Assembly (NCBI GenBank): GCA_902605365.1
Contig: CACLCM010000005.1
Location: forward strand, 3,759-67,758
Length of the DNA: 64,000 nucleotides
From: an uncultured Candidatus Poseidoniales archaeon
GTDB lineage: Archaea; Thermoplasmatota; Poseidoniia; Poseidoniales; Poseidoniaceae
Reading direction: 5' to 3'
Position numbers and translations under genes: made by a program
Notes under the pieces: generated by a model
Told to the model about the DNA's origin: nothing
Seen by the model: the letters and a program-made list of their open reading frames with translations, nothing else
The model's database searches: none
Shown: one piece after another, positions 1-64,000 of the stretch
Layout: each line of letters begins with the position of its first letter
Position numbering within the stretch: position 1 is the stretch's first letter

Positions 1-279
1 CCAAAGAGCTGGCTTGAGTTTGAAGTAGTTTCTTTTGCGCAAGAACTAGTTGAGCAAGGAGCTGCTTGCATACAGCACTACGCAATAACTTCAACTTATT
101 CTTGGGAAGGTTCAGTCCAATCTGAACAAGAATGGGCTCTTTCCGTTAAGGTTTCAAATTCTCACAAAGATAAGATCGTTGAAATAATTTCCAAGTCTCA
201 TCCCTATGATGTTCCTCAAATCATTTGCTCACAGTCTCATGCAAATGATGATTATTGCAATTGGGTTAATTCTCAATAA
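1..279 (+). CDS. cutA: Divalent-cation tolerance protein CutA (5'-partial)
   Basis: Not in the ORF track. Frame 1 translates to ...ACIQHYAITSTYSWEGSVQSEQE...SHPYDVPQII...YCNWV*, carrying the CutA SxYxWEG and HPYDVP motifs. TAA at 277-279. Confidence 0.85.
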   Translation, partial: PKSWLEFEVVSFAQELVEQGAACIQHYAITSTYSWEGSVQSEQEWALSVKVSNSHKDKIVEIISKSHPYDVPQIICSQSHANDDYCNWVNSQ

Positions 280-355
280 TCGAGAATAACCATTCGGAAC
301 TTTTTCTTGATTTACTTGGGGAAAGTGTTTAGTGAATCCTTCAATTGTAAGAATC

Positions 356-640
356 ATGGCCGGAAGTGGAGATGACAACTTGAACCTAAAAAAACTCATG
401 AAGAACCTAGTTTCTGCATTGGATGAAAAGAATCTTTCAGTCAAGGAATTGTTTTCTCAAATGGATACAGACATGGATGGCAGAATAAGCGGTCCCGAAT
501 TACACAAGGGTCTCGACAACCTTGCAGGCGAATATTTGTCTCCAGGTCAAATTTCAAAGATCATCGAATCCATGGACAAGGATTCAGATAATCGAATCGA
601 CCAATCCGAGCTCAGTGCTGCAATTGAAAAAGTAAGGTGA
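356..640 (+). CDS. Small EF-hand calcium-binding protein (two EF-hands)
   Basis: Two canonical 12-residue loops, DTDMDGRISGPE and DKDSDNRIDQSE, each flanked by helices. ATG at 356 preferred over GTG at 332. Confidence 0.8.
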   Translation: MAGSGDDNLNLKKLMKNLVSALDEKNLSVKELFSQMDTDMDGRISGPELHKGLDNLAGEYLSPGQISKIIESMDKDSDNRIDQSELSAAIEKVR

Positions 641-662
641 AGCCCCCACTAGAAAATAAAGT

Positions 663-728
663 GGAGCAAGCGTGTACAAACGGGCGACCCCTCGCCCACC
701 CCGGAAACGCTTACTCCGTTCTCCGGAG
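663..728 (-). ncRNA. Candidate structured small RNA (long GC-rich hairpin)
   Basis: Intergenic. Arms 663-673 and 707-717 pair, with an inner stem 682-687/692-697. Imperfect pairs are G-U on the minus strand. A U-rich tract follows on the minus strand. Confidence 0.35.
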
Positions 729-808
729 CAATTTTCCTATCTGATTGGCTGTTATTAAGGCATGTATAACAAACACATCTTCAAAAGGGCTTGATATCAA
801 CAAAGTGT

Positions 809-1534
809 ATGGACACCCTCCCTTTGTTCGTCTTACCAATGGTTCTGATGCCCGGGGAAGTTCAGGAATTGAGAGTGTTCGAGCCTCGGTACAGACAAAT
901 GCTTGACGATTGTCTTCTAGATGACCGTAACTTCGGTTTAGTTCTCAATGACCCACTTCAATCAATAAATCATTGGGATGGGCCACGAGTGCATGGTTGT
1001 GAAGCAGAGATTATTCATCATGAGACAAAGGGTAGCAACCACTTCCTCCAAATTATCGGACGTAGAAGATTCACCGTTACTGAAGTCCATGAACCCGCAT
1101 TACCTCCATTCGACCATCCTATGCTTGAATCATTGGTATCTGAATATGGAGTCGACCCAGACCTACAGAGTATGTTAGAATTAATCCCCGATGATGTTGG
1201 TCATTCTAAACTCTATATCAGTGCTGAAGTAGAATATCATGACGCACAAGAGGAAACAACTCAACCCCAACAAGACAAGTTGACAGAAATAGTAAGCACT
1301 GTACTAACTCGCATTGGCAAGATGTTGAACATTGATATCGATATGCTTGATGAATGGGTGAAAAGTACACCTATGGTGCAAGTTGTTGACAGTGAACCTA
1401 ATTCCGTATACTCAGTTACAGCCTTACTGGTTAGTGACCTCGGGGCTAGACAACAGATCCTCTCGAAGAGTAATATCGAAGATGCGATTGCTGAGTTATC
1501 GCATCAAATAGCAACTTCATACGAAGAAGAATGA
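809..1534 (+). CDS. Stand-alone Lon peptidase N-terminal (substrate-binding) domain protein
   Basis: LPLFVLPMVLMPGEVQELRVFEPRYRQML is the Lon-N signature. No AAA+ or protease domain follows. Confidence 0.8.
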   Translation: MDTLPLFVLPMVLMPGEVQELRVFEPRYRQMLDDCLLDDRNFGLVLNDPLQSINHWDGPRVHGCEAEIIHHETKGSNHFLQIIGRRRFTVTEVHEPALPPFDHPMLESLVSEYGVDPDLQSMLELIPDDVGHSKLYISAEVEYHDAQEETTQPQQDKLTEIVSTVLTRIGKMLNIDIDMLDEWVKSTPMVQVVDSEPNSVYSVTALLVSDLGARQQILSKSNIEDAIAELSHQIATSYEEE

Positions 1535-1545
1535 ATTTGTTTCAT

Positions 1546-2334
1546 TCATTGTAGGGTGTTTGACCATTCAGCAGTTGGCTTGTGCCAATCCCTTAGCTGG
1601 TCTGTTTCAAGACGTAGTTGTAGTCCGTCACCCTGCTCGAAATCTGAATCTTCTAGCATGAAGTCAACAACCAGTTCATTGCTTCTGAATGTATCATCAT
1701 ACAGAACTTCTTGCCCCACTACGCTTCCTTCCTCAGTCCACTGAAGAATCACACGAACGTGGCATTCTTGGAGAGGATTTCGCAATGAACATGATTCGCT
1801 ACTGCCATCATGCTCAACCATTACAAAGCCGTCCATGGTTTGAACACCAGGGATTGCAAACAAATCTATTACAGTATCCTTAGCAGTTGGAGCGCATGTG
1901 CATTCCATATTATCTGCTTCAGCCATTCCTATCAAATTGACAGTAACTTGCAAGTTTGCGGTTTCAACTGCGTCACTGGATATCGAAGTGGCTGTGACTT
2001 CGTAAGTACCTGGGAGTTCATATTGGTGGGAAGTAACTGCCCCTGAGCCTGATGTACCATCACCAAAATCCCACGAAATAGCATCTGCACCACCGACAAC
2101 AGAGAATACGAACTCATGCAGAATGTGCGTGATTGAATCTTCTTCATTGTTATCTCCGTCATCGATTTCGATTAGTGTGTAATGGTTTGTACCTTCTGAG
2201 AAATCAACCTTAGCGGAGAATGAATCACTACTTTGGGAACTCTGTAGTACATTTAGCGTTGCAAAAGTACCGGTGGAAACAACAGCGATTAAGACAATTA
2301 AGGCGATTGTTGTACCAGATAACTTGCTCAACAT
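1546..2334 (-). CDS. Membrane-anchored PKD-domain protein
   Basis: N-terminal hydrophobic anchor. SWDFGDGTSGSG...HQYELPGTYEVT is a PKD motif. Confidence 0.75.
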   Translation of the reverse strand: MLSKLSGTTIALIVLIAVVSTGTFATLNVLQSSQSSDSFSAKVDFSEGTNHYTLIEIDDGDNNEEDSITHILHEFVFSVVGGADAISWDFGDGTSGSGAVTSHQYELPGTYEVTATSISSDAVETANLQVTVNLIGMAEADNMECTCAPTAKDTVIDLFAIPGVQTMDGFVMVEHDGSSESCSLRNPLQECHVRVILQWTEEGSVVGQEVLYDDTFRSNELVVDFMLEDSDFEQGDGLQLRLETDQLRDWHKPTAEWSNTLQ

Positions 2335-2406
2335 GCCTCCAACATTACTCAGTTTGCTTATGAAGTACTGTTTTTCTGGAACTTAAGGCTACAGTAATTA
2401 TAGCAT

Positions 2407-2844
2407 TCACTTACGATTAATCATACCTGCCATGATGTTTAGATTATTATTTCGAATCTCAACATCATTGTCTAAGAAATCAGAGAGATCTCTGGTATCA
2501 TTGTAAATCATTTTGACGCCAATCAATTGTGCGGTAACTGTCAATATGCTGAACCACAATTGTACTTTCATTGCTGTTTCAAAGTCTTCTACAGTTGTTG
2601 CGTTCCCACCAGATGTAGGAAGTGCGCTAATCAATAAGAAAAACAACTGCAATGATAATGTCACCATTATGATAGTGAGACCAGCGAGTGTTCGTTGTCC
2701 AAATCTGTTTTGCTCGCTTGCAACAACCTGTTGTTTAGATGACGTACTGGTGTCTGCAAAATTCTGCACTGGTTGTTCAGTTTGTACAATGGGTTGGCTT
2801 TGGAATTGTACACCTTGACTAGTGTACCAATTTCGGTCAGACAT
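2407..2844 (-). CDS. Hypothetical membrane protein (2 TM)
   Basis: 145-aa ORF with two hydrophobic segments. Confidence 0.55.
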   Translation of the reverse strand: MSDRNWYTSQGVQFQSQPIVQTEQPVQNFADTSTSSKQQVVASEQNRFGQRTLAGLTIIMVTLSLQLFFLLISALPTSGGNATTVEDFETAMKVQLWFSILTVTAQLIGVKMIYNDTRDLSDFLDNDVEIRNNNLNIMAGMINRK

Positions 2845-2937
2845 GTTTTTCCCTTACGGTTACAATGTATCAACAATCCCCTTTCCAATGCCTGGAAACT
2901 GCATTAACTTGATTATATCCTAATTCGTGAAAAAAAT

Positions 2938-3315
2938 GTGCAGAGAAAGAAAATTCCCAACCCCGATTATGACAAATCCCTGAAATCACACAAATTTGAA
3001 AGAGAACGCATCTATGTTTGGGAGACAGCGGGTGGCAAGCAATTATCGGACGATGAAATTGAGGCTAAACAAAAACCCATACCCGTTAGTACTGAACTAG
3101 ATCGGTTCTTGGGAGTTTTAGCATCCATAGTATTGGCAATCTTCGGTTTGTACATGATATTTGTAATTCAAGGTCCATCAGATCTGGGTAGGGCACCCGG
3201 AGATGGAATACTTGGACTGTTTTTAGTATGTTGTAACGGAATTGGAGTACTTTTGGTAATTTGGTCGGTATTCATGTTCAGTTCATCGATAAAAAGTTTT
3301 GATAATGACGACTAG
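2938..3315 (+). CDS. Hypothetical membrane protein (2 TM)
   Basis: 125-aa ORF with two hydrophobic segments. The start codon is uncertain. Confidence 0.55.
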   Translation: MQRKKIPNPDYDKSLKSHKFERERIYVWETAGGKQLSDDEIEAKQKPIPVSTELDRFLGVLASIVLAIFGLYMIFVIQGPSDLGRAPGDGILGLFLVCCNGIGVLLVIWSVFMFSSSIKSFDNDD

Positions 3316-3339
3316 ACATGTTAATTTTCGATATTAGGA

Positions 3340-3412
3340 TGCTCGTACCGGGATTTGAACCCGGGTCGAAGCCTCGAGAGGGCTTCATGATGGGCCACTA
3401 CACTATACGAGC
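3340..3412 (-). tRNA. tRNA-Glu(CTC)
   Basis: Reverse complement GCTCGTA...AAGCC-CTCTCGA-GGCTT...GGTTCAAATCC...TACGAGCA forms a full cloverleaf with anticodon CTC. Confidence 0.95.
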
Positions 3413-3591
3413 GACAAGCCACCGACTTGTCACCTGTATTTATTCTCAACGGGTATGACCTGTAATACCTTCAAAAAAAGTGAAAGTGAAAAATTGCTCG
3501 CAGTGCCTTATTTATCATTGACATTATACCTTCACTTTCAGTCATCTCTGTCCTTCTTTTCTTGATATAGGGAGGGCTGAGAATTTGGTTC

Positions 3592-3768
3592 ATGGACAAA
3601 AGCATACGATTCTCGGACCTAGTCCCGAGTGGAAAGGCAAAGAACATGAATACACGATACGATGCACACATCGTATCTTCTGATGGAACCTGGGATTGGA
3701 AGCCTCTGAAGGTTGAAGTTCCAGCAACCTGGCAAAACCTAGCACGCCGTACAAGAGGTGAGGCTTGA
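3592..3768 (+). CDS. Small hypothetical protein (58 aa) below the ORF-track cut-off
   Basis: MDKSIRFSDLVPSGKAKNMNTRYDAHIVSSDGTWDWKPLKVEVPATWQNLARRTRGEA*. GGAGGG lies upstream. Its stop overlaps the next start (TGATG, 3766-3770). Confidence 0.6.
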   Translation: MDKSIRFSDLVPSGKAKNMNTRYDAHIVSSDGTWDWKPLKVEVPATWQNLARRTRGEA

Positions 3769-4007
3769 TGAGTCGAACTGGGCGTCTACGAAATGAAATC
3801 GCACAATATCTTGAGGACAATGGTGTATCTAACACGAGTCAGATCCTTGACCACGTCAACCAACGTTTCCGCTGGGGAGCTACAATGAACCAGGTTGGAA
3901 ATGTACTTGCTCGTGATACACGTTTTGAAAAATTAGGACTTACCGAGGGCACAACCATGGCTGGGTTCCGCGAAAGGGTCTGTATTTGGGCTCTGGTTGC
4001 GAACTGA
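3768..4007 (+). CDS. Small winged-helix protein (DUF3860-like)
   Basis: RLRNEIAQYL...NTSQILDHVN...TMNQVGNVLARD...VCIWAL matches, from memory, the DUF3860 winged-helix pattern. RBS GAGGTGA. Confidence 0.65.
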   Translation: MSRTGRLRNEIAQYLEDNGVSNTSQILDHVNQRFRWGATMNQVGNVLARDTRFEKLGLTEGTTMAGFRERVCIWALVAN

Positions 4008-4896
4008 CCATGTACCCCTGTCATCCCCCATAGGTCTGATGTGGCGCGAGATTGTTGAGTTATCCCGTCCGAAAAATGTCGTCTTAGCGGCTATTACGGT
4101 ACCCTTGGGTGCTCACCTTGCTCTCGGTGGTGTTTGGTCATTCCAATCACTCGGTCTCGTGGCCCTTCAGACCACTTCTGCGATATGCTTCATAGCAGCA
4201 GGAAATACCTTCAATGACATATCTGATAATACTATAGATAAAGTGGCTAAGCCACATAGGCCAATACCTTCTGAAAGAATTTCAATAGCATCTGCCACTA
4301 AGGTCGCATATGCTTTCACACTGCTTAGTGCCCTTTGTATGGCCTCTGCAATTCCCTTTACAGATCAGCCATATCCATTGATTGGAATATGGTCGATTGC
4401 AGCTATTCTGATGTATACTTATGATGCAGGTCCACAAACTAAGAGACTTGGTTTGACAGGGAATGTGTCAATTTCTCTAATGGTTGGTGCAGTGATAGTT
4501 TACGGTGCATCTGCTGTTTCCATGGCTTCAACTCCAATCGTACTATTTGCTGCAGGTGTCGCTTTCTTTGCTAACCTTGCAAGAGAGATAATCAAAGATT
4601 GTGAAGACATGGAGTCTGATGAAGGTAGGAATACCCTACCTATGAGAATTGGATTGATGAATGCCAGGGCTGTAGCGTATGTCTTCATTCTAGCATCAAT
4701 GGTAACTCTTGGCTTGGCACACTTGTATGGTCCTTTTGAATATCACCAAATTGTATTTCATGCACCGGCAATATTCATTCTATTCTCATTGAATGGACCA
4801 TTATTCAGAGGCGAAGACCACAGTGCACAACAAAGTGTGCGAATAGGTATGCTTCTTGGTTTAGTCGCTTTCGCAGTACAAGTAAGCGTCCTCTGA
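3997..4896 (+). CDS. UbiA-family prenyltransferase, probable digeranylgeranylglyceryl phosphate (DGGGP) synthase
   Basis: SRPKN, NTFNDISDNTIDKVAKPHRPIPSERI and REIIKDCEDMESD motifs; multi-TM. The true start may be ATG 4039. Confidence 0.85.
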   Translation: MRTDHVPLSSPIGLMWREIVELSRPKNVVLAAITVPLGAHLALGGVWSFQSLGLVALQTTSAICFIAAGNTFNDISDNTIDKVAKPHRPIPSERISIASATKVAYAFTLLSALCMASAIPFTDQPYPLIGIWSIAAILMYTYDAGPQTKRLGLTGNVSISLMVGAVIVYGASAVSMASTPIVLFAAGVAFFANLAREIIKDCEDMESDEGRNTLPMRIGLMNARAVAYVFILASMVTLGLAHLYGPFEYHQIVFHAPAIFILFSLNGPLFRGEDHSAQQSVRIGMLLGLVAFAVQVSVL

Positions 4897-4897
4897 C

Positions 4898-5911
4898 TTA
4901 GAAGCCGACGCCCATCATTTCGCCCATGGCTCCCCATGCAGCATTGTCTACTAGGTATGCGAGTAGGCTCATCTGTGCCCACATCCTGTTTTCTGCTTGG
5001 TCGAAGACGATACTGTTGGCGTGGTCCATTACTGCATCAGTAACCTCATCCCCACGGTGAGCAGGTAAACAGTGCATGAATGCCCAGTTATCATTGGCTC
5101 CTGAAACTAAATCCATGTTGACTTGGAATCCATCAAATGCTGCCAATTTATCCTTCATGTCTTCCTCCCCCATCGAGATGAAAACATCTGTATAGATTAC
5201 ATTTGTATCCTTTACCGCTTCTTTAGGATCGTTGGTACCAACCATCTCTGAACCATTCTCCTTAGCAAAGTCTTCAGCTCTTGCAACAATACCTTCATCC
5301 GGCTCGAATCCTTTAGGGAAGGCATAGTGGAAATCAATACCTAACATTCCACATGCTAGCATTAAGTCATGCAAGACATTGTTACCGTCACCAACCCATG
5401 AAACCTTGAGTTCATTACGTTCAGTGAAGTGCTCTAGTACTGTCATTAAGTCTGCAGCCGCTTGACAAGGATGGTGCTTGTCAGATAGTGCGTTTAGAAC
5501 GGGTACACTTGAATTGGCAGCTAATTCTGCAACGTCAGCATGTGCGAAACATCGGTAAGTAATGGCACCCAAAAATCTGGAGAGCACGTTTGCTGTGTCT
5601 GCAACAGTTTCAGATTTACCAAGTTGAATGTCATTTTTCAGTAGTGTCAAAGGGTAACCACCCAGTCGGTTTATTCCTACTTCGAAAGAGACTCGAGTTC
5701 TCGTACTTGGTTTCTCATAGATACTTCCGACTGCCATATCGGCTAGTGGGAAGAAGTTCAGAGCTATTTCATCTCCAGATTTCCACATTTTCTTGAACTC
5801 AATAGCCCAATTTAGGATGTCTTCAAAATCTTCTGCTACGTCATCAATAGCCAATAGATGGTCAGCCATGCCTACTGCCCTTAGAGGACGGTTGAAAGAC
5901 ACATCGGTCAA
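4898..5911 (-). CDS. argF: Ornithine carbamoyltransferase
   Basis: STRTRVSFE, HPCQ and FMHCLP motifs. Confidence 0.92.
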   Translation of the reverse strand: MTDVSFNRPLRAVGMADHLLAIDDVAEDFEDILNWAIEFKKMWKSGDEIALNFFPLADMAVGSIYEKPSTRTRVSFEVGINRLGGYPLTLLKNDIQLGKSETVADTANVLSRFLGAITYRCFAHADVAELAANSSVPVLNALSDKHHPCQAAADLMTVLEHFTERNELKVSWVGDGNNVLHDLMLACGMLGIDFHYAFPKGFEPDEGIVARAEDFAKENGSEMVGTNDPKEAVKDTNVIYTDVFISMGEEDMKDKLAAFDGFQVNMDLVSGANDNWAFMHCLPAHRGDEVTDAVMDHANSIVFDQAENRMWAQMSLLAYLVDNAAWGAMGEMMGVGF

Positions 5912-5914
5912 AAA

Positions 5915-6733
5915 TCAGTTCTTTTCGTGTTCGATATCGGACGCAAATCCGTCTCTTGCATCGCTCATACCGCCGAATAATGCTTGAGCGAATGTCAGGA
6001 CATCTGCCATTCCGTCTTCGGTTTCGCTAGAAAGAGGAGTTAGTCCTGGTGATTGTGAGAACTGTTGCATCATTCTAAGTTGATTGATAGCGAATTCAGT
6101 TCGCTGACCACCAGCCTCATCATACAATGCTAACTCTAGGATTTCAAGTCTTTCAGACCATTCTAGAATCTTCTCAAGTTCCTCTTCTTCGAGAAGGTCT
6201 GACTTTGAAAGGAAGTTCTTGGTTGGCAACCCTAGTCTAAATTCAACGATACTGGATAGAAGCATCTGAGATACGAATCCAGATGGACTTCTCGACAACA
6301 TAGGGTCGAATAGGTAAATGATGGCAGCTTGGTCTTGACCTAAAACCTCGATCAAGTGTGATGATGCCTCACGGAATGCGAATAACTCAACCTGTCCCGG
6401 AGTATCAACGATAATCAATTCTCCAGAGAGTGCGTGTAATTCATCAGCAACATCAAGCGCTTGTGCTGCTACCAAATCTGCAGCTAGAATCTGTGCACCG
6501 TTCGGTCCAAGATCGTACTCGTTCATGACTTCAGTAAGAGAAATAATATCTCTAACATCAAACTCAGCATCGTAGTGCACTCTTTCTGCACCAGGGTCGA
6601 GATTCACAGCTATTGCTTCAGTCTCTAAAAATCGACTCCATCTCTGGAAAGAGGTGACAAGTGAAGACTTGCCTGCGCCAGCGGTTCCAACGACAAATAT
6701 TACAGGAGGCGACGAAGTATCTAATCCGACCAT
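5915..6733 (-). CDS. GPN-loop GTPase
   Basis: GTAGAGKS P-loop, NLDPG, LGPNG (the GPN motif) and DTPGQVELF. Confidence 0.92.
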   Translation of the reverse strand: MVGLDTSSPPVIFVVGTAGAGKSSLVTSFQRWSRFLETEAIAVNLDPGAERVHYDAEFDVRDIISLTEVMNEYDLGPNGAQILAADLVAAQALDVADELHALSGELIIVDTPGQVELFAFREASSHLIEVLGQDQAAIIYLFDPMLSRSPSGFVSQMLLSSIVEFRLGLPTKNFLSKSDLLEEEELEKILEWSERLEILELALYDEAGGQRTEFAINQLRMMQQFSQSPGLTPLSSETEDGMADVLTFAQALFGGMSDARDGFASDIEHEKN

Positions 6734-6877
6734 ATTTTGTGGGCTCAGTCCTCCCTTCATCAACCTACCGTTCGCTAAACAATGACTATTCCGCTTATGA
6801 TAATGTCCGCACAATGGTTATACGCTAAGCAATGATGGAGAGATTGCCGCCATGCGGCATATGAAGGAGGTCTAATT

Positions 6878-9844
6878 ATGAGCGACGAAAACCCAAATGA
6901 ACCACCAATGCCACCCGGAATGCCACCAGCACCTCCTGGAATGCCTCCAGCACCACCTGGAATGCCGCCTGCCCCACCGGGTATGCCGCCTGCCCCACCG
7001 GGTATGCCACCAGCACCTCCAGGTATGCCTCCTGCACCACCTGGCATGCCTCCTATGGATGCCCCTCCTGCACCACCTGGCATGCCTCCTATGGATGCCC
7101 CTCCTGCACCTCCAGGTATGCCGGCCCCTCCTCCAGAAATGCCGCCTGCCCCACCTGGTATGCCAGCCCCTCCTCCAGAGATGCCTCCAATGGAAGCGCC
7201 TCCTGCTCCACCTGGTATGCCAGCAGCACCGCCTGGTATGGCTCCAATGGAAGCTCCACCTGCTCCACCAGAGATGCCACCGGCTCCTCCAGAGATACCT
7301 CCTATGGAAGCGCCACCTGCATCGCCTGTTGCGGCAGATGCCCTACTCGCCCCTCCAGAACCAGCATTTGATCCTTTGATGGCTCCTCCTGCTCCGCCGG
7401 CAGACCCGCTAATGGCTCCTCCGGCAGCGGATTTGCTAGCACCAGTTAGTGAAGTTGCAGTGGAAGAATCAGATATTCCTGCTGTTAACCCACTTGACCC
7501 AATCAACCCAGTTGGCGAGGATTTCGTCGCTGCTGGGGCAAAGATTCGACGCTCATCTGAAGTTGACGATGTACCTGGTGACAAGTTAGAAGGAACATTG
7601 CATGAGAAAGAAGTTTCAACACTAAATGCGGATGGAGAAATCGTAAAGCAAGATGTCAAGGGAGTTCTTACAGTTAGAAATCCTTCTGAATCAGATAGGA
7701 TTTACGATATTGATGTAATGTTGAATAATACGCTAAATACTGATTTAGCTGGTGACCACGTACAAGTTGATGAACTTGAATCTCGTAAGGAATTCTCTAC
7801 CAAATACAAGGTCAAGAATAGTCGAATGCTAATTCTCAGTGAGAGATTAGACACCAATCCTGCAAGAGACCAAGCCCGTTCATTGTCTGTCGCTAAAGGC
7901 GGCGAAGGCGGTCCATTGGATATGGAACTAGAAGTTCAGAATGTTTCAGGAGTTTCTCTAAACAATGTTACAGTTACCAGAGATATACCATCTCAACTAA
8001 ACATGGTTGTTATTGGTGGAGCTGAAATTGAAGATGGTGAACTTATTTGGGATGTAGGACACCTAACTGCTGGTGAAACCAAGATTCTATCCTTGTCTGG
8101 TACTATACATGTTGATGGAATTAAGCCAGTAAAGGCTGGTGTTGCTAAGGTGATATACAACGCAGATGTGACATTGTCTACTCTGTCATTCAGAGAATTC
8201 GATGTTTTCTGTCGAGGTTTCGCTTACATCAACTCTGTGGAATCTGAGAGGCCAGATAATTGGGAATGTAAGACAATATTCGAAAATCGTTCATCATTTA
8301 CAGTCGATCTTGTGAAGTTGCAGGTTAGAATGAAAGGAGAAGATGGTCTACTATTCGATGTAAACGATGTTTCAGAGGATGTACTTCCAGAAGGACGTTG
8401 GGAATCCGATACTGTTACTGTTGAAAGTAATGGTAAGCCAGATTTCACATGGGACTTAGGATACACAGTTCTTCCTCGTGCAACACATACCACAGAAGGC
8501 AAGATTGAGCTACAACCATCAACCTTCGAAGTATTGGATGCCAGTATGGAGAAATCTTACAGCAGAAATGTTCTTCCATCCTATAGAAGAAATGACTTAT
8601 CTGCTACAATTACAATCAAGAATGAAGGTTCATCGGCAATTAACAGGTTCTATTTGACAGATGATATACCTGGATTGTTTGAAGCTCCTGCCATTGAGGA
8701 TATCTCAGTTAAGGTAGGTAATAGCGATTTGACTGAAGACCAATTCAAGGCTGAAATTTCCCAAGGTGTAACTATCGAGAAGGAAATGAAGAGCCCAGAT
8801 GGTCCTGGACACACTATGGTGATGAAGATTGGAACAGGTAAGCCAATTGGTTTAGCACCTGGAAAGAGTATTGTAATCACTTACCCACTAGTTGCTCCAG
8901 ACCCAAGTCCTGGTAATGAGGCAGTAGCCGGTCCTGCTCGTTGTGAATTTAGCGCAGAGCAGTTTGGCCCACCTTGTGACAGGGAAGTAAATGATGTTCC
9001 AATTGTACGTGTAAGGCACAACCGCAGAAACTTCTCTGCAGGTAAGTCTGTAATGCCTATGGGCGGTAAGGGTCGATATGAAGTATTGATCTTATTCGAG
9101 AACAATGGAGACACTGCTCTACAAGACGTTTGTATCAACGATATTCTGCCATCAAACTTTGATTTGAAGGATTGGTCTGTACGTGGTGCTGGTGGAAACA
9201 AGAGAGACGATGTCACAATCGAGACAACTGATTCTGAATTGGGTAGCACGAATGTTTGGTCCATTCCTGTAGTAGACAAGGGAGAGCGCCTCGAAGTTTC
9301 CTTCGAAATTAAGGGCGATGGTGAAGTTGATGCTGAAGTTCTAAATCAGTTCCACGGAGTAACATTCGGAGACGAATTGGATGAAGATATGCCGCCAACA
9401 CCTACTGCTGAAGAAACTCCAGAAGAATCAGATGAAGACTCGGATGATGAACCTGGTGCAGGATACAAGTGGAGAGAAGATGTTCTGCTAAGAGTAATGG
9501 CTGCACATGGTATTGAAGAATCTCTACGTGACGATTTCGTAAGGCACGCTGTCGGCTTCGACAATGATGACAATATGTATCTTAAGAAGGTCGAAATCGA
9601 AAATGCTGCTGCCGCATGGGTTGCTAACGATTCACCTGCTGAAGAAGCAGAAGAAGAAGCACCTGCTGAAGAAGCAGGAGAAGAAGCACCTGCTGAAGAA
9701 GTTGCAGAAGAAGTTGCAGAAGAAGCAGAAACTCCTGCCGAAGAAGCGCCTGCTGATGAAGCATCAGATAAGGACTGTCCAATCTGTGGTGCAACCAGTT
9801 CAGCTGACGCTACTACTTGCGAATCTTGTGGATTTGCATACTGA
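6878..9844 (+). CDS. Large cytoplasmic multidomain protein: PPGMPP repeats, DUF11-like beta-sandwich domains, EF-hand-like loop, acidic repeats, C-terminal Zn ribbon
   Basis: 988-aa ORF with GGAGGT RBS. No signal peptide or TM segment. Motifs include NVTVTRDIP..LIWDVGHLTAGETK, ENNGDTALQDVCINDILP, DNDDNMYLKKVE and CPIC..CESC. Confidence 0.85.
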   Translation: MSDENPNEPPMPPGMPPAPPGMPPAPPGMPPAPPGMPPAPPGMPPAPPGMPPAPPGMPPMDAPPAPPGMPPMDAPPAPPGMPAPPPEMPPAPPGMPAPPPEMPPMEAPPAPPGMPAAPPGMAPMEAPPAPPEMPPAPPEIPPMEAPPASPVAADALLAPPEPAFDPLMAPPAPPADPLMAPPAADLLAPVSEVAVEESDIPAVNPLDPINPVGEDFVAAGAKIRRSSEVDDVPGDKLEGTLHEKEVSTLNADGEIVKQDVKGVLTVRNPSESDRIYDIDVMLNNTLNTDLAGDHVQVDELESRKEFSTKYKVKNSRMLILSERLDTNPARDQARSLSVAKGGEGGPLDMELEVQNVSGVSLNNVTVTRDIPSQLNMVVIGGAEIEDGELIWDVGHLTAGETKILSLSGTIHVDGIKPVKAGVAKVIYNADVTLSTLSFREFDVFCRGFAYINSVESERPDNWECKTIFENRSSFTVDLVKLQVRMKGEDGLLFDVNDVSEDVLPEGRWESDTVTVESNGKPDFTWDLGYTVLPRATHTTEGKIELQPSTFEVLDASMEKSYSRNVLPSYRRNDLSATITIKNEGSSAINRFYLTDDIPGLFEAPAIEDISVKVGNSDLTEDQFKAEISQGVTIEKEMKSPDGPGHTMVMKIGTGKPIGLAPGKSIVITYPLVAPDPSPGNEAVAGPARCEFSAEQFGPPCDREVNDVPIVRVRHNRRNFSAGKSVMPMGGKGRYEVLILFENNGDTALQDVCINDILPSNFDLKDWSVRGAGGNKRDDVTIETTDSELGSTNVWSIPVVDKGERLEVSFEIKGDGEVDAEVLNQFHGVTFGDELDEDMPPTPTAEETPEESDEDSDDEPGAGYKWREDVLLRVMAAHGIEESLRDDFVRHAVGFDNDDNMYLKKVEIENAAAAWVANDSPAEEAEEEAPAEEAGEEAPAEEVAEEVAEEAETPAEEAPADEASDKDCPICGATSSADATTCESCGFAY
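6899..7330 (+). repeat. Coding tandem repeat encoding PPGMPPA-like units (about 21 bp period)
   Basis: Repeated ccaccgggtatgccgcctgcc-like units, with synonymous variation between copies. Confidence 0.9.
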
Positions 9845-10270
9845 TTAGAGAGGATATTCCCAGCGAGGCCAAGTGTGGTCTCGGGTATCGTCTGAGACGA
9901 TCACTATTACCACTCTAGGGAATGTTCGTAGTGTATCCTCTAGTCCTGGAACTGCAGGTGGTATAACTCCAATACGCATGTCAACTGCCAACCAAGCATC
10001 TGGATATTGTCGTAGCCAAGCATCGACTTCAGCCATGATTCCTTCTGGTGGAACTCCTGGCCTGACACTAGCGAGATAGCCCCAGTCTCCGGGAACAGCT
10101 CGCTCTGAATCGGAAAATAAGAAGATTCTATTCTTAGACTCCATCTTCTCGATAAAGGATAGAGCGTTGGCTTCTGTTACTACGCAAGGAGAGCCTCGCA
10201 TTGGCATTGGTTGCGTGTGTTGCCAAGTCTTCCCGTCGTCGTCCATGAGATTAGCGTGTAGGGCTTGCAT
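9845..10270 (-). CDS. Hypothetical protein
   Basis: C-terminal 141 aa of the tracked ORF 9845-10456. Start moved to ATG 10270 to avoid overlap with the divergent gene. Confidence 0.6.
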   Translation of the reverse strand: MQALHANLMDDDGKTWQHTQPMPMRGSPCVVTEANALSFIEKMESKNRIFLFSDSERAVPGDWGYLASVRPGVPPEGIMAEVDAWLRQYPDAWLAVDMRIGVIPPAVPGLEDTLRTFPRVVIVIVSDDTRDHTWPRWEYPL

Positions 10271-10340
10271 GTTTGAGACCTTCGCCCAGTTGTCCAAATG
10301 CGTGACAACGTTCAAGCGATGGGTTATGCCCCATAGGGGC

Positions 10341-11252
10341 ATGAGCGGACAGTCTGCACCTCCACCAACCCCACCCGGTGGTTCTATGATGTTCATGCTA
10401 TTGTTCATGGTAGTAATGACATTCATGCTGATGTCAAGTGACATAAGGACAAGCATGGGTGACTATGCAGACCCATTCCTATCATCATGGTTGCCGAATG
10501 AACATTGGTTCGTAATCACAGTACTAATTCTCGGTTCAATATCGATGTTTGTGAACACTGCATTACGAAATGTCTTCATGGACCCAATCTCTCAAGCACA
10601 TATTGCGCATCGCCAAGGACAAGTCCGCAAGATGATGAATGAAGCAAGAGTCGGAAGAGATCCTATTCTGATGGACAAGGCCCAAACGCTGCAACAGCAC
10701 ATGATGCCAGAACAGATGAGTGTTCAGATGGGGGCAATGAAGCCAATGATGTTCACTATGGTTTTCATTATCGCTATTTTTGCCTGGATGGGTAACACTG
10801 TAGAGGTGTTCCGTGTGAACTACGTCTCATTACCATGGTCTGCAGAATGGAACTTGATGACTGACAAATTCCTATTCTTCCCAGCATGGATTGCTGTCTA
10901 TATTTGCATGTCAGCACCTTTGGGTAGAGTTGTTGACCGCCACATAAAATTGATACGATATCGAACTCACCCAATTGTAGCCGAAGGTCAGCGTCTAAAA
11001 GAGCCTCTATTGCACTTAGTCAGTGCTCCTAAGGGGCAGAAGAATGCTCAAGCATCATCCCGTCGTCGACGCTCTGAGCAAAGGCGCAATGGACCAAGAA
11101 AGAAGGCAGCAGCTGTAGTATCTGATACTGAAACAAAAAGTAAAACCAAGGGCACAAATTCTGCTGCCTGTCCTCAGTGTGGTAGCACAATGATTGAACG
11201 TGATGGTCCTAATACCAATGTGTGCAAGATATGCCGCCATGAATGGCGGTGA
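10341..11252 (+). CDS. DUF106 / EMC3-TMCO1 (Oxa1 superfamily) membrane protein with a C-terminal basic linker and Zn ribbon
   Basis: TM helices flank a Met/Gln-rich coiled-coil (MKPMMFTMVFIIAIFAWM, WIAVYICMS). It lies directly upstream of cmk, as is usual for archaeal DUF106. It ends CPQC...CKIC. Confidence 0.8.
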   Translation: MSGQSAPPPTPPGGSMMFMLLFMVVMTFMLMSSDIRTSMGDYADPFLSSWLPNEHWFVITVLILGSISMFVNTALRNVFMDPISQAHIAHRQGQVRKMMNEARVGRDPILMDKAQTLQQHMMPEQMSVQMGAMKPMMFTMVFIIAIFAWMGNTVEVFRVNYVSLPWSAEWNLMTDKFLFFPAWIAVYICMSAPLGRVVDRHIKLIRYRTHPIVAEGQRLKEPLLHLVSAPKGQKNAQASSRRRRSEQRRNGPRKKAAAVVSDTETKSKTKGTNSAACPQCGSTMIERDGPNTNVCKICRHEWR

Positions 11253-11256
11253 GACA

Positions 11257-11796
11257 TTGGTTAAAATCACAATTTCAGGCCATCCCGGTAGTGGTACAAG
11301 CACTCTAGTCAAGGGTATTTGTGACTCCAAGGGTTGGACTTCATTGAACGGCGGGGATATATTCCGCAGCGAAGCAAAGAATCGTGGTCTTTCACTGAGT
11401 GAATTTGGTGACTTGTGCGCGAATGACTTTTCAGTGGATAAGTCCCTTGATGAGATATTAAAGTCAAACATGACTGATATGAATGGTCCCGATGTAATGG
11501 AAAGTCGACTTAGTGGCTGGTGGGCTCACTTATTGGAATTAGATTGTATTCGTATTTGGATTGATGTTAATGAAACTGTTAGAGCCAACAGAGTCGTAGA
11601 TAGAGAAGCCATTAGTTTCGAATCTGCTCTATTAGAAAATAGCAAAAGAACTGCTAAAGATTTGGCAAGATATGAAGAAATGTACGGATTAAATCCAGAG
11701 GATAGCACCCCATACACTCATGTCATAGATGCTTCAGGACTAACTAAGGAAGAGGTAATAGCCTCGACTTTGAAAATTTTGGAGGGTGTTCAATGA
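11257..11796 (+). CDS. cmk: Cytidylate kinase (archaeal type)
   Basis: ITISGHPGSGTST P-loop, GDIFR and ESRLSGW. TTG start with a GGTGA RBS. Confidence 0.9.
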   Translation: MVKITISGHPGSGTSTLVKGICDSKGWTSLNGGDIFRSEAKNRGLSLSEFGDLCANDFSVDKSLDEILKSNMTDMNGPDVMESRLSGWWAHLLELDCIRIWIDVNETVRANRVVDREAISFESALLENSKRTAKDLARYEEMYGLNPEDSTPYTHVIDASGLTKEEVIASTLKILEGVQ

Positions 11797-12752
11797 TAGT
11801 ACTTGATGCTGAAGCAGTGACCTCTCCAGACCATGGTGTTTCTCCCGCAGACAGGACAATTGACCAATTATTTGAATCGGGATTTATTTTGCTTGACAAA
11901 GCACCTGGCCCTTCATCACACCAAGTTAGCGCTTGGGCTAGAGACATGATTGGCTTGGAGAAATTGGGTCATGGAGGAACCCTCGACCCGTTTGCAACTG
12001 GACTACTTCCTCTTCTTTCTGGAAAAGCTATGCGCTTAACTGGTAGAATATTGACCCATGACAAGTCGTATCTTGCGGTACTAAAGATTGGGCGTGAAGT
12101 TGAGAAGGCAGAGTTAGAAGAAAATATGGCAAAACTTACTGGTAAGGTCTACAATGTCCCACCTGAGATCTCCGCTGTGAGAGTCCAAGTTAGAACACGC
12201 AAGATTTCCCGTTTTGAGATACTTGATTTTGACGGAACAACTGTTCTTACACATATTGAATGTGAAGCAGGAACTTATGTCCGCACTATGGCTAGAGACT
12301 TGGGGCTTTTACTTGATTCACCAGTTGAACTCAAAGAGTTACGTCGTCCTTCATCAGGCGAATTCTCTCTAAAGCAAGCGGTTACAATGCAACAATTAGC
12401 GGATGCATATTGGTTGTGGAAAGAGAAAGACGACTCAAGCGCTATTCAGCGCATTTTACATCCAGTTGAAGATATGTTAGGCGGTGTACCTAGGATTGTG
12501 ATCAAAGATGGTGCTGCTGCTGCCTTATCTCACGGTGCTCCGCTTCTTAGACCAGGCGTAGTTAGCATTCCTGAAGACCTGGGAGTTGGAAGTGAAGTTC
12601 TTTTGGTTACGATTAAGGGAGAAGCAGTTGCTCTCGCTACCTTAGTTCAACCTAGCAAAGTAATTCCTGATATGACTCAGGGTGAAGTGGCGAAGCCCAA
12701 CTGCGTTCTGATGAAGGAGGATACATATCCTCGTAGTTGGAAGAAAGCGTAA
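11793..12752 (+). CDS. cbf5: RNA-guided pseudouridine synthase Cbf5 (TruB family)
   Basis: LDKAPGPSSHQV, GHGGTLDP (catalytic Asp), CEAGTYVRT, and a C-terminal PUA domain. Confidence 0.93.
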   Translation: MIVLDAEAVTSPDHGVSPADRTIDQLFESGFILLDKAPGPSSHQVSAWARDMIGLEKLGHGGTLDPFATGLLPLLSGKAMRLTGRILTHDKSYLAVLKIGREVEKAELEENMAKLTGKVYNVPPEISAVRVQVRTRKISRFEILDFDGTTVLTHIECEAGTYVRTMARDLGLLLDSPVELKELRRPSSGEFSLKQAVTMQQLADAYWLWKEKDDSSAIQRILHPVEDMLGGVPRIVIKDGAAAALSHGAPLLRPGVVSIPEDLGVGSEVLLVTIKGEAVALATLVQPSKVIPDMTQGEVAKPNCVLMKEDTYPRSWKKA

Positions 12753-12917
12753 TCACGCTTCGACGTACTCTTCATAGACCCATTCATCTGTTTCAATTCT
12801 AATTTTCAATTCACTCATGTGTTCCACACTCAACTTCGTCACCAGTTGGTGAAGAGCCCCCACAGCCCATACGAAGTAACCAATTCTGAATACATCAGCA
12901 TATGAAGATTCACCCAC
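12753..12917 (-). CDS. Possible small protein (54 aa)
   Basis: GTG-initiated ORF MGESSYADVFRIGYFVWAVGALHQLVTKLSVEHMSELKIRIETDEWVYEEYVEA* fills the gap and ends next to the cbf5 stop. Confidence 0.3.
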   Translation of the reverse strand: MGESSYADVFRIGYFVWAVGALHQLVTKLSVEHMSELKIRIETDEWVYEEYVEA

Positions 12918-12957
12918 ATTTTGTGGTTATCCGTCAAACGGAGCGTTTTTTGAACCC

Positions 12958-15321
12958 TTATTCGATCTTCTTTATTTTGGCAGGTGCCAATAGTCCAAAT
13001 ACAGCTAAAAGTAGCAAAAGTGCACCTGCTGCTGCAATGTAAATTGTACCTTGGCCAATTTCGAAACTATCGTCCTCGTCAGCGCTGGTAGTATCTTCAA
13101 CAGCTTCTCCTATTGAGATGACTTTAGATTCTAGATTGTTAGTTTCATCAACTTCATCTACATTTGTTCCTCTGTCAACCTCAACATCGATAATTACACT
13201 TGAATCATCATCAGGTGCTTGCATGTCACATGTCACGGAACCTAATTGTCCCGGGGCCAGAACTTGAATCACTCCTGAACCAAAGGACTGACCGTCAGCG
13301 GAGCATCTAACTCCAACCATTGTTGCAGTAACCTGGCCTGAATTACGGATGAATGCTTTTACTTCAAACAAATCACCTGCTCGAATGTCATCATCGATTC
13401 TAATTTCTTCGACAAACAATTCTGCAAGTGCTCTGACTTCTAAGTCAAGAACTCTCTCTACACAATCATTCTCATCACATGCTGTGATAAGTACTGATGT
13501 AAATCCAGGAGTAGGGGCATCGATAACAATCTCTCTTGTTGACATATCGACTGTTGCCCAAGACCTATTTGTGGTGACGGTCAAATCCTCTGCGAATGTA
13601 TCTGAATCAGTTAATGTAAACTCGACTGTGTGAACATATCCATGCTCAACTGGAACCACTGCGGGGAATTCTGCAAGAACAGGCTTGTCATCGACATTTG
13701 CTACATTTATTGTAGATACCTCTCGCCAGTAATTACCTGCAGAGTCGGTCACTGTAGTGGTAATTTGCGCAGTTCCAGATGCCTCAGGAACTAGTTTGAT
13801 TCTAATTTGTCCTTCTGTCAAATCTACTTCAACAACGTCAGTATTTGAGTTTTGGAACTGAACAGTCAAATCTTCAGTATCAGTTCTGTCATCACTACAT
13901 CGTGATAGAAGTGGTAGGATTATTCCTCCACCATCTTCCTGAAGATCTTGTGAACCAATTACCGCACATGTTGGGTCTTCATCATATTCAATCGAATATG
14001 CGCCAATTACTTCGAGGTTGTTTATCACGAGGTTCACAGATGCAGGTGCACCATCATTACCCCAATTGTACCAGGATTTCACAGTGATTTCTAATTCACT
14101 ATCTGAGCTGTCCATGACGTGTCCAATAGGTAACTGTAAGTCGAAAACTCCTAAACTAGTTCCATTGTTATTGGAGATAGTTTCCCCATTAACCACAATG
14201 GTCCATCGTGTGGCACTAGGCACCATTGCGCTAACATCGCCGACAATGCTTCCCTGCACTCTCAGGTGTGGGTCGTTTATGTCAATCCATGCCTTAGTCA
14301 GGCAAGTATCTGTAATCGTGAACCTCAATTGTAAATCAGAAGATACAGAAGGAATCAGTCCCTCTCCAATCGATACCCAAGCACCTTGATTATCGACATA
14401 CTCTATTGTTACACTTCCATTTTCGTCATTGTGCTCTGTATGTATCCTTCCCCATGACTGGCCAGCAGGTTTCTCCAAAACTTCCGTAGTCCAAGTGCCA
14501 CTGTCTGAATTAAGGCCACAAGGGGCTGTTGATACAGATGCTAATTGACCAGTAGTAATGTCTAAATCAATTATTGGCCATTCAGTAAACTGATTTATAG
14601 ATGTGGAAGTGACTCTCTCAGCTCCATACCAAGGTGTTCGCATAGTGATTTCCAAAGCAACAGCATCGACCTGAAGTTCAGAATCATCTGTCCCTCCATT
14701 CGATACATAATCGAGATTGATTTCTAAGTTTGCAAGGTCTTGCCAAGTCCAGTTATTGGAGTTAGTTATCGGTGTAGACCAGCCATTTGTCATGTAGTAT
14801 AATGGAGATTGGGTATTGCTCCAGGTCTTAACCAAGTCATGAATCCCGTTGTTCACTACTGAAAACCTTGCTTTATCCTGCTGTAGTGGGTTTGGTACGT
14901 CAAAGTGGACAACCAGTTCTACATTCTCGATATTATTTCCAGTTAGTCCAGATACATCGAAGCCACCCACGGTAATGTCTGGCCCTGTAGACCAACTGTA
15001 GGCTCCATCGGGGCTTCCAATTGAGGCGTTCGAATTAGTCGAGGTTGTGCTAGCCCAAATCCTCTGTTGATCGAGATGCTCAGGTAGAGTTATGCCCATT
15101 GTCATTCGATTATCAGCAACCATGCCGTGAACATACTGACCATCTTCCAATCTGTCTTCTGCAGTGAATGCGAGATGACGTTTGAAGTCCCATTCAGATT
15201 CATTCTCCATGTTTCCCTGAGGGAACATGTCGATAGTTTGAGTTGAGTGAACACTTCGTGCTTCAGCCAATGTAATCGGCATGGCTAGTAAAAAAATAAC
15301 AAGCACGGCAAATCGGCGCAT
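12958..15321 (-). CDS. Secreted, C-terminally anchored surface protein with Ig/cadherin-like and CARDB domains
   Basis: Signal peptide MRRFAVLVIFLLAMP..AEA. VANVDDKPVL. CARDB-like VDRGTNVDEVDETNN. C-terminal TM followed by a Lys-rich tail. Confidence 0.8.
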   Translation of the reverse strand: MRRFAVLVIFLLAMPITLAEARSVHSTQTIDMFPQGNMENESEWDFKRHLAFTAEDRLEDGQYVHGMVADNRMTMGITLPEHLDQQRIWASTTSTNSNASIGSPDGAYSWSTGPDITVGGFDVSGLTGNNIENVELVVHFDVPNPLQQDKARFSVVNNGIHDLVKTWSNTQSPLYYMTNGWSTPITNSNNWTWQDLANLEINLDYVSNGGTDDSELQVDAVALEITMRTPWYGAERVTSTSINQFTEWPIIDLDITTGQLASVSTAPCGLNSDSGTWTTEVLEKPAGQSWGRIHTEHNDENGSVTIEYVDNQGAWVSIGEGLIPSVSSDLQLRFTITDTCLTKAWIDINDPHLRVQGSIVGDVSAMVPSATRWTIVVNGETISNNNGTSLGVFDLQLPIGHVMDSSDSELEITVKSWYNWGNDGAPASVNLVINNLEVIGAYSIEYDEDPTCAVIGSQDLQEDGGGIILPLLSRCSDDRTDTEDLTVQFQNSNTDVVEVDLTEGQIRIKLVPEASGTAQITTTVTDSAGNYWREVSTINVANVDDKPVLAEFPAVVPVEHGYVHTVEFTLTDSDTFAEDLTVTTNRSWATVDMSTREIVIDAPTPGFTSVLITACDENDCVERVLDLEVRALAELFVEEIRIDDDIRAGDLFEVKAFIRNSGQVTATMVGVRCSADGQSFGSGVIQVLAPGQLGSVTCDMQAPDDDSSVIIDVEVDRGTNVDEVDETNNLESKVISIGEAVEDTTSADEDDSFEIGQGTIYIAAAGALLLLLAVFGLLAPAKIKKIE

Positions 15322-15425
15322 ATCACCCCCTAGTTGCAATCTAACTTCAATGGAGCGGTGTTAGAAGTCATGATTACTAACGGAATGAGATAAATACGGC
15401 TTGGCGGTGGACCAAAACAACCGAT

Positions 15426-15501
15426 GGCTGTGATGGTGTAGCGGTTAGCACGGTAGGTTGTGGTCCTGCCAGCCCGGGTTCAAGTCCCGGTCACGGCCCC
15501 A
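15426..15501 (+). tRNA. tRNA-His(GTG) with genome-encoded G-1 and CCA
   Basis: G-GCTGTGA...GTAGG-TTGTGGT-CCTGC...TCACGGC-C-CCA forms a full cloverleaf. Confidence 0.95.
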
Positions 15502-15606
15502 TTTCAATAAAATGGAGAGTTTTTTTCATTTTAGAAACAGGCTCCAAGTAGTGTAGTTGACGCCGAAAGTTCATAACTGCGTCAGAGGCCCTGATAACTG
15601 GATGGG

Positions 15607-16020
15607 ATGCGTATGGTAGAGCGAGAGCAGGTTGACTTAACTAAGAATTTTTTAGTTTCACTAATGGAAGAACAGTTGGAAATACAGCAACATGTGAATG
15701 TTGATTTCACCAATCAACCAATCGTTCACAACGGTGATACCTTGAGGCATATGGCTTCGAGAATTGTTGAAGAAGCAACTGTTGTTACTTCTCGCGGTAT
15801 TGCAGAGGACGTACTTTCCCGTGCGGGAATCGATAGCCACCTTCCAGCCGAACCCGAAATCAAATCCGGTCATCTCAAGCATGTTGGTAAGAGAGCCAAG
15901 AAAATAGCCAAAAATGAGAGGAAAGTAAAGACTCGAAGGGCTGTACGTCGTGCTAAGTCTCGTCCTGCGATGGGCCATGAAAACCGTCCTAGAAAGCGTG
16001 CAAGGAAAATCACACTTTGA
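15607..16020 (+). CDS. Hypothetical protein, possible divergent histone fold with a Lys/Arg-rich C-terminal tail
   Basis: By-eye similarity to HMfB helices (LRHMASRIVEEA vs LEEMGRDIASEA; EIKSGHL vs TIKAEDI). The last ~45 aa are highly basic. Confidence 0.6.
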   Translation: MRMVEREQVDLTKNFLVSLMEEQLEIQQHVNVDFTNQPIVHNGDTLRHMASRIVEEATVVTSRGIAEDVLSRAGIDSHLPAEPEIKSGHLKHVGKRAKKIAKNERKVKTRRAVRRAKSRPAMGHENRPRKRARKITL

Positions 16021-16069
16021 TACGAACACAAAAAAGCAGAATCTCCCCCGGTAATAATTGGGGATAGTC

Positions 16070-17263
16070 ATGGACATCGCAAATCCTAGCGAAGAGCATC
16101 AGATGTTAAGAGACATGGTTCGTGATTTCGTAAAGGAACATGTAGAGCCACAAGCTCTCGAATTCGACCGTGATGAGAAGTTCAATCTCGAACTATTAAG
16201 GTCGCTTGGCGAACTTGGATTGTTGGGAATAACTGCTAGTGAAGAATTTGGCGGAGCCGGTTTGGATGCAGTAGCAACCGTGATCGTCCATGAGGAGTTG
16301 TCTGCTAGTGACCCTGGTTTTGCTTTAGCTTACTTGGCACATGCAATGTTATTCGTAAATAATCTTGAATTCAATGGTAATGATTCTCAGCGTTCCCGTA
16401 TTCTTCCAAAGGTTTGCTCTGGAGAATGGATTGGCGCAATGGCCATGAGTGAGCCTGATGCAGGTACAGATGTTTTGGGACTTTCAACTACTGCGGAGCA
16501 GAGAGATGATGGTTCATGGGTTCTCAATGGCCGAAAGATGTGGATTACCAATGGTTGTCTCGATGATGAAGGAACTCCTGCTGACGTAGTATGGGTTTAC
16601 GCAAGAACTGGAGTCAATGAAAAAGGCAAAGCACAATTGTCGACTTTCCTAGTTGAGAACGGAATGCCTGGTTACAGTGTGGGTCAGAAGATTATCGATA
16701 AAACTGGAATGCGTGCATCGAATACAGCCGAACTTGTCTTTGAAGATTGTATTGTTCCTGCCGAAAGTTTAGTTGGAGAAGTAGGAGATTCCATGATACA
16801 CATGATGCGTAATCTTGAGATTGAGCGCCTCACTTTAGCGGCAATGTCTCTTGGAATTGCAAGGCGTTCACTCGATGAAATGAATCGATACGCAACCGAT
16901 AGAGTAGCATTCGGGAGTAAAATTCGTGACTTTGGACAGATGCAGCGATACATCGGTGAATCTTGGGCGAAGTATCGTGCTATGCGTGCTTACATTTATG
17001 ATACCGCCAATAATATGGGTCTTGGTAATGCAGGTCAAAGATTAGATTCAGATGGAGTCAAATTATTCGCAACAACAGCTGCAAAAGAAATCGCAGATGC
17101 AGCCATTCAGGTAATGGGTGGTTACGGCTATGTCGCAGAGTATGTTGTAGAGAGGCTATGGAGAGATTCTAAACTTCTTGAAATTGGTGGAGGAACAATC
17201 GAATCCCACCAAAAGAACATCACTAGAGACCTTTCTAAATCTCCTGAAGTAATCAACGATTGA
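16070..17263 (+). CDS. Acyl-CoA dehydrogenase (isovaleryl-CoA dehydrogenase-like)
   Basis: AMSEPDAGTD, GRKMWITNG, GMRASNTAEL, GGYGY and EIGGGT motifs. Confidence 0.92.
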   Translation: MDIANPSEEHQMLRDMVRDFVKEHVEPQALEFDRDEKFNLELLRSLGELGLLGITASEEFGGAGLDAVATVIVHEELSASDPGFALAYLAHAMLFVNNLEFNGNDSQRSRILPKVCSGEWIGAMAMSEPDAGTDVLGLSTTAEQRDDGSWVLNGRKMWITNGCLDDEGTPADVVWVYARTGVNEKGKAQLSTFLVENGMPGYSVGQKIIDKTGMRASNTAELVFEDCIVPAESLVGEVGDSMIHMMRNLEIERLTLAAMSLGIARRSLDEMNRYATDRVAFGSKIRDFGQMQRYIGESWAKYRAMRAYIYDTANNMGLGNAGQRLDSDGVKLFATTAAKEIADAAIQVMGGYGYVAEYVVERLWRDSKLLEIGGGTIESHQKNITRDLSKSPEVIND

Positions 17264-17408
17264 GTCATTATGCTCATTCCGCTTCAAGATTAACTTGCTC
17301 TAATCCGATTGCTTTCATTCAAAGTGACCCATGCTGTTTAAGCCCAGAAGGAAAAACGTGTAATGTTGTGACTGCCAATAGTCATTTTTGGTCAAATACA
17401 ATTGAGGA

Positions 17409-18785
17409 ATGAGAATGAACAATTTTGAATCGCTTGGTCTTTCCAAGAAACTACTCCAAGCGGTGGAGTCGGAAGGATATACAACTCCAACTCCAGTTCA
17501 GGAACAGTCTATTCCGCCATTACTTGCAGGTAGGGATGTTCTAGGAGTTGCGCAAACAGGAACTGGTAAAACAGCGGCTTTTGCATTACCAGTCCTTCAG
17601 GTAATGAGTCGTTCTATTCCTCAGGGTAAAAGGTACATCCGTGCCCTAATTCTCTCACCTACTCGTGAATTAGCAGCCCAAATTGGAGAGAGGTTCTCCG
17701 CATATAGTGAAAATCTCAACTTAAATCACAAAGTAATCTTTGGAGGAGTAAATCAGAATCCACAGGTACGTGCTTTACAGAAAGGACTTGACATTCTTGT
17801 TGCAACACCAGGGCGCTTACTCGATCTAATTGGACAGAGGCATATCGACCTCTCTAGGGTTGAGTTTTTCGTTCTTGATGAAGCTGACAGAATGCTTGAT
17901 ATGGGATTTATCAGGGACATAAACAAGGTCCTGAAACTACTTCCAAAAAAGCGACAAAATCTATTGTTTAGTGCTACTATGCCAAGTTCAATAGCCGATT
18001 TGGCAGGTTCATTTCTCTATAATGCTGTAAAGATTGATGTCAGTCCCAAAGAGATTACAGTCGACCGTATTGAGCAGAAAATTATGTTTGTTCGTAAAGC
18101 TGACAAACGAAGATTATTGGTCCAAATAATAAAGTCGCAGAAAGTAAAGTGTGGAATTGTGTTTACTAGAACTAAGCACGGAGCGAATCGATTGGTCAAA
18201 CAATTAGATCAAAGTGGTATCAGCGCTGCAGCAATCCATGGTAACAAAAGTCAAGGTGCAAGAACAAAAGCATTAGCTGGATTCAAAGCAGGTCGTATCC
18301 CAATATTAGTTGCCACTGACATAGCAAGTAGAGGCATTGATGTTGATGGTATCACTCATGTTTTCAATTATGATTTGCCTAATGAGCCTGAAAGTTATGT
18401 TCATCGAATAGGCCGTACTGCAAGAGCGGGTCGATCAGGCGTTGCTTACGGTTTCTGTGATAATTCTGAATCTGGATATTTAGTTGGAATTCAACAACTT
18501 ATAGGGACTGAAATTGCAGTTGATGATTCTCATGATTTTCATTTCCCCGGTGCTATTCCTAAGCCTGGTCAAAGGCCGGGTAAGATTAAGGAAAATAAAT
18601 CTCAAAAGAAAAAGAAGAGTATCGACAACAAAAAACCTCGTAGTGGAGCGGATAAAAAGCCGAATCAGTATCGGCGCCGTTCTAAAAACAATTCAAGAGA
18701 AGGGAAAAATCGTAATCATCGGAATGGGAATAATGGTCCACGGCAAGGTGGAAATCGTTCACATCGTCAAAATAATCGTCGGTGA
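17409..18785 (+). CDS. rhlE: DEAD-box RNA helicase (RhlE-like) with a basic C-terminal tail
   Basis: AQTGTGKT, PTRELA, DEAD, SAT, ATDIASRGID and HRIGRTARAG motifs. Confidence 0.9.
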   Translation: MRMNNFESLGLSKKLLQAVESEGYTTPTPVQEQSIPPLLAGRDVLGVAQTGTGKTAAFALPVLQVMSRSIPQGKRYIRALILSPTRELAAQIGERFSAYSENLNLNHKVIFGGVNQNPQVRALQKGLDILVATPGRLLDLIGQRHIDLSRVEFFVLDEADRMLDMGFIRDINKVLKLLPKKRQNLLFSATMPSSIADLAGSFLYNAVKIDVSPKEITVDRIEQKIMFVRKADKRRLLVQIIKSQKVKCGIVFTRTKHGANRLVKQLDQSGISAAAIHGNKSQGARTKALAGFKAGRIPILVATDIASRGIDVDGITHVFNYDLPNEPESYVHRIGRTARAGRSGVAYGFCDNSESGYLVGIQQLIGTEIAVDDSHDFHFPGAIPKPGQRPGKIKENKSQKKKKSIDNKKPRSGADKKPNQYRRRSKNNSREGKNRNHRNGNNGPRQGGNRSHRQNNRR

Positions 18786-18925
18786 TTTCAAAAGTTCTCT
18801 AACTTTATTTGAATACAATTTAGTTCAATTTTAGAGATTTTTATCTGAAATATAATGACTCATATGTTTACAATTTCACGATAAGTTAAATTGCATCGGT
18901 CTATCAAAGGCTGAATGAGACCAGT

Positions 18926-19498
18926 ATGCGACGCAGTAATGAGACTGAACATGCCGAAGTCGGCACAAGTGCAATGATCATTTTCATAGCCTTGATTTTG
19001 GTTAGTTCAATCATTTCAGCAATTATTATTGGGGTAGGTGGAGATGTATTCGCTCAATCGAAAACTGACGCTAGTCGAAATACTCCAAGCATGAAAGGTA
19101 TTGCTAATATCGTTGTTCTCGAAATAGAATCTTTAGGGGCAGATGACGGAATTCATATTGTATTTGAATTACCATATGTTGAAGCCGAAGTTCCAGAAGA
19201 AGACCTTTCATGGACTGTGATGTGTTTCCCTCCAAATCAGGGTGGTGGTCAAAATACCATCAAGTTCGACCAAGGTGATTTTGAACTTGCTACTACTTTA
19301 GATGGAGATGGTGCTACAGCATTGCCATTAATCGCTTTCCAACCAGGAGTGGACTATCGAATGATACTTCAATTGGATGTATGTGACTTGGATGAAATCG
19401 AAGATGCCACATTAGTCATGCTTGTGGCCAACGGTAGAACCCAAGAGAAATTTATGGACATAGGCACGGCGCCATATATTGGGCAGGATTTAAACTGA
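18926..19498 (+). CDS. Archaellin-like / type IV pilin-like protein
   Basis: EHA|EVGTSAMIIFIALILVSSIISAIII resembles the archaellin N-terminal helix (consensus xxGIGTLIVFIAMVLVAA). Confidence 0.7.
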   Translation: MRRSNETEHAEVGTSAMIIFIALILVSSIISAIIIGVGGDVFAQSKTDASRNTPSMKGIANIVVLEIESLGADDGIHIVFELPYVEAEVPEEDLSWTVMCFPPNQGGGQNTIKFDQGDFELATTLDGDGATALPLIAFQPGVDYRMILQLDVCDLDEIEDATLVMLVANGRTQEKFMDIGTAPYIGQDLN

Positions 19499-19507
19499 GG
19501 TTTTTGA

Positions 19508-20140
19508 ATGCGTAGGTCTCGAATAAAAAACGATGAGAATTGTACAGTAGGCACTGGTGCCCTAATTGTATTTGTCTCAATGGTTTTACTAGCGACATTG
19601 GTTACCTTCACTCTCGTTAAGATAACCGAAGAGATTGCACAGTCAACTCAAAAAACCTCTGAAGATGTGAGGAGAGATGTCGTGAATTCTGTTATTATTA
19701 CCGGTGCTTGGGTGTATGATAACCAGGATGACATGTTATTCATGATGGAGTTTGGTTCAGCAGGTGAGCCACTACAACGCGAAGATGTCGAGTATGTATT
19801 GTATTGCACTGAACCAGATGGAACTTTTCATTATCGTTCAGCGGCTTTAGGCGATTCTAATGGTGGTTCAGATATCCATGTTTGGGAACTTGGTACAGAT
19901 GGCCCCGATACCCCGGGTTTCACCGATGTAGCTAACTTTAGACCAGGTGCAAGATATTACTTCACTCTTGACGGGGGTACTCAAAACAATCCAGGAGGCG
20001 CTGCAGGTGAGTGTGGACCTCCACATCTTGACACTCATGGAATTAGTGCAAATCTGTTCATTCACATTCCAAATGGGCAATCAACCCACCAAATTTTAAC
20101 TTTATCAAATGGTCGTGAAATCGGTTCACAAATAATCTGA
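19508..20140 (+). CDS. Archaellin-like / type IV pilin-like protein
   Basis: ENC|TVGTGALIVFVSMVLLATLV...IAQSTQKTSEDVRRDV follows the archaellin alpha-1 pattern. Confidence 0.75.
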   Translation: MRRSRIKNDENCTVGTGALIVFVSMVLLATLVTFTLVKITEEIAQSTQKTSEDVRRDVVNSVIITGAWVYDNQDDMLFMMEFGSAGEPLQREDVEYVLYCTEPDGTFHYRSAALGDSNGGSDIHVWELGTDGPDTPGFTDVANFRPGARYYFTLDGGTQNNPGGAAGECGPPHLDTHGISANLFIHIPNGQSTHQILTLSNGREIGSQII

Positions 20141-20149
20141 GTGAGATTC

Positions 20150-21205
20150 TCAGTGGCGAACCCATTGTCCTGTTTCTTGGTCGCGCCAATACCAGATTTC
20201 GCTTCCTTCTGGGTGCTCAATCCACTCATATCCATCATCCCCCCAAACTCCCTGCCAATTGACATCTAATTGATTTGGACGTTCAAATTTCTGTCTATTT
20301 GTGCGTGACATTGAACTTGATATTGCAGAATATTCTTCATCTTCATCTTCATAATCATCTTCATCCCAATCCTCGTCTCTTCCAAGAGAAAATGCCTCCA
20401 TGCTAGCAAAAAATAATCCCCCCACAAAAATCACAGGACCGCTAAGGAGCGTAAGATAGAATGCATATGATAAGCCAAATTTTGGATCACTTGGTTCCAT
20501 CCCACTGTTGAGGTCAGGTAGCATCACATACCATACAATTGGTGCGATGAAGATAGTTATGCCTGATATCGAATTTAGAAGTGTCACTATCCACCCCGGA
20601 ATGTAACCCAGGACGCCAATGGCTGCAAGGAATAGACTCAACGCAATTAGACCCAAACCTCCCTGTATTATCGAATAACCCATCGACCCAGCAGATTCAG
20701 CCTCGCAGAGCTTAATTATCTCAATGTTTTCTTGGTTTTTACACTCAAATAATTCACCATCTTCCGATTGTGGGTTTTCCAAAATCTTGTGTTTTTTGTC
20801 CATTTCCTCAGAATAACATCGGTCATCTTCATCGCATTCCTCGAAATACCGTTCCAGTGAGATGTAATGTAAACCAATATCCTGCTGAACATAATAATCA
20901 TACGTATTTTGTCCAAACTCATCTTGGTAGGAGCCCTTGTCTGCGTCGCTGTAAGTTGTCCACGATGTGCTTTCGAGCATACCATATGTCAGAAGTGCAC
21001 CAAGAAAGCAGATAACTACTCCGATAGCGAATTGCTTGACGTTACTAGTATCCACACTGTGATGTGGGGCTATTGGTCTATTAGCATTGGTACCTGCTCC
21101 TGCCTTTGAATTGTTGGTTTCGGAGGGGTAGCGTCTAAAATGACCCACGCAAAGCCCATTCAAACATCGATTGCATTCGTATGGGTATTCGGATAGGGCC
21201 ATCAA
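20150..21205 (-). CDS. Four-TM membrane protein with a Cys-containing extracellular loop and a Trp-rich cytoplasmic tail
   Basis: Four hydrophobic segments in a claudin-like layout, an N-terminal CNRC..C..H motif, an acidic linker, and the tail WGDDGYEWIEHPEGSEIWYWRDQETGQW. Confidence 0.7.
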   Translation of the reverse strand: MMALSEYPYECNRCLNGLCVGHFRRYPSETNNSKAGAGTNANRPIAPHHSVDTSNVKQFAIGVVICFLGALLTYGMLESTSWTTYSDADKGSYQDEFGQNTYDYYVQQDIGLHYISLERYFEECDEDDRCYSEEMDKKHKILENPQSEDGELFECKNQENIEIIKLCEAESAGSMGYSIIQGGLGLIALSLFLAAIGVLGYIPGWIVTLLNSISGITIFIAPIVWYVMLPDLNSGMEPSDPKFGLSYAFYLTLLSGPVIFVGGLFFASMEAFSLGRDEDWDEDDYEDEDEEYSAISSSMSRTNRQKFERPNQLDVNWQGVWGDDGYEWIEHPEGSEIWYWRDQETGQWVRH

Positions 21206-21266
21206 AACAATCGGAATTGTAATGTGGCTGGGAATAGTTTATTTTTGAAAGGAATTACGAGATTTC

Positions 21267-21530
21267 ATGCCAAATTGCCAGTCCTGTGAAAATAAATTGG
21301 ATGAAGATGAACATAAAGGGCGGGATTGCGACATCTGCTTTGAGCCATTGATTTCTTCATGCCATAAATGTGTAGTGACTTGCTGTGAAATCTTCCATGT
21401 TGAATGTTCAGATGAGCCCATTCGTGAATGCGAAGGGGGTTGCGGTTGGCGATACTGTGGTGATTGTGGAAGGGATGTACTAAATGGATTCAGTTACTGT
21501 TTAGCTTACCAGCGCAATGGTTGGTGCTGA
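21267..21530 (+). CDS. Small Cys-rich zinc-finger protein (PHD/RING-like)
   Basis: 87 aa with the motifs CQSC, CDIC, CHKC, CCEIFHVEC, CEGGC and WRYCGDC. Confidence 0.6.
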   Translation: MPNCQSCENKLDEDEHKGRDCDICFEPLISSCHKCVVTCCEIFHVECSDEPIRECEGGCGWRYCGDCGRDVLNGFSYCLAYQRNGWC

Positions 21531-21582
21531 GCTTAAAAAAGCCACAAAAAAAGTCACTACAAATTCAATTAATACCTTTAAT

Positions 21583-21695
21583 GGGCACCCCTATGTAATG
21601 CGGGCAATGTATAGGGTACCCTCTCGAATGAGGGTGTTTGGAAGGGGGACCCATCCGAATATACATGATGTTTGAATGGCTTTGCGTGGGCCCTT
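21583..21695 (+). ncRNA. Candidate structured RNA (multi-hairpin)
   Basis: GC-rich intergenic stretch in an AT-rich context, with three mutually compatible stems (the first two abut at CCC 21619-21621). Most imperfect pairs are G-U on the + strand. Confidence 0.3.
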
Positions 21696-21721
21696 CTAGT
21701 CGCTATCTAGCATTCAAATAT

Positions 21722-22474
21722 TCAATCTCTTGGTTCTATTCTTAATTTTCGAGACTGATAATAGAGTCCGTACCCCACTTCCTCCCCTTGCTCGATATGG
21801 GGGCATAATTCGTTTCCACCGGTCTGTATATCAACTCTGAACTCTATTGAATAATCTCCAAATGGTTGCTCATATACAGTTAAATTTTCAGATATTTGAG
21901 TTTCACTAATATTTGAAAATTCGTAAACTCTTGTCCATCCACCATCATCCTCGATATCTTCCCATCCATCGGAATTATTATTCGGCCAATGCAAATAGGA
22001 TTGTGCAAAGTACTTGTCGATTTGCATCAGTTCAGCATTGTTGTTTTCATCGCTCTTTGAAAAATCATTGTGAGAGAACTGAACATTCACAATATCCCAC
22101 ACATTGTTCCCCGGATTCAATTCACACATCACTTCTTCACCTATGCCACTTGGATTAACCTCTTCGTCGCTTTCAGCATAATAGAATCGGGAATAAACTA
22201 GGTAGACTTCCATTCCATTAAGCTCCTCACTGTTCCAGGCATATGATACCTCGAGGGTTTCACCGTCATAAATGAAATTAAAATCATCTGTAATCTTGGC
22301 ATTATAATCCTCCCAGTAAAGAGTATAATTTCCAATCTTGTCCGAAGTTGTCGATTTTGTTTCATTGTTATGTATTTTGTAAAAGTAAGTTCCACCTAAT
22401 ATTCCAGAAACAATCAAGAAAATAATGACTAGAGCAGTCACCTTCCTCTTCTGCAAAATAGAATATGTATGCAT
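21722..22474 (-). CDS. Hypothetical membrane-anchored protein
   Basis: Basic N-terminus plus a single TM, followed by an acidic beta-rich ectodomain. Confidence 0.7.
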   Translation of the reverse strand: MHTYSILQKRKVTALVIIFLIVSGILGGTYFYKIHNNETKSTTSDKIGNYTLYWEDYNAKITDDFNFIYDGETLEVSYAWNSEELNGMEVYLVYSRFYYAESDEEVNPSGIGEEVMCELNPGNNVWDIVNVQFSHNDFSKSDENNNAELMQIDKYFAQSYLHWPNNNSDGWEDIEDDGGWTRVYEFSNISETQISENLTVYEQPFGDYSIEFRVDIQTGGNELCPHIEQGEEVGYGLYYQSRKLRIEPRD

Positions 22475-22675
22475 GTTTAAGGCACTTTATTCTTGGTTAT
22501 AATATCATACCCGGTATTATCGAATTTAGGCACACTGCGCCTATAAGTGTCACTTTAGATGAACCACTGTTCTCATCACTTTTACACATTATTGAAGTAG
22601 GTGAAATCACCTCCAAAACAGTGTCTTTTTTAGGGTCTGAAGGGGGTGCTGCTATGCGGAATACACGCTACGCAA

Positions 22676-23092
22676 TTAAAATTCAAGATCATTGCCATCA
22701 AGCCAATGCTTTCTGCAATAATCAGTTCCGCCTTTTTTCCCTTTCTGACATCCTTCAAAAATGCACAGATGTGATAGTTTTCCATTATTCGAGGGTGGTT
22801 CAATAACATCATCCTCGGGCATAGGTTTTGGCGCCTCATTTTCTTTGTGTACGCTTTTCAGCTCATCTCCAATCTGAGCAAATTTCTCTGGACTCTGAAC
22901 CTTCAGAAATTCCAAATAATCTTCAGTATTTTCAAACTCAATTGGCATGACAAGTATCTCTTCACATTCTTGACATTGATAGCGCTCTCCCGTCATGAAT
23001 CCCATATATGGATAAACTCGGTAACCAAAGCAACTTGAGCAGATTCTAAAAGATGGCATTCCTGCACCCAAACCTTCGTTCAGATATATCAT
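22676..23092 (-). CDS. Double zinc-finger protein (Zn ribbon plus CxxxGC...CxxH finger)
   Basis: CSSC...CQEC and CIFEGCQKGKKGGTDYCRKH. Confidence 0.65.
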   Translation of the reverse strand: MIYLNEGLGAGMPSFRICSSCFGYRVYPYMGFMTGERYQCQECEEILVMPIEFENTEDYLEFLKVQSPEKFAQIGDELKSVHKENEAPKPMPEDDVIEPPSNNGKLSHLCIFEGCQKGKKGGTDYCRKHWLDGNDLEF

Positions 23093-23257
23093 ATATCATG
23101 TCATTGCATTGTGTTTTGGAAAAGTGAAGAATAGGAAAGACTCCCTGTTATTGCTATGATAATTATGACTCGTATTTCCCAATATTTCAATCTAATAATA
23201 ATTTTTAGATACCTATTTATTAGTTTTAATTAAATAGTTATTAACAGGCGCCGATGC

Positions 23258-24436
23258 ATGGCGAAAGCGGTTGAGGCAACTCAAGATGAGGAGAGCAAAA
23301 TCTCGGATGAAAATGATGCTGAAAAGGTCTATGACACTATAATCGTCGGCGCAGGTGCAGCAGGAGTTGGTGTTGCAATTGCCCTTGGACATTCAGGTGT
23401 TGAGAACTATCTAGTAGTTGACAGAGCAAAAGTAGGTTCATCTTTCGCTTCTTGGCCTGCTGAGACTCGATTCATTACCCCTTCATTTCCAAGTAACTCG
23501 ATTGGAATGCTCGACTTGAACTCAATAGCAATTGGTGTATCTCCAGCATTTAGTATGCGAGTTGAACATCCGACTGGACAGCAATATGCTGCACATTTAC
23601 AGGGTCTTGCTAATTACTTCGAACTTCCTATACGAGAAATGACTAATGTGAAAAGTATCGAGATGAAAGATGAACTATTCCATCTTGAAACCGATCGTCA
23701 TACTTTGCGAGCCCGTAATGTTATCTGGGCTGCCGGTGAATACCAATATCCGTCCCTGAATATTTTCGATGGTAGTGAACATTGTCGACACACCTCTAGT
23801 GTTTCAAAATACGGAGACTTAGAGGGTGATGATTTCATAATCATTGGTGGTTATGAAAGCGGAATTGACGCTGCCTACCACCTTGCGAAATGCGGAAAGA
23901 AAGTGCGTGTATTCGATCTCAGCGGTCCGTGGGAAGAAGAAAGTTCAGACCCAAGTATCGCCTTGTCTACCTATTCCTTTGAGCGTATGGAGCATCCTAG
24001 TTTTGGTCAAAACGTCGAGTTGTTTGCTGGAACTCCAATCCAATCGGTTACTTTTGCAAATGGAATTTATGAAGTCAAGACAGAAGACGGTCAAGTGTTC
24101 CAGACAAAGCAAAAACCTCTCTTAGCTAGTGGTTTTGATGGTAGCCACAAATTCGTCTCTCACTTGTTTGAAGAAAGAGAAGATGGATTCCCTTCTCTAA
24201 CAGAGCGTGATGAGTCAACAATCTTGCCAGGCATGTTCCTGTGTGGTCCTTCTGTGCGTCATGACGGACATATTTTCTGTTTTATCTTCAAGTATCGCCA
24301 ACGTTTTGCTATCGTTGCACAAGCCATTGCTTCATCTCTCGATTTGCCAACCGAGGACTTTGTCGAAGCATACAAAGAATGGGGCATGTATTTGGATGAC
24401 TTGTCGTGCTGTGGTCAGGAGTGTTTAACTTGCTAA
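23258..24436 (+). CDS. NAD(P)/FAD-dependent oxidoreductase (Pyr_redox_3 / flavin monooxygenase-like) with a Cys-rich tail
   Basis: GAGAAG FAD motif, IIGGYESG NAD(P) motif, TRFITPSF, and the C-terminal DDLSCCGQECLTC. Confidence 0.85.
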   Translation: MAKAVEATQDEESKISDENDAEKVYDTIIVGAGAAGVGVAIALGHSGVENYLVVDRAKVGSSFASWPAETRFITPSFPSNSIGMLDLNSIAIGVSPAFSMRVEHPTGQQYAAHLQGLANYFELPIREMTNVKSIEMKDELFHLETDRHTLRARNVIWAAGEYQYPSLNIFDGSEHCRHTSSVSKYGDLEGDDFIIIGGYESGIDAAYHLAKCGKKVRVFDLSGPWEEESSDPSIALSTYSFERMEHPSFGQNVELFAGTPIQSVTFANGIYEVKTEDGQVFQTKQKPLLASGFDGSHKFVSHLFEEREDGFPSLTERDESTILPGMFLCGPSVRHDGHIFCFIFKYRQRFAIVAQAIASSLDLPTEDFVEAYKEWGMYLDDLSCCGQECLTC

Positions 24437-24474
24437 CAGAGAATGATGATTCAGAAAACGATCAGGTTGGAGGC

Positions 24475-24678
24475 ATGTCAACTTCACCTAGAATCAGTAA
24501 GATGATGAGTTTTGAATGGCTAGGACAAACTTTGGCTAGCATGTGCTGGATAATCAGTGTATTCGTCTACGAAACAGATGTTAATCTCTGGAGCAATGGA
24601 GATTGGCTGCAATTAGGTGCAGCATCTTCATGGATGGTGTCTAACATTGCAAGTGTGGTTAATATCAAAGTTGATTGA
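24475..24678 (+). CDS. Small membrane protein (2 TM)
   Basis: GGAGG RBS before ATG 24475. EWLGQTLASMCWIISVFVY...DWLQLGAASSW. Confidence 0.65.
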   Translation: MSTSPRISKMMSFEWLGQTLASMCWIISVFVYETDVNLWSNGDWLQLGAASSWMVSNIASVVNIKVD

Positions 24679-24679
24679 C

Positions 24680-25279
24680 ATGTCTCCTGAACTGCAAGTG
24701 ATTGAACGTCCACGTCCCGGGAATGAAATCATTGAGCGTGCTTTAGTTTTACTAAACCAACAAATTTGGTGTTGGGGTCGTGATATTTTACGCCCCGAAG
24801 GTAATTGGCTAAACGAGATTGGCTTCAATAGCATCAAGCCTCCATCAGAACGTCACAAATGCAGTAGTATGTATTGCTTGGAATTACCGGGTGGAAAAAG
24901 CGTTGTATTGCGTGGATTCGGCTCATTCTACGGCTGTAGTGAACGTGGAAGTGTCTTTCTGCATCGCTATAAGTTCCTACCGAAATATACCAAGAACGCA
25001 AAGCTTGAGAATCTTCCTTGGGCTATCGAGGATTTACCCGAATGGGATATGCCTAATGCTTCACAACAGAACCTCTGTGCATCTCTTACATTGGATTTCA
25101 TTAATTGGGTAAAAAGTTACGAAGAAGAAATAATCGATAGATTGGGAGTTGAGTACCGTGATTCAATTTTGTCTAGTTGGGAACACGCTAAGGCTCCAAT
25201 AATTCCAGCAAAAGAGATGGCTAATGCGTGGGGAATGTTAGGCGAAGCGATTTCCAAGGATTTGGATTGCTTGGTTTAG
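24680..25279 (+). CDS. Hypothetical protein
   Basis: ATG 1 nt after the previous stop. LLNQQIWCWGRDILRPEGNWL motif. Confidence 0.7.
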   Translation: MSPELQVIERPRPGNEIIERALVLLNQQIWCWGRDILRPEGNWLNEIGFNSIKPPSERHKCSSMYCLELPGGKSVVLRGFGSFYGCSERGSVFLHRYKFLPKYTKNAKLENLPWAIEDLPEWDMPNASQQNLCASLTLDFINWVKSYEEEIIDRLGVEYRDSILSSWEHAKAPIIPAKEMANAWGMLGEAISKDLDCLV

Positions 25280-25311
25280 AATGAACCTTGCATCCGTATT
25301 GTCAACGAAGA

Positions 25312-26019
25312 TTAAGTCAAATCAATGGTGATCTCACCAGTGTAACCATATTCGTTATTCAAACCGTAAGTTATACCGTTGTAAATGAATCCAATATCAC
25401 TCTCATAGTAAGTGTATCTCATTTTCCAGAGCTTAGAATCTTCCAGAGTTACGTATTTCATATCACTTGAGAAATACTCGAATGAATAAGTCTCTTCATC
25501 GTTATCAGCCTCATAGAATACAACTTCACCACCCCATGAATCGAAGTTGTCGTTACTTTGGTCTACAAATTCAATATGCCAACCTCCTGAAGAGGAACAG
25601 CCAAATGAAATAGGTCCATCATTCTCTGTTTGATCAGCATAATTTCTTACTAAATCCAATTCAATTGTTCCGGACTCACGGTATTGATTGTCACCACCAT
25701 ATACGGTTCCTCCAACAATGAATCCAATATCATCTTCATAGTAGGTATATTTCAGCGACCAATCAAGTGATTCATCTAATGTAACATACTTTTTGTCGCT
25801 AGAAAAGTGATTCAAATCTTTAGTATTTCCATTTGAATCTGTAAATTCAACTTTACCGTCCCAAGAGGCGAAATTGTCGTTACTCAAGTCGAAAAATTCT
25901 ACATGCCAAGATGAAGGGCATTCGGAGAACAATATTGCAGGCTCTTCATCATAGTTCAGGCATCCTGCAAGCGACCCAGATATGATAGTCAAACAAATAA
26001 TTGCGGTAACTGATTTCAT
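25312..26019 (-). CDS. Lipoprotein with two tandem homologous ~90-aa domains
   Basis: Lipobox LAGC. Two copies of WH[VI]EF.D.SNDNF.SW.G.V.F...FSSD.KYVTL...W...YTYYE.DIGFI. Confidence 0.8.
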   Translation of the reverse strand: MKSVTAIICLTIISGSLAGCLNYDEEPAILFSECPSSWHVEFFDLSNDNFASWDGKVEFTDSNGNTKDLNHFSSDKKYVTLDESLDWSLKYTYYEDDIGFIVGGTVYGGDNQYRESGTIELDLVRNYADQTENDGPISFGCSSSGGWHIEFVDQSNDNFDSWGGEVVFYEADNDEETYSFEYFSSDMKYVTLEDSKLWKMRYTYYESDIGFIYNGITYGLNNEYGYTGEITIDLT

Positions 26020-26122
26020 ATTTTTCACTAAATCGCACATTGTGGTCTAACTAATAAATGAAATCCCGGAATTGTCGAAATAATTATGCAAATACAAGTC
26101 AAAAACTATTGCAATCAGCATT

Positions 26123-27619
26123 CTATTCTTCTTCAGGGTCTATCTTTCTGTTTCGGATTCGAGGCGCAGCAATCCATAGTACTCCGATTAAGTTGCTATA
26201 CATTAGTGCCAATTCGACGGTTGGGTTATCATCTAGAAAAGGTTCTGTGCATTCTGAAACTCCTCTCCACCAAGTGTCATTTGGAATCGGTTCTCCAATA
26301 ATGAAACTACTTCCTAGCATTGGTGTTGCTACTGATAAATTTCTCTCTGCTCCCAGTGTTGATACTAATTCCATTGGTTCATACCAATGATGCAAGGCTA
26401 GTTCATATTTGGAAATATGAATTGGAAGTACGACTGATGCATTCAGATCTATTCCTGCCTGTATTACTTCTTCAGGTAGCATATGGACCTGCTTCCAAGC
26501 AAGATTGTATTGGCCTGAGTCCAAGAAGGCGATATCGAATGGGCCATACATCTCACTTATTTTTGAGAACTCTTCCATGTAGCCAGTGTCTCCGCTGAAG
26601 AATATGGTTTTGTCATGGAAGTTGAATACCCATGAACCCCACAATGTACTGTGTCCATCATTTATTCCTCTGCCACTGAAGTGGCGTGCTGGAGTTAGGG
26701 CGACTTGCAAATCCTCAGATACATTGGCTTCGTCATACCAATCAAACTCCTGAACATTTTCTTCATCTATTCCCCATTCTAGTAAGTGGTTTTTGATTCC
26801 TAAAGGTACAAAGAAAAAAGAATCTTCAAGATATTTTACCGTGTTCATATCCAAATGGTCATAGTGATCATGTGAAATGAATACATAATCAATTTCCGGT
26901 AAATCTTCCACGTTGTATGAGTTCTCGTAAGGGAATGGGCTAGGTCCTAGGGACAAAGGCCCAGCTCCACCATCTCCAAAAACAGGGTCTGTGATTATGC
27001 TAACATTATTTGAACGCATCAAAATAGTTGAATGACCAAACCATGTAACGCTTATTTCATTAGATGTCAAGTCAATTATCTCAAACTTCTCGGATGGTAA
27101 GTCTTCATTTGGTGACCTACAATCATCACTTACCAAGTAATCTCCCAACAAATCCCAGGATGAAACCTCATCTGATGAAACACTAGTTTGTTCTATGTTT
27201 TCGAATGAACCGTCCTTGTAGTTCTGCGAATCATGCGAAGATGGTTCTCCGCCAAAATCCTCTGCAAAATTGAGTACTATCGCTGTAGAAAGAACCAGTA
27301 TTGCAACTAAAATCACAAGAAAAAGACTCCACAATTTGAACTTCCTTTTCAAACTTGGTCTACGGAAATCGGTTTCGTTTTTCGTGAATAACTTAGTCCT
27401 TGATAGTAAATAGATAATGAACCAAAAGACGCAAAATATTGCCAGAATTACAATCACTGGTTGGAAGTTTTTTCCGTATAGCCAAAGCAGTACTGACAGC
27501 AATATCAGAATGTATCCCAATAGGTCATTGCCCGGTTTGAAAAAGTTTTGTAACCTCGAAACTTTATCGTGAGGTTCCTCACCGTTTTGACCTAGTTTGC
27601 TAGACATAACTACCACCAA
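26123..27619 (-). CDS. Membrane-anchored metallo-beta-lactamase-fold hydrolase (NAPE-PLD/RomA-like)
   Basis: TWFGHST, ISHDHYDHLD, PARHFSGR, LWGSW, FFSGDTGY and PIHISKY. N-terminal TMs and a C-terminal hydrophobic segment. Confidence 0.88.
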   Translation of the reverse strand: MVVVMSSKLGQNGEEPHDKVSRLQNFFKPGNDLLGYILILLSVLLWLYGKNFQPVIVILAIFCVFWFIIYLLSRTKLFTKNETDFRRPSLKRKFKLWSLFLVILVAILVLSTAIVLNFAEDFGGEPSSHDSQNYKDGSFENIEQTSVSSDEVSSWDLLGDYLVSDDCRSPNEDLPSEKFEIIDLTSNEISVTWFGHSTILMRSNNVSIITDPVFGDGGAGPLSLGPSPFPYENSYNVEDLPEIDYVFISHDHYDHLDMNTVKYLEDSFFFVPLGIKNHLLEWGIDEENVQEFDWYDEANVSEDLQVALTPARHFSGRGINDGHSTLWGSWVFNFHDKTIFFSGDTGYMEEFSKISEMYGPFDIAFLDSGQYNLAWKQVHMLPEEVIQAGIDLNASVVLPIHISKYELALHHWYEPMELVSTLGAERNLSVATPMLGSSFIIGEPIPNDTWWRGVSECTEPFLDDNPTVELALMYSNLIGVLWIAAPRIRNRKIDPEEE

Positions 27620-27634
27620 TTAATTGGTTCCTGT

Positions 27635-29755
27635 TCATGCTTGTTGCCAATCTGTTCCATTCCACCACAATGTAGTGCCATTGTCCATGGATCTCCATGT
27701 ATTGCCATTAGCATCAGTCCACTGTTGGACAACTGCAGGTTCTGCCACTACTGTGGGTTGAGCGACGGGTTGAACCGGTGTAACCGGTTGTGTACTCATT
27801 CCAACTTGAGCTTCTACATGGGTTGGTTGGAATGGTTTGAATTGGCCAGCCATTAAAGTCTGAGGTAATTCTTTCTCCTCCTCATCAACGATTCCATTAC
27901 CGCCTCTTCTCATGAAGAAAACTCCCGCTAGTGCTGCAATAATTACGAAAGCGACTATTCCAATGATTAGCATCATATTGTCATCATCATCTTCTGCTGC
28001 TAATTCTGCTGCCAATTGTGCATTGTCTCCCACTCCGTCACCATCGGTGTCTAGAGTCTCACTAGCATCATTAGGGAATGCATCAGCATTATCTCCAACG
28101 CCATCCATGTCTGAATCTGCTGATTCATTTGCATCGTTAGGGAACACGTCGCTATTGTCTCCTACATTATCGCCGTCACTATCTACAGTCTCTGTAGCAT
28201 CAACTGGGAATGCATCTGCATTATCTCCAACTCCATCCATGTCTGAATCAAGAGTCTCACTGGAATCTTCAGGGAATACATCTGTATTGTCTCCAACTCC
28301 ATCCATATCTGAATCCATGGTTTCGCTTGCATCCTCAGGGAATGCATCTGCATTATCTCCAACCCCATCGCTATCGGTGTCAAGAGTCTCATTAGCGTCA
28401 TTCGGGAATGCGTCTGAGTTATCTCCCACTCCGTCCATATCGGAGTCTAGAGTCTCATTTGCATCACTAGGGAATGCATCTGCATTATCACCTACACCAT
28501 CCATGTCTGAGTCTAGAGTTTCACTAGCATCGTTAGGGAATGCATCAGAATTATCTCCAACACCATCCATGTCTGAGTCTAGAGTTTCACTAGCATCATT
28601 AGGGAATACATCGGCATTATCACCAACCCCGTCCATGTCTGAGTCCATAGTTTCGCTTGGATCGTTAGGGAATGCATCGCCATTGTCTCCAACGCCATCC
28701 ATGTCAGAATCCACGGTCTCACTAGCATCATTAGGGAATGCGTCTGCATTATCTCCTACTCCATCCATGTCCGAATCCATCGTTTCACTCGCATCATTGG
28801 GGAATGCATCAGAATTGTCGCCAACTCCGTCACTGTCAGAGTCAACGGTTTCACCTGCATCATTAGGGAATACATCCGCATTATCACCCACGCCATCCGA
28901 ATCAGAATCTGTATCTTCATTCGGGTCATTAGGGAATGCATCATTTCCATCTAGTGTTCCATCACCATCGCTATCGATGTCAACTATGTTTACACTGTCT
29001 GGACAATCTTCTGTATTACCATAGTCAATACCATCTTTTGGTGTAACCTTGACAGTCCAAGTTTCACCTACGGAAGTTGCAGAAGAAGGAATAGTCATCA
29101 GGTCATTGAATGAACTGCGCAGGTTGCCATTAGCAAACCATCGAATTTGAGTTCCAGATTCTGGATCGCTTTCTTCATCTGAGTATGTGTATGAAAGCGT
29201 GAATGATTGGTCAACCGCAACATCTCCATTAGGAGTTAATCTAAGATCAGATGCCACAGGTGGTATGTTTTGTGGTGGTAATTCTTCACTAACAGTCCAA
29301 GAGTTAGTACCCCAGTTGTCTCCAGAGTTACCATTAGCTCCATTTGCATAAAGTACTGCTAGATCGAAAGTAACAGTTCCGGAACCTGGTGAAGGTGCAA
29401 TCCAATCTGCAGACCAAGAGCGCTGAAGGTCTGAACTGTGAGTTAATTCTCCATTTGATATCTTGACTCTATTACCCAAATTTGTCCATGAGCCACTAGA
29501 AGCGTCTAGGTTAAATCCGCCTTCACCGGTAGAAGACATGCCACTTCCAGTCCAAGAAAGAGAGTATGTTAAGCCGGGTGTGTAGGTGGTTGGTAGTCCA
29601 GTCATAGTTGGTGCAATCATCGCATCTGTGGCGTGGCAACCGCAACCACTGCTGGCGGAACCGGTTTTACCTGAGGAATTAGCATCAGCAAGGTTTGCTC
29701 CTGATACTGCTAGCAAGAGAAGACTGATGGCAAATGCACGGAAATACGGCGACAT
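27635..29755 (-). CDS. Surface protein: Reeler-like N-domain, Ig-like domain, thrombospondin type-3-like Ca-binding repeats, TM and Trp-rich tail
   Basis: Signal peptide; CGCH..GLPTTYTPGLTYSL..GGFNL..WIAPSPGSGTVTF; DSDxDGVGDNxDAFPND repeats; TM; tail WTDANGNTW..DNGTTLWWNGTDW. Confidence 0.85.
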   Translation of the reverse strand: MSPYFRAFAISLLLLAVSGANLADANSSGKTGSASSGCGCHATDAMIAPTMTGLPTTYTPGLTYSLSWTGSGMSSTGEGGFNLDASSGSWTNLGNRVKISNGELTHSSDLQRSWSADWIAPSPGSGTVTFDLAVLYANGANGNSGDNWGTNSWTVSEELPPQNIPPVASDLRLTPNGDVAVDQSFTLSYTYSDEESDPESGTQIRWFANGNLRSSFNDLMTIPSSATSVGETWTVKVTPKDGIDYGNTEDCPDSVNIVDIDSDGDGTLDGNDAFPNDPNEDTDSDSDGVGDNADVFPNDAGETVDSDSDGVGDNSDAFPNDASETMDSDMDGVGDNADAFPNDASETVDSDMDGVGDNGDAFPNDPSETMDSDMDGVGDNADVFPNDASETLDSDMDGVGDNSDAFPNDASETLDSDMDGVGDNADAFPSDANETLDSDMDGVGDNSDAFPNDANETLDTDSDGVGDNADAFPEDASETMDSDMDGVGDNTDVFPEDSSETLDSDMDGVGDNADAFPVDATETVDSDGDNVGDNSDVFPNDANESADSDMDGVGDNADAFPNDASETLDTDGDGVGDNAQLAAELAAEDDDDNMMLIIGIVAFVIIAALAGVFFMRRGGNGIVDEEEKELPQTLMAGQFKPFQPTHVEAQVGMSTQPVTPVQPVAQPTVVAEPAVVQQWTDANGNTWRSMDNGTTLWWNGTDWQQA
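28019..28975 (-). repeat. Coding tandem array of 14 full plus 1 partial 66-bp (22-aa) TSP3-like repeats
   Basis: DSDMDGVGDNADAFPNDASETL units counted from the translation. Confidence 0.9.
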
Positions 29756-29823
29756 ACCTCTTAACGCTATTCGATTGGCTTTTACTATTTGGGTAAACGG
29801 TTTGATTACTCGAATGAAGGGGA

Positions 29824-29896
29824 TAGTCCTGGTCGGAATCGAACCGACGTCCCCGGGACCAAAACCCGAGATGATGGACCACTACACTACAGGACT
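29824..29896 (-). tRNA. tRNA-Gln(TTG)
   Basis: Reverse complement AGTCCTG...TCGGG-TTTTGGT-CCCGG...GGTTCGATTCC...CAGGACTA forms a full cloverleaf. Confidence 0.95.
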
Positions 29897-29919
29897 GTGG
29901 TAGTCGGGCCGTAGCCAAT

Positions 29920-30369
29920 TCACTTCAAGTGCGTTTCGCCTATGACCTCTCTGGCCGAGGCAATAAATTCAGACAAATCTAGTCCTTGTGAATCTTCGTA
30001 TATTCGTGCCATTAAGGCCATGTCTAACTTGTCAAGATGCTTCACAAACTTGGCTTCTGGAGTAACTTGTGCCTCATACTCTTCAAACAGCGCCAGCCAT
30101 TGCGGAGCCAATGATTTCATCGCAGCATGTTCGTCTTGACTTTTGGTGCTAGTATCATCGTGAGGTGTGAGGTCTCCGACTTCAACTTCAGGCAAATCGT
30201 GAACCAAGCACATCTCCAAAACTCGCATTCGGTCCAATTCTTCAGGACACAAGTGCATACCCAGAACCGACATACCCCATGAATGAGCAGCTACACTTTC
30301 AGGGGCATCCACGCCTGCCCTAACCCATCCAGTTCGCAGTATGTGCTTGAGGTGTAACCATTCACGCAT
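29920..30369 (-). CDS. HD-domain hydrolase (YfbR/HDDC2-like 5'-deoxynucleotidase)
   Basis: LKHILRTGW, ESVAAHSW, LVHDLPEVEVGD and LDKLDM. Confidence 0.88.
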   Translation of the reverse strand: MREWLHLKHILRTGWVRAGVDAPESVAAHSWGMSVLGMHLCPEELDRMRVLEMCLVHDLPEVEVGDLTPHDDTSTKSQDEHAAMKSLAPQWLALFEEYEAQVTPEAKFVKHLDKLDMALMARIYEDSQGLDLSEFIASAREVIGETHLK

Positions 30370-30462
30370 GATTGTGGTATGTTGACTTACCATTAGAAAC
30401 ATGTGTAGTAATTTTGTGCCATGAAGCCAATTATCATCAATGGGGAACTATTCGGCTTGGAT

Positions 30463-31314
30463 ATGAGCATCTCAAAAATGGCAGTTCTTGGCGCAGGTCA
30501 AATGGGAAATGGAATTACTCAAGTTGCAGCATGTGCTGGAATTGAAGTGGTAATGATTGACATTAAGCAAGAATTTGTTGACCGTGGTATTGCAACGATC
30601 GAGAAATCGCTTGCTAAGTTAGTTTCAAAGGAAAGAATGAGCCAAGAGGATGCAGATTCGGCACGTGCTAAAATTTCTACTTCTACCGACCGTTCAGTTT
30701 GCAGCGATGTAGATTTAGTTGTTGAAGCAGTACCTGAAATACTCGATTTGAAAATCTCTATATTCAGTGAATTGGATGGAATCTGCAAACCAGATTGTAT
30801 TCTTGCTTCCAATACTTCTTCAATTTCGATTAGCACAATTGCAGAATCTACAAACAGGCCGGAAAAGGTTATCGGAATGCATTTCATGAACCCAGTTCCA
30901 ATTATGAAATTGGTAGAGGTGATCAATGGCAAAGATACTTCTGAGGAAGTAACAGCATCTGTATTAGAGGCGGCAGAAAGAATGGGTAAAATCCCGTTGA
31001 TGTGCAATGACTCTCCTGGTTTCGTATCTAATAGAATTCTATGTCCTATGATTAATGAAGCAATTTTGACTCTCCAAGAAGGAGTCGCAGAGCCAGAAGC
31101 AATCGATGGAATAATGAAATTGGGAATGAATCACCCGATAGGGCCTCTTGCACTATCTGACTTAATCGGAAACGACACTGTATTGCATATCATGAATGTT
31201 CTACATGAAGGGTTAGCCGATGACAAATATGCACCAGCACCTCTTCTTATAGAGATGGTTGAGCAAGGTAAATTGGGTCGCAAATCAGGCCAAGGTTTCT
31301 ACGAATATTCGTAA
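30463..31314 (+). CDS. hbd: 3-hydroxyacyl-CoA (3-hydroxybutyryl-CoA) dehydrogenase
   Basis: [34 protein letters not shown] and HPIGP. Confidence 0.92.
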
Positions 31315-31369
31315 TCCTATCTGCGCACTCAAGGCTAAGAGTTTAGTTAATGAGTGCGTTCGCATAAAC

Positions 31370-34300
31370 ATGCGGAAGGCTGTTTTACTATCGGCTTTGA
31401 TGTTCTGCGTCGTGCTTTCACCTTTCGTTCAAGCATCAGATACAGACAATGACGGTATATCGGATGACACGGACTTGTGCATGTGGGCACCCGGTACTGC
31501 AAACTCTACTGCAGGTATGGGTTGTCCAGATAGGGATGGTAATGGCCTCGCAGATTTCGAAGAGGAAATCAGGCACAATTGGTTAGATTCAAAAGAAGAA
31601 AAGAGAATTAATAACGATCCACTTGGTAATGAGCCAGTAGCTCTTGAATGGTCTTTAGATGGTACTGTTTACTACGGTGGTGGACAAAGTGATTTCGTAG
31701 AAATGTATGATGCCCTTGGAAATTACGTATCAACCTTGTATCAGATGCCAGGCGATATCAGGGATATCGAACGTTCACCCGATGGTACTATGCTCGCAGT
31801 TGTTAGCACAGGTACTGGTGCTGTGATAATTAATTCAACAACTGGGGCCTTGGTTTCTAACCTCGTAAACAATAGCAACGGCTCCATACAGGGCTCAATT
31901 TATTCGATTGCTTGGTCCAATGACCAGAGCCGAGTGTTTGTTCACAATGGCACATCTGGCATAACTTGGTTCACTACAAATAATTGGTCACAAGAGCGAT
32001 TGATTCCAAACTTCCCTACTTGGGCTGGTTCTAGTTGGATGGGTGGAATTGATACAACACCTGATGATAGTTTGGTTATATTTTCAGCAATTAGTGAAAT
32101 TAATGCATATTGGATAAATAATGGTACATTTGCTTGGACGATAGACAATCATACACAGTATATTAGAGCTCTAAAGGTTAGTCCAGATGGAAGGTATCTT
32201 GCTTCAGGAAGTGATTCAAATAATATGTTAATTCATACCCTTGGCAGAACACCTGTGCTGATCAAAACTCTAGATATCGGTTCAGATGTTTACGAGATTG
32301 ATATTTCCAAGGATGGTGGAACTGTATTTGTTGCAAGTCATTCACGAACTGTCAAAACCTTTGATTCACTTTCTTGGAATACTCTGGGTAACATATCTGG
32401 TTTCAATGGAAGCAGTAATAATAACCGTGGAACAGAATCTATTGCTGTAAGCCCTGATGGTGAACGTTTAGTTATCAGTCACCGCAGAGGCAATATGTCG
32501 CTTTACTTCGCCCCTGATGCTTACATTAGATTACATGGCGAGCATTACACTTCCCTCTTGGAGGATTATTGGAGATTATCATACCCTTCAAATACGGAAT
32601 CAGTAAGGTATTGGAATTTTGATAGGGTTACTTCAACAGTTGATGCTTGCGATTCTAAAGATTACATTGGTTCGAGTCCTATTGGTGTGAGCCCGCAATA
32701 TGCAACCAAGAACTCCAGTTATACAACAACAGGCGTGTGGGATTGTAAAAATACTGATAGCCAAATATTGGAAATACCATACGGCAGAGTTCCCGGTGCT
32801 TTAATGGTAAAATCGGGAAGCACTTCTGAGACTTGCATCGAAACTATTGGAGGCCTCTCAATGGGTCAGGTGAGATGGATAGTTTCCGGTTCCAACAAAG
32901 CATCACTGACAGGAGCAGGTGAGATGCCAGGACTTGTATGGTCTTCTGTAGTTCCAAACGATGATTCTGATGGTGTAGTTGAATGGAAGGATTTAGATCC
33001 GTCATGCCCAGATACTGAAATTGTATTAGCACACCGATGGGAAAATCGTAGTGATATTAGAATATTAGAGGAAACTGTACTCTGTGAGAATTGTGCATTT
33101 AAGGACAGTATTTACACTTCGTCAAGTGCCCGCTATCGTGCTTCAAACAGTGAATATGAGTCAGATGTTGTTGGCGGTGTTGCAGGACCTAGTGGCGCTG
33201 GTTCAATTGGATTCACCGAGATGGTATATGCAGTGAACAATGCACACTTAGTTCACATTATTCCGCTTGTAGACAATTATACTCACGGTGCGAGTGATGC
33301 ACTCTTAGACGGTGGTGTTCTAGTAAATGCGACTCTCAATAATTCTCGTTCAGATGATTGGCCGTTACAAACCAACATGCGAGCATTCATTTCAACCGAT
33401 TCTTTAGCGTCGAATCTTGATTTCTTGAAATTCCTTCTCACAGATGTTGGCCAAATGCGTTGGGAGCAAGCAGGTTTCACAGGACTGAATGCTTGGGATT
33501 TGTACCAATCATGGGGCAAACTAGGTGTCAACATGATTCACCTTCTACCCGATGCTGATGAAGATGGCGTTTGGGATGGCGAAGACCTTTGTCCTGAAAC
33601 CATGATTGGAATCGTGGTCAATGAACTCGGTTGTGCTGAAAATCAGCTCGATGATGATTTAGACGGATTCACTAACGATTTGGATGATTGTGACAATGTC
33701 TCAGGGACCTCTACTCTTGGTAGCGTTGGTTGTCCAGATTCAGACGGAGATCAGTGGGCTGATGACTTTGACAGCCACCCTAGCGACTCATCAGAATGGA
33801 ATGACACTGACATGGATGAATTTGGTGATAATTCTGATGATTGCATAGACACCTATGGTAACTCGACAGAGGACCTACTTGGTTGTGTAGATTCTGATGG
33901 GGATGGCTGGTCAGATTCAGGAGATACATTCCCTGATGACCCAACAGAATGGATTGATACTGACAATGATGGATATGGAGATAATGCTGATGCATTCCCG
34001 AATGAGATTTCTCAATGGCTAGATACTGACTCGGATGGTTTTGGTGATAACAATACTGGGCTGGAAGGAGATGATTGCGTGGAAGTAAGTGGTACTTCAC
34101 ATGAAGATGGTATCTTCGGTTGTATCGATACAGATTCGGACGGTTGGGCAGATTCGATTGATGACCTACCATTCAATCCTGAACAGCACCGTGACGAAGA
34201 TGGTGACGGCGTTGGGGATGATGCATCGGTCAATGACTATGATTGGTGTGTAGAGACACCTGCAGACGAGATTAGCATGGTTGATTCGGTTGGTTGTGGA

Positions 34301-35227
34301 CCATCTGAAAGAGATGGTGATTATGATACATTTACAGATGACATGGACCAGTGTCCAAACACTCCAATTTCTCAATCAACTCAGGTAAATACGACAATAT
34401 ATCTTGATTCTGAAAGAACTGAGATCAATCCATACGTCGGCTGTGCACCTTCAGAAATCGACTCCGATGGTGATGGAATCTCCTTAGACAGTGACTGGGA
34501 TGACAACAACCCTGACCAATGGTTTGACTCTGATGGTGATGGGTATGGAGACAACTCAGATGGATTAAACGGTGATGATTGTCCCAACGATGCTGGTAAT
34601 TCGATTTATGATCAGGTCGGTTGCTATGACTTAGATGGTGACGGCTGGTCATTTGATTCAGATTTCAATGACGGCGACCCTACTCAATGGAATGATACTG
34701 ATGAAGATGGATTTGGAGATAACTGGGATAATCCAGATTGGACTGAATCAAGAACATTAGGAATTTATCTCGAAGGAGCTACTCAACCAGATAGATGTCC
34801 GAATGAATATTCTCCTTATCTTTATTCAGACTATCAAGGATGTTTGACTACAATTCCAGATTCTGATGAGAATAAAATTATTGCATCTGATGATGAAACC
34901 GAAGACTCCAACCTGATTATGATAATTGCAATAGCAGGAACTGGGGTAGTATTCCTATTATTCGGGGCTATAGCAATGATTCTGAAAAAGAAACCTGCGC
35001 AAAACAAACGCCGTCCAAAGAAATCTGCTCCACAAATTAGGGATGATGCAGAGGAAGTATTGCAGTCTCTGGACTCAGAGAAATCAGACAACTTCGTGTC
35101 TTCCTGGGAAGAGTTACCTGATGGTGACTGGATGGATACAGATGAAAACGGAGTTAATTGGTATCAGGACACTACTGGCCGTTATTGGTATTCAGACTCT
35201 GGTGGTTTCCGAGTTTGGGATAAGTGA
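31370..35227 (+). CDS. Large surface protein: WD40 beta-propeller, PstS-like solute-binding domain, TSP3-like repeats, TM and Trp-rich tail
   Basis: Signal peptide; WD40 (WSLDG, SPDGT, SPDGRYLASGS); LSMGQVRWIVSG..WKDLDPSCPDTEI..GSIGF..WPLQTNM; DxDxDG repeats; TM at ~34915-34985. Confidence 0.85.
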   Translation: MRKAVLLSALMFCVVLSPFVQASDTDNDGISDDTDLCMWAPGTANSTAGMGCPDRDGNGLADFEEEIRHNWLDSKEEKRINNDPLGNEPVALEWSLDGTVYYGGGQSDFVEMYDALGNYVSTLYQMPGDIRDIERSPDGTMLAVVSTGTGAVIINSTTGALVSNLVNNSNGSIQGSIYSIAWSNDQSRVFVHNGTSGITWFTTNNWSQERLIPNFPTWAGSSWMGGIDTTPDDSLVIFSAISEINAYWINNGTFAWTIDNHTQYIRALKVSPDGRYLASGSDSNNMLIHTLGRTPVLIKTLDIGSDVYEIDISKDGGTVFVASHSRTVKTFDSLSWNTLGNISGFNGSSNNNRGTESIAVSPDGERLVISHRRGNMSLYFAPDAYIRLHGEHYTSLLEDYWRLSYPSNTESVRYWNFDRVTSTVDACDSKDYIGSSPIGVSPQYATKNSSYTTTGVWDCKNTDSQILEIPYGRVPGALMVKSGSTSETCIETIGGLSMGQVRWIVSGSNKASLTGAGEMPGLVWSSVVPNDDSDGVVEWKDLDPSCPDTEIVLAHRWENRSDIRILEETVLCENCAFKDSIYTSSSARYRASNSEYESDVVGGVAGPSGAGSIGFTEMVYAVNNAHLVHIIPLVDNYTHGASDALLDGGVLVNATLNNSRSDDWPLQTNMRAFISTDSLASNLDFLKFLLTDVGQMRWEQAGFTGLNAWDLYQSWGKLGVNMIHLLPDADEDGVWDGEDLCPETMIGIVVNELGCAENQLDDDLDGFTNDLDDCDNVSGTSTLGSVGCPDSDGDQWADDFDSHPSDSSEWNDTDMDEFGDNSDDCIDTYGNSTEDLLGCVDSDGDGWSDSGDTFPDDPTEWIDTDNDGYGDNADAFPNEISQWLDTDSDGFGDNNTGLEGDDCVEVSGTSHEDGIFGCIDTDSDGWADSIDDLPFNPEQHRDEDGDGVGDDASVNDYDWCVETPADEISMVDSVGCGPSERDGDYDTFTDDMDQCPNTPISQSTQVNTTIYLDSERTEINPYVGCAPSEIDSDGDGISLDSDWDDNNPDQWFDSDGDGYGDNSDGLNGDDCPNDAGNSIYDQVGCYDLDGDGWSFDSDFNDGDPTQWNDTDEDGFGDNWDNPDWTESRTLGIYLEGATQPDRCPNEYSPYLYSDYQGCLTTIPDSDENKIIASDDETEDSNLIMIIAIAGTGVVFLLFGAIAMILKKKPAQNKRRPKKSAPQIRDDAEEVLQSLDSEKSDNFVSSWEELPDGDWMDTDENGVNWYQDTTGRYWYSDSGGFRVWDK

Positions 35228-35263
35228 GAAAGACTCAAACCATTTAGCCACTCATTACTCAGT

Positions 35264-36004
35264 ATGTCAGAGGCATATTTGGTAACTGGTGCATCAAAAG
35301 GTATAGGTCGCTCTATCGCAATTTCTATTGCCAGTTCTGGTAAACCAGTAATTGCATTGGCAAGAAAGAGTCCTGAACTAGAAACGGTTGGCGCAGAATT
35401 ATCAAAATTACATCCTGATTGTATTACAGTCTCTTGTGATTTAGGCGAAAGTGCAGATATTTCAGTTGCTGCAGAAACAATTCGTAATAGATTCAGTCAT
35501 CTATCTGGACTAATTCACAATGCGGGAACAATCAATCCAATTGCCAACATGATGAAAGTTGAAAGAGCAGATTGGGCCCAATCTATCAATGTCAATTTGA
35601 TAGGTGTTCAAGATCTAACAAGTAAATTAGATTCTATATTGGGTGGCACTGCTCACTCAAGGATTACTACAATCTCTAGTGGTGCGGCAAAAAGGTCAAT
35701 TCATGGTTGGAGTGCATATTGTGTCGCTAAAGCTGGACTAGACATGTGGTCCATGTGCATGGCAGAAGAGGGTGCAAACAACAACATTTCTTCAGTATCC
35801 ATCGCTCCGGGAATAGTCGATACTGGAATGCAAGAAGACATTAGAGCATCCGATATCAATTCGTTTCCCTCACTACCAAATTTCATTGGTTATCATGAAA
35901 ATGGTGAACTTTCAAATCCTGACGATGTCGCTGAAAAGTTGCTGCCGTATTGCTTAGGTAATGCTGGTGAAAATGGACAAAGACTTGATGTTCGTAACTT
36001 GTGA
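35264..36004 (+). CDS. SDR-family oxidoreductase (benzil/sepiapterin reductase-like)
   Basis: TGASKGIG, HNAG, ISSGAA and YCVAK (YxxxK). Confidence 0.9.
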   Translation: MSEAYLVTGASKGIGRSIAISIASSGKPVIALARKSPELETVGAELSKLHPDCITVSCDLGESADISVAAETIRNRFSHLSGLIHNAGTINPIANMMKVERADWAQSINVNLIGVQDLTSKLDSILGGTAHSRITTISSGAAKRSIHGWSAYCVAKAGLDMWSMCMAEEGANNNISSVSIAPGIVDTGMQEDIRASDINSFPSLPNFIGYHENGELSNPDDVAEKLLPYCLGNAGENGQRLDVRNL

Positions 36005-36069
36005 GTAGTGGCCCGATTCAATGGCAACGGTCATAAGCCCGAACCACAGCCTGTGGGTTAGGGAGCCAT

Positions 36070-36456
36070 ATGCCAGGAACAACCCGTGTAGAAATTAGAA
36101 CTCTGAAGGTAGGACGTTACTGCTGTGTCGATGACAAAGCGTACAAGATTAATTCGATTTCAAAGTCGAAGCCAGGAAAGCACGGTTCAGCAAAAGCTCG
36201 TATGGAATTAGTCGACATTTTTTCAGGTTCGAAAATCTCCCACGTTGGTAGCGTAACCGATTCAATCAACGTTCCACTTATCGAAAAAGGAACCGCATTG
36301 GTTACCCACGTCGAAGGTTCTGAAGTACACGCAATGAACATGCGTGACCACTCAATGATGATTCTACCTCTAGAAGAAGATCTAGAAATCGAAGGCGGAA
36401 AAGAAATCATGTGGATGGAAGCTCTAGGTCTTTTCAAAATTATTCGTGACCATTGA
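36070..36456 (+). CDS. eif5a: Translation factor aIF-5A
   Basis: KSKPGKHGSAKAR hypusine motif. Confidence 0.95.
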   Translation: MPGTTRVEIRTLKVGRYCCVDDKAYKINSISKSKPGKHGSAKARMELVDIFSGSKISHVGSVTDSINVPLIEKGTALVTHVEGSEVHAMNMRDHSMMILPLEEDLEIEGGKEIMWMEALGLFKIIRDH

Positions 36457-36485
36457 AACAAGACTTTCTGTCTTAGGTGAGAGAT

Positions 36486-38918
36486 ATGGGTGTTAAGAAG
36501 TCTGCATACCGCCAACCGATAACTCCGGAAGGTCTGAAGGCTATCGAGAATGGTACTTTGACTTGGCTCGATGATGAGATGTATAACAATCTCAACACTG
36601 GTGTCTTAGAACAATATCTCGAAGAAAAGAATCTTGAAGAAGCATTTGAAGTTTCACACTGGGATACAAGAAAGGTCCTTTTGGGTATTGCAATCGGTGC
36701 GGTATTCTCTGGAGTAACAGCATATATCGGTCTCAAGCTAGGTCTTGCGATTTCTGCTGCATGGTACATCGCTTATCTTTTGGGAATGGCACTCAAGTGG
36801 TCACCTTCTGAAGTAAACATCGCAACCAGTGCTACCACTGGAGCGACCCATGCATCCACTGGATTCATCTTTACCTTCCCTGCAATTTTCTTGCTAGCGA
36901 CTAAAGAACAATATTTCTTGGCCGATGGTCCCTTGATCACTTTAGCCGCTGGGGAAACCATGCGTTTGGCATTCGTTGGAATTGTCGCATCTATGTTTGC
37001 TGGATTCCTTGGAGTAATGTACTTCATTATTTTCAGACGAGTATGGTTAGTCGAGGACCCACTACCTCTTCCTGGTTTTGAAGCAACTTTGAAAATGCTA
37101 GATATTTCTAGCGATGTAAGTTCTGGTGCAGTAGACCATGCACGTGATTCTCTCAAGACAATTGGAGTTTGGACTTTGCTTACAATGGGTGGTTTGTTCC
37201 TGATTGAATATCCTCTAATTTGGGTGACCACTAAAGCGGGAACTACAAAATTAGCTTTGTTAGATTGGTTAGCAGAAATGGGTACTGGAGATACTTTTGG
37301 TGTCGCATCCTTCTATTCTCATGGTAAAATTCACCAGCCTGGTGAAGTGATAGATGGTAAGGCAGTAGGTCCAAGTCACTACAATGCAGATGCTGCTTTC
37401 AATCCGTTTGATTACACTTACGTTGGTGTTGCATTAACACCCTCAATGTTCGCAATCGGTTGGTTCATGAAAACACGAGTTGCGTTTTTGGTTAACTTAG
37501 GTACTATCGTTGGATGGTTGTTCCTAGTACCTCTTGCAGTCGCGCTAAACGTGCCAGTATTCGAAGCCAAAGTAGGCGGCAATGTTGCAGTGAAAGATTA
37601 CTATCAGATACTGAGCGGAGGCACACAAAACGGTGCAGTCCAGATGATTGCATTCGCCAAGACTGTAAGAACAATTGCGATTGGCTCAATAGTCGGTGGT
37701 GGATTGTTTGGTCTTCTGAAGATGTGGAAAGTTTTCGCAAACATTTTTGCCGATATTGGAAAGGCTCTGAAGGGAGATGGCGGCGACGAATTCATTGAAG
37801 GTAAAGGATGGTATGAATGGCCACTCGCTCATATTCCAATTTTCATGGCATTAACCTTCGCAACCATGATCATAATCTTCGTACTTGGTGGATTCCCAGT
37901 AATTGCTAGTGTTGTATTCGCTCTTGTTCTTATTATGACTACTTTCTTACTGGGAGCAATCGCAGTACGTGTAATGGGTGAAACAGGAATCGAACCAGTT
38001 TCAGGTACATCTTTCATTGTCTTGTTAATGTTGCTTGGAGTATTCCTAAATTTCGACGAGGCTCTGGGTCTTTCAACGCAAGAGGCTGTATTGCTTGGTC
38101 TTGTAGGAACTACAGTCTTCGGTTCTGCTATCTCTATGTCTGGAACTGTTATTGGAGATTACAAAAACAGCCTCTATATTGGAAACAGGCCTTATCACAT
38201 CTCCAAAGGAAACATCATGGGAGTTGTTCCAGGTGCAATCATAGGTGCAGGAGTGGCAATATTCCTATCACGTGAACTGGCTGAAGGAAGAATCGATTTA
38301 ATCGCTCCACAGGCAAACGCATTTGCAACATTCTCAGTCATATTCGCTGAAGGAGAAGGCGACATGATTCTTCTAGGACTTGGATTCCTGTTGGGTGTAT
38401 TCGTTGAATGGGCGACTGGAATGGGTACATCATTCGGTCTTGGAATGTATTTGGATGTCCCACATACACTTCCTATGCTAATTGGTGGTGTTGCTCGTGA
38501 CAAGTGGGAAGAAAAGAAACTCGAACCTAGAATTGAAGCAATCAAGGAAAAAGAAGGCACAGTAATCGCAGAAAAGCAGCGTGCATTGATTCTCTTAGGT
38601 ACATTCATGATAGCCGCAGGTGGGCTGACTGGAGAAGCATTCCTTGGTACTGAGAATTCAATACTAGGGTTCCTTGATGCTCAATGGATGCCGCAGATGG
38701 ACCCTCTAACCGGTCAAAAGATGGCTGACGGTAACTTACAAGGTTTATTCGGAACGGCGGACGGATTCGTTAATTCTACTACATGGTATGCAATTAGACT
38801 TGCTTCTTTCGTTACGATTAATGTATTAGTCGGGCTTGGAATATACAAGTTATTCAAGCGAGCAGGTGTTGTTGGAGGAGGCTCTAACACACAAGATGCA
38901 GAATTGATTGAGGGATGA
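36486..38918 (+). CDS. OPT-family oligopeptide transporter
   Basis: YIGLKLGL, GFIFTFPA, LPLPGFEAT, GETGIEPVSG, DYKNSLYIGNRP and APQANAFA; many TM segments. Confidence 0.88.
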   Translation: MGVKKSAYRQPITPEGLKAIENGTLTWLDDEMYNNLNTGVLEQYLEEKNLEEAFEVSHWDTRKVLLGIAIGAVFSGVTAYIGLKLGLAISAAWYIAYLLGMALKWSPSEVNIATSATTGATHASTGFIFTFPAIFLLATKEQYFLADGPLITLAAGETMRLAFVGIVASMFAGFLGVMYFIIFRRVWLVEDPLPLPGFEATLKMLDISSDVSSGAVDHARDSLKTIGVWTLLTMGGLFLIEYPLIWVTTKAGTTKLALLDWLAEMGTGDTFGVASFYSHGKIHQPGEVIDGKAVGPSHYNADAAFNPFDYTYVGVALTPSMFAIGWFMKTRVAFLVNLGTIVGWLFLVPLAVALNVPVFEAKVGGNVAVKDYYQILSGGTQNGAVQMIAFAKTVRTIAIGSIVGGGLFGLLKMWKVFANIFADIGKALKGDGGDEFIEGKGWYEWPLAHIPIFMALTFATMIIIFVLGGFPVIASVVFALVLIMTTFLLGAIAVRVMGETGIEPVSGTSFIVLLMLLGVFLNFDEALGLSTQEAVLLGLVGTTVFGSAISMSGTVIGDYKNSLYIGNRPYHISKGNIMGVVPGAIIGAGVAIFLSRELAEGRIDLIAPQANAFATFSVIFAEGEGDMILLGLGFLLGVFVEWATGMGTSFGLGMYLDVPHTLPMLIGGVARDKWEEKKLEPRIEAIKEKEGTVIAEKQRALILLGTFMIAAGGLTGEAFLGTENSILGFLDAQWMPQMDPLTGQKMADGNLQGLFGTADGFVNSTTWYAIRLASFVTINVLVGLGIYKLFKRAGVVGGGSNTQDAELIEG

Positions 38919-39847
38919 TCTCAATGAGTCGTACACCACCACTGGTGTGGGGATTACTCGTTGCAGGTGTTCTTGGTGTATCTTCAGCAGGTGCAATTCT
39001 TTCTCATGTTGATGAAATTCCACCTTTGATGCGTGCGTCTTGGCGTCTGCAAATAACAGTCCTAATGCTGTTACCATTCGCAATTTGGCAATATCGCGAG
39101 ATGGATTTGGAGTCAAGAAATCGCCTAACTGAAAAGAAAACAGTGCTGATAATTCTTGGTTCAGGAGTTGCCTTAGCTGCTCACTTTGGTACATGGGTTA
39201 CTTCCTTGGACCATACTTCCCTAGCACACTCTCTACTATTCGTCACCAGTCATCCAATCATTATCGTCGCAGGAACAGCATTGTTGGTTAGAAGACCACA
39301 CAGACTAGAGACGCTTGGAGCATTAATCGGCCTCTTAGGTGCAGGCATCACTCTACTAGATGCCAGCAATGACGGTGAAGTCACTCTTTGGGGTGATATG
39401 CTTGCATTTGCTGGTGCGATTACTGTAGTGGGATACATTGTGGCTGGACGTATACTTCGTGAATGGATGCCGGTATTCATCTATGCAGTACCCGTTACTC
39501 TAATCGGTGGGATTCTTCTAATTCCATTTTCAATAATCATGGGTGAGGAAACTGCAGCATTAGGCTGGATTGAATCAGATTTACTTTCATGGTTCATCCT
39601 GCTGGCCTTCTTGGCAGGTATAGTCGGACACACAGGACTAAACGCATGTTTACGTTGGCTACCACCACTAACGATATCATTTGCAGTAACACTAGAACCA
39701 ATAATTGGAGCTTTCATCGGATGGTTCTTCTTCAGTGAAGGAGTTCCTGGTAAATGGACCTGTATTGGTGGCTCGATTCTGATTCTAGGAATTATGTTTG
39801 TGATTAAGGGGGGTGCAGAGCATGTCATGGATACTTCTAACGAATGA
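38915..39847 (+). CDS. DMT/EamA-family transporter
   Basis: Ten TM segments; HFGTWVTSLDHTSLAHS, GIVGHTGLN and LEPIIG. Confidence 0.88.
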   Translation: MISMSRTPPLVWGLLVAGVLGVSSAGAILSHVDEIPPLMRASWRLQITVLMLLPFAIWQYREMDLESRNRLTEKKTVLIILGSGVALAAHFGTWVTSLDHTSLAHSLLFVTSHPIIIVAGTALLVRRPHRLETLGALIGLLGAGITLLDASNDGEVTLWGDMLAFAGAITVVGYIVAGRILREWMPVFIYAVPVTLIGGILLIPFSIIMGEETAALGWIESDLLSWFILLAFLAGIVGHTGLNACLRWLPPLTISFAVTLEPIIGAFIGWFFFSEGVPGKWTCIGGSILILGIMFVIKGGAEHVMDTSNE

Positions 39848-40748
39848 TGATGGAATAGATGCAACTAGTTTGCAAATACTTGTAGACAGGTTACACGAGA
39901 GAGGTCACAAGATGGTTGTATTCGCTCCAAGCGAAAACAATTCAGCAGTGAGCATGAAAATTTCACTTGGAATACCTTTGACTGTGGTCAACAGAAACGA
40001 CCCGCGAGAAAATGTACACCAGTATGCGATTGGCGGAACTCCTTGTGATTGTGTAATCGCAGCATTAGATGGTGGATTGAAGAAGTTACTACCAGGAATC
40101 ATTCCTAAGTTAGTTGTCAGTGGAATCAATCTTGGACCAAACATGAGTCAAGATGCATACCATAGTGGAACTATGGCTGCAGCACGTGAAGCAGGAATGT
40201 ATGGTGTACCTGCAATCGCATCCTCCTGGTCGTCATTTGACCCAGAGGGTATGGACATCTCTGTTGATGCAACTGTTGGCTTAGTAGAGGCAGCATTAGC
40301 AGTATTACCTGACACTCCTGCAAACCTCAACCGTCCTCATATTGACATTAATGAGCCTCACCTAACTAATTGGCCAAAGGTTTCAGACCGATTGTGGAGC
40401 GATGAGCCAATCAGCGCTTTGCGAAACGCATTTGCAGCAGGAGAGATGTTCCTAAACCTGAATGTCCCACCCGGATGGAGTGGAAAATACAGTTCTACAA
40501 GATTGGGCATGAGATGGTACAGGAATGCTATTACCTTCTCAGATGATACTTCCACATTCAAGCTAGGAGGTTCTAGTATCGATGTAGATGAAGTTGAGCG
40601 AGGAGATGTTGATGCTGACATGGAATGCATGGCTAGTGTCTCTTGTTTGCCTTCATGGCCTCAAACTCACCCCTTAGAGATGGATGTCGACTTGTTAGCA
40701 TGGTCATTAGAGAACAGTCCAGAAGGACTTCCTATCTGGTTGCAGTAA
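39822..40748 (+). CDS. surE: 5'/3'-nucleotidase SurE
   Basis: ILLTNDDG, GGTPCDC, SGINLGPN and SGTMAAA. Confidence 0.92.
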   Translation: MSWILLTNDDGIDATSLQILVDRLHERGHKMVVFAPSENNSAVSMKISLGIPLTVVNRNDPRENVHQYAIGGTPCDCVIAALDGGLKKLLPGIIPKLVVSGINLGPNMSQDAYHSGTMAAAREAGMYGVPAIASSWSSFDPEGMDISVDATVGLVEAALAVLPDTPANLNRPHIDINEPHLTNWPKVSDRLWSDEPISALRNAFAAGEMFLNLNVPPGWSGKYSSTRLGMRWYRNAITFSDDTSTFKLGGSSIDVDEVERGDVDADMECMASVSCLPSWPQTHPLEMDVDLLAWSLENSPEGLPIWLQ

Positions 40749-40801
40749 TTACTCCCAGACTTGGATCATAATCTTGCGTCTTTATTTGATTATGCCGAAC
40801 A

Positions 40802-41146
40802 TTAATGATACCAAAATCCTAAGATGCTACTAAACATGAAAATAATAATTCCAAGAATTACTCCAGGAATAATTCCCAAAGGATATTTGTTTCCATGAGT
40901 TTCGGATTTTCTACTATCAGGTCGCGGTAATGCTAGGAGGAGGAGGGAAAAGGTAGAAACTAGAGCCAAAACTCTCGGATAATGATAGTACGAAGGAGGA
41001 GGTTCACACCCTCCAAAAATATTGAAACAACCATTTGCTGATTCGTTGAAGAAAGAAATGATAGATAGCGGAATAAAAATAATCATAGCAAGGGCGAATC
41101 CGTTGTATCCACCTTTTCGAACTACTTTTATTCGGGTCCGTGCCAT
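40802..41146 (-). CDS. Hypothetical membrane protein (3 TM)
   Basis: AT-rich ORF with three hydrophobic segments. ATG 41146 chosen as start. Confidence 0.55.
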   Translation of the reverse strand: MARTRIKVVRKGGYNGFALAMIIFIPLSIISFFNESANGCFNIFGGCEPPPSYYHYPRVLALVSTFSLLLLALPRPDSRKSETHGNKYPLGIIPGVILGIIIFMFSSILGFWYH

Positions 41147-41245
41147 AATTTTCTTCTCAATCGAATAGGAAATATTCGAATTAATAAAACTGAACCCGAC
41201 TTTTGCAAAGTAATCCGGCATATTCCTAAAAACTTCCAACTTGGA

Positions 41246-41857
41246 TCACAGTTGGAGTTGAATACCTTCATCCAATAAGAAGTGCACAATTGCGATACAT
41301 GTGTGGCCTTGTAGCCATGAACTTCCTAAGCTTCTAGGAATACCTCGCTCGCACTCAAGCGGCTTGTCATCTCCAAGGATAAATCCGATGTCATCAATCG
41401 AGAAATCAGTTGGCAGCACCCCTGAATATAGATTCTTAGAATCCGCATCTAATCTGATGATTGGGCAATCCCATTCATCCAATGTCATGTCCAAATCTCC
41501 TCCTCCATCATAGATTCCTGGACTGCGTTCTACCCAATGTCCACGTGGAGGCATTGGCTCTTTGATGACTGCAGCAATCTTTCCACCGACCGCTCTTTCT
41601 TCAGCATGAACTCCTTTCAATTCATTTGAGACAAACTTGATTCTTCTTGCAGGACCAGGCCCACCAAGTAATATCATCGTGAATTCGACATCTTCTCTTA
41701 TTCCGTGACTTGTGAGTATGGACGACATTAGTGCTCTAACTAGAACATCCATTCGCCCTGCCCCACCTGCCATGTCACTAAGTGGTAACTTACCCTTGGC
41801 CATCGCTCTAGTTCCTACAATGGCAAAGCGGCGCACAAGATCACCTATTGTTCTCAA
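41246..41857 (-). CDS. trmY: tRNA (pseudouridine54-N1)-methyltransferase
   Basis: DMAGGAGRMDVLVR, SHGIREDV, ERAVGGKI, FILGDD and SLGSSWLQGHTCI. Confidence 0.88.
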   Translation of the reverse strand: MRTIGDLVRRFAIVGTRAMAKGKLPLSDMAGGAGRMDVLVRALMSSILTSHGIREDVEFTMILLGGPGPARRIKFVSNELKGVHAEERAVGGKIAAVIKEPMPPRGHWVERSPGIYDGGGDLDMTLDEWDCPIIRLDADSKNLYSGVLPTDFSIDDIGFILGDDKPLECERGIPRSLGSSWLQGHTCIAIVHFLLDEGIQLQL

Positions 41858-43022
41858 TGACTGAACGAATTGCGATGCACATTTCCCTTTCTGTATCTAG
41901 AACGAAGTGAGCACCATGGGTGTCGACAAGCCATCCTCTTGGCTTGTCTTCCTTTCCTAAATCTTCTATTCGGTTTGCAATCGTTGCATTCATTCCTGAA
42001 GTTTGAATCTGTGCTACTGCGCGGTGAACCAAATCCTTCTGTTTGATTCCGCTTTCCAATTTGAAGCCTATTCTAGTGGAGCCTTTGCACAAGTCTTTCA
42101 ATTCCATTATGTGCTTTGCACCCTCTTGTAACTGAATATCTAATTCACCTTGTAGTGATGCTATTTTACCTTCCACCGGTTCAGGAATTACATAATCAAG
42201 AACTGCAGCTGCATGAATCCAGACGTTGATGTCATCCTTTGCTAGTGCTTTTAATTCTGCTAACATTTCATCGGGGTCTGGGCAATTGATTTCCAAAGGT
42301 AACCAGGCTGGGCAATCAACAGTAGTAACTCCACTGACACAAGTGACGTCCATTCCCAAGCGATACAGATAGTCAGCAATCAGGTATCCAGTTTGACCAC
42401 TCGATGTGTTTTGCACATATCGTACATCATCGATTGCGCTTCGTGTAGCCCCAAGAGTAACGACTACTGAAGTAGAGTTTTGGTTGACAAAGTGAGCAAG
42501 CCTAGCAACGATTTCTTCATGATTAGGGGTTTTTCTCTTACCTTCTTCTTCTGCACCCCAAAGTATCTTGACACCAGATTTAGCACACTGCATGACCAAA
42601 TCTTCGGTCACTGGGTCACTGGCAAGGTCATTGTGCATTGAAGGTACCATCATTATTGGAGAGCCACGTCCTCTTGCTGCTGATAGAGCCATCAATAGCG
42701 GGCCATTCATCAGACCGTGAACAAATGATGCGATTAGATTACGAGTTGCTGGTGTTACTAGAACTGCATCAAAATCAGATAAGCCAGATAAATCGCCATC
42801 CCAGTCAGTGATCACTTCACCTTGTGAAGCCCATCTAACCGCTAATGGAGTAATAATCTCTTGAGCTGAAGGTGTCATGATAACAGTGACCTGCGCTCCA
42901 TGTCTGCGCAATTCTCTAGCAAGGCGGACAGTATCGACTGCTGCGATACCGCCTGTAACTCCTAGGAGAATGTGACGGCCCCTTAGGGAGTCGCCACGAG
43001 ACTCAACATCGGTGTCACGCAT
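41841..43022 (-). CDS. coaBC: Bifunctional phosphopantothenoylcysteine decarboxylase/ligase
   Basis: GVTGGIAA, PATRNLI, VPSMH, DDVRYVQNTSSG, AAVLDY and IGFKLES. Confidence 0.9.
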   Translation of the reverse strand: MRDTDVESRGDSLRGRHILLGVTGGIAAVDTVRLARELRRHGAQVTVIMTPSAQEIITPLAVRWASQGEVITDWDGDLSGLSDFDAVLVTPATRNLIASFVHGLMNGPLLMALSAARGRGSPIMMVPSMHNDLASDPVTEDLVMQCAKSGVKILWGAEEEGKRKTPNHEEIVARLAHFVNQNSTSVVVTLGATRSAIDDVRYVQNTSSGQTGYLIADYLYRLGMDVTCVSGVTTVDCPAWLPLEINCPDPDEMLAELKALAKDDINVWIHAAAVLDYVIPEPVEGKIASLQGELDIQLQEGAKHIMELKDLCKGSTRIGFKLESGIKQKDLVHRAVAQIQTSGMNATIANRIEDLGKEDKPRGWLVDTHGAHFVLDTEREMCIAIRSVIENNR

Positions 43023-43096
43023 GTTTGGGCCACAAGCCACTGCTTCAATACGGCTTCGCCGGTTGTTTCAACAACAATTGGCCCCTCGGAGGGGGC

Positions 43097-43672
43097 ATGT
43101 CAGACGCTGATGAGATGATTCTTGCCGGCTCTAGGCCTGCAAAGTCCAATCCTATGGATGACCTCCATTCCAGAACAAGTACCGTACTTTTTGTAGACTC
43201 ACTGATATTTGCATTCCTTGCCTATTCTCTAACACGTGTTGTTGATTTCGCAATTTATCCGGGAATATTCTTCATGGCTGTTTGGTTAGGTTATCGCCAA
43301 AAAGCCGCTTGGGCATACTGGTTCTGTCCAATGGTTATGGGTGGAGTGACGTTAATCTTCTCAATTTTACTTTTTTATAATCTAGCTAATCTGTTCAGTG
43401 CCGGTGGATCATCACTCTTCATGATAGTAATTCTAGCATGGGCAATTTATTCATCGGTTAGGTTTGTTAGAATACATTTCCATCCGGTCTACAAGATGGG
43501 ATACAGTGGATATTCGATTTATGATGAAGGAATAAAACTCGAGCCTAACGAAATGTTAGCAGCTTGCCCGACATGTTTGGCAGTACTGGCAGTAAACCCT
43601 CTAATGCTTTCACCAGAGGACAGATGTCCTCATTGCGATTCGCCACTAGTGCTAAGTCAAGAAGAGGAATAA
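43097..43672 (+). CDS. Four-TM membrane protein with a C-terminal Zn ribbon
   Basis: GGAGGGG RBS; hydrophobic segments; CPTC...CPHC. Confidence 0.75.
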   Translation: MSDADEMILAGSRPAKSNPMDDLHSRTSTVLFVDSLIFAFLAYSLTRVVDFAIYPGIFFMAVWLGYRQKAAWAYWFCPMVMGGVTLIFSILLFYNLANLFSAGGSSLFMIVILAWAIYSSVRFVRIHFHPVYKMGYSGYSIYDEGIKLEPNEMLAACPTCLAVLAVNPLMLSPEDRCPHCDSPLVLSQEEE

Positions 43673-43680
43673 CTTCCTAA

Positions 43681-44706
43681 TCAGCGACTTGCTAGAGTCA
43701 AGTTCTTCCACATGTCTTCTGGAACTTCCATGGCTAGTCTTAGACCACCCATTGCTCCTAAGCGGACTGGGTCATCGACCACGTGAACATTTACTTCTCC
43801 AAGATCGGATAGGCGGCGCTCGATAAGAGCTCCAAGTCCAGCAATACCTGAACCTCCACCTGCAAGAACCATGTTCCTGCGGAATTCGTCATGGAATTCA
43901 GGGTTAGATTCTGCAACTAGTGCTTTCACGTTCTCAACGATTGGGTCAACGATTGATTCACAAGCGTTCTGGATACAATCTGTGATGTCTAGAGTCATGG
44001 CTTTACCTTCAATGGAGAAGTCTACCATAATTGGCTCATCAGGGGTAGATGTTGATACGAAGGAATACTTCTCCTTCCATCGGCGAGCCATGTCCTTGGT
44101 GATTTGAGCACCATTGTATTTCTTCTGTACTTCAACAATAATTTGGTTGTCGACATAGTCACCAGCATATCCTGTGTGCATTTGGTCTGCAGGTCCAGGT
44201 ATTGTACCGTAAACACGGCAAAGGTCAGTAGTTCCTGCACCGATGTCGATTACTAAGGTATGTTCGATCATGTCCAGAGCGTATGCTACAGCGAAAGGCT
44301 CTGAGATAATCATTGCAGCGTTAACTGAACCAGCAGCTGCATCGAAGATAGATGTCTTGTCAACGTGACTTGCTTCAGCAGGTGCACCGATTACAGCAAC
44401 AACTCTGTCGTGGTCTTCAGGGTCTGACAATCCAATCAGGTGGGTGATAAAGTGTGCAATGAATTCACGGTCTTCTGGTGTGTCCTTGATTACACCTAAT
44501 TCAAGCGGTCTGAAAAGGTCAAGAGCAAGTCTGTTTTTTAGCGCTTCTTCGCCAAATAGGACATCTCGCTTCAGGAAATTTCGTGCGATTGGGTCTTTTG
44601 GTGTTCCAATAACTGTTAGTTCCTCTTCTTCGTGACTGTCGCTGGACACCATAACAGAGCGAAAGGTTCCAAGGTCTATTCCAATGTAAAGTACGTCTTC
44701 GGCCAT
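43681..44706 (-). CDS. Actin-like ATPase of the MamK/MreB class (MamK-like)
   Basis: IGIDLGT, GTPKD, SEPFAVAY, DIGAGTTD, GTIPGPADQ..AGDYVD, KEKYSFV, AGGGSGI and LRLAMEVP..W. Confidence 0.9.
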   Translation of the reverse strand: MAEDVLYIGIDLGTFRSVMVSSDSHEEEELTVIGTPKDPIARNFLKRDVLFGEEALKNRLALDLFRPLELGVIKDTPEDREFIAHFITHLIGLSDPEDHDRVVAVIGAPAEASHVDKTSIFDAAAGSVNAAMIISEPFAVAYALDMIEHTLVIDIGAGTTDLCRVYGTIPGPADQMHTGYAGDYVDNQIIVEVQKKYNGAQITKDMARRWKEKYSFVSTSTPDEPIMVDFSIEGKAMTLDITDCIQNACESIVDPIVENVKALVAESNPEFHDEFRRNMVLAGGGSGIAGLGALIERRLSDLGEVNVHVVDDPVRLGAMGGLRLAMEVPEDMWKNLTLASR

Positions 44707-44758
44707 AATACTCGCCTAATTGCTCCATTGGCTGACACCTTATCAATATGCCTCGCTT

Positions 44759-44796
44759 CACAATTGTGCTATGAGTGAAATATAATTCTATATTTC
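44759..44796. promoter_or_regulatory. Two palindromes upstream of the actin-like gene (possible operator or terminator)
   Basis: CACAATTGTG (44759-44768) and GAAATATA-ATTC-TATATTTC (44777-44796). A TATA-like TGATAAG on the minus strand lies ~35 nt before the ATG. Confidence 0.4.
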
Positions 44797-44801
44797 GTGA
44801 C

Positions 44802-45812
44802 CTAGCACCAACTTTCGCATGAATGACAGTACCATGCAGAGTAGTCTGCATATAGTTCGGCCATTTCACCACAACTGGTACATTCTTTGAGAGCATGATC
44901 TCCAAAAATCTGCTGAACTATCTGAACATGTAATTGGTCATCGATACCCAATTGTTGCCTCATAGCCCAAAGCATCTGGTCCTCAGATGGTGATATGATT
45001 CCATCTGCTAAACAGATTTGCACGACTACTCGGTAATCTTCCAACATAGTGATGTCTCTTGGGTCCATTGACACACCGCCTTTCTCAGCAACGATATCAG
45101 TACCTCCTGGGTCATCAACGAAGATAACTAGAGACTCTTCCTTTAATTCGGAAGAGCGTAATTCTAGAAGTATGGTCGCTCCATCCTGATTTGCATAAAC
45201 TAGTTTGGAAAAACGATTGATTACATTGGTGATTGAGCGTGCAGTGTCTTCAGGTGCTCTACCTCTGCGCCAGCCAGTTTCACTAGCTTCATCATAAGCA
45301 TAGAATTCGGTTCCAAGACCAGGGTACTCTAAGCGAATCTCCTCTCCTCCATCAAATCCGTTAGCAACAATTGTGATACTACCAATTGTAGTGTCCACTA
45401 AATTGTCATCATCATCAAATGAAATCATCAATGGTTTTCTTTCTTCAGCAGCGGCATTAAAGTGTCCAGTCATCCCTGCCATCCACTTATCTTCTAGACG
45501 ATGTAGGGAGGCTTCTTGTTCACCAGAAAGTCCCTTTTCAATACCTAATACATTGGATAAATCTCCACTTTGCATTTCTCGCTTGAACTCATCAATTAGT
45601 TCAGCATCTCTTCGATATGTCTCAGGTGGTCCCTTTCTTGTGGCCACGTGGTCAGGGTCTTTCCATTCATATTGGCATTTAACACAAGAAAGGTATCCTG
45701 GCATTGATGAAGGCTGTTTATCTCCACCACATCTTGGGCAATCTCCACCTTCTGTAGTACTCAGATTTTCAGCGGCTTCTCGCCTTCCTTTGCGGAACCC
45801 CCACTCTGCCAT
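44802..45812 (-). CDS. Zn ribbon / TerB-like / Zn ribbon protein
   Basis: CPRC..CVKCQYEW; LADGIISPSEDQMLWAMRQQLGI (TerB-like); CTSC..CHSC. Confidence 0.75.
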   Translation of the reverse strand: MAEWGFRKGRREAAENLSTTEGGDCPRCGGDKQPSSMPGYLSCVKCQYEWKDPDHVATRKGPPETYRRDAELIDEFKREMQSGDLSNVLGIEKGLSGEQEASLHRLEDKWMAGMTGHFNAAAEERKPLMISFDDDDNLVDTTIGSITIVANGFDGGEEIRLEYPGLGTEFYAYDEASETGWRRGRAPEDTARSITNVINRFSKLVYANQDGATILLELRSSELKEESLVIFVDDPGGTDIVAEKGGVSMDPRDITMLEDYRVVVQICLADGIISPSEDQMLWAMRQQLGIDDQLHVQIVQQIFGDHALKECTSCGEMAELYADYSAWYCHSCESWC

Positions 45813-45856
45813 AGATGCGGGACAATGATATTGACTTTTAAGACTCTCTTGATTAA

Positions 45857-46657
45857 TTATGAAAGTAAAGCCTTCAGTCCGTAGCGAATTAATCCGTCTT
45901 GGGCATAGATTCTTCGAACTGCGAATGTCACACTATTGCCTATTACTGGCTTCCCATCTTCATCATCAGCGATCAGGAAAACACCACACGGCCCCTCGTC
46001 CAATCTAACAAATACAGTACTAATACCTCCAAGGATTGGTGCTCTTAAGCTAAATTCTGACGGTGCCCCTCCTGCGGACAACTTAGTCCATGATTCAATC
46101 TTTCCAGATTTCTTCATTGGTGCTGCATCACTTGGCCTTTGGTCTCCAATCATCTCACGTGGTGGCCAAATTCGTATTTCACCGAGTGATTGGCTATTGA
46201 AATTCATTCTTGAAGGGCCGCCACTTCTGTAAGATTGCTCGGAAACAAACGCACCCTGGCTAACTGCAGTCATTTCTTCTTCCCAAGCATCATTCATCTG
46301 TGTAAATAATTCTTCATCCATCTCATTTCCTGAAACTTCCCAAGAAACAATTTCGCTTTTGCTAATGGAAATACTAGCGGAATCCAAATCACAAACAATC
46401 TCCCAAACCGCTTCTTCATCATGTGAGTAACCACATGCTTGCATTACGAATAAATCAATTGGTTCTTCGAATTTGATATTGCTGATTTCTGTTTCCTCAG
46501 ACAATAATTCTAGGCCACTGATTGCAAGTGTTGTGTAATCACTATCGGGGCCAAAAACGTGCTTTCCTCTAATCGAGTGTCGACTCTTGATTACTAATCC
46601 ACTCTGTTGTATGCAAGCTAGATTACCTTGCCAGTCTATACATTGGTTGGAACTCAT
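45857..46657 (-). CDS. Thiolase-associated DUF35-like OB-fold protein with an N-terminal extension and no Zn ligands
   Basis: ATGA overlap with the thiolase stop. GAFVSEQSY, GKIESWTKLSAGGAPSEF and VRRIYAQDGLIRYGLKA. Confidence 0.75.
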   Translation of the reverse strand: MSSNQCIDWQGNLACIQQSGLVIKSRHSIRGKHVFGPDSDYTTLAISGLELLSEETEISNIKFEEPIDLFVMQACGYSHDEEAVWEIVCDLDSASISISKSEIVSWEVSGNEMDEELFTQMNDAWEEEMTAVSQGAFVSEQSYRSGGPSRMNFNSQSLGEIRIWPPREMIGDQRPSDAAPMKKSGKIESWTKLSAGGAPSEFSLRAPILGGISTVFVRLDEGPCGVFLIADDEDGKPVIGNSVTFAVRRIYAQDGLIRYGLKALLS

Positions 46658-47826
46658 TTCAAATCCCTCCCGAATACGTGGACAGAGCATGTCGCACCCG
46701 ATCCGCCAACATTGTGAGTTAGTGCCGTTGTTGCATCTCTTACTTGACGACTAGATTCTACTTCTCCACGTAATTGCTTGAAAACTTCGACAATTTGCCC
46801 AGTTCCAGTAGCTCCTAAGGGATGACCCTTGGACTTTAGTCCACCACTTGGATTGATAGCGACTTGACCTTCATTCCTGCGACCTCGCCCTTCCCTTGCA
46901 AACAGTCCACCTTCACCTCGATTAGCAAATCCAAGGTCCTCGGTAGCCATCAACTCTGCAATTGTAAAGCAATCATGTACTTCTGCAAGGTCTATGTCTT
47001 TGGCTGAAATTCCAGCCTGGTCATATGCACTCATCGCAGCACGCTGTGTGGCGATTAATTGTGTAATTGAAGGCCTGTCGTGAAGTGCCAAATGGTCACT
47101 ACCCGCTCCTGAGCCAAGAACCCAAACTGGGTCGTCAGTCAATTTCTTTGCCACATGGTCTGCGGCTAATATTACGGTTGAAGCACCATCGGAAGTTGGA
47201 CAGCAGTCATAGAGAGTTAGTGGGTCTGCGACCATGAATCCACTTTGTGCCTTTTCGAATGATACATCCTTACGTATATGGGCAAATTCATTATCCAATC
47301 CGTGCATGTGGTTTTTCACTGAAATATTAACCAAATCATCATGCACACTTCCATATTCATGAAAATGCCTTCTTGCCATTAATGCATAGGTTCCTGGAAA
47401 TGTAAGTCCGGCTAGTCTTTCCCATTCAGTATCTCCACTTACACCTAGCCAGAAACGCTTTCTTTCAGGTGTTAAGTCATTCATCTTCTCAATACCGCCG
47501 GCTACTACAATGTCTGCCTGGCCGCTCTTAATCGCCATCCATGCGTCTCTGAATGCAAATCCAGATGATGCACAAGCGTTTTCAACTCTGCGAACAGGAA
47601 TATTGTCCATACCGGTATGTTCGGTTAGTAATGCTGCAGTATTACCTATCTGGCCACCACCAAAAGCAATCGAGCCAATGAATGCCTCATCCACCATTGA
47701 TGGGTCAAAGTCTCCATCTATTGAAGCGAACGCATTTTCGGTAGATTCGGCCCACATACCCTTCAAACCAAGAGCATGGTTGCCGAATTTTGTCTGACCA
47801 GCACCAATGACTGCTACATCGACCAT
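46654..47826 (-). CDS. Acetyl-CoA acetyltransferase (archaeal / SCP2-type thiolase)
   Basis: VENACASS, DCCPTSDGA, AEVHDCF, NPSGGLKSKGHPLGATG and HNVGG. Confidence 0.92.
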   Translation of the reverse strand: MVDVAVIGAGQTKFGNHALGLKGMWAESTENAFASIDGDFDPSMVDEAFIGSIAFGGGQIGNTAALLTEHTGMDNIPVRRVENACASSGFAFRDAWMAIKSGQADIVVAGGIEKMNDLTPERKRFWLGVSGDTEWERLAGLTFPGTYALMARRHFHEYGSVHDDLVNISVKNHMHGLDNEFAHIRKDVSFEKAQSGFMVADPLTLYDCCPTSDGASTVILAADHVAKKLTDDPVWVLGSGAGSDHLALHDRPSITQLIATQRAAMSAYDQAGISAKDIDLAEVHDCFTIAELMATEDLGFANRGEGGLFAREGRGRRNEGQVAINPSGGLKSKGHPLGATGTGQIVEVFKQLRGEVESSRQVRDATTALTHNVGGSGATCSVHVFGRDLK

Positions 47827-47908
47827 GACACCTCCAGTACTTCACGGTTCAACTAACTCTCGGTCCACAAGGTTCAACAACGACCCACTTGTCGGCGGAA
47901 CGATAGTC

Positions 47909-48589
47909 ATGTTACGTCAATGTAGGACACACGGTCACTTCAGCGGAACTAACTGCCCTACATGCAATGCTGAGGGCAAGTTCATAATGTCGGATAGAGA
48001 ATCAAACAGCCTAGGTCGCATGCTTGCGCTAGTGCTAAGACACGCACCAGAGAAATTTGGTGTTGAAATGGATTTGAACGGATGGGTAAACTCCAGAGAA
48101 CTCTCTGAATCCATTCAAGGCCAGCGCAAACATTTCCATTGGCTACGTGGATGGCACTTTGAAGCAATTGCAAATGCAGACGTCAAAGGTCGCTACCAAG
48201 TCGAAGGAGAAATGATTAGAGCAACTTATGGACACTCTATCGAATTAGAATTGGATCTTCCTACCGATGATATCCCTGAAGGACTGTACTGGCCTTGCGA
48301 CCCTGAAGCGGTTGCAACACACATGGAACTTGGAATCTCAGCGGGTGATAGAAAGCACGTTCACCTTTCTCGTACCATCTCAAATGCTATGGAAGCAGGT
48401 CACGTCAGAATCAGCCGCCCGGCAATTCTGGAAGTTGATACCACTAGAGCAATTGCAGATGGTTACACCATATGGAGAGCAGGAACCACAGTTTTCCTTT
48501 GTGAAGAAATGCCAGCAGAGTATCTATACCACGTTGAAGCGGATGACCCTTCAATTCAGGATATGATCTCTATCTGGGAAGAGGAATGA
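47909..48589 (+). CDS. kptA: RNA 2'-phosphotransferase (Tpt1/KptA)
   Basis: LRHAP, KGRY, IRATYGHS, RKHVHLS and an N-terminal C..H..C..C motif. Confidence 0.9.
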   Translation: MLRQCRTHGHFSGTNCPTCNAEGKFIMSDRESNSLGRMLALVLRHAPEKFGVEMDLNGWVNSRELSESIQGQRKHFHWLRGWHFEAIANADVKGRYQVEGEMIRATYGHSIELELDLPTDDIPEGLYWPCDPEAVATHMELGISAGDRKHVHLSRTISNAMEAGHVRISRPAILEVDTTRAIADGYTIWRAGTTVFLCEEMPAEYLYHVEADDPSIQDMISIWEEE

Positions 48590-48928
48590 TTACTCTACGT
48601 AATCTCCGCAACTTGGACAGAAACTCAGGTCCGAGTCCATTGGTGCACCACAAGATGGGCACATCCCACTAGCCATTGCAATTACTTGTTTTGCGATTTT
48701 GGAATCGCCACCATCTTGCATTTTGAGTGCTTCAACTATTTTGATTGGGTTTTGTCCCAACTTAGCTAATTCCTTGAATCTATCAGAGAATTCAATTGCC
48801 ATCAATAATGATGATTCAATTTGCCACTGCCTTTTTTCTCGTTCAACCTTATCAACAATATCCTCGCAAGCATCCAATTCTGCTTGCATGTGTCTTATGA
48901 ATTCATCAACACTTGCCGACTCTGACAT
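48590..48928 (-). CDS. Hypothetical helical protein with a C-terminal Zn ribbon
   Basis: CPSCG...CPSCG at the C-terminus. Confidence 0.7.
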   Translation of the reverse strand: MSESASVDEFIRHMQAELDACEDIVDKVEREKRQWQIESSLLMAIEFSDRFKELAKLGQNPIKIVEALKMQDGGDSKIAKQVIAMASGMCPSCGAPMDSDLSFCPSCGDYVE

Positions 48929-48996
48929 GTTAGGGGCCTGTCAAGACTCCCATGTAAATCCAATGCACACATTAGTACGAATTGCATAGCATATGC

Positions 48997-49770
48997 ATGG
49001 GCGGGACGGTCGTCATCAAGTGGGGAGGGGGTTTAATCACTCACAAGGACCAACTTTGTACCGTTAATCTTGATGTAATTGATTCCTTAGCCAAGGCTTG
49101 CTCAAAATCTAGTAAGAAATTAGTGATTGTACATGGTGCTGGCTCCTTTGGCCATATGCTGGCTAAGAAGTTCCGTCTTGCTGAAGGAAGAATTGCAGGA
49201 CTGATGCAAGATGAAACCATTGAAAGAGTACGTTCAGACATGATTGAATTGAACAATCATGTACTTTCTTCTTTGCAAAAGTATGGTCTTGATGCTAAAA
49301 CATTCTCACCACACCTTTGGGCTACTGGAACCGGTCCTGATTTCAAAGGCGAATTGCCAATTTATGATGGAGTAACCGTTGTTTATGGCGATGTAGTTGA
49401 AGATTCTGAGAAGGAATTTGGTATTTTATCAGGCGACGATATAATGTTGAGATATTCTACCGAATTACCAGATGTTGAGCGAGCAGTATTCGCCATTGGT
49501 GGTGTAGACGGTATTTTACGGGTTCCACCTTCGAAAGCAGGGCCTGAAGATTTGATTGAAATCTGGTCACCTGATATGGAATTTGAAGGTGAACATGCTG
49601 TTGAAATCGATGTGACTGGAGGAATTGGTCTAAAGGCAGCCAGAGGTGCCATGATTTCAGAAAAAGGAGTTGATGTTCAGATAATTAATGGCGAACACCC
49701 CAACCGTGTTTTGGCTGCGATCGATGGTGAAAATGTACTCGGAACCAAGATTGTTTCAGGGAACTGTTGA
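48997..49770 (+). CDS. ipk: Isopentenyl phosphate kinase
   Basis: IKWGGGLIT.K, VHGAGSFGH, YGDVV, ILSGD and DVTGGI..K. Confidence 0.9.
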   Translation: MGGTVVIKWGGGLITHKDQLCTVNLDVIDSLAKACSKSSKKLVIVHGAGSFGHMLAKKFRLAEGRIAGLMQDETIERVRSDMIELNNHVLSSLQKYGLDAKTFSPHLWATGTGPDFKGELPIYDGVTVVYGDVVEDSEKEFGILSGDDIMLRYSTELPDVERAVFAIGGVDGILRVPPSKAGPEDLIEIWSPDMEFEGEHAVEIDVTGGIGLKAARGAMISEKGVDVQIINGEHPNRVLAAIDGENVLGTKIVSGNC

Positions 49771-49806
49771 TGTAGTGGACGCGAAACCGATTATTTGGCG
49801 AGTACT

Positions 49807-51537
49807 ATGTCTGGATATGTCATCAGCGATGTTCCAACGGCACAAGTTCGTAGTGACGCATCTGATGTCTTGGGCGGAAGTGATTCCATTCAAGAGTCAC
49901 TAATGGCAGAGGCTGTCATACAAGTTTCTGAAAATGATGAAGTAATAGGTCCTATCTCTAAATTCGATAGTCATTACAAAGTTGGCACTTATCATAGGGC
50001 TTTTAGCGTATTATTATTCGATTCATCTGGAAGATTACTTCTTCAAAGAAGAGCATCACACAAGATCACATTCCCTGATGTCTGGGCCAATTCATGTTGC
50101 TCACATCCACTTCATAGTGATGAAGAGTTGGAAATGAAAAACAACCTCGGTGTGAAGCGAGCAGCAATTCGCAAATTGGAGCAGGAATTGGGAATATCCC
50201 CTTCCCAAGTACCAATAGATAACTTCGATTTCGTTACAAAAATGCGCTATCAAGCTCGCCAAGATGATGACTGGATTGAAAGAGAAGTCGACCATTGTTT
50301 AGTTATCCATGCAGATGTAGATGTTAATCCTAATCCTAACGAGGTTAGCGAAATTAAATGGGTTAGTCAGGCTGAATTAGAAGAAATGCTACTTGCAGAA
50401 GATCCGGAAAATGTAATTGCACCTTGGTTTAGATGTATAGCTGCTAGAATCATGGATGATGATTGGTGGAGACCAGGTTGCGCTAAGTCAGATGATTTGA
50501 TTCATGATATGGGTGATGTTTCGCATATGTTGCCCAATGCAATTGGCGCTGACCTAAACACTAGCATAGCCGAGGTCAAGGATTTAGTAGAACTAAGAAT
50601 TGAAAGAGCCCTCACCCATACTTCCCTAGAACGACTATCTGGTGCTATGATGCACTTGGTCGAAGGTGGAGGCAAAAGGTTGCGTGCAACTCTACCTTGG
50701 TTGGTTGCCAAGGCAGTTGGAGATTCTCACTCAGGATTGTTGGATGTTGGTGCGGCGATTGAAATTATTCACAATTTCACATTAGTTCATGATGACATAA
50801 TGGATGATGATGACATTAGGCGTGGCCGTCCAGCAGTCCATGTGGAATATGACTTACCTACGGCGATTAATGCTGGAGATGCTATGCTTGCAATAGCCTT
50901 TGAAGCGATGGCAGTGGCAGAAGGTATTGAGCCTGAACTCTTACCTTTCCTCGTTAAGAGAATTGGCCGTATGGTTCGCAAATGTAGCGAAGGTCAGCAA
51001 TTGGATATTGAATTTGAAGATAGAGGATTTGTTACTGAAGAAGAATACATCACCATGATTCATGGTAAGACAGCAGCAATGTTCCTTACTTGTGCTGAAG
51101 TAGGTTCTCATCTCGCAGGTGCTGATTCTGATACGATTGAATGCATGCATGATTGGGGACTTGCAGTTGGATTATGTTTCCAACTGATGGATGACTTAAT
51201 CGATGTACTGTCTGATTCTGATACGCTGGGCAAGCCTAGTGGAAGTGATGTTGCTCAAGGTAAACGTACTCTGATGGTCATACACGCTTTGGGCCAGCCA
51301 CCTTCCAACTCTAAGGATGACTTGATGGCAGTATTAGGTAAGGGTGATGATGTGAGTGCTGAACAGGTTCTTCTTGCTCATAAAGCACTGGAAGATTTGG
51401 GTTCTATCGATTATGCCCGTTCCAAAGCAGAGTCTTACCATAGAAAAGCCCACGATTGTCTAGATAGATTGCCAGATAGCCCTGCTATGAGAGCACTGAG
51501 AGAATTGACGGACTACCAACTTAAGCGGATATATTGA
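49807..51537 (+). CDS. idi: Fusion of type-1 isopentenyl-diphosphate isomerase (Nudix) and geranylgeranyl diphosphate synthase
   Basis: HRAFSV, KITFP..WANSCCSHP, EREVD and PWF, followed by GGKRLR, HDDIMD..RRG, GQQLD, KTA and FQLMDD. Confidence 0.92.
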   Translation: MSGYVISDVPTAQVRSDASDVLGGSDSIQESLMAEAVIQVSENDEVIGPISKFDSHYKVGTYHRAFSVLLFDSSGRLLLQRRASHKITFPDVWANSCCSHPLHSDEELEMKNNLGVKRAAIRKLEQELGISPSQVPIDNFDFVTKMRYQARQDDDWIEREVDHCLVIHADVDVNPNPNEVSEIKWVSQAELEEMLLAEDPENVIAPWFRCIAARIMDDDWWRPGCAKSDDLIHDMGDVSHMLPNAIGADLNTSIAEVKDLVELRIERALTHTSLERLSGAMMHLVEGGGKRLRATLPWLVAKAVGDSHSGLLDVGAAIEIIHNFTLVHDDIMDDDDIRRGRPAVHVEYDLPTAINAGDAMLAIAFEAMAVAEGIEPELLPFLVKRIGRMVRKCSEGQQLDIEFEDRGFVTEEEYITMIHGKTAAMFLTCAEVGSHLAGADSDTIECMHDWGLAVGLCFQLMDDLIDVLSDSDTLGKPSGSDVAQGKRTLMVIHALGQPPSNSKDDLMAVLGKGDDVSAEQVLLAHKALEDLGSIDYARSKAESYHRKAHDCLDRLPDSPAMRALRELTDYQLKRIY

Positions 51538-51952
51538 CGCTTCCAGTCGATAAAACCCTGCAGTACCATCTGGTTTCACCTGGATATTTCTTGTTAGATA
51601 TTCTGTCAAATTTACCATTGGTAAAAGAGTCAGAAATTTTGTAGCATGGTTTAGCTGCAGACATTACTTCAAGTTCTACATCTCCAACCTGAAATTTGGT
51701 TCCAATTTGTAGATTGAACCCTTCAACCAATAAGTTCTCACCAGTTGTTCCAGCTTTAATCGGATGGCCTTCACTTTGTAATTTCAACAGCAACTCATTT
51801 TCTAATACACAAACAGCACGCTGTAGTCCACCATGATACTTTTTGTCATTTTGATAATCGCCTACTAAGCCTTCATACTCAATGTTAGCACTATCAATTG
51901 ATAATTTTGGAACTCCGCCATTAGAGACGAAAATTCCAAGCACTTGGCCCAT
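51521..51952 (-). CDS. MOSC-domain protein (YiiM-like)
   Basis: GVPKLSI, HGGLQRAV, GENL and PCYKI. Confidence 0.85.
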   Translation of the reverse strand: MGQVLGIFVSNGGVPKLSIDSANIEYEGLVGDYQNDKKYHGGLQRAVCVLENELLLKLQSEGHPIKAGTTGENLLVEGFNLQIGTKFQVGDVELEVMSAAKPCYKISDSFTNGKFDRISNKKYPGETRWYCRVLSTGSVNISA

Positions 51953-51975
51953 ATAATCACGTTTGATTTAATCAA

Positions 51976-54183
51976 TCACTCTGCGTAGTAAGACTCAGGG
52001 TTTGGATCTGGTTTCAATCCCTTACGAGTACGGATTTCTCCAACTACCTTATCGAATAATTGCGGAGGTAGAATCTCGAAACCTATGTTTTCAGAGTTCC
52101 AAACAGCACGACCTTGAGATGCAGCACGGATATCGTTGGAGAATCCGAATGTTTCTGCTATAGGAAGTGTTCCGATAACGGTGGTTGCTTCTCCTTCTGA
52201 AGGCATGTCTTCGATGATTCCACGGCGGTTTGTGATTTCACGAGTAACTTGTCCAAGCCAGTCGTTAGGAACGCTGACGTGGGACCTTTGCATAGGTTCC
52301 ATCAATACGGTGCGAGCACGAATCATTGCGCCCTTGATTGCATTACGTACTGCAGGAATAGTCTGTGCAGGTCCACGGTGAATTGCATCTTCGTGTAGTT
52401 TTGCATCGACTAATCTGACCATCATGCCCATTACTGGCTCATCTGCCACTGGACCTTTCTTACATACTTCATTGAATGATTCTATAATCAGTTCACGAGT
52501 CTCGTGTAATCCCTGAATACCCTTTGTGTCATTGACTAGAACGTTGGTACCGCTGATTGCGTAAATCTTACGCATTTTGTCCTTGTCCATACCAAGTTCG
52601 CCGAATTTGTTTCCGACTTCCTTAGCGTCTCCAGAGCGAACTGTTCCGTTTCCAAAGTGTCCTTCACGAAGCGCAGCGACTACCTCAGGAGATAGTGGCT
52701 CACATTCGATCATGAATCTGTTGTGACGGTTAGGAGATTTACCTTCGAAAGAACGTCCTTTGTTGTTACCTTCTACAGATTCTCTGTATACTACGATAGG
52801 TGGGCTAACCTTTACCTTGATGTTTTGTTCTTCCTCAAGACGGAATACTGTAATCTCCAAGTGCAGTTCTCCCATACCTGCTAGAAGAGCCTCTCCAGTT
52901 TCTTGGTTAGTAGTAACCTGAAGTGAAGCATCAGACTTTGCAAGAGAACGTAGAGCATCGACGAATTTTGGAAGGTCCTTCATACTCTTTGGTTCAACAG
53001 CCACTGTTACAACAGGGTCTGAGTAGTGACGAATAGCTTCGAACGGAGTGAAATCTTTGTCACGAGATAGTGTTACACCAGCTGCTGCTGAGCGAATACC
53101 TGTGATTGCTGCAATATTACCTGCTACAACCTTAGGGACTGGGATTCTGTCTCCTCCAACCATCATGCTAACTTGCTGAACACGCTCAGGCTTTGCAGCA
53201 CCGATAGCGAATACAGATTCACCCTGATTGATAGAACCTGAATATAGTCGGCCCACTGCAACTTCACCTGCATGCGGGTCCATCCAAATCTTGGTGATCA
53301 TCATAGCAAGTTCTGCTTCTGGGTCACAATCCATCATTGCCTTACCGATTGGGGATTCTAAGTCTCCGTTCCAGATGTTAGGGATACGGTATGGCTGTGC
53401 TTCAACTGGACCTGGTAGTTTTGTAACAGCCATGTCCAAGAGAACTTCATGCACTGGAGCCTTCTTAGCCAGAGTTTTCTGGTCTTCATTGTTACAGTAC
53501 TCGAAGATTTCAGTCATGGATACTCCTGACTTCTTCATGTAAGGGATTGTAATTCCCCAATTGTGGTATGCTGAACCAAATGCTACAGTTCCATCCAATA
53601 CACTGACTTGCCATTTCTTTTCCATTCCTTCTGGAGCAAATGAGTGAATTAATTTGTTAACTTTCTTGATAGTTTCTTCAAACCTCTTCAACATGTCTTC
53701 AGGGGTTACCTTCAATTCGTTGATTAGTCGGTCTACCTTGTTGATGAAAAGAACAGGCTTAACCTTCTCCTTCAAAGCCTGCCTAACAACTGTTTCAGTC
53801 TGAGGCATTGGGCCTTCAACTGCACACGCTAGAATGAAACATCCGTCGACCGCACGCATAGCACGGGTAACGTCTCCACCGAAGTCTACGTGACCAGGTG
53901 TGTCGATGAGGTTGATTAGGTAATCAGTACCTTCTACTGCGTGAACCATAGATGCAGAAGCAGCGTTGATTGTAATTCCACGAGCACTCTCTTGTTGATC
54001 GAAATCAAGAACACGGCTCTTACCTGCAAGGTCTTCGCTCATCATTCCTGCACCTGCAATCAGGTTGTCAGAAAGTGTAGTTTTTCCGTGGTCGATGTGA
54101 GCCGCAATACACAGGTTACGAATCTGTGGTAGAATGTGCATTACTTCTGTTGCCTTCTTGATGTTGTCTTCTTTACGGCCCAT
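51976..54183 (-). CDS. fusA: Elongation factor aEF-2
   Basis: AHIDHGKTT, RGITI, DTPGHVDF, NKVD, and the HEDAIHRG diphthamide loop. Confidence 0.98.
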   Translation of the reverse strand: MGRKEDNIKKATEVMHILPQIRNLCIAAHIDHGKTTLSDNLIAGAGMMSEDLAGKSRVLDFDQQESARGITINAASASMVHAVEGTDYLINLIDTPGHVDFGGDVTRAMRAVDGCFILACAVEGPMPQTETVVRQALKEKVKPVLFINKVDRLINELKVTPEDMLKRFEETIKKVNKLIHSFAPEGMEKKWQVSVLDGTVAFGSAYHNWGITIPYMKKSGVSMTEIFEYCNNEDQKTLAKKAPVHEVLLDMAVTKLPGPVEAQPYRIPNIWNGDLESPIGKAMMDCDPEAELAMMITKIWMDPHAGEVAVGRLYSGSINQGESVFAIGAAKPERVQQVSMMVGGDRIPVPKVVAGNIAAITGIRSAAAGVTLSRDKDFTPFEAIRHYSDPVVTVAVEPKSMKDLPKFVDALRSLAKSDASLQVTTNQETGEALLAGMGELHLEITVFRLEEEQNIKVKVSPPIVVYRESVEGNNKGRSFEGKSPNRHNRFMIECEPLSPEVVAALREGHFGNGTVRSGDAKEVGNKFGELGMDKDKMRKIYAISGTNVLVNDTKGIQGLHETRELIIESFNEVCKKGPVADEPVMGMMVRLVDAKLHEDAIHRGPAQTIPAVRNAIKGAMIRARTVLMEPMQRSHVSVPNDWLGQVTREITNRRGIIEDMPSEGEATTVIGTLPIAETFGFSNDIRAASQGRAVWNSENIGFEILPPQLFDKVVGEIRTRKGLKPDPNPESYYAE

Positions 54184-54278
54184 GGTGAATCACCTGACTC
54201 TCGTCTATCCTCGCCACCTTGAAGGGGTTTATCAAATCGACTACCGAATTAACAGTCATTCGGTGTGCTGTGTGCTGA

Positions 54279-55430
54279 TTAAACAGCTCTTGCAAATGTT
54301 TTGTATTGACGATTCATTTCCTTGAAAACCGCCTTCAATTCTGCCTTTAATTCAGCATAGTTTTTCTTGAGTTCAATGATTTTATCTTTTACAGCTTTCT
54401 TTGAGGAAGCCACACAATTTTTCAATTCACGTTTCAGTTTGTGTATTTCATACAAACTCGTACGCATTGAGGATTTGTGTTCATCAATTTGATTTTGAAA
54501 CTCTTCAGTGTCGATATTTCTGGATTCTAATTTACTGAATGCTTTCTTTGTTTTTATATCGATCTTAGCCGCCTCTATCGAATGTTTAGGTGTTGATTTC
54601 AAATTAGATTTTAGTCCTAAGAAATTGAAACTAGTTATCCACCATTTACTCGGGTCTACATGATACCACTTGTGGCCATTTCTGTAGTCGGCCTGGAATG
54701 TGTGGTGGAAGTTGTGATATCCCTCACCAAATGTTAGGAATGCTAACCAAAACGAGTCACGGCTTGAATTTTCTTCTGAGTAGGGCTGTGTGCCCCAGAT
54801 GTGTGCTGCACTATTTATCAGGAAAGTTCCGTGATGTACAAACACTGTTCTAACCAAGCCACCCCATACTAGACAACCAACACCTGTGGCAAATCCTCCA
54901 ATCAAAAATCCAATTAATGCAGGAAGTATAATTCCTGATATAGCACCAATCAAGAATATGTTCCTATGTTGCCACATAATTATCTTGCTAGATTGTAGGT
55001 CTTTGACATTCGAAAAATCATTTTGGAAATTTTCTTCTTCTACCATAACCCATCCCATATGTGAATACCAGAACCCCTTGGCTGCAGAATAAGGGTCATT
55101 TTCAGTGTCGGTTGATTTGTGGTGGTTCCTATGATCGGAACACCACTCTATTATTGAATTTTGAAATGCTCCCGCACCAAATATTGCGTAAAATAATACT
55201 AGCGGCCAAGACGCCTCATGTGACCTGTGTGAGAACAGACGGTGATATCCTACCGTAATCGATAATCCACAGGCGAAATAAAACGCTATGAATACTAGAA
55301 ATTCAGTTAACCCCGGTGCAGATAATAGACTCCAATGTAGAATGACTCCCGCTAAGGCAAGAATTGGGGTTAATAGCAGGAATACAGTATTCAGCCAATT
55401 TATTCTAGTCGCCGCACTGTATTCGGTCAT
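54279..55430 (-). CDS. Membrane acyl-CoA/acyl-lipid delta-9 desaturase (bacterial/OLE1-like) with a coiled-coil tail
   Basis: His boxes HRLFSH, HRNHH and HNFHH; TFLINSAAH; GEGY; DYRNG. Confidence 0.9.
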   Translation of the reverse strand: MTEYSAATRINWLNTVFLLLTPILALAGVILHWSLLSAPGLTEFLVFIAFYFACGLSITVGYHRLFSHRSHEASWPLVLFYAIFGAGAFQNSIIEWCSDHRNHHKSTDTENDPYSAAKGFWYSHMGWVMVEEENFQNDFSNVKDLQSSKIIMWQHRNIFLIGAISGIILPALIGFLIGGFATGVGCLVWGGLVRTVFVHHGTFLINSAAHIWGTQPYSEENSSRDSFWLAFLTFGEGYHNFHHTFQADYRNGHKWYHVDPSKWWITSFNFLGLKSNLKSTPKHSIEAAKIDIKTKKAFSKLESRNIDTEEFQNQIDEHKSSMRTSLYEIHKLKRELKNCVASSKKAVKDKIIELKKNYAELKAELKAVFKEMNRQYKTFARAV

Positions 55431-55506
55431 ATGGCTGGCGCCAAGACTAACGCTATTCAGTATTGGGGTGGGTTGCTAAGCAACACAACCATTGTGGCTA
55501 CTAACT

Positions 55507-56145
55507 TCAGCGTGCGCTTGATGCGATACGTTGAACTTCTTCTTTCTTAGATACAGCGAAAGATGTAACATCACCATTGCTGGCTTTGGTTAGTTCATTG
55601 ATGATACACTGGGTTAGTGTACGCTTGGATTTTGAAGTTCCTTGTTGTGCTCCCTTTGCTAGATTAGCTAATGCGACATCTAAGCGACGGGATGGAGAAC
55701 TGTCTACAGCCTTAGGTTGAGATACTGCTCCGAATTTGATACGAGTGATCTCTTCCATTGGAGCTGCATGGCAAATAGCATCGACAAATGCTTGTAATGG
55801 GTTTTCGCCACTACGCTCTGCCATGGAATCCAGTGCAGTTTCAAATGCCTTTAGTGCTCCTTGCTTCTTACCGGTGTACTTACCAGTTCGCATCAATTTG
55901 TTAACGAACCTCTCTACAACAGAAAGGCGTGCTTTACCAAACCATGCGTTTGCATGTCTTCCACCAGTGTGAGGTACACCGACGGTTGAGAGATTGATGT
56001 AAGGTGCTAATCCAGGGTCTCTGCAAACTACTTCAGTTGCATCATACTTACTGAAAACGAGAGTTCCTATGCCTGCGATTGGCTTGACTTCTTCAGGTGT
56101 AGCTTCTTCTTCGACCACTTCTTGTGTCTCGACTTCTTCACTCAT
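55507..56145 (-). CDS. rps7: 30S ribosomal protein S7
   Basis: APMEEITRIKFG, AVDSSPSRRLD and KKEEVQRIASSAR. Confidence 0.95.
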   Translation of the reverse strand: MSEEVETQEVVEEEATPEEVKPIAGIGTLVFSKYDATEVVCRDPGLAPYINLSTVGVPHTGGRHANAWFGKARLSVVERFVNKLMRTGKYTGKKQGALKAFETALDSMAERSGENPLQAFVDAICHAAPMEEITRIKFGAVSQPKAVDSSPSRRLDVALANLAKGAQQGTSKSKRTLTQCIINELTKASNGDVTSFAVSKKEEVQRIASSAR

Positions 56146-56160
56146 CTAAATCACTCCGAA

Positions 56161-56589
56161 TCATCGTACTGGCTTTTCTTTGCGTCCACGAACCATCTCA
56201 TCAAGTGAGACGCCGTTGACTTGAATGACCTTGTAACGGACACCAGGAATATCTCCGTATGAACGACCCATGCGTCCACCGATACCTTCGACCATCACTT
56301 CATCGTGTTCGTCGATGAAGTTGATAGCACCATCACCAGGTGCGAAGGCTGTGAGTTTGTTACCGTTCTTGATTAGTGAAATCTTGACCGCTTTACGAAT
56401 TCCGGAGTTAGGCTGCTTAGCCTCAATTCCTACTTTTTCGATAACGATACCCTTTGCTTGAGTTGAACCTGCAAGAGGGTCGTGCTTTGCTCTAGATTTG
56501 AGCATACGCTTCTTGTATCTTCGGTCGGACCATCTAAACTTTTGGCGGTCCTTTGCCATCTTGGTTCCTGCGAACAATCCACGACCCAT
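56161..56589 (-). CDS. rps12: 30S ribosomal protein S12
   Basis: [11 protein letters not shown] and [10 protein letters not shown]. Confidence 0.97.
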
Positions 56590-56730
56590 GTCAAAACACT
56601 CCATTGAAGCATTTTGCCGACCTACCTCCCCTATTTCATGGTGCCGATTGATTCAGACTGGTTGAATGCGACACGCATCGCTTACTGAACAGTGCCAATG
56701 TTCATGGTTATTCCCCTACAGCAAGGGTAC

Positions 56731-57996
56731 ATGGCATTCCGTGATTTGCTAGGTGCAGCGACTGTAGTTACGGAGCCAACCAGTGTACTGCACGGGATTT
56801 TCGATAAATCTAAATCATCATCCCATGAACTCCTAGTCTTTGAAAACCTCCTCGAGGCTCCCGGCCACAAAGTTGCGGTAAATCTCTTGACAAGGCCAAG
56901 ACTTTGTGCAGCACTATCTATTGAGCCGGAAGATTTCATCGACCTATTGGGCTGGGCAATGGAAAACCCTAGAACACCAAAAATTGTCGAATCAGGTCCG
57001 ATAATGGAATGTACTCAAGAATCCCCCGATTTGACAAAATTACCTATCCCTCACCACTGGCGAGAAGACCGTGGAAGATACATGTCTTCCAGTGTAATAA
57101 TCGCTGAATATGGTGGAATTAGAAATATGTCATTCCATCGACAACTTTTGCGTGATGAAACTCATTTGGTTGTAAGGCTAGTGCCTCGTCATCTTCATTC
57201 TATGACCGGTGAGGCAAGAAATTCTGGCGAAGAAGTAAAAATAGCTGTGATAAATGCTCCAGACCCAGTCGTACTATTGGCTGCTGCAATGTCTTTTGAC
57301 TCTAACATTGATGAATTGACTATAGCATCGGCACTTCACGAAAAAATACACGGCTCACCACTTGAACTAGTTAAATTGCCCAATGGTATTCCAGTTCCTG
57401 CAAATGCAGAATATGCTATGTGGGGCCGTATTACAACCGATAATGATGATGAGGGACCTTATGTCGACATTACTGGCACAGTGGATGATGTACGCCAAGA
57501 ACCAATTATCGAAATTGATGGAATTACTCATCGTAAAGACCCAATTTTCCATGCTTTGATTCCAGCTGAAGCGGAGCATAAGACACTGATGGGTCTTCCT
57601 AGAGCACCTACAATCAAATCAGCAGTTAACGAAGTTGTTGAATGCTTGGATGTTTACATGACCGAAGGCGGGGGCGGATGGCTTGCAGCAGTTGTAAAAA
57701 TCAAAGTAAAAAATGAAGGAGATGCTGTGAAAGCAATTCATGCGGCTCTAGCAGGACATCGTTCCATGAAGATGGTAACTATCGTCGATGAAGACATCGA
57801 CATAACCGACCCAGTAAGAGTAGAATGGGCTATGATGACCCGATGGCAACCAGATTCAGACTCAGTTATTTTGTCAAATCAGAAAGGCTCCAGTCTGGAT
57901 CCTTCACGATTATCGGATGGTCAAACTGCTAAAATTGGTATTGATGCAACTATTCCATGGGGTTATGACCGCTCAGGTTTCATGTCAGTTCAGTGA
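56731..57996 (+). CDS. UbiD-family decarboxylase (candidate anhydromevalonate phosphate decarboxylase)
   Basis: NMSFHR, VPANAE, EGPYVDITG, EHKTLMG, IVDEDID, VEWAM.TR, GSSLDPS and KIGIDAT. Confidence 0.88.
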   Translation: MAFRDLLGAATVVTEPTSVLHGIFDKSKSSSHELLVFENLLEAPGHKVAVNLLTRPRLCAALSIEPEDFIDLLGWAMENPRTPKIVESGPIMECTQESPDLTKLPIPHHWREDRGRYMSSSVIIAEYGGIRNMSFHRQLLRDETHLVVRLVPRHLHSMTGEARNSGEEVKIAVINAPDPVVLLAAAMSFDSNIDELTIASALHEKIHGSPLELVKLPNGIPVPANAEYAMWGRITTDNDDEGPYVDITGTVDDVRQEPIIEIDGITHRKDPIFHALIPAEAEHKTLMGLPRAPTIKSAVNEVVECLDVYMTEGGGGWLAAVVKIKVKNEGDAVKAIHAALAGHRSMKMVTIVDEDIDITDPVRVEWAMMTRWQPDSDSVILSNQKGSSLDPSRLSDGQTAKIGIDATIPWGYDRSGFMSVQ

Positions 57997-58007
57997 GTTG
58001 ATTGGAA

Positions 58008-58985
58008 ATGGATAGCGCATCGGTTCTTCAGCACCCGAGACGCAACCTAGGTAGCCGTCATCGCTCACAGGCTGACCGTTTTGTGAAACTTGCTAAGCAA
58101 GACCCAAGTCGCGAGTCTGAAAACTTAGCCTGGGCTGAACAAAATGCCCAACAAGCAGTTCTGTTCGATTTCACCGATGAACGTAATTGGCGATGTCTCG
58201 CAATTGTAAAAAAAATGCGTAATGATGGTGAAGGTTTAGCACTGGTTTTGGAAGATTTATTCATCGTATTAGGTAGGGACCACGTGCAACTTAACCAATT
58301 GAATGGAGTTAATCATCTCGATGTTGGAATAGAATTACTCGAGGCGGCATTCATTACAGATTCACTTGACCCAGAAAACTGGTTTTCAAGTCTTAAAGGA
58401 GACGATTTAGAAAATTTCACCAATCGATGTAGACGTCTAGATTTTACCGACCAACGTGCGAACATCATCTATGGGAGAAGATTAGAGAGAATAAGAATCG
58501 CAGGTCATGAAGATTTGTTCATCGATTTAGTGCAACATCTCCTAGCACATCGCCCTGCTAACCATGAATTGTGGATGGAATTAGGCCGACTACATGAAAG
58601 AAGGAACGAAATCGACCAAGCTTGGCTATGTTATGACCATGTTCAACAACTCAGGCCAACAGATAAGGTCAGAGATATTTTCCTTGAACGTCTGAAAGAT
58701 GCAATGGATGGCAAAGAAAGCCAACCATGGAGTGGTCCTTCACTTAGAACACGTTCTGATTTCTTGAGCCGGATGCAAAACCTTTCTCAATCTGCTACCG
58801 ATATCGTCGAAGATGAAATTGTGTCTGAACAGAGTGAAACTATTGACCCTGATTTGAAGAAACTACAGATATTGATCGAGTCTGGTGAAGCTGCAGAAGC
58901 ATTCTTCATGGCTCGGTCATTGCTAACCTCAGGTGAGGCTTGGGCTGAAGAGTGGATGGTAAAAGCGCAATCAATGCTTGACTAA
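58008..58985 (+). CDS. TPR-containing protein
   Basis: HELWMELGRLHERRNEIDQAWLCYDHVQQLRP is a TPR unit. Confidence 0.75.
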   Translation: MDSASVLQHPRRNLGSRHRSQADRFVKLAKQDPSRESENLAWAEQNAQQAVLFDFTDERNWRCLAIVKKMRNDGEGLALVLEDLFIVLGRDHVQLNQLNGVNHLDVGIELLEAAFITDSLDPENWFSSLKGDDLENFTNRCRRLDFTDQRANIIYGRRLERIRIAGHEDLFIDLVQHLLAHRPANHELWMELGRLHERRNEIDQAWLCYDHVQQLRPTDKVRDIFLERLKDAMDGKESQPWSGPSLRTRSDFLSRMQNLSQSATDIVEDEIVSEQSETIDPDLKKLQILIESGEAAEAFFMARSLLTSGEAWAEEWMVKAQSMLD

Positions 58986-60013
58986 TTATTCTTAAGAGTC
59001 ATAATTTCAGTAACTCTGGATTTCCAAATCGCTGCTTCACTTCCTTCGCTAATCGATGCACATAACGCTGCCAACATTGCATCTTCAACCTCTGAGTGAG
59101 AAACTAATAAATCTGCAAATAGGTCGACCCTGTCAAGCCTTTTAGCAAGGGTGATTAATGCTCTTAAATCAGGTCTCTCATGTCCTGAAAAACCGCTTTC
59201 GGTATTTTCGACACACCATTCTAGAACTCCGTTTACATCTTCTGGACACACTTGTAATATCGGTGCATCTTCTCCTGCTGACAGTGGTTTAGCATCGACA
59301 ATTTGGTCGGCGAATTTTACTGCACCATCTACGATGTGCTCAGCAGCTATCTCTACGAATATAGCCCCGGATTCAACAGCCAGGCTTTTTTGCTTTGATA
59401 TCATTGCATGAGCATGGGCATTGAATGCGCACCTAGCTGCATCAAAAATATGGCCGTATGCTAAGTGGATCCTTGCTGCTTGAATACGCGATATCGCAAT
59501 AGTCTCATTTGCATGTCCTGCGCTCCTAGAAATCTCACCGTGAACATGTAATGCCATCATCGATTCATCTATTGATAGATGGAATGCTGCTTTATTCAGC
59601 AATGATATGTCGTGGTCTCTACTAGCCTTTGCCACAGACTTTAATCTCGTCTCAGCCCAGGTTAAATCATCGCGTGCTCCTTCGATATTACCGTTCTCAA
59701 AATGTACTAATCCTCTTTCCATTCTTAATCGTCCTTCGATTGCTAAGTCTCTAGTTTCAGGGTCTCTAGCAACTTCAAGGGCGCTTTCTATAGATTCAAT
59801 ATTTATCTTTCCCTCAATTCTCAAAACGAGTAATTCCAATACTTTTGATTCTGCAGGAGTCAGTTTGCCCGATAAGAATTCAACAATTCCACTCCCCAAT
59901 ACCATTCCTAATTCAGCCACACCTAGCCAACTAGTCCACCCCATTTTTTCTAGAAGTGGCTCAAGATCTCTTTCTCCATTATCATAGGCTTCAACAATTT
60001 CTTCAGGATTCAT
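58982..60013 (-). CDS. Hypothetical alpha-helical (TPR-like) protein
   Basis: Start moved to ATG 60013 (GGAGGG RBS), which overlaps the end of the DHH gene. Helical-repeat-like sequence. Confidence 0.7.
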   Translation of the reverse strand: MNPEEIVEAYDNGERDLEPLLEKMGWTSWLGVAELGMVLGSGIVEFLSGKLTPAESKVLELLVLRIEGKINIESIESALEVARDPETRDLAIEGRLRMERGLVHFENGNIEGARDDLTWAETRLKSVAKASRDHDISLLNKAAFHLSIDESMMALHVHGEISRSAGHANETIAISRIQAARIHLAYGHIFDAARCAFNAHAHAMISKQKSLAVESGAIFVEIAAEHIVDGAVKFADQIVDAKPLSAGEDAPILQVCPEDVNGVLEWCVENTESGFSGHERPDLRALITLAKRLDRVDLFADLLVSHSEVEDAMLAALCASISEGSEAAIWKSRVTEIMTLKNN

Positions 60014-60986
60014 CACTTTCCCTCCGGGTACTTGCAAGAATATTGATGAAAGCGGTTTCACCGGCAATTCTGTCACAACGGCCACTCCATCCTGCAGCGC
60101 CATCATGTCCTCCACCTTCTCCACCCATCTTTTCTGCTAATTTTTGCATCATTTTACCAAGGTGGATTCCTGATTTTGTTGATGAGCGTGGTGCTCTTGC
60201 AGTTAGTCGAGTCTCGCCATCTCTATTCCGTGATACGAGTGCAACTTCAGCTCCTGCTTGAACAAGAATGCCAGCCACTCTTCCCTCTAGAATACCGGCA
60301 TATGTGTGAACGAGGTTCCAATTCCCTGATTCAATAGATTGGCATCGTGATAATGCTTTGACAATAGCTCCCCTATCACTAGCAGTAATATTCTCTGTTT
60401 GTATATCTTCGACAAATTGTTGATATTCGAAATCAGCACCATCCAATATCTCAGCAGCACATCGTAGTGATGATTCATCTGCGTGACGGAATCTTCCGGT
60501 ATCTGTTATCAATCCAGCAAGTAGCAACTTCCGAACTTCATTTGTTAGAGTTTTAGGAGAGAATTGATTTAGATACTGGAATACCATTTGAGTTGTAGAA
60601 CGTGCATTGCCACGAACTTCCAAATCATTCTCACCAAATGTCCATTCACATGTGTCGTGGTGGTCAATCACACAAATCGGTACTCCTTTCGGTAGTGTGA
60701 CTCCTGTCTGTGATTCAGCAGCAGCGTCCACGATTATTACCCCACCAATTTTCGATGGCCAACTTGGAGATTCTGATAATTTTCTAAATGGAGCTTCGAG
60801 TTCTTCACACAGTCGGCTTGCCAATCTACCTACATGCCTCCCACATGCCAATAACCCTGGATTTGAAGAGGCTAGAGCAATGGCAGAACCTATTGTATCC
60901 ATATCGCCATTTCTTCCAGCAAGAACAGGAACAGCGCCACGTGATGTGGCTTCTGCAATCCATTCTGCTAATTTGTCCAAGTTCAT
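60003..60986 (-). CDS. DHH-family phosphoesterase
   Basis: GDMDTIGS, IIVD, VIDHH, ITDTGRF and GGGHDGAAG (DHHA1). Sits in its usual position after prefoldin beta. Confidence 0.9.
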   Translation of the reverse strand: MNLDKLAEWIAEATSRGAVPVLAGRNGDMDTIGSAIALASSNPGLLACGRHVGRLASRLCEELEAPFRKLSESPSWPSKIGGVIIVDAAAESQTGVTLPKGVPICVIDHHDTCEWTFGENDLEVRGNARSTTQMVFQYLNQFSPKTLTNEVRKLLLAGLITDTGRFRHADESSLRCAAEILDGADFEYQQFVEDIQTENITASDRGAIVKALSRCQSIESGNWNLVHTYAGILEGRVAGILVQAGAEVALVSRNRDGETRLTARAPRSSTKSGIHLGKMMQKLAEKMGGEGGGHDGAAGWSGRCDRIAGETAFINILASTRRESDES

Positions 60987-61291
60987 CCCTCAAGAGATTG
61001 TTTGAGTTGCTCATAGGTCGAAATTAATTCAGCCTCTCGAGCACCCATGCTGGAAACAGCAACGGACATCTGCTCTAAAGTTGATTCTAAATCCTTTAGC
61101 AATTGTTCTCTATCATCTACTTCTACTAAGATCGTACCCATCTGTCGATGTAGTGCTAAGTCCTCTGGTTGATTCTTTACAGCAGCAATAGTTCCCTCTA
61201 ATTCTCGTAATTGAGCATTGAGTGAAGCGACCTGTTGTCGTGCAGCTTGTACTTCGGCGACTACCATTTGCAATTGTTGAGCGGCTTCCAT
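60983..61291 (-). CDS. pfdB: Prefoldin beta subunit
   Basis: Coiled-coil with HRQMGTILVE. Located in the exosome superoperon. Confidence 0.88.
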   Translation of the reverse strand: MEAAQQLQMVVAEVQAARQQVASLNAQLRELEGTIAAVKNQPEDLALHRQMGTILVEVDDREQLLKDLESTLEQMSVAVSSMGAREAELISTYEQLKQSLEG

Positions 61292-61315
61292 GTTATCTCC
61301 TCAGTAGTAGGGGGT

Positions 61316-61522
61316 TCAAGAATCCATCACTTCGATTAATCGGTTTGCAATTACCAAAGAACGCATTCGTGTATTCCACATAGCCCTTGCATCTTTTGCA
61401 CGGCTTTCTTGTAGGGTGAATGTAAGATTTTCACCATTGATGCTCACGATTTCTTCACTTGCTAGGCTAGCAGCTAAAGATTTAGCATTAGGGGAATCCA
61501 CCGAAAGGCGGACAGACCACAA
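61316..61522 (-). CDS. pcc1: KEOPS complex subunit Pcc1
   Basis: 68 aa with ARAMWNTRMRSL..A. Lies between rpl37ae and pfdB, as in the conserved superoperon. Confidence 0.7.
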   Translation of the reverse strand: MWSVRLSVDSPNAKSLAASLASEEIVSINGENLTFTLQESRAKDARAMWNTRMRSLVIANRLIEVMDS

Positions 61523-61528
61523 AAAGAA

Positions 61529-61888
61529 TCACTCCTCTTCGTCGATTTCACCAGCGACTAGTGCACGCTCGTATTCGATAGCGGCCTGCTGTGCGATGTA
61601 TGCCATGTCAGCAGTTGTTGCACCGTCTGTGTTTCGGCGAATGATTCTGTTATTAGCATCTGAAGCACGTGTGTAAGGCTCCCATGCTCCACCTGCGAAT
61701 GTGTAGTCGCACTTGCTGCAGGACCAAATTCCAACAGACTTGCGTGTAACCTTGCGGTATTGACACTTAGGACAAGTGTATTTGGAGGATTTTTTCTTCA
61801 AAGCCATGCCAGCATTACGTCGAACACTAACACCATATCTTGCCCCGAATCGACCGGTTGCGCCGGCCTTCTGAGTACGCTTTGCCAT
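61529..61888 (-). CDS. rpl37ae: 50S ribosomal protein L37Ae with a C-terminal extension
   Basis: GRFGARYG, CPKC, GIWSCSKC and FAGGAW. Confidence 0.95.
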   Translation of the reverse strand: MAKRTQKAGATGRFGARYGVSVRRNAGMALKKKSSKYTCPKCQYRKVTRKSVGIWSCSKCDYTFAGGAWEPYTRASDANNRIIRRNTDGATTADMAYIAQQAAIEYERALVAGEIDEEE

Positions 61889-61890
61889 GT

Positions 61891-62673
61891 TTAAGCCTCC
61901 TTTGAGTTGACCAGATTAGCAAGTTCGGCGCAGCGTTGCTGTGCGACTCCTAGTATCTCGTCGAATTCCGCCGGCGTGAAAGTTCCCTTTAACCCCTTCT
62001 GAAGTGAATGAAGATGACCTTCATCTCCAAGTGTGATGTGAATTCTCTCATCTCCACCCAATTCTTCTTCATCATTTGCGTCAAGAACATAGCGTCCTCC
62101 AACTCTAGTAAATGAGCACATAGTTGGTGTCATAGATACTGCTAATGGGTAATCTTCACCGATATCAAATCTCTCTGCGGGAACAACTGCTGTTCGTAGT
62201 GCTGCGATAGCACCAAGTGCACATGCATCGAAGATATTTCCTTTGTCAGAAAGAACATGGATATCGATCATCACACCCAGCACTTTCTCACCAGGTATGA
62301 TACAAAGAGAGTCCATGTCAATACATCCTGACTCACGGATTCCACGGTCTACAACTCTACCTAATTCGATAGATTGTGGTGATGGTGGTCCTGGTTCGTA
62401 CTTTCTTCCAGCGACTGGTCTAAGTTCAGCTCCACACATTAGAGAACCTTGTGCAGGTCGGTCTGGCCAAGGTGTTCGAATCTCGAATTTGACACCAGCA
62501 TAAATTATGGTGTCACCCCAAGTTACCTTAGCGCTACCTTCTGCATTGTATAGGCAATCAGTTTCTAGAGTAATATCTCTAGAGTCCCAACGACCACGAC
62601 CATCTATCCTCTGGTCATTTGCAGCAAGAGCAGCAAGTTCTTGACGTAGCAAACTAGGTACTAGTTCTACCAT
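61891..62673 (-). CDS. rrp42: Exosome complex subunit Rrp42
   Basis: RIDGR, AEGSA, ELGRVVDRGIRES and GNIFDA. Confidence 0.93.
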   Translation of the reverse strand: MVELVPSLLRQELAALAANDQRIDGRGRWDSRDITLETDCLYNAEGSAKVTWGDTIIYAGVKFEIRTPWPDRPAQGSLMCGAELRPVAGRKYEPGPPSPQSIELGRVVDRGIRESGCIDMDSLCIIPGEKVLGVMIDIHVLSDKGNIFDACALGAIAALRTAVVPAERFDIGEDYPLAVSMTPTMCSFTRVGGRYVLDANDEEELGGDERIHITLGDEGHLHSLQKGLKGTFTPAEFDEILGVAQQRCAELANLVNSKEA

Positions 62674-63410
62674 CAAGCCTCACCTCCATTCTTTTCCATA
62701 TATCTGCGCTTGAGAGCATCCACCATTAATTCATGAATTTCTCTAGCAGCTTTCAAATTGTATTCCATACAAGTGTTGTACTCATCAACAGATAAGTCTC
62801 CATCCATCTGCAGGAACGCAATCTCTCCGGTAGTAGGTAGGATACCCATAGGCAAATCTGCTTGCCCATAGTTGTCTTCAGCCTTGTCTAGGTCAAGAAC
62901 GACTGTGTCCTCGATCTTACCACTTGCTACGCCTACAATCATATCTCTCATCGGAATTCCCGCATCAGCAAGAGCAACTGCAGCTGCAGTAATTCCAACA
63001 CAACGAGTTCCAGCTTCAGCAGCAAGAATTTCTATTTCGACTCGAATCTTTGAGCGTGGGAATCTCTCAACGAGAACTACGCTTTCAAGAGCCTCTGCTG
63101 TAACCTTACTAATCTCACGAGAACGTCGATTGTAACCTGGGCGAATTCTGTCGCTTGTTGAGAATGGCGCCATGTTGTATCTTACATCTATGACTGCACG
63201 GTCTTGGCGCTGAATCTTACGAGGGTGAGCTTCCATTGGACCATATACTGCACAAACAGCAACATTTAGTCCATGCTTTACCCAAGCAGAACCATCTGCA
63301 GCAGGCAAAATACCTGCTTCGATTTCAACTTCTCTCATCTCATCGACTTTGCGACCATCTAATCGCAAGCCATCTTCACGTAGTAATTTTACATCTCCGT
63401 ATCCGCCCAT
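62673..63410 (-). CDS. rrp41: Exosome complex exonuclease Rrp41
   Basis: RLDGR, ADGSA, YNMAPFS, RRSREIS, AGTR, EDNYGQADLP and LQMDG. Confidence 0.95.
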   Translation of the reverse strand: MGGYGDVKLLREDGLRLDGRKVDEMREVEIEAGILPAADGSAWVKHGLNVAVCAVYGPMEAHPRKIQRQDRAVIDVRYNMAPFSTSDRIRPGYNRRSREISKVTAEALESVVLVERFPRSKIRVEIEILAAEAGTRCVGITAAAVALADAGIPMRDMIVGVASGKIEDTVVLDLDKAEDNYGQADLPMGILPTTGEIAFLQMDGDLSVDEYNTCMEYNLKAAREIHELMVDALKRRYMEKNGGEA

Positions 63411-64000
63411 CAGGCATTCCTCCTGTTTTCGATTAATGCTTCTAATGAGGCATTGAATGTGGCCATATGGCCTTCGTTACGTACCAAATCGAGTACTGTA
63501 CGCATGAATGCGATTCCGTCTGTTTCTCCATCGACCCAGACTCGTCCATTTTCTGCCACAATAATACGGCAGTCACTAGCTTCTTTCAGTTGACGTAGTG
63601 TTGAATCTGCGTCTCCTCTCAAGCGTGAAATATGATTCATTGAAATTTCGGACATAATTCCTTCCTTTAGTCGGCGTAGTCCCACACCTTTCATCGTCAA
63701 CACGATGTTGTGCGCTTCATCGACTTCCTGTACACGGGCTAACATTACATCGCCAATGTCCATCTGCTCACGAGCAGCGCCAAATTCTACCTTCCAAGGT
63801 GCTAATGACATTGGTAGTAGTCCATTGAATGGTCCGTTAACATCTGCGAACCAGAGATTATTACGCACACTTTCGACAACCCCGATGACTAGGTCACCAG
63901 ATCTTGGCATGTATGCTGCGTGAATCGGGTCTACCGATGTCACACCATTGTTTTCTTTAGCCCACCCGACTCGGGTTGCTATGAGTTTGTCACCCATGAT
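63410..64000 (-). CDS. rrp4: Exosome RNA-binding subunit Rrp4 (probably 5'-partial)
   Basis: YMPRSGDLVIG (S1 domain) and IIVAENGRVWV (KH domain). The frame is open to the window edge. Confidence 0.92.
   Translation of the reverse strand: MMGDKLIATRVGWAKENNGVTSVDPIHAAYMPRSGDLVIGVVESVRNNLWFADVNGPFNGLLPMSLAPWKVEFGAAREQMDIGDVMLARVQEVDEAHNIVLTMKGVGLRRLKEGIMSEISMNHISRLRGDADSTLRQLKEASDCRIIVAENGRVWVDGETDGIAFMRTVLDLVRNEGHMATFNASLEALIENRRNA

What the first reader, a model, noticed from the sequence alone, without database searches (positions are those of the whole stretch)
6878..9844. Cytoplasmic PPGMPP-repeat scaffold with beta-sandwiches, EF-hand loop and Zn ribbon
Seen: about 170 aa of Pro/Gly/Met repeats, several DUF11-like beta-sandwich segments, a canonical EF-hand loop (DNDDNMYLKKVE), Glu/Ala repeats and a terminal Zn ribbon. 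There is no signal peptide or TM, although DUF11-like domains are normally extracellular. Known: PPG-hydrophobic and PGM motifs are ligands of eukaryotic GYF and WW domains. Inference: the first globular segment (LHEKEVSTLNADGEIVKQDVKGVLTVRN) resembles the start of mu-homology domains of adaptin-mu/delta-COP, and Pro-rich-plus-muHD is the muniscin layout. It could be a eukaryote-like adaptor or scaffold. It is transcribed divergently from the GPN GTPase.
Basis: partly seen in the sequence, partly recalled or inferred. Interest (0 to 1): 0.7.

Follow-up and report, generated by a model that had tools for sequence, protein, structure and literature searches.

The report
Adaptor-like mu-homology protein in marine archaea
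This gene of a planktonic Marine Group II archaeon encodes a cytoplasmic scaffold whose folded core begins with the "mu-homology" domain that eukaryotic vesicle-coat adaptors use to bind cargo; the papers I could search report that domain in prokaryotes only from Asgard archaea, whereas here it is a near-universal single-copy gene that also carries a proline-motif array, a calcium-loop-like helix pair and a zinc ribbon.

Summary
It has a PPGMPP array of about 150 aa, an all-beta core, an acidic linker, a helix-loop-helix with an EF-hand-like loop, an E/A tract and a Cys4 zinc ribbon. It has no signal peptide or TM.

The mu-homology guess holds on three counts:
- A family profile searched against all PDB sequences returns almost only AP mu-subunit C-terminal domains.
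- 21 of 46 family members hit Pfam PF00928.
- An AlphaFold model of residues 225-500 (pLDDT 92) gives only mu-homology domains among its top 50 Foldseek/PDB hits.

Three DUF11-type sandwiches follow the domain. The last resembles the gamma-adaptin ear only weakly.

The core is homologous end to end to the Asgard "Adap_comp_sub" candidates listed by Eme et al. 2023. It is also present, single copy, in 110 of 121 Poseidoniales genomes and in a few other Thermoplasmatota families.

It is not an AP mu subunit, because it has no longin domain. It is not a muniscin, because it has no F-BAR and the domain is not C-terminal. An adaptor function is inferred, not shown.

I rate it a new variant of a known kind, of moderate to high interest.

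The parts
6878..9844 (+). Whole gene: 988-aa cytoplasmic multi-domain protein (P0001)
   Evidence: ORF. SD-like GGAGG 7 nt upstream of the ATG. 583 homologues at E<=1e-3. Single copy in its own genome.
6902..7357 (+). PPGMPP(A) proline-motif array (about residues 9-160): tandem repeat, predicted disordered or PPII
   Evidence: 49% Pro and 16 motif units. DNA tandem repeats with periods 21/36/42/57. The number of units varies from 6 to 23 among variants whose core is 96-97% identical.
7358..7573 (+). Second motif zone (FDPLMAPP, ADPLMAPP, AADLLAP; about residues 161-205) and a conserved linker (VGEDFVAAGAKIRRSSEVDDV) leading into the core
   Evidence: Read from the sequence. The ADALLAPP/DPLLxPP motifs and the AGAxIR linker recur in homologues. 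pLDDT is low until about residue 225.
7574..8341 (+). Mu-homology domain (about residues 233-488; boundaries approximate). Its second sub-domain (about 345-449) is also the region that hits DUF11
   Evidence: Profile against PDB: AP mu2/mu4/mu1 C-terminal domains, E 0.0026, in two collinear stretches. PF00928 in 21 of 46 family members. AF2 model pLDDT 92.2. Foldseek top 50 all mu-homology domains, E 5e-8, TM 0.55-0.62 over about 240 of 250 residues.
8342..8992 (+). Two further beta-sandwich domains (about residues 489-600 and 601-705)
   Evidence: AF2 model: all-beta, pLDDT above 90. Whole-model Foldseek hits are strings of Ig-like domains (integrin legs, antigen I/II C123, TRAPPII).
8993..9337 (+). 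Fourth beta-sandwich (about residues 706-820): DUF11/TIGR01451 type, with weak gamma-adaptin-ear similarity
   Evidence: TIGR01451 at 740-770. The domain profile (A5) has gamma1-adaptin ear as its six best PDB hits, E 0.0017-0.08. Pfam shows DUF11 in 27 of 40 members and no PF02883.
9338..9460 (+). Acidic disordered linker (about residues 821-861)
   Evidence: D/E-rich composition. pLDDT below 50 at model residues 634-652.
9461..9652 (+). Three-helix module with an EF-hand-like loop (residues 862-925; loop DNDDNMYLKKVE = 9560-9595)
   Evidence: Helices at 867-876, 881-894 and 904-918, pLDDT 95-97. The loop is conserved in 116 of 121 homologues. No Pfam or PROSITE EF-hand match. The loop is absent from family f3 homologues and from Asgard homologues.
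9653..9763 (+). Glu/Ala-rich disordered tract (residues 926-962)
   Evidence: 43% Glu and 32% Ala. Tandem repeats with periods 12 and 27 nt. pLDDT about 32.
9764..9844 (+). C-terminal Cys4 zinc ribbon (CPIC-x12-CESC) and stop codon
   Evidence: Zn_ribbon_3 E 3e-5, DZR E 7e-4. pLDDT about 90. Cys4 kept in 109 of 121 homologues.
5915..6814 (-). Context: divergent GPN-loop GTPase gene (the likely start is the ATG at 6733)
   Evidence: PF03029 E 1.9e-52. The same arrangement occurs in a distant Poseidoniales genome but not at the Lokiarchaeial locus.
9845..10228 (-). Context: convergent small conserved gene of unknown function (the conserved part is about the last 127 codons of ORF 9845..10456)
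   Evidence: 48% identity to the gene at the same position in locus L002. No Pfam hit.

Best explanation
The gene encodes a soluble, cytoplasmic, multi-domain adaptor-type scaffold.

Shown here:
- The ordered core of about 590 aa starts with a genuine mu-homology domain, the two-sandwich peptide-binding module of AP mu subunits, delta-COP, stonins and muniscins.
- Three DUF11-type beta-sandwiches follow it.
- The core is one conserved unit shared with Asgard archaea and a few Thermoplasmatota lineages.
- Poseidoniales added a strain-variable array of identical PPxMPP motifs at the N-terminus. The window's own family also added an EF-hand-like helix-loop-helix on acidic tethers. The zinc ribbon also occurs in the P0136-type Thermoplasmatota form.

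Inferred mechanism:
- The mu-homology domain, and possibly the terminal sandwich, docks on short linear motifs or small tail modules of partner proteins at the inner face of the membrane.
- The polyproline array acts as a long multivalent PPII arm. It would recruit or cluster many copies of a still unidentified proline-motif reader.
- The EF-hand-like loop would make the assembly Ca2+-sensitive, and the zinc ribbon would give one more docking point.

It works like a eukaryotic endocytic or coat adaptor in logic (folded motif-reader plus disordered motif array). It does so without the rest of an AP complex.
For: Reality and conservation:
- 583 homologues at E<=1e-3; the 120 best listed are all at least 57% identical over the core.
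- The gene is present in 110 of 121 Poseidoniales genomes and 53 of 56 high-quality ones, with one match in nearly every genome that has it.

Cytoplasmic location:
- No TM or signal peptide in the window protein or in 85 homologues; the few windows over 1.6 are not TM-like (P0136-type: in the Cys-rich ribbon).
- A Cys4 zinc ribbon is present.

Mu-homology domain:
- The family profile against 177,635 PDB sequences gives 27 hits, of which 24 are AP-2, AP-4 or AP-1 mu (best E 0.0026). The two stretches are collinear over the whole domain.
- PF00928 matches 21 of 46 members at E<=0.01. The best is 1.9e-10, and three of the ten proteins scanned score above the gathering cut-off.
- The AF2 model of residues 225-500 has pLDDT 92.2 and pTM 0.81.
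- Its Foldseek top 50 are exclusively mu2, mu3A, mu4, mu1 and delta-COP mu-homology domains. E is 5e-8 and about 240 of 250 target residues are aligned.

Rest of the core:
- The model of residues 205-988 is confident and all-beta, pLDDT 88.
- The last sandwich has gamma-adaptin ear as its best PDB hits, E 0.0017.

Multivalent arm:
- 16 near-identical motif units here, and 6 to 32 in close relatives.

Same family as published Asgard candidates:
- Homology over the full core at 22-30% identity to Hel-, Loki- and Njordarchaeial proteins.
- The family motif N-x-S-x-x-x-R-I-W is visible in a sequence from Eme et al. Supplementary Table S3.
Against:
- The window protein itself does not hit PF00928, even at E<=10.
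- The equivalents of mu2 F174 and D176 (the YxxPhi pocket) appear as E238 and T240, but that stretch of the alignment scores only 0.6 bits. The classical cargo pocket is therefore probably not conserved.
- No sigma/longin family (PF01217), WW, GYF or profilin gene was detected in 21 MGII genomes. For PF01217, GYF and profilin the controls were silent (WW rang weakly in one control), so this is weak evidence.
- The mu-homology sub-domain B and the last sandwich also hit the generic prokaryotic DUF11 model.
- Gene neighbourhood gives no functional partner. Synteny is conserved within the order only.
Confidence: 0.55

Rival explanations
1. The mu-homology fold is retained, but the protein is not a cargo or motif adaptor. 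It would be a structural cytoplasmic scaffold made of generic DUF11/Ig-type sandwiches, for example a sub-membrane lattice, spacer or condensate-forming protein. On this reading the resemblance to AP mu carries no functional meaning.
For: - DUF11 hits in both the mu-homology sub-domain B and the last sandwich.
- Whole-model Foldseek is dominated by strings of Ig-like domains.
- The YxxPhi pocket residues are not evidently conserved.
- There are long low-complexity Pro and acidic tracts.
- No other AP parts were detected.
Against: - For the isolated domain the top 50 structural hits are all mu-homology domains, not other sandwiches.
- Profile hits are specific to AP mu among all PDB sequences.
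- The strongly conserved surface-type motifs and the single-copy, near-universal distribution point to a specific partner.
Confidence: 0.22
2. It is the cargo-binding subunit of a true proto-coat complex. With as yet unrecognised partners (longin-type, solenoid or small-GTPase proteins) it would deform or sort membrane in MGII cells.
For: - A mu-homology domain plus an ear-like sandwich in one chain.
- Eme et al. 2023 report all five AP domain types, unfused, in Asgard archaea.
Against: - PF01217 was found in 0 of 21 MGII genomes (control silent).
- The MGII and Lokiarchaeial loci I read have no longin, solenoid or GTPase partner other than a GPN-loop GTPase, which is not an Arf/Sar type.
- MGII genomes are small (1.3-2.1 Mb).
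Confidence: 0.08
3. The proline array is the working part. Like a formin FH1 or Ena/VASP proline region, it would feed a cytoskeletal polymer; the window also encodes an actin-family protein at 43681-44706. The sandwiches would only anchor it.
For: - PPGMPP units resemble FH1 or VASP proline motifs (my own knowledge).
- The number of units varies.
Against: - No profilin family was detected in 21 MGII genomes.
- The array is lineage-specific, while the core is the conserved part.
- There is no FH2- or WH2-like element.
Confidence: 0.05
4. It is a surface or secreted DUF11 protein exported by a non-classical route.
For: DUF11/CARDB modules are usually extracellular (family annotation). Genuine secreted CARDB and PKD proteins are encoded nearby.
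Against: - No signal peptide or TM in 85 homologues.
- A Cys4 zinc ribbon and an EF-hand-like module are present.
- The mu-homology fold is known only from cytosolic proteins.
Confidence: 0.03

Closest known systems
Asgard archaeal 'Adap_comp_sub (PF00928)' eukaryotic-signature-protein candidates (Eme et al. 2023, Nature 618:992, PMC10307638, Supplementary section 4.3.1 and Table S3). NCBI names one of them 'COG1470 family protein'
   Same: - Homologous over the entire core of about 590 aa: 22-30% identity and E 1e-30 to 1e-60.
- The shared motif N-x-S-x-x-x-R-I-W is present.
- No signal peptide or TM.
- The homologue P0193 carries two C-terminal CxxC pairs that read like a zinc ribbon (my reading of the sequence; no significant Pfam match).
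   Different: - The organism is a Thermoplasmatota (Poseidoniales) archaeon, not an Asgard archaeon.
- The gene is near-universal and single copy in the order. Eme et al. describe the Asgard distribution as sparse.
- It carries a PPxMPP array of 150-300 aa, acidic tethers and an EF-hand-like module that the Asgard proteins lack.
- It forms a separate, long-branched clade with 100/100 support.
Mu-homology domains of AP-1 to AP-4 mu subunits and COPI delta (e.g. PDB 2pr9, 1bxx, 4ikn, 3l81, 4o8q)
   Same: - Same two-sandwich fold: TM 0.55-0.62, with about 240 of 250 residues aligned.
- Profile-level sequence similarity over both ends of the domain.
   Different: - No N-terminal longin domain and no detectable AP partner subunits.
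- The YxxPhi pocket residues are not evidently kept.
- The domain is followed by three more sandwiches.
- Only 10-16% identity.
Muniscins and stonins (FCHo1/2, Syp1, SGIP1, stonin-2): a disordered motif-rich region followed by a mu-homology domain
   Same: A long disordered proline- and motif-rich region lies immediately N-terminal to a mu-homology domain. The logic of a multivalent scaffold is the same.
   Different: - No F-BAR or membrane-phospholipid-binding head.
- The mu-homology domain is not C-terminal.
- No evidence of AP-2-like partners.
- The comparison rests on my own knowledge of these families, because no muniscin structure ranked in the Foldseek lists.
Gamma-adaptin / GGA ear domain (PDB 1gyv, 1gyu, 1iu1; Pfam PF02883)
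   Same: The profile of the last sandwich (residues 700-830) has the gamma1-adaptin ear as its six best PDB hits, E 0.0017-0.08, aligned over about 77 residues.
   Different: - The match is of borderline significance.
- None of the 40 isolated last-sandwich segments hit PF02883, whereas 27 hit DUF11.
- No separate structural test of this domain was possible.
DUF11 / TIGR01451 (called 'CLIPPER' in newer Pfam labels) and CARDB beta-sandwich repeats of prokaryotic surface proteins
   Same: Significant Pfam and NCBIfam hits at 344-414 and 740-770.
   Different: The protein has no export signal. One DUF11-hitting stretch forms part of a mu-homology domain, and the protein also carries intracellular-type modules.

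Membership tests
Mu-homology domain (Pfam PF00928 Adap_comp_sub) | All-beta fold of about 250-280 aa made of two beta-sandwich sub-domains, superposable on solved mu-homology domains | tested here: met
   The AF2 model of residues 225-500 has pLDDT 92.2. The Foldseek PDB top 50 are all mu-homology domains, with E 5e-8, TM 0.55-0.62 and about 240 aligned columns.
Mu-homology domain (Pfam PF00928 Adap_comp_sub) | The protein itself matches the Pfam model above the gathering score (31.6 bits) | tested here: not met
   The window protein has no PF00928 hit, even at E<=10.
Mu-homology domain (Pfam PF00928 Adap_comp_sub) | Family-level sequence relationship to PF00928 and to AP mu C-terminal domains | tested here: met
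   21 of 46 full-length homologues hit PF00928 at E<=0.01, best 1.9e-10. Three of the ten proteins scanned exceed the cut-off (38.3, 35.2 and 32.3 bits). In the family profile search against PDB, 24 of 27 hits are AP mu subunits, E 0.0026.
Mu-homology domain (Pfam PF00928 Adap_comp_sub) | Conserved cargo pocket (mu2 F174, D176, W421, R423 for YxxPhi) | tested here: inconclusive
   In the HMM alignment F174 and D176 fall on E238 and T240, but that stretch scores only 0.6 bits.
AP-complex mu subunit / COPI delta | N-terminal longin (sigma-like, PF01217) domain fused to the mu-homology domain | tested here: not met
   The N-terminus is a disordered Pro array with no Pfam domain.
AP-complex mu subunit / COPI delta | Partner subunits (sigma; beta and gamma/alpha trunks) encoded in the genome | tested here: inconclusive
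   PF01217 was found in 0 of 21 MGII genomes, but the control genomes were also silent. Adaptin_N was not searched.
Muniscins (FCHo1/2, Syp1, SGIP1) | N-terminal F-BAR or membrane-phospholipid-binding domain | tested here: not met
   No such Pfam hit. The N-terminus is a PPGMPP repeat.
Muniscins (FCHo1/2, Syp1, SGIP1) | Disordered Pro- or motif-rich linker directly before the mu-homology domain | tested here: met
   Residues 1-225 are Pro-rich and of low confidence, and they directly precede the domain.
Muniscins (FCHo1/2, Syp1, SGIP1) | Mu-homology domain is the C-terminal domain | tested here: not met
   About 500 further residues follow: three sandwiches, a helix-loop-helix module and a zinc ribbon.
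Asgard 'Adap_comp_sub' ESP-candidate family (Eme et al. 2023) | Collinear homology over the whole multi-sandwich core of about 590 aa | tested here: met
   phmmer hits cover query positions about 10-600 of proteins 590-720 aa long, E 1e-30 to 1e-60. Labelled members are Hel-, Loki- and Njordarchaeial. The shared motif is visible in the paper's Table S3.
Asgard 'Adap_comp_sub' ESP-candidate family (Eme et al. 2023) | Asgard origin, as the family was published | tested here: not met
   The close homologues are named Poseidoniales or Thermoplasmatota. 110 of 121 genomes of the window's own order carry the gene. The clade is separate from the labelled Asgard sequences.
DUF11 / TIGR01451 repeat proteins | Match above the curated cut-off | tested here: met
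   PF01345 scores 35.6 bits against 24.6. TIGR01451 scores 41.5 bits against 24.
DUF11 / TIGR01451 repeat proteins | Export signal or cell-surface context typical of the family | tested here: not met
   No signal peptide or TM in the window protein or in 85 homologues.
EF-hand | Helix-loop-helix with a 12-residue loop carrying ligands at positions 1, 3, 5 and 12 | tested here: met
   D895, D897, N899 and E906 lie between helices 881-894 and 904-918, pLDDT 95-97. The pattern is conserved in 116 of 121 homologues.
EF-hand | Match to a curated EF-hand model or pattern (Pfam, PROSITE PS00018) | tested here: not met
   No Pfam EF-hand hit at E<=10. PS00018 fails at positions 6 (M) and 9 (K), and 0 of 121 homologues pass it.
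EF-hand | Ca2+ binding | not testable with these tools
   This needs ITC, 45Ca overlay or a structure.
Gamma-adaptin/GGA ear (PF02883) | Sequence or structure match of the last sandwich to ear domains | tested here: inconclusive
   The profile search against PDB gives the gamma1-adaptin ear as the top six hits, E 0.0017-0.08. There is no PF02883 hit among 40 members.

The most novel reading that the evidence does not exclude
Poseidoniales run a cytoplasmic 'tail-reading' adaptor system of their own. The mu-homology/ear-like core, or its polyproline arm, would recognise the roughly 30-aa Trp-rich module that ends the cytoplasmic tails of many unrelated large surface proteins in the same genomes. 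This would tether or sort the cell-envelope proteins from inside. If so, motif-based cargo recognition by a mu-homology domain would predate eukaryotes and would not be an Asgard-specific invention.
Probability: 0.12. Interest if true: 0.9.

Novelty: new variant of a known kind. Interest (0 to 1): 0.6.

Why it matters
The mu-homology domain is counted among the eukaryotic signature proteins. Its presence in Asgard archaea has been read as inheritance of adaptor-complex building blocks by eukaryotes (Eme et al. 2023).

Here the same protein family is a core, single-copy gene of one of the most abundant archaeal groups of the surface ocean, outside the Asgard archaea. It is also present in a few other Thermoplasmatota families. 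This has three consequences:

1. It weakens the use of this domain as an Asgard-specific marker.
2. It shows that the domain works in cells with small genomes in which no sigma/longin gene was detected. Its ancestral role is therefore probably simpler than coat assembly.
3. It offers a highly conserved, soluble and confidently modelled protein (pLDDT 88-92) on which the ancestral ligand of mu-homology domains could be determined in vitro.

The overlap of DUF11 and PF00928 hits on the same sub-domain also hints at where the mu-homology domain came from.

Tried and rejected
- The search for homologous proteins with an alignment of distant members returned only relatives of the first sequence. 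With a Lokiarchaeial query it returned six proteins.
- The search for related loci on genome contigs failed twice because no conserved stretch of 7-10 columns was found. I therefore have no named-organism census beyond the labels.
- An Asgard-wide tally was impossible: L004 is not a held genome.
- Model coordinates are not exposed, so I could not superpose the cargo pocket or cut out the last domain for its own fold search.
- phmmer of the single protein against PDB gave only a chance hit, Tir, E 0.44.
- WW reading of the Trp-rich tails: rejected as a family assignment. Pfam WW found nothing in 21 genomes, and hmmscan of the two tails scanned found nothing. An earlier follow-up in this scan reads the module as a propeller blade.
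- Co-evolution of the Pro array with the Trp module: not supported within family f3. Genomes with 0 and with 4-6 Trp modules have similar Pro arrays.
- GPN GTPase as a functional partner: rejected as unsupported, because the adjacency is order-level synteny only.
- The 294-aa minus-strand ORF 6775..7659 is a shadow of the CCN-rich repeat and not a gene (my inference).

Full report
**1. Observation**

The window holds an uninterrupted 988-codon ORF at 6878..9844(+). A GGAGG box lies 7 nt upstream of the ATG.

- Residues 1-160 are 49% Pro, 17% Ala and 14% Met, with 16 PP[GE][MI][PA] units. The DNA there is a tandem array with periods of 21 to 57 nt.
- DUF11 is significant in Pfam (35.6 bits against 24.6; residues 344-414) and in NCBIfam TIGR01451 (41.5 bits against 24; residues 740-770).
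- DNDDNMYLKKVE lies at 895-906. An E/A tract lies at 926-962. A CPIC...CESC ribbon lies at 967-985.
- The most hydrophobic 19-mer scores 1.09, so there is no TM or signal peptide.
- A GPN-loop GTPase gene lies head to head.

One correction is needed. The loop is EF-hand-like, not canonical. It keeps the ligand positions 1, 3, 5 and 12, and it sits between two confident helices. It fails PROSITE PS00018 at positions 6 and 9, and no Pfam EF-hand model matches it.

**2. A real, conserved gene**

A search with residues 225-900 found 583 homologues at E<=1e-3. The 120 best are at least 57% identical. Where they carry names, these are Poseidoniales, Poseidoniaceae, Thalassarchaeaceae or Thermoplasmatota.

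A six-frame search of 121 genomes of the window's order found the gene in 110, and in 53 of 56 high-quality genomes. Nearly every genome has one copy. The window's own genome has one copy.

Synteny (UbiA, ornithine carbamoyltransferase, GPN GTPase, this gene, a small conserved gene, EMC3-like insertase, cytidylate kinase, Cbf5) is the same in a 59%-identical relative. This argues against a specific link to the GTPase.

**3. Distant relatives**

A full HMMER scan of 1.84 billion cluster representatives gave 439 hits at E<=1e-3. Many are proteins of 590-720 aa that align over the whole core at 22-30% identity. The labelled ones are Asgard: Helarchaeota, Lokiarchaeota (Harpocratesius, named 'COG1470 family protein'), Promethearchaeia and Njordarchaeales.

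Within Thermoplasmatota, full-length homologues occur in Poseidoniales and in four other families (f18, f10, f42, f43 in the tool's coding). Most other lineages have only generic DUF11 matches.

In a maximum-likelihood tree the Thermoplasmatota-type sequences form one clade with 100/100 support on a long branch. It is separate from the three labelled Asgard sequences. Almost none of 85 homologues has a TM-like stretch; the few windows that exceed 1.6 are not TM-like.

**4. The mu-homology domain**

Three independent tests agree.

(a) A profile of 46 family members was searched against all 177,635 distinct PDB sequences. It returned 27 hits, of which 24 are C-terminal domains of AP-2 mu2, AP-4 mu4 and AP-1 mu1 (best E 0.0026). 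There are two collinear stretches. Profile positions 149-257 (residues 345-449) align to mu2 chain positions 152-262.

(b) Pfam PF00928 (Adap_comp_sub) matches 21 of the 46 members at E<=0.01, with a best E of 1.9e-10. Three of the ten proteins scanned score above the gathering cut-off. The window protein itself does not match.

(c) AlphaFold2 with an 85-sequence alignment gives a confident model of residues 205-988 (pLDDT 88) and of residues 225-500 alone (pLDDT 92.2, pTM 0.81). Foldseek of the isolated domain against the PDB lists only mu-homology domains in its top 50: mu2, mu3A, mu4, mu1 and COPI delta. E is 5e-8, TM is 0.55-0.62, and about 240 of 250 target residues are aligned.

With the whole model, strings of Ig-like domains rank first, but mu-homology domains still appear from rank 29.

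**5. The rest of the protein**

After the mu-homology domain (about 233-488) come three more beta-sandwiches (about 489-600, 601-705 and 706-820). Then follow a disordered acidic linker, a three-helix module with the EF-hand-like loop (862-925), a disordered E/A tract and the zinc ribbon.

A profile of the last sandwich has the gamma1-adaptin ear as its six best PDB hits (E 0.0017-0.08). However, Pfam sees it as DUF11 in 27 of 40 members and never as PF02883. I treat the ear similarity as a lead only.

The same residues of mu-homology sub-domain B hit both DUF11 and PF00928 in Asgard members. This suggests that this sub-domain is a DUF11-type sandwich.

**6. Lineage-specific additions**

Asgard and non-Poseidoniales homologues mostly consist of the core alone. 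The P0136-type Thermoplasmatota form carries a C-terminal zinc ribbon, and the Lokiarchaeial P0193 has two C-terminal CxxC pairs that read like one.

The proline array is found in Poseidoniales. Among variants whose core is 96-97% identical and which share the start MSDENP, the N-terminal region ranges from 151 to 281 aa (6-23 units). In the genus it reaches 32 units. Collapse of repeats during metagenome assembly could inflate this variation.

In the second family of the order (f3) the arrays are shorter and interleaved with acidic tracts, and the EF-hand-like loop is missing.

**7. What is known**

Eme et al. 2023 (PMC10307638) list 'Adap_comp_sub PF00928' proteins as Asgard homologues of the C-terminal domain of AP mu. 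They describe these as sparse and never fused to the longin domain. A sequence in their Table S3 carries the family's N-x-S-x-x-x-R-I-W motif, so it is the same family.

Full-text searches for the domain in Poseidoniales or other non-Asgard archaea found nothing.

Earlier AI notes of this scan reached the same reading for orthologues in other MGII genomes. They are not independent evidence. I repeated the key tests on this window.

**8. Mechanism**

Shown: a cytoplasmic protein that combines a mu-homology domain, three sandwiches, a multivalent proline array, an EF-hand-like loop and a zinc ribbon.

Inferred: it acts as an adaptor or scaffold. The folded core would read short motifs or small tail modules, and the proline array would offer many identical docking sites.

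It is not an AP mu subunit. It has no longin domain, and PF01217 was found in 0 of 21 MGII genomes, although the controls were silent. It is not a muniscin either, because it has no F-BAR and the domain is not C-terminal.

No WW, GYF or profilin reader for the proline motifs was detected.

**9. A partner lead, tested in part**

At least nine proteins of this 60%-complete genome end in a Trp-rich module of about 30 aa (W.D.NG..W....DG...WW......W). In the two window tails where the anchor can be read (27635..29755, 31370..35227), the module follows the last TM and a basic stretch, so it should be cytoplasmic.

An HMM of the module finds 4-9 copies in 9 of 12 Poseidoniales genomes. It finds none in 14 other Thermoplasmatota that carry the proline-less homologue, and none in 8 further genomes.

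This fits a Poseidoniales-specific pairing. However, three small-genome members of the order have the proline-bearing protein and no detectable module. Within family f3, array size does not track module count.

The module is not a Pfam WW domain. An earlier follow-up of this scan reads it as a propeller blade. I give the pairing about 12%.

**10. Verdict**

The muniscin and adaptor reading is only partly supported.

This is a new variant of a known kind: the published Asgard PF00928 family, found as a core gene outside Asgard and with a new domain architecture. Its function is untested.

Noticed in passing
window 20150-20257(-), 27635-27727(-), 35105-35227(+); also genome contigs C1, C3, C9, C21, C38: A Trp-rich module of about 30 aa (W.D.NG..W....DG...WW......W) ends the C-terminal tails (cytoplasmic where the TM anchor and basic stretch can be read) of at least nine unrelated, mostly large proteins, most with predicted TM segments. 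There are 4-9 copies per genome in 9 of 12 Poseidoniales genomes tested and none in 22 other Thermoplasmatota. It is not a Pfam WW domain.
   Followed up: partly
window 9845-10228(-): A small gene convergent with the target is conserved at the same position in a distant Poseidoniales genome (48% identity over 127 aa). It has no Pfam match. The ORF as listed (203 aa) probably starts too early.
   Followed up: partly
window 10167-11252(+): The EMC3/TMCO1-like (archaeal YidC-type) insertase gene ends in a long basic tail plus a Cys4 zinc ribbon (CPQCGS...CKICRHEW). Terminal zinc ribbons seem unusually common on proteins of this genome.
   Followed up: no
window 6775-7659(-): A 294-aa Gly/Ala/Ser-rich ORF lies on the opposite strand of the proline array. 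It is a mirror image of the CCN-rich repeat and almost certainly not a gene. An annotation pipeline could call it by mistake.
   Followed up: no
loci L006-L011 (Poseidoniales family f3 orthologues): In the second family of the order the orthologue lacks the EF-hand-like YLKK loop. Its proline motifs (PPPPPGMDD, PPPPPPGF) are fewer and interleaved with long acidic tracts. The accessory regions therefore evolve fast while the core stays fixed.
   Followed up: partly
Asgard homologues P0346, P0164, P0193 (residues about 115-215): The same residues hit both DUF11 (PF01345) and Adap_comp_sub (PF00928). This suggests that sub-domain B of the mu-homology domain is a DUF11-type sandwich. Newer precomputed Pfam labels call PF01345 'CLIPPER'.
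   Followed up: partly
window 12958-15339(-) and 1546-2334(-): CARDB- and PKD-domain proteins are encoded close by. This shows that the genome also has beta-sandwich proteins of the kinds usually found on cell surfaces, distinct from the cytoplasmic one studied here.
   Followed up: no

What the first reader, a model, noticed from the sequence alone, without database searches (positions are those of the whole stretch)
43681..44706. MamK-like actin in a marine archaeon with no magnetosome genes
Beyond the generic actin fold, the protein shares many features with magnetosome MamK as I recall it. Pairs (this protein vs MamK): GTPKD vs GYPKD; SEPFAVAYALD vs SEPFMVGYGLD; DIGAGTTDLC..GTIPGPADQ vs DIGAGTTDIC..GTVPGPEDQ; KEKYSFV vs KEQFSFV; LRLAMEVP..W vs LRLAEELP..W. 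These match MamK better than MreB. MamK forms filaments that position organelles. No other mam gene and no mreC/mreD is in the window. It may therefore be an archaeal filament system that positions something else (inference).
Basis: partly seen in the sequence, partly recalled or inferred. Interest (0 to 1): 0.8.

Follow-up and report, generated by a model that had tools for sequence, protein, structure and literature searches.

The report
MamK-family actin module in marine archaea
This gene encodes an actin-like filament protein of the broad MamK family, kept with its own zinc-ribbon partner gene (and a second actin copy with a coiled-coil partner) in most Marine Group II ocean archaea; it has nothing to do with magnetosomes or rod shape, and what it moves or organises is still unknown.

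Summary
ORF 43681-44706(-) encodes a 341-aa actin-fold ATPase. Its best matches are MamK: PDB 5LJW at E 6e-74, NCBIfam MamK at 361 bits (cut-off 400), and an AF2 model with TM 0.85-0.89 to the MamK filament subunit. MreB models score far below their cut-offs.

It is not a magnetosome MamK orthologue. In an 86-row ML tree it lies outside the magnetosome MamK clade (99/97). It groups with a second Poseidoniales paralogue, B (100/99). Their sister clade is the Calditrichota/KSB1 MamK-like proteins (99/95).

MamP and MreC are absent from the genomes tested, and published microscopy describes MGII cells as coccoid.

In 121 Poseidoniales genomes:
- 76 carry A and B.
- The same 76 carry the orphan double-zinc-ribbon gene 44802-45812(-), which lay directly upstream of A in all 30 loci examined.
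- 74 carry a coiled-coil gene downstream of B.
- The 45 genomes that lack A and B lack the partner genes as well; those listed are 1.3-1.6 Mb Thalassarchaeaceae.
- Archaellin presence does not track this pattern.

Best reading: an accessory two-filament, adaptor-linked positioning or scaffolding system with an unknown cargo. The same family has been flagged repeatedly by this scan in other genomes. I found no publication describing it.

The parts
43681..44706 (-). Paralogue A: MamK-family actin-like ATPase, 341 aa
   Evidence: ORF. Family and PDB scores. AF2 model pLDDT 82, pTM 0.79; best fold match is the MamK filament subunit 5LJV, TM 0.85/0.89. The equivalents of MamK E143 and D161 are invariant in 148/148 A sequences. 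A is 73-80% identical between the two Poseidoniales families, against 50-59% for its partner gene and 52-62% for neighbouring coaBC.
44802..45812 (-). Candidate partner: orphan 336-aa cytoplasmic protein. It has a conserved basic N-terminal peptide (F/I-R-K-G-R-R), an N-terminal Zn ribbon, helices, an alpha/beta domain, a TerB-like helical segment and a C-terminal Zn ribbon.
   Evidence: Directly upstream of A and co-oriented in 30/30 loci. Present in exactly the same 76 of 121 Poseidoniales genomes as the actin and absent from the same 45. Its listed (best 120 of 304) homologues that carry an organism name are all Poseidoniales or unclassified Euryarchaeota, with no Pfam family beyond a weak Zn-ribbon hit. 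Not found in six other Thermoplasmatota that carry MamK-family genes. AF2 pLDDT 74; no PDB fold match, TM at most 0.25.
44707..44801 (-). Intergenic region holding A's own promoter-like elements: a TATA-like ATTGATAAGG at 44738-44747, a GGCGAG Shine-Dalgarno-like site at 44711-44716, and an AT-rich palindrome GAAATATAGAATTATATTTC at 44777-44796 just after the partner's stop codon.
   Evidence: Sequence. A TTCATAAA/TTGATAA-type element about 30-40 nt upstream of the ATG, plus GGTGAG/GGCGAG, recurs in the 31 aligned intergenic regions. Many family-f1 loci also have TTCTATAGA after the partner's stop. Function is inferred, not shown.
43025..43672 (+). Convergent neighbour: a 215-aa four-TM membrane protein with a C-terminal Zn ribbon. 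Its link to the actin is uncertain.
   Evidence: ORF. Detected next to A in 19 of 30 loci at only 26-39% identity and missing in the others. It lies tail to tail with A, so there is no operon argument.

Best explanation
Gene A encodes an ATP-dependent, filament-forming actin of the broad MamK-like family. It is not the magnetosome MamK proper.

In Poseidoniales it is one half of an accessory cytoskeleton made of two anciently duplicated paralogues. A is paired with an order-specific double-zinc-ribbon protein encoded directly upstream. B, on other contigs of this genome, is paired with a roughly 420-aa coiled-coil protein encoded directly downstream.

Proposed mechanism, by analogy with MamK+MamJ/McaAB and ParM+ParR:
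- A and B polymerise on ATP into MamK-type filaments (inferred).
- The partner proteins act as adaptors or regulators that tie the filaments to a cellular target. The target is then held in place or partitioned in the roughly 0.7-um coccoid cell (inferred).
- The target is not a magnetosome, not a peptidoglycan elongasome and not the archaellum. What it is remains unknown.

The four genes are present or absent as a set. The genomes listed as lacking them are 1.3-1.6 Mb Thalassarchaeaceae, so the system is dispensable and not part of core division or segregation.

Shown here: family placement, fold, intact ATPase motifs, the two paralogues, synteny, co-occurrence and the loss pattern. Inferred: polymerisation, physical partnership and a positioning role.
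For: Family and fold: PDB MamK E 6e-74; NCBIfam MamK 361 bits against BeeR 213 and MreB 94. AF2 model TM 0.85/0.89 to the MamK filament subunit, then BeeR 0.79, then MreB about 0.72-0.77. The phosphate-1, phosphate-2 and adenosine motifs are intact, and the E143/D161 equivalents are invariant in 148 A and 12 B sequences. Both characterised relatives, MamK and BeeR, polymerise with ATP (PMC11929497).

Phylogeny (careful IQ-TREE, 86 rows): A+B 100/99, each paralogue 100/100, sister to Calditrichota/KSB1 99/95, magnetosome MamK a separate clade 99/97. The AU test rejects Poseidoniales plus magnetosome MamK as one clade, p 0.018.

Two paralogues: nearly every positive genome has exactly two copies, at about 360 and 335 bits. 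In this genome B is split over the ends of contigs C23 and C3.

Partners: the Zn-ribbon gene is adjacent in 30/30 loci and has an identical phyletic pattern, 76/76 present and 45/45 absent. The coiled-coil gene is adjacent to B in 11/11 loci and strongly present in 74 of the 76.

High constraint: A is 73-80% identical across families, against 50-62% for its neighbours.

Recurring theme: the nearest bacterial relatives fuse a coiled-coil domain to the actin. In three other Thermoplasmatota the actin gene is followed by a coiled-coil or linker protein.

Exclusions: MamP absent in 16 genomes (G000 and 15 others). MreC absent in 7. MGII cells are coccoid (PMC6864105). Archaellin is discordant in 22 of 121 genomes.
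Against: Gene order is generally well conserved within this order (thiolase/DUF35 and coaBC also stay nearby), so adjacency alone is weak. A has its own promoter-like element and so is not obviously co-transcribed with the partner. The perfect co-occurrence could partly reflect shared loss during genome streamlining and not a functional link. The partner has no recognisable fold, no interaction could be modelled, and no cargo candidate emerged. Subdomain IB of the model is low-confidence (residues 34-74). At the position where A278D makes Magnetospirillum MamK non-polymerising (title of PDB 5LJW), A natively has Asp. That position is variable even among magnetosome MamKs, so this is only a caution.
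Confidence: 0.55

Rival explanations
1. Cell-size, shape or envelope scaffold. The filaments line or brace the membrane or S-layer, or guide envelope growth, in the larger-celled Poseidoniales. This would resemble what MreB or volactin do for shape, but without peptidoglycan.
For: The genomes listed as lacking the system are small (1.3-1.6 Mb), and such lineages may also have the smallest cells. B always lies downstream of a membrane-anchored S8 subtilase. A convergent four-TM Zn-ribbon protein often flanks A. Public annotation calls the protein MreB.
Against: MGIIa and MGIIb cells both look like roughly 0.7-um cocci by CARD-FISH (PMC6864105). There is no N-terminal amphipathic helix. MreB models score far below their cut-offs. 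No MreC was found. The membrane neighbour is not constantly present.
Confidence: 0.2
2. A DNA (chromosome copy) partition system of the ParM/salactin type. The Zn-ribbon protein would be the DNA-binding adaptor and the intergenic palindromes the centromere-like site.
For: Salactin, reported as the closest subfamily to MamK, affects DNA partitioning in Halobacterium (PMC10746226). An adaptor gene lies next to an actin gene with palindromes between them. Zn ribbons often bind nucleic acids (general knowledge).
Against: The partner is strongly acidic (pI 4.5, net charge -29), and its only net-positive segment of the seven examined is the first 20 residues (net +1). The palindromes are not conserved across the order. 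The ParM and salactin models score 15 and 64 bits against cut-offs of 417 and 400. The context is chromosomal housekeeping, not a plasmid. The whole system is dispensable in 45 of 121 genomes.
Confidence: 0.15
3. A non-polymerising actin-fold ATPase with an enzymatic or chaperone-like job.
For: Polymerisation is untested. Asp occupies the position of the non-polymerising MamK A278D mutation. Subdomain IB is poorly modelled.
Against: All close characterised relatives polymerise. The best structural match is the filament-state MamK subunit. The 278 position varies among true MamKs. Conservation is very high, as is usual for filament formers.
Confidence: 0.05
4. A true MamK orthologue serving magnetosomes or a related mineral organelle in archaea.
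For: It has the highest similarity to MamK among solved structures.
Against: It lies outside the magnetosome clade (AU p 0.018). It scores below the family cut-off. No MamP was found in 16 genomes (G000 and 15 others). The neighbours are housekeeping genes.
Confidence: 0.02

Closest known systems
MamK of Magnetospirillum (magnetosome actin; PDB 5LJV, 5LJW, 5JYG; NCBIfam NF040964), with its adaptors MamJ and McaA/McaB
   Same: Same protein family and fold (38% identity, TM 0.85-0.89). Same ATPase motifs. Same length, with no N-terminal extension. Occurs as two paralogues, like MamK and MamK-like in AMB-1. Accompanied by lineage-specific, acidic or coiled-coil partner genes.
   Different: Archaeal host. 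Lies outside the magnetosome clade. Scores 361 bits, under the 400-bit cut-off. No mam genes. The partners are unrelated orphans (a double-Zn-ribbon protein and a coiled-coil protein). The cargo is unknown, and filament architecture is untested.
Calditrichota / candidate division KSB1 MamK-like tandem pairs (uncharacterised; loci L055, L056)
   Same: They are the sister clade in the tree (99/95), at 44-49% identity. They also have two paralogues and also combine the actin with a coiled-coil element.
   Different: There the coiled coil plus a long disordered linker is fused to the N-terminus of one paralogue. The pair sits next to DUF4388, Roadblock/LC7 and small Ras/Arf-like GTPase genes. Roadblock was detected in only 8 of 121 Poseidoniales genomes, and the Zn-ribbon partner was not found at the two bacterial loci examined (L055, L056).
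BeeR (Verrucomicrobiota three-stranded tubular actin; PDB 8R2N)
   Same: A MamK-related actin in non-magnetotactic organisms, shown to polymerise with ATP. It is the second-best structural and HMM match.
   Different: A separate clade (100/92). It scores 213 bits against a cut-off of 530. The window protein lacks the 30-50-aa disordered N-terminal extension that marks BeeR.
Salactin (Halobacterium) and MreB
   Same: Actin-fold cytoskeletal ATPases. Salactin is archaeal and has been reported as closest to MamK.
   Different: Salactin scores 64 bits (cut-off 400). The MreB models score 94 and 82 bits (cut-offs 293 and 366). There is no mreC, and the cells are coccoid. The Pfam MreB_Mbl hit (92 bits) only reflects that model's breadth.

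Membership tests
MamK (NCBIfam NF040964, 'MamK family actin-like protein') | Whole-protein score at or above the curated cut-off of 400 bits | tested here: not met
   A scores 361 bits and B 330 bits. For comparison: Caldithrix 430, Nitrospira 425, Gemmatimonadota 412, other Thermoplasmatota 398-435, and a magnetosome-clade representative 508.
MamK sensu stricto (magnetosome actin) | Branches within the clade of magnetosome-associated MamK proteins | tested here: not met
   The magnetosome clade (AMB-1 MamK and MamK-like, Magnetococcales, an MTB fosmid protein and others) has 99/97 support and excludes the Poseidoniales proteins. AU p is 0.018 for forcing them together. The group was named after the tree had been seen.
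MamK sensu stricto (magnetosome actin) | Encoded with other magnetosome genes | tested here: not met
   MamP (NF040965) is absent from G000 and from 15 archaeal genomes that carry the actin. The neighbours are coaBC, thiolase/DUF35, Tpt1, a ribosomal protein, FtsY and GGGP synthase. Only one mam family was searched.
MamK-like superfamily (broad) | MamK-type actin fold and intact catalytic Glu/Asp (MamK E143, D161) | tested here: met
   Foldseek best hit is 5LJV_A, E 6e-33, TM 0.85/0.89, rmsd 2.9 A. E and D are invariant in all 148 A and 12 B sequences.
MamK-like superfamily (broad) | ATP-dependent assembly into parallel, unstaggered double filaments | not testable with these tools
   This needs a pelleting assay and EM.
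MreB | Score above the MreB family cut-offs | tested here: not met
   PRK13927 93.6 bits against 293; TIGR00904 81.8 against 365.75. MreB is the long outgroup branch of the tree.
MreB | Works with MreC/MreD in a rod-shaped, wall-building cell | tested here: not met
   PF04085 (MreC) is absent from 7 genomes but hits 7 control bacteria. MGII cells are coccoid according to PMC6864105 (literature, not tested here).
BeeR | Score at or above 530 bits and a disordered 30-50-aa N-terminal extension | tested here: not met
   212.6 bits. The protein's first beta-strand begins at residue 5.
Salactin | Score at or above 400 bits on NF053533 | tested here: not met
   64.4 bits.
ParM / type II partition system | ParM-family actin plus an adjacent DNA-binding adaptor and centromere repeats, usually on a plasmid | tested here: not met
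   ParM model 15 bits against 417. The context is chromosomal and conserved. The adjacent protein is acidic. The palindromes are not conserved.

The most novel reading that the evidence does not exclude
Poseidoniales use a bipartite actin cytoskeleton (A with its Zn-ribbon adaptor, B with its coiled-coil adaptor) to position or partition a so far unseen intracellular structure in their tiny coccoid cells. The system shares ancestry with a Calditrichota/KSB1 system. This would be the first organelle- or cargo-positioning actin machine known in Thermoplasmatota, in one of the most abundant archaeal groups of the surface ocean.
Probability: 0.25. Interest if true: 0.8.

Novelty: new variant of a known kind. 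Interest (0 to 1): 0.55.

Why it matters
Marine Group II archaea are uncultured and among the most abundant archaea in surface seawater, and nothing is known of their cell biology. They carry a very strongly conserved pair of actin paralogues with private partner proteins, which are kept or lost as a set. This gives a concrete and cloneable entry point: four genes to express, image and reconstitute.

The result also corrects a widespread database label ('rod shape-determining protein MreB'). It shows that mamK-like sequences in marine metagenomes are not evidence of magnetotactic organisms, which matters because mamK has been used as a marker gene for them (10.1101/682252, seen).

The sister relationship with Calditrichota/KSB1 adds a case of gene exchange across domains that involves cytoskeletal proteins.

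Tried and rejected
1. Archaellum link. Archaellin (PF01917) is also present in 76 of 121 genomes, but in a different set: 11 genomes have the actin without archaellin and 11 the reverse. Rejected.

2. MglA/MglB-type polarity module, as next to the Caldithrix/KSB1 relatives. Roadblock/LC7 was detected, weakly, in only 8 of 121 Poseidoniales genomes. Rejected as a conserved companion.

3. It was found upstream of A in 6 of 31 loci (the two that can be mapped to a genus are g3) and upstream of B in 5 of 11, not in the same genomes. It was never found upstream of the partner or the coiled-coil gene. Not supported as a common regulon signal. A TGAACCTTC / GAAGGTTCA element shared by the B and coiled-coil upstream regions appears in only some genomes.

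4. Fold identification of the partner. AF2 gave pLDDT 74, and Foldseek against the PDB gave nothing above TM 0.25.

5. Partner outside the order. Only 40-60-residue TerB-like fragments were found, on unrelated contigs of other Thermoplasmatota.

6. The A278D caution. Asp is native in A, but the position varies within true MamKs.

8. The MamK structure paper PMC5127371 is not held, and no paper mentioning A278D was found.

9. Literature search for MamK or MreB in MGII/Poseidoniales. No description was found. Yutin et al. 2009 only note 'some archaeal' members in the MamK/ParM branches.

Full report
**Observation.** The ORF is real: 43681-44706 on the minus strand, 341 aa, ATG start. Base composition is flat across the window at 40-49% GC, with no sign of an island.
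- Pfam places the protein in the broad MreB_Mbl family (92 bits), with weaker Salactin, Actin and Volactin hits.
- NCBIfam separates the candidates clearly: MamK 361 bits (cut-off 400), BeeR 213, MreB 94 and 82, salactin 64, ParM 15.
- Against PDB sequences the three MamK entries lead at E 6e-74 to 8e-73. BeeR follows at 1e-42 and MreB at about 1e-13.
- An AlphaFold2 model (pLDDT 82, pTM 0.79; subdomain IB is weak) matches the MamK filament subunit 5LJV best (TM 0.85/0.89, rmsd 2.9 A). BeeR is next at 0.79, and MreB and actins fall at about 0.7-0.77.

**Organism and conservation.** Near-identical and 75-99% identical proteins come from Poseidoniales, Poseidoniaceae and Thalassarchaeaceae assemblies. 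They are labelled 'hypothetical' or 'rod shape-determining protein MreB'. The window is contig C5 of a 1.45-Mb, 60%-complete assembly.

**A second paralogue.** The genome holds a second MamK-like gene, B, broken over the ends of contigs C23 (N-terminus, with one TAG) and C3 (C-terminus).
- Across 121 Poseidoniales genomes, 76 have MamK-family hits, and almost all of these have exactly two, at about 360 bits (A) and 335 bits (B).
- A and B are about 45% identical to each other.
- The 45 negative genomes listed are Thalassarchaeaceae genera of 1.3-1.6 Mb.

**Partners.** The 336-aa gene at 44802-45812(-) lies directly upstream of A in 30 of 30 loci from both families.
- It occurs in exactly the same 76 genomes and is absent from the same 45.
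- Its listed homologues (the best 120 of 304) that carry an organism name are all Poseidoniales or unclassified Euryarchaeota. JGI sometimes labels them 'ribosomal protein L37AE', which is likely a mislabel caused by the Zn ribbon. They have no Pfam family.
- It is absent from six other Thermoplasmatota that carry MamK-family genes.
- Its alignment shows an invariant basic N-terminal peptide, two CxxC...CxxC ribbons, a well-modelled alpha/beta domain and a TerB-like 'DGIISPSEDQLLW' segment.
- The AF2 model (pLDDT 74) has no PDB fold match.
- It is strongly acidic (pI 4.5), in a proteome whose median pI is about 5.0.

B is always flanked by a membrane-anchored S8 subtilase upstream and a roughly 420-aa coiled-coil protein downstream. 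All three are on the same strand, in 11 of 11 loci. The coiled-coil gene is strongly present in 74 of the 76 actin-positive genomes. The actin-negative genomes give only weak partial hits.

A has its own TATA-like and Shine-Dalgarno-like elements in the 95-nt spacer, so co-transcription with the partner is not implied. A is much more conserved between the two families (73-80% identity) than its partner (50-59%) or coaBC (52-62%).

**Phylogeny.** An exhaustive HMMER scan of 1.84 billion representatives gave 1227 relatives. The nearest sequences outside the order are 700-1230-aa proteins with three parts: an N-terminal coiled-coil domain of about 100 aa, a long disordered linker, and a C-terminal MamK-like domain that is 44-49% identical to A.
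- A scan with that N-terminal domain identified these proteins in a Caldithrix sp. genome and a candidate division KSB1 genome.
- In both, the fusion gene is followed by a short MamK-like paralogue, then DUF4388/Roadblock, Roadblock and small Ras/Arf-like GTPase genes.
- Source names for other representatives show how widely the family occurs: Nitrospira, Gemmatimonadota, Acidobacteriota, Verrucomicrobiota, ANME-2/Methanosarcinales and Methanolobus. They also identify the magnetosome proteins proper (MamK-like of AMB-1, Magnetococcales, and a metagenomic FtsZ-MamK fusion annotated as MamK).
- Six other Thermoplasmatota genomes (2.8-5.5 Mb) carry genes scoring 398-435 bits. Four of these are above the NCBIfam cut-off.

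The careful ML tree (86 rows, LG+C20+F+G4 PMSF, E. coli MreB as outgroup) gives these supports (the quick 109-row tree agrees):
- BeeR clade 100/92.
- Magnetosome MamK clade 99/97.
- Poseidoniales A 100/100 and B 100/100, and A+B together 100/99.
- (A+B) sister to Calditrichota/KSB1, 99/95.
- This pair groups (92/93) with an ANME-2/Methanolobus clade and another Thermoplasmatota clade.

Forcing Poseidoniales together with the magnetosome clade costs 48.7 log-likelihood units (AU p 0.018). The direction of the archaeon-bacterium transfer is unresolved. Three of the four lineages in the enclosing group are archaeal.

**What it is not.**
- MamP is absent from this genome and from 15 actin-bearing archaeal genomes.
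- MreC is absent from seven genomes.
- MGIIa and MGIIb cells are about 0.7-um cocci (PMC6864105).
- Archaellin presence is discordant with the actin in 22 of 121 genomes, whereas the Zn-ribbon partner is never discordant.
- Roadblock/LC7 was detected in only 8 of 121 genomes.

**How it most likely works.** The ATPase motifs are intact, and the equivalents of MamK E143 and D161 are invariant. Both characterised relatives polymerise with ATP. I therefore infer ATP-driven filament formation by A and B.

Each paralogue has a private, co-inherited neighbour. Coiled-coil elements recur with this family, fused in Calditrichota/KSB1 and encoded downstream in other Thermoplasmatota. Coiled-coil and acidic adaptors are also described for magnetosome MamK (titles and abstracts seen). 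Together these make a filament-plus-adaptor arrangement the most economical reading.

All four genes are missing together from 45 genomes. The system is therefore accessory and not part of core division or segregation. The cargo is unknown. Rivals that the data do not exclude are an envelope or size scaffold, a salactin- or ParM-like DNA partition role, and a non-polymerising ATPase. They are ranked in the Rival explanations section.

**Comparison with what is known, and novelty.** NCBI's 'MamK family' model already captures non-magnetotactic bacteria and some archaea. Yutin et al. 2009 noted archaeal members in the MamK/ParM branches. BeeR established that MamK relatives work outside magnetotactic bacteria.

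In the held literature I found no description of the Poseidoniales proteins, their duplication or their partners. Within this scan, however, the same family has been reported from at least 19 other genomes with similar conclusions.

This report adds:
- the all-or-none four-gene distribution and its loss from small-genome lineages, which contradicts earlier notes saying 'all' MGII carry it;
- the decoupling from the archaellum;
- the Calditrichota/KSB1 sister group with its coiled-coil fusion and GTPase/Roadblock context;
- a supported tree with an AU test.

**Verdict.** This is a new variant of a known kind of system, of moderate to good interest.

Noticed in passing
G000 contigs C23:127-345(-) and C3:3-515(+) (loci L054, L053): The second MamK-like paralogue (B) of this genome is split across two contig ends, and its N-terminal piece carries an in-frame TAG. 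A 184-aa DUF4760 gene is inserted between B and the coiled-coil gene here, but not in the other genomes examined.
   Followed up: partly
L055 8001-16281 (Caldithrix sp.) and L056 7995-14785 (cand. div. KSB1): A conserved bacterial cluster: a coiled-coil/linker/MamK-like fusion, a short MamK-like paralogue, DUF4388+Roadblock, Roadblock x2-3, and a small Ras/Arf-like GTPase. This is an uncharacterised actin plus MglA/MglB-type module.
   Followed up: partly
L061 8200-10056, L062 5591-6880, L063 161-1831 (other Thermoplasmatota): The MamK-family gene is followed by a protein with a globular N-domain, a long coiled-coil or Pro/Gln-rich linker, and a conserved C-terminal peptide (F-x-K-I-L-x-E/D-N-x-S/I-L). 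This looks like a tethered filament-binding motif.
   Followed up: no
Protein P0163 (CAX83788.1, 768 aa): An N-terminal FtsZ domain is fused to a MamK domain in a protein annotated 'Magnetosome protein MamK' from an uncultured bacterium. It branches inside the magnetosome MamK clade.
   Followed up: no
L064 3515-5701 (G252): Downstream of a MamK-family gene lies a 728-aa protein that combines a DUF4388-like N-terminus, an acidic linker and a DnaA-like AAA+ domain (GGVGLGKTHL).
   Followed up: no
Whole genome G000: CTATAG occurs 77 times against about 860 expected from base composition. Yet TTCTATAGA is conserved just after the partner gene's stop codon in many Poseidoniaceae loci.
   Followed up: partly
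G003:C1:1175447-1176441: In a single-contig (complete) Poseidoniaceae genome the A copy is read in two adjacent pieces. This is a frameshift or an assembly indel.
   Followed up: no
window 45857-47826 (-): A DUF35-like OB-fold protein and a thiolase overlap by 37 nt and stay upstream of the actin module across the order. This is probably the archaeal acetoacetyl-CoA thiolase/DUF35 pair of the mevalonate pathway.
   Followed up: no

What the first reader, a model, noticed from the sequence alone, without database searches (positions are those of the whole stretch)
54279..55430. Bacterial-type delta-9 fatty acid desaturase between rps7 and EF-2
All three His boxes are intact. The gene splits the normally adjacent rps7-fusA pair, and EF-2 has its own TATA-like element and RBS. 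Archaea build isoprenoid ether lipids, and those genes are in this window. An acyl desaturase is therefore unexpected and bears on proposals that MGII make or remodel fatty-acyl lipids. It may instead serve catabolism or act on a non-canonical substrate. Its AT-rich 3' part suggests horizontal acquisition (inference).
Basis: partly seen in the sequence, partly recalled or inferred. Interest (0 to 1): 0.65.

Follow-up and report, generated by a model that had tools for sequence, protein, structure and literature searches.

The report
Fatty-acid desaturase gene in marine archaeon
An intact, bacterial-type fatty-acid desaturase gene sits between ribosomal protein S7 and EF-2 in a Marine Group II archaeon; it is an old, order-wide and already annotated gene, and it adds one testable piece to the open question of whether these archaea use fatty-acyl lipids.

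Summary
ORF 54279-55430 (- strand, 383 aa) is a stearoyl-CoA-desaturase (SCD/Ole1)-type membrane di-iron desaturase. All metal ligands and the substrate-tunnel kink residues are present. It lies between rps7 and the EF-2 gene.

It is neither an assembly chimera nor a recent transfer. The S12-S7-desaturase-EF-2 order recurs in many independent Poseidoniales assemblies from two families. All Poseidoniales copies form one clade (99/99), next to bacterial homologues at 38-43% identity. Those homologues carry the same charged helical C-terminal tail of about 95 aa.

The AT-rich 3' part simply encodes that Lys/Glu-rich tail. Its GC3 matches the neighbouring genes. EF-2 keeps the same upstream TATA-like and Shine-Dalgarno-like elements whether or not the desaturase is present, so the gene sits in a permissive gap between two probable transcription units.

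Context: PlsC-type acyltransferases occur in 121 of 121 genomes of the order. A KS-AT-KS-ACP-KR-DH megasynthase with FabI and a PPTase occurs in 83 of 121, including all 49 desaturase carriers. Cytochrome b5 occurs in none.

Most likely function: O2-dependent cis-delta-9 desaturation of C16/C18 acyl chains for glycerolipids. Activity was not tested. This is a new member of a known kind, of moderate interest.

The parts
56161..56604 (-). Ribosomal protein S12 gene, first gene of the S12-S7 unit
   Evidence: Pfam Ribosom_S12_S23, 147.6 bits
55507..56145 (-). Ribosomal protein S7 gene
   Evidence: Pfam Ribosomal_S7, 117.6 bits
55471..55490 (-). Weak inverted repeat (GGTTG...CAACC) just after the S7 stop. 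Many relatives have a hairpin of different sequence at this place. It could be a terminator or processing element.
   Evidence: Sequence. Folding of 19 homologous spacers gave a mean z of -1.0, present in many but not all. Weak evidence.
55447..55470 (-). Conserved motif (ACCCCAATAsTsAATAGCG-like) 17-40 nt upstream of the desaturase ATG. It is a candidate promoter or operator of the desaturase. There is no Shine-Dalgarno-like sequence before the ATG.
   Evidence: Alignment by eye of the S7-desaturase spacers of 19 loci. The function is inferred; there are no transcript data.
54576..55430 (-). Desaturase catalytic domain (aa 1-285): four predicted membrane helices and the di-iron site. His boxes at nt 55227-55244, 55119-55133 and 54702-54716; NSAAH at 54801-54815.
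54279..54575 (-). Desaturase C-terminal tail (aa 286-383) plus stop codon. It is Lys/Glu-rich and predicted as three long helices (282-302, 309-338, 341-381). This is the AT-rich 3' part.
   Evidence: AlphaFold2 model with pLDDT 80-93 in the tail; composition; tail shared across the order and with bacterial homologues
54228..54237 (-). TATA-like element (ATTTGATAAA) of the EF-2 gene, 45-54 nt upstream of its ATG
   Evidence: Conserved as TTTGATAAA / CTTAAGAAC / TTTATGAAC in 18 spacers with the desaturase and 15 without it. Promoter function is inferred.
54189..54194 (-). Shine-Dalgarno-like GGTGAT, 6-11 nt upstream of the EF-2 ATG
51976..54183 (-). Elongation factor 2 gene
   Evidence: Pfam GTP_EFTU, EFG_III, EFG_IV, EFG_C
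51521..51952 (-). MOSC-domain protein gene downstream of EF-2. It is syntenic within the genus. No link to the desaturase is shown.
   Evidence: Pfam MOSC, 66.4 bits; synteny in L021, L023, L024 and L032

Best explanation
The gene encodes a functional SCD/Ole1-type integral-membrane di-iron acyl desaturase of the bacterial subfamily that carries a charged helical C-terminal tail. The ancestor of Poseidoniales (Marine Group II) acquired it once, most likely from bacteria, and it has since been inherited, moved or lost. In this genome it sits as a probably self-promoted gene in a permissive gap between the S12-S7 unit and the separately promoted EF-2 gene, so the position says nothing about function. 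Inferred mechanism: using O2 and two electrons from a donor that is not cytochrome b5 (ferredoxin-type or unknown), it introduces a cis double bond, most likely at delta-9, into saturated C16/C18 acyl chains held as thioesters or already esterified in glycerolipids. The chains would come from the order's own KS-AT-KS-ACP-KR-DH megasynthase with FabI and a PPTase, and/or from scavenged fatty acids. The universal PlsC-type acyltransferases would place them in glycerolipids, where unsaturation tunes membrane fluidity. Shown here: fold, ligands, tunnel-kink residues, phylogeny, synteny and gene co-occurrence. Inferred: activity, regiochemistry, substrate carrier, electron donor and membrane role.
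For: Sequence and fold: SCD1 at E 2e-48. Foldseek top hits are 4zyo and 4ymk, probability 1.0, TM-score 0.69-0.74 on the target. All nine His and the Asn of the SCD1 metal site are present and invariant in 13 diverse Poseidoniales sequences. The Gln-Trp-Thr triad that kinks the SCD1 tunnel at C9-C10 (PMC8533217) aligns with Q90, W96 and T202. W96 and T202 are invariant; Q90 is E in two sequences. Purifying selection is implied by 66% mean column identity across sequences that are 50-73% identical overall. The gene is in 49 of 121 genomes of the order, 10 of 21 genera and all three families. Poseidoniales copies are monophyletic: 99/99 in the careful tree and SH-aLRT 94 in the 99-row tree. They sit beside Gammaproteobacteria, Verrucomicrobiota, Bdellovibrionota, Elusimicrobiota and Acidobacteriota, and far from the tail-less SCD-like clade of other Thermoplasmatota. 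A gammaproteobacterial Ole1-like DesA (Shewanella SO_0197) has been shown genetically to supply unsaturated fatty acids (PMC4273635). Lipid context: PF01553 acyltransferase in 121 of 121 genomes; this genome's copy has NHLSHVD and FPEGTRS. The megasynthase, FabI and PPTase operon is in this genome. The KS megasynthase is in 83 of 121 genomes and in all 49 desaturase carriers. The literature reports no G1P dehydrogenase but a G3P dehydrogenase in the order (PMC6461757), and no known archaeal intact polar lipids in MGII-dominated water (PMC6962369).
Against: No activity, transcript or lipid data exist. The gene is missing from about half of the genomes, including whole genera such as g3 and the streamlined Thalassarchaeaceae-like genera. 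It is decayed in at least one complete genome (G003: split, His box 2 region missing). It is therefore accessory, not a core membrane enzyme. The link with the megasynthase is confounded by phylogeny and genome size: by genus, 10 of 10 carriers have it against 6 of 11 non-carriers. SCD-family enzymes with other regiospecificities exist (insect delta-11 and others; general knowledge), so delta-9 is an inference. No electron donor was identified. Other studies attribute GDGTs or unsaturated archaeols to MGII (PMC7291766).
Confidence: 0.65

Rival explanations
1. The enzyme handles scavenged fatty acids rather than home-made membrane lipids. Like Pseudomonas DesB, it would desaturate exogenous saturated acyl-CoAs taken up during growth on lipids, for remodelling, detoxification or routing, alongside beta-oxidation.
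For: In one Poseidoniales lineage (L038) the desaturase is flanked by two enoyl-CoA hydratases, a 3-hydroxyacyl-CoA dehydrogenase and a PaaA/PaaC-like protein. In the g2/g4 clade it lies 1.6 kb from a secreted GDSL lipase (L031, L033). Beta-oxidation genes are reported in all genera and are highly transcribed (PMC6461757; PMC9723583). The patchy distribution fits an accessory trait.
Against: Delta-9 desaturation has no known role in beta-oxidation and costs O2 and reductant. The beta-oxidation neighbourhood is seen in one locus only. All carriers also have the megasynthase. This rival overlaps the main explanation, because scavenged chains could still end up in membranes.
Confidence: 0.2
2. 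The enzyme acts on a substrate other than a fatty acyl chain, for example the isoprenoid or alkyl chains of ether lipids. That would make it an O2-dependent desaturase of archaeal lipids.
For: Unsaturated archaeols have been proposed as MGII markers (Zhu et al. 2016, as cited in PMC7291766). The organism has isoprenoid genes right beside the locus. The only archaeal lipid desaturase characterised so far is a radical SAM enzyme, so di-iron enzymes in archaea are unexplored (bioRxiv 10.1101/2025.10.20.683597).
Against: The tunnel-kink residues and the whole catalytic core match enzymes that take straight acyl chains. The closest relatives are in ordinary fatty-acid-lipid bacteria. Unsaturated archaeols are usually explained by incomplete geranylgeranyl reduction. 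No member of the SCD subfamily is known to take methyl-branched chains (general knowledge).
Confidence: 0.07
3. The gene is an artefact here: a bacterial contaminant joined to an archaeal contig by misassembly, or a decaying pseudogene.
For: It has bacterial affinities, and its GC (0.389) is lower than S12, S7 and EF-2 (0.45-0.47).
Against: The same S12-S7-desaturase-EF-2 order occurs in at least 20 loci from independent assemblies in two families. Hundreds of near-identical copies occur in ENA, JGI, NCBI and TARA data. The frame is intact with all ligands. GC3 equals that of the neighbours.
Confidence: 0.01

Closest known systems
Mammalian stearoyl-CoA desaturase 1 (SCD1; PDB 4YMK, 6WF2, 4ZYO) and yeast Ole1
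   Same: About 33-34% identity over the whole catalytic domain. Same four-helix membrane fold, same nine-His plus Asn di-iron site, and same Gln-Trp-Thr tunnel kink.
   Different: There is no cytochrome b5 domain or gene anywhere in the order. It carries a charged helical C-terminal tail of about 95 aa that SCD1 lacks. The host is an archaeon. SCD1 Trp262 (human numbering) is Phe203 here.
Gammaproteobacterial Ole1-like DesA, e.g. Shewanella oneidensis SO_0197 (PMC4273635)
   Same: Bacterial, closer to Ole1/SCD than to Pseudomonas DesA, and stand-alone without a fused redox domain. The sampled gammaproteobacterial homologues (Aeromonas, Vibrio, Idiomarina, Ferrimonas, Colwellia) are 38-43% identical, have the same length (366-381 aa) and the same kind of C-terminal charged helical tail.
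   Different: I could not fetch SO_0197 itself, so its place in the sampled clade is inferred from taxonomy. Those bacteria use it as an aerobic back-up to FabA within a classical type II fatty-acid synthase. Poseidoniales instead have a type I megasynthase.
Pseudomonas aeruginosa DesA family (NCBIfam NF049918, phospholipid delta-9 desaturase)
   Same: Similar length, and a weak match along most of the model (positions 12-335 of 385).
   Different: It scores 82.9 bits against a cut-off of 400, so it is not a member. The bacterial sister sequences also fail, at 38-90 bits.
SCD-like desaturases of other Thermoplasmatota
   Same: Archaeal, with the same Pfam family and His boxes; 31-36% identity.
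   Different: They have no C-terminal tail and are 272-319 aa long. They form a separate clade on a long, fully supported branch (100/100), so they have a different origin.

Membership tests
SCD/Ole1-type membrane acyl desaturase (Pfam PF00487, SCD1 fold) | Pfam FA_desaturase match above the gathering score | tested here: met
   65.1 bits against 29.7
SCD/Ole1-type membrane acyl desaturase (Pfam PF00487, SCD1 fold) | Three His boxes: HX4H, HX2HH, HX2HH | tested here: met
   HRLFSH 63-68, HRNHH 100-104 and HNFHH 239-243. The His residues are invariant in 13 Poseidoniales sequences.
SCD/Ole1-type membrane acyl desaturase (Pfam PF00487, SCD1 fold) | Ninth His and the water-bridging Asn (NX3H on the fourth membrane helix) | tested here: met
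   N206 and H210 (NSAAH) align with NSAAH of SCD1
SCD/Ole1-type membrane acyl desaturase (Pfam PF00487, SCD1 fold) | SCD1 three-dimensional fold | tested here: met
   AlphaFold2 model with pLDDT 74. Foldseek against PDB: 4zyo and 4ymk, probability 1.0, TM-score 0.69-0.74 on the target; the next hits have E above 1.
SCD/Ole1-type membrane acyl desaturase (Pfam PF00487, SCD1 fold) | Gln-Trp-Thr triad that kinks the tunnel at C9-C10 | tested here: met
   Q90, W96 and T202 align with human Q147, W153 and T261. Q90 is E in 2 of 13 relatives.
SCD/Ole1-type membrane acyl desaturase (Pfam PF00487, SCD1 fold) | Desaturase activity and delta-9 regiochemistry | not testable with these tools
   Needs expression and fatty-acid analysis
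Eukaryotic SCD electron chain | Cytochrome b5 as electron donor | tested here: not met
   PF00173 found in 0 of 121 genomes of the order. The donor must be of another type.
NCBIfam NF049918, DesA family desaturase (Pseudomonas type) | Score above the curated cut-off of 400 bits | tested here: not met
   82.9 bits
Bacterial tailed Ole1-like DesA subfamily | A protein of about 370-390 aa with a charged helical C-terminal tail of about 90 aa after the catalytic domain | tested here: met
   The tail is present in 80 fetched homologues, including 60 bacterial ones, and tblastn matches run to query residues 360-383. The tail is predicted helical.
Bacterial tailed Ole1-like DesA subfamily | Groups in the tree with these bacterial sequences rather than with other archaeal SCD-like genes | tested here: met
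   The clade of Poseidoniales plus bacteria has 100/100 support against other Thermoplasmatota. The order of branches within it is unresolved.

The most novel reading that the evidence does not exclude
Poseidoniales make, desaturate and esterify their own fatty-acyl chains, so that this abundant archaeal order builds ester or mixed ether/ester membranes with monounsaturated fatty acids. The toolkit would be a type I megasynthase with FabI and a PPTase, this O2-dependent SCD-type desaturase, PlsC-type acyltransferases and a G3P backbone. The order would then sit across the lipid divide, and this gene would be its homeoviscous control point.
Probability: 0.3. Interest if true: 0.85.

Novelty: new member of a known kind. 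Interest (0 to 1): 0.42.

Why it matters
What lipids Marine Group II archaea make is an open question. Field studies disagree and there is no culture. Genomes lack G1P dehydrogenase but have G3P dehydrogenase and PlsC-like genes. A conserved, intact O2-dependent acyl desaturase always occurs together with a fatty-acid-type megasynthase. That is a further and easily testable sign that fatty-acyl chains are a real part of this order's biology. I found no paper in the searchable library that discusses this gene. A recent preprint calls a radical SAM enzyme the first archaeal lipid desaturase. The gene can be expressed in standard laboratory hosts. The position between S7 and EF-2 is only a curiosity.

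Tried and rejected
2. AT-rich tail as a transfer scar: rejected. GC3 of the tail (0.34) and of the catalytic part (0.38) match the neighbours. The low GC lies at codon positions 1 and 2 and comes from Lys, Glu, Asn and Ile.
3. Desaturase remnants in the S7-EF-2 gap of genomes that lack it: none found by tblastn at E up to 10. The longer gaps hold other small ORFs, which have no Pfam match (L104).
4. A terminator-like hairpin after the desaturase: not consistent across loci (mean z -0.2). The hairpin after S7 is only modest (mean z -1.0).
5. Membership in the NCBIfam DesA family: rejected at 83 bits against 400. The bacterial sisters fail too.
6. Cytochrome b5 as donor: absent from the whole order. 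The long homologues of 700-830 aa in the representative library are cytochrome b5 fusions or tandem desaturases, so they give no lead on the partner here.
7. Linkage of the desaturase with the megasynthase, FabI or PPTase in any fetched locus, archaeal or bacterial: none.
8. Beta-oxidation neighbours as a general rule: seen only in L038.
9. Villanueva et al. 2017 could not be read because it is not held. Its content is cited second-hand.

Full report
**1. What is there**

The ORF at 54279-55430 (- strand) is real. It is 383 aa long, with an ATG start and a TAA stop. The - strand reads S12 (56161-56604), S7 (55507-56145), the ORF, EF-2 (51976-54183), then a MOSC-domain gene (51521-51952).

The protein matches Pfam FA_desaturase at 65.1 bits against a cut-off of 29.7. 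More tellingly, it matches mouse and human stearoyl-CoA desaturase 1 at E 2e-48 over residues 12-286.

The metal ligands are all present: HRLFSH (63-68), HRNHH (100-104), HNFHH (239-243) and the NSAAH motif (206-210), which supplies the ninth His and the water-bridging Asn. The Gln-Trp-Thr triad is said to kink the SCD1 tunnel so that C9-C10 face the di-iron centre (PMC8533217). It aligns with Q90, W96 and T202.

An AlphaFold2 model built on 13 relatives has pLDDT 74. It finds only SCD1 structures in the PDB: probability 1.0, TM-score 0.69-0.74 on the target, with the next hits above E 1. Residues 286-383 form a Lys/Glu-rich tail predicted as three long helices.

**2. Not a chimera and not recent**

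The window belongs to a 1.45-Mb, roughly 60%-complete Poseidoniales (Marine Group II) genome. Hundreds of near-identical to 70%-identical full-length copies occur in ENA, JGI, NCBI and TARA assemblies. Some are already named fatty acid, acyl-CoA or stearoyl-CoA (delta-9) desaturase.

In an even sample of 121 genomes of the order, 49 carry the gene. That is 25 of 56 high-quality genomes, 10 of 21 genera and all three families.

The order S12-S7-desaturase-EF-2 recurs in the window's genus, in two further genera of its family, and in four genera of a second family. Elsewhere in the order the gene lies at other sites:
- beside an MscS channel, a 518-aa protein and a GDSL lipase in one clade;
- between enoyl-CoA hydratases and a 3-hydroxyacyl-CoA dehydrogenase in one genome (L038);
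- at other sites that I did not examine.

Where it is absent from the slot, S7 and EF-2 are 62-159 bp apart. In two genera they are separated by a different small ORF.

**3. The slot**

The last 65 nt or so before the EF-2 ATG are conserved across the order whether or not the desaturase is present. They hold a TATA-like element (ATTTGATAAA here, 54228-54237; CTTAAGAAC or TTTATGAAC elsewhere), a GGTGGC/GGTCGC box and a Shine-Dalgarno-like GGTGAT (54189-54194). So EF-2 appears to have its own promoter throughout the order. The S7|EF-2 junction is then a boundary between transcription units where an extra gene does no harm.

The desaturase has its own conserved upstream motif (55447-55470) and no Shine-Dalgarno-like sequence, which suggests a separate, short-leader transcript. 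These are inferences from conservation.

**4. Origin**

A careful maximum-likelihood tree has 55 rows. In it the 20 Poseidoniales sequences from all three families form one clade (99/99). That clade sits in an unresolved group with bacterial clades: Gammaproteobacteria, Verrucomicrobiota, Bdellovibrionota, Elusimicrobiota and Acidobacteriota. The group is separated by a fully supported long branch from the SCD-like genes of other Thermoplasmatota. A 99-row quick tree agrees.

The bacterial homologues are 38-43% identical, 366-423 aa long, and carry the same kind of charged helical tail. The other Thermoplasmatota copies are 31-36% identical and have no tail. One old acquisition from bacteria is the simplest reading. 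The direction is inferred from the breadth across bacterial phyla against a single archaeal order.

The tail's low GC lies at codon positions 1 and 2 (0.40 and 0.28), because 30 of its 98 residues are Lys or Glu. Its GC3 (0.34) and that of the catalytic part (0.38) fall within the range of the neighbouring genes (0.30-0.45).

**5. Lipid context**

- PlsC-type acyltransferases (PF01553) are in 121 of 121 genomes of the order, at one to four copies, mostly two or three. None of the archaeal control genomes has one.
- This genome's 254-aa copy has the catalytic NHLSHVD and FPEGTRS motifs.
- Cytochrome b5 is in none of the 121 genomes, so the electron donor is not the eukaryotic one.
- A search for ketosynthases turned up a 2765-aa KS-AT-KS-ACP-KR-DH megasynthase on another contig of this genome. 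It is flanked by a FabI-type enoyl reductase and a phosphopantetheinyl transferase.
- That architecture matches the uncharacterised 'Type R' secondary lipid synthases of Acidobacteria, Elusimicrobia and Chloroflexi (PMC3098273).
- The megasynthase is in 83 of 121 genomes and in all 49 desaturase carriers. Among the 72 non-carriers, 34 have it.
- By genus the contrast is 10 of 10 against 6 of 11. It is confounded by genome streamlining, so it is suggestive only.

Published work adds three points. The order lacks G1P dehydrogenase, has G3P dehydrogenase, and has beta-oxidation genes (PMC6461757). No known archaeal intact polar lipids were found in MGII-dominated water (PMC6962369). Others attribute GDGTs or unsaturated archaeols to MGII (PMC7291766).

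**6. Function**

The best-supported reading is an O2-dependent cis desaturation, probably at delta-9, of saturated C16/C18 acyl chains. The chains would be home-made by the megasynthase and/or scavenged, and would end up in glycerolipids through the PlsC-type enzymes.

The nearest experimentally studied relatives are the gammaproteobacterial Ole1-like DesA enzymes. Shewanella SO_0197 supports growth when FabA is missing, and it is much closer to Ole1 than to Pseudomonas DesA (PMC4273635). The protein studied here behaves the same way in searches: strong to SCD1, but only 83 bits against the 400-bit DesA model.

The gene is accessory. Half the genomes lack it, and one complete genome has a split copy missing His box 2. 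A role in tuning membranes to conditions therefore fits better than an essential one.

Three rivals remain:
- a DesB-like role on scavenged fatty acids (about 0.2), which overlaps the main reading;
- action on isoprenoid or ether-lipid chains (about 0.07);
- an artefact (about 0.01).

**7. Verdict**

This is a new member of a known enzyme kind, in an unusual host. It is already annotated in public records and widespread in its order. As far as the searchable literature shows, nobody has discussed it.

Earlier agents of this scan reached the same view on sister genomes. I re-derived their points independently. New here are the shared bacterial tail, the separate clade in other Thermoplasmatota, the absence of cytochrome b5, and the co-occurrence with the megasynthase.

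The value of the finding lies in giving the MGII lipid question a simple bench test, not in the gene's position.

Noticed in passing
Outside the window: G000 contig C4, about 60444-70235 (L124:4445-14236, - strand): A three-gene operon: a FabI-type enoyl reductase, a 2765-aa KS-AT-KS-ACP-KR-DH megasynthase and a 4'-phosphopantetheinyl transferase. It is a 'Type R'-like secondary lipid synthase. Both carrier-domain motifs read LGIDTV, with Thr where carrier proteins normally have the Ser that takes the phosphopantetheine. A megasynthase of this kind is in 83 of 121 Poseidoniales genomes.
   Followed up: partly
L104:1006-1455 (genus g3) and L109:458-820 (genus g5): In genera that lack the desaturase at this site, the S7-EF-2 gap holds another small co-directional ORF. 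One is a 149-aa protein with no Pfam match; the other is a 120-aa hydrophobic protein that I did not search. The slot is variable.
   Followed up: partly
G003:C1:825618-826636 and G118:C57:3792-4454: These look like decayed desaturase copies. In a complete single-contig genome the gene is split and lacks residues 87-142, which include His box 2. In another genome the match contains an in-frame TAA.
   Followed up: no
L004, L005, L022 (genus g2 genomes; L022 is on a 281-kb contig): These desaturases are 72-73% identical to the window's and nest inside the window's genus clade. Yet they lie outside the S7-EF-2 slot, in genomes of another genus whose own S7-EF-2 pair is adjacent. That points to transfer or relocation within the order; for the two short contigs it could be mis-binning.
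   Followed up: partly
Other Thermoplasmatota genomes (L125-L134): A separate, tail-less clade of SCD-like desaturases (272-319 aa, 31-36% identity) occurs in several other families of the phylum. Di-iron acyl desaturases are therefore not confined to Marine Group II among these archaea.
   Followed up: partly
L038:168-5919: In one Poseidoniales genome the desaturase sits in a CoA-thioester cluster with two enoyl-CoA hydratases, a PaaA/PaaC-like di-iron protein, an unknown 186-aa protein and a 3-hydroxyacyl-CoA dehydrogenase.
   Followed up: partly
window 49795-51537 (+): A 580-aa fusion of a NUDIX-type isopentenyl-diphosphate isomerase domain with a polyprenyl (GGPP) synthase domain. Beside it is an amino-acid-kinase-family gene (48982-49770), probably isopentenyl phosphate kinase.
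   Followed up: no
window 51521-51952 (-): A 143-aa MOSC-domain gene follows EF-2 throughout the genus. Eukaryotic MOSC enzymes, like SCD1, draw electrons from cytochrome b5, but the order has no cytochrome b5, so this is probably coincidence.
   Followed up: no
window 55471-55490 and homologous spacers: Many relatives have a hairpin of differing sequence right after the S7 stop, for example GGTGTTGCTAGCAACACC in L006 and L023. It may be a terminator or processing site for the S12-S7 unit. The signal is modest (mean z -1.0).
   Followed up: partly
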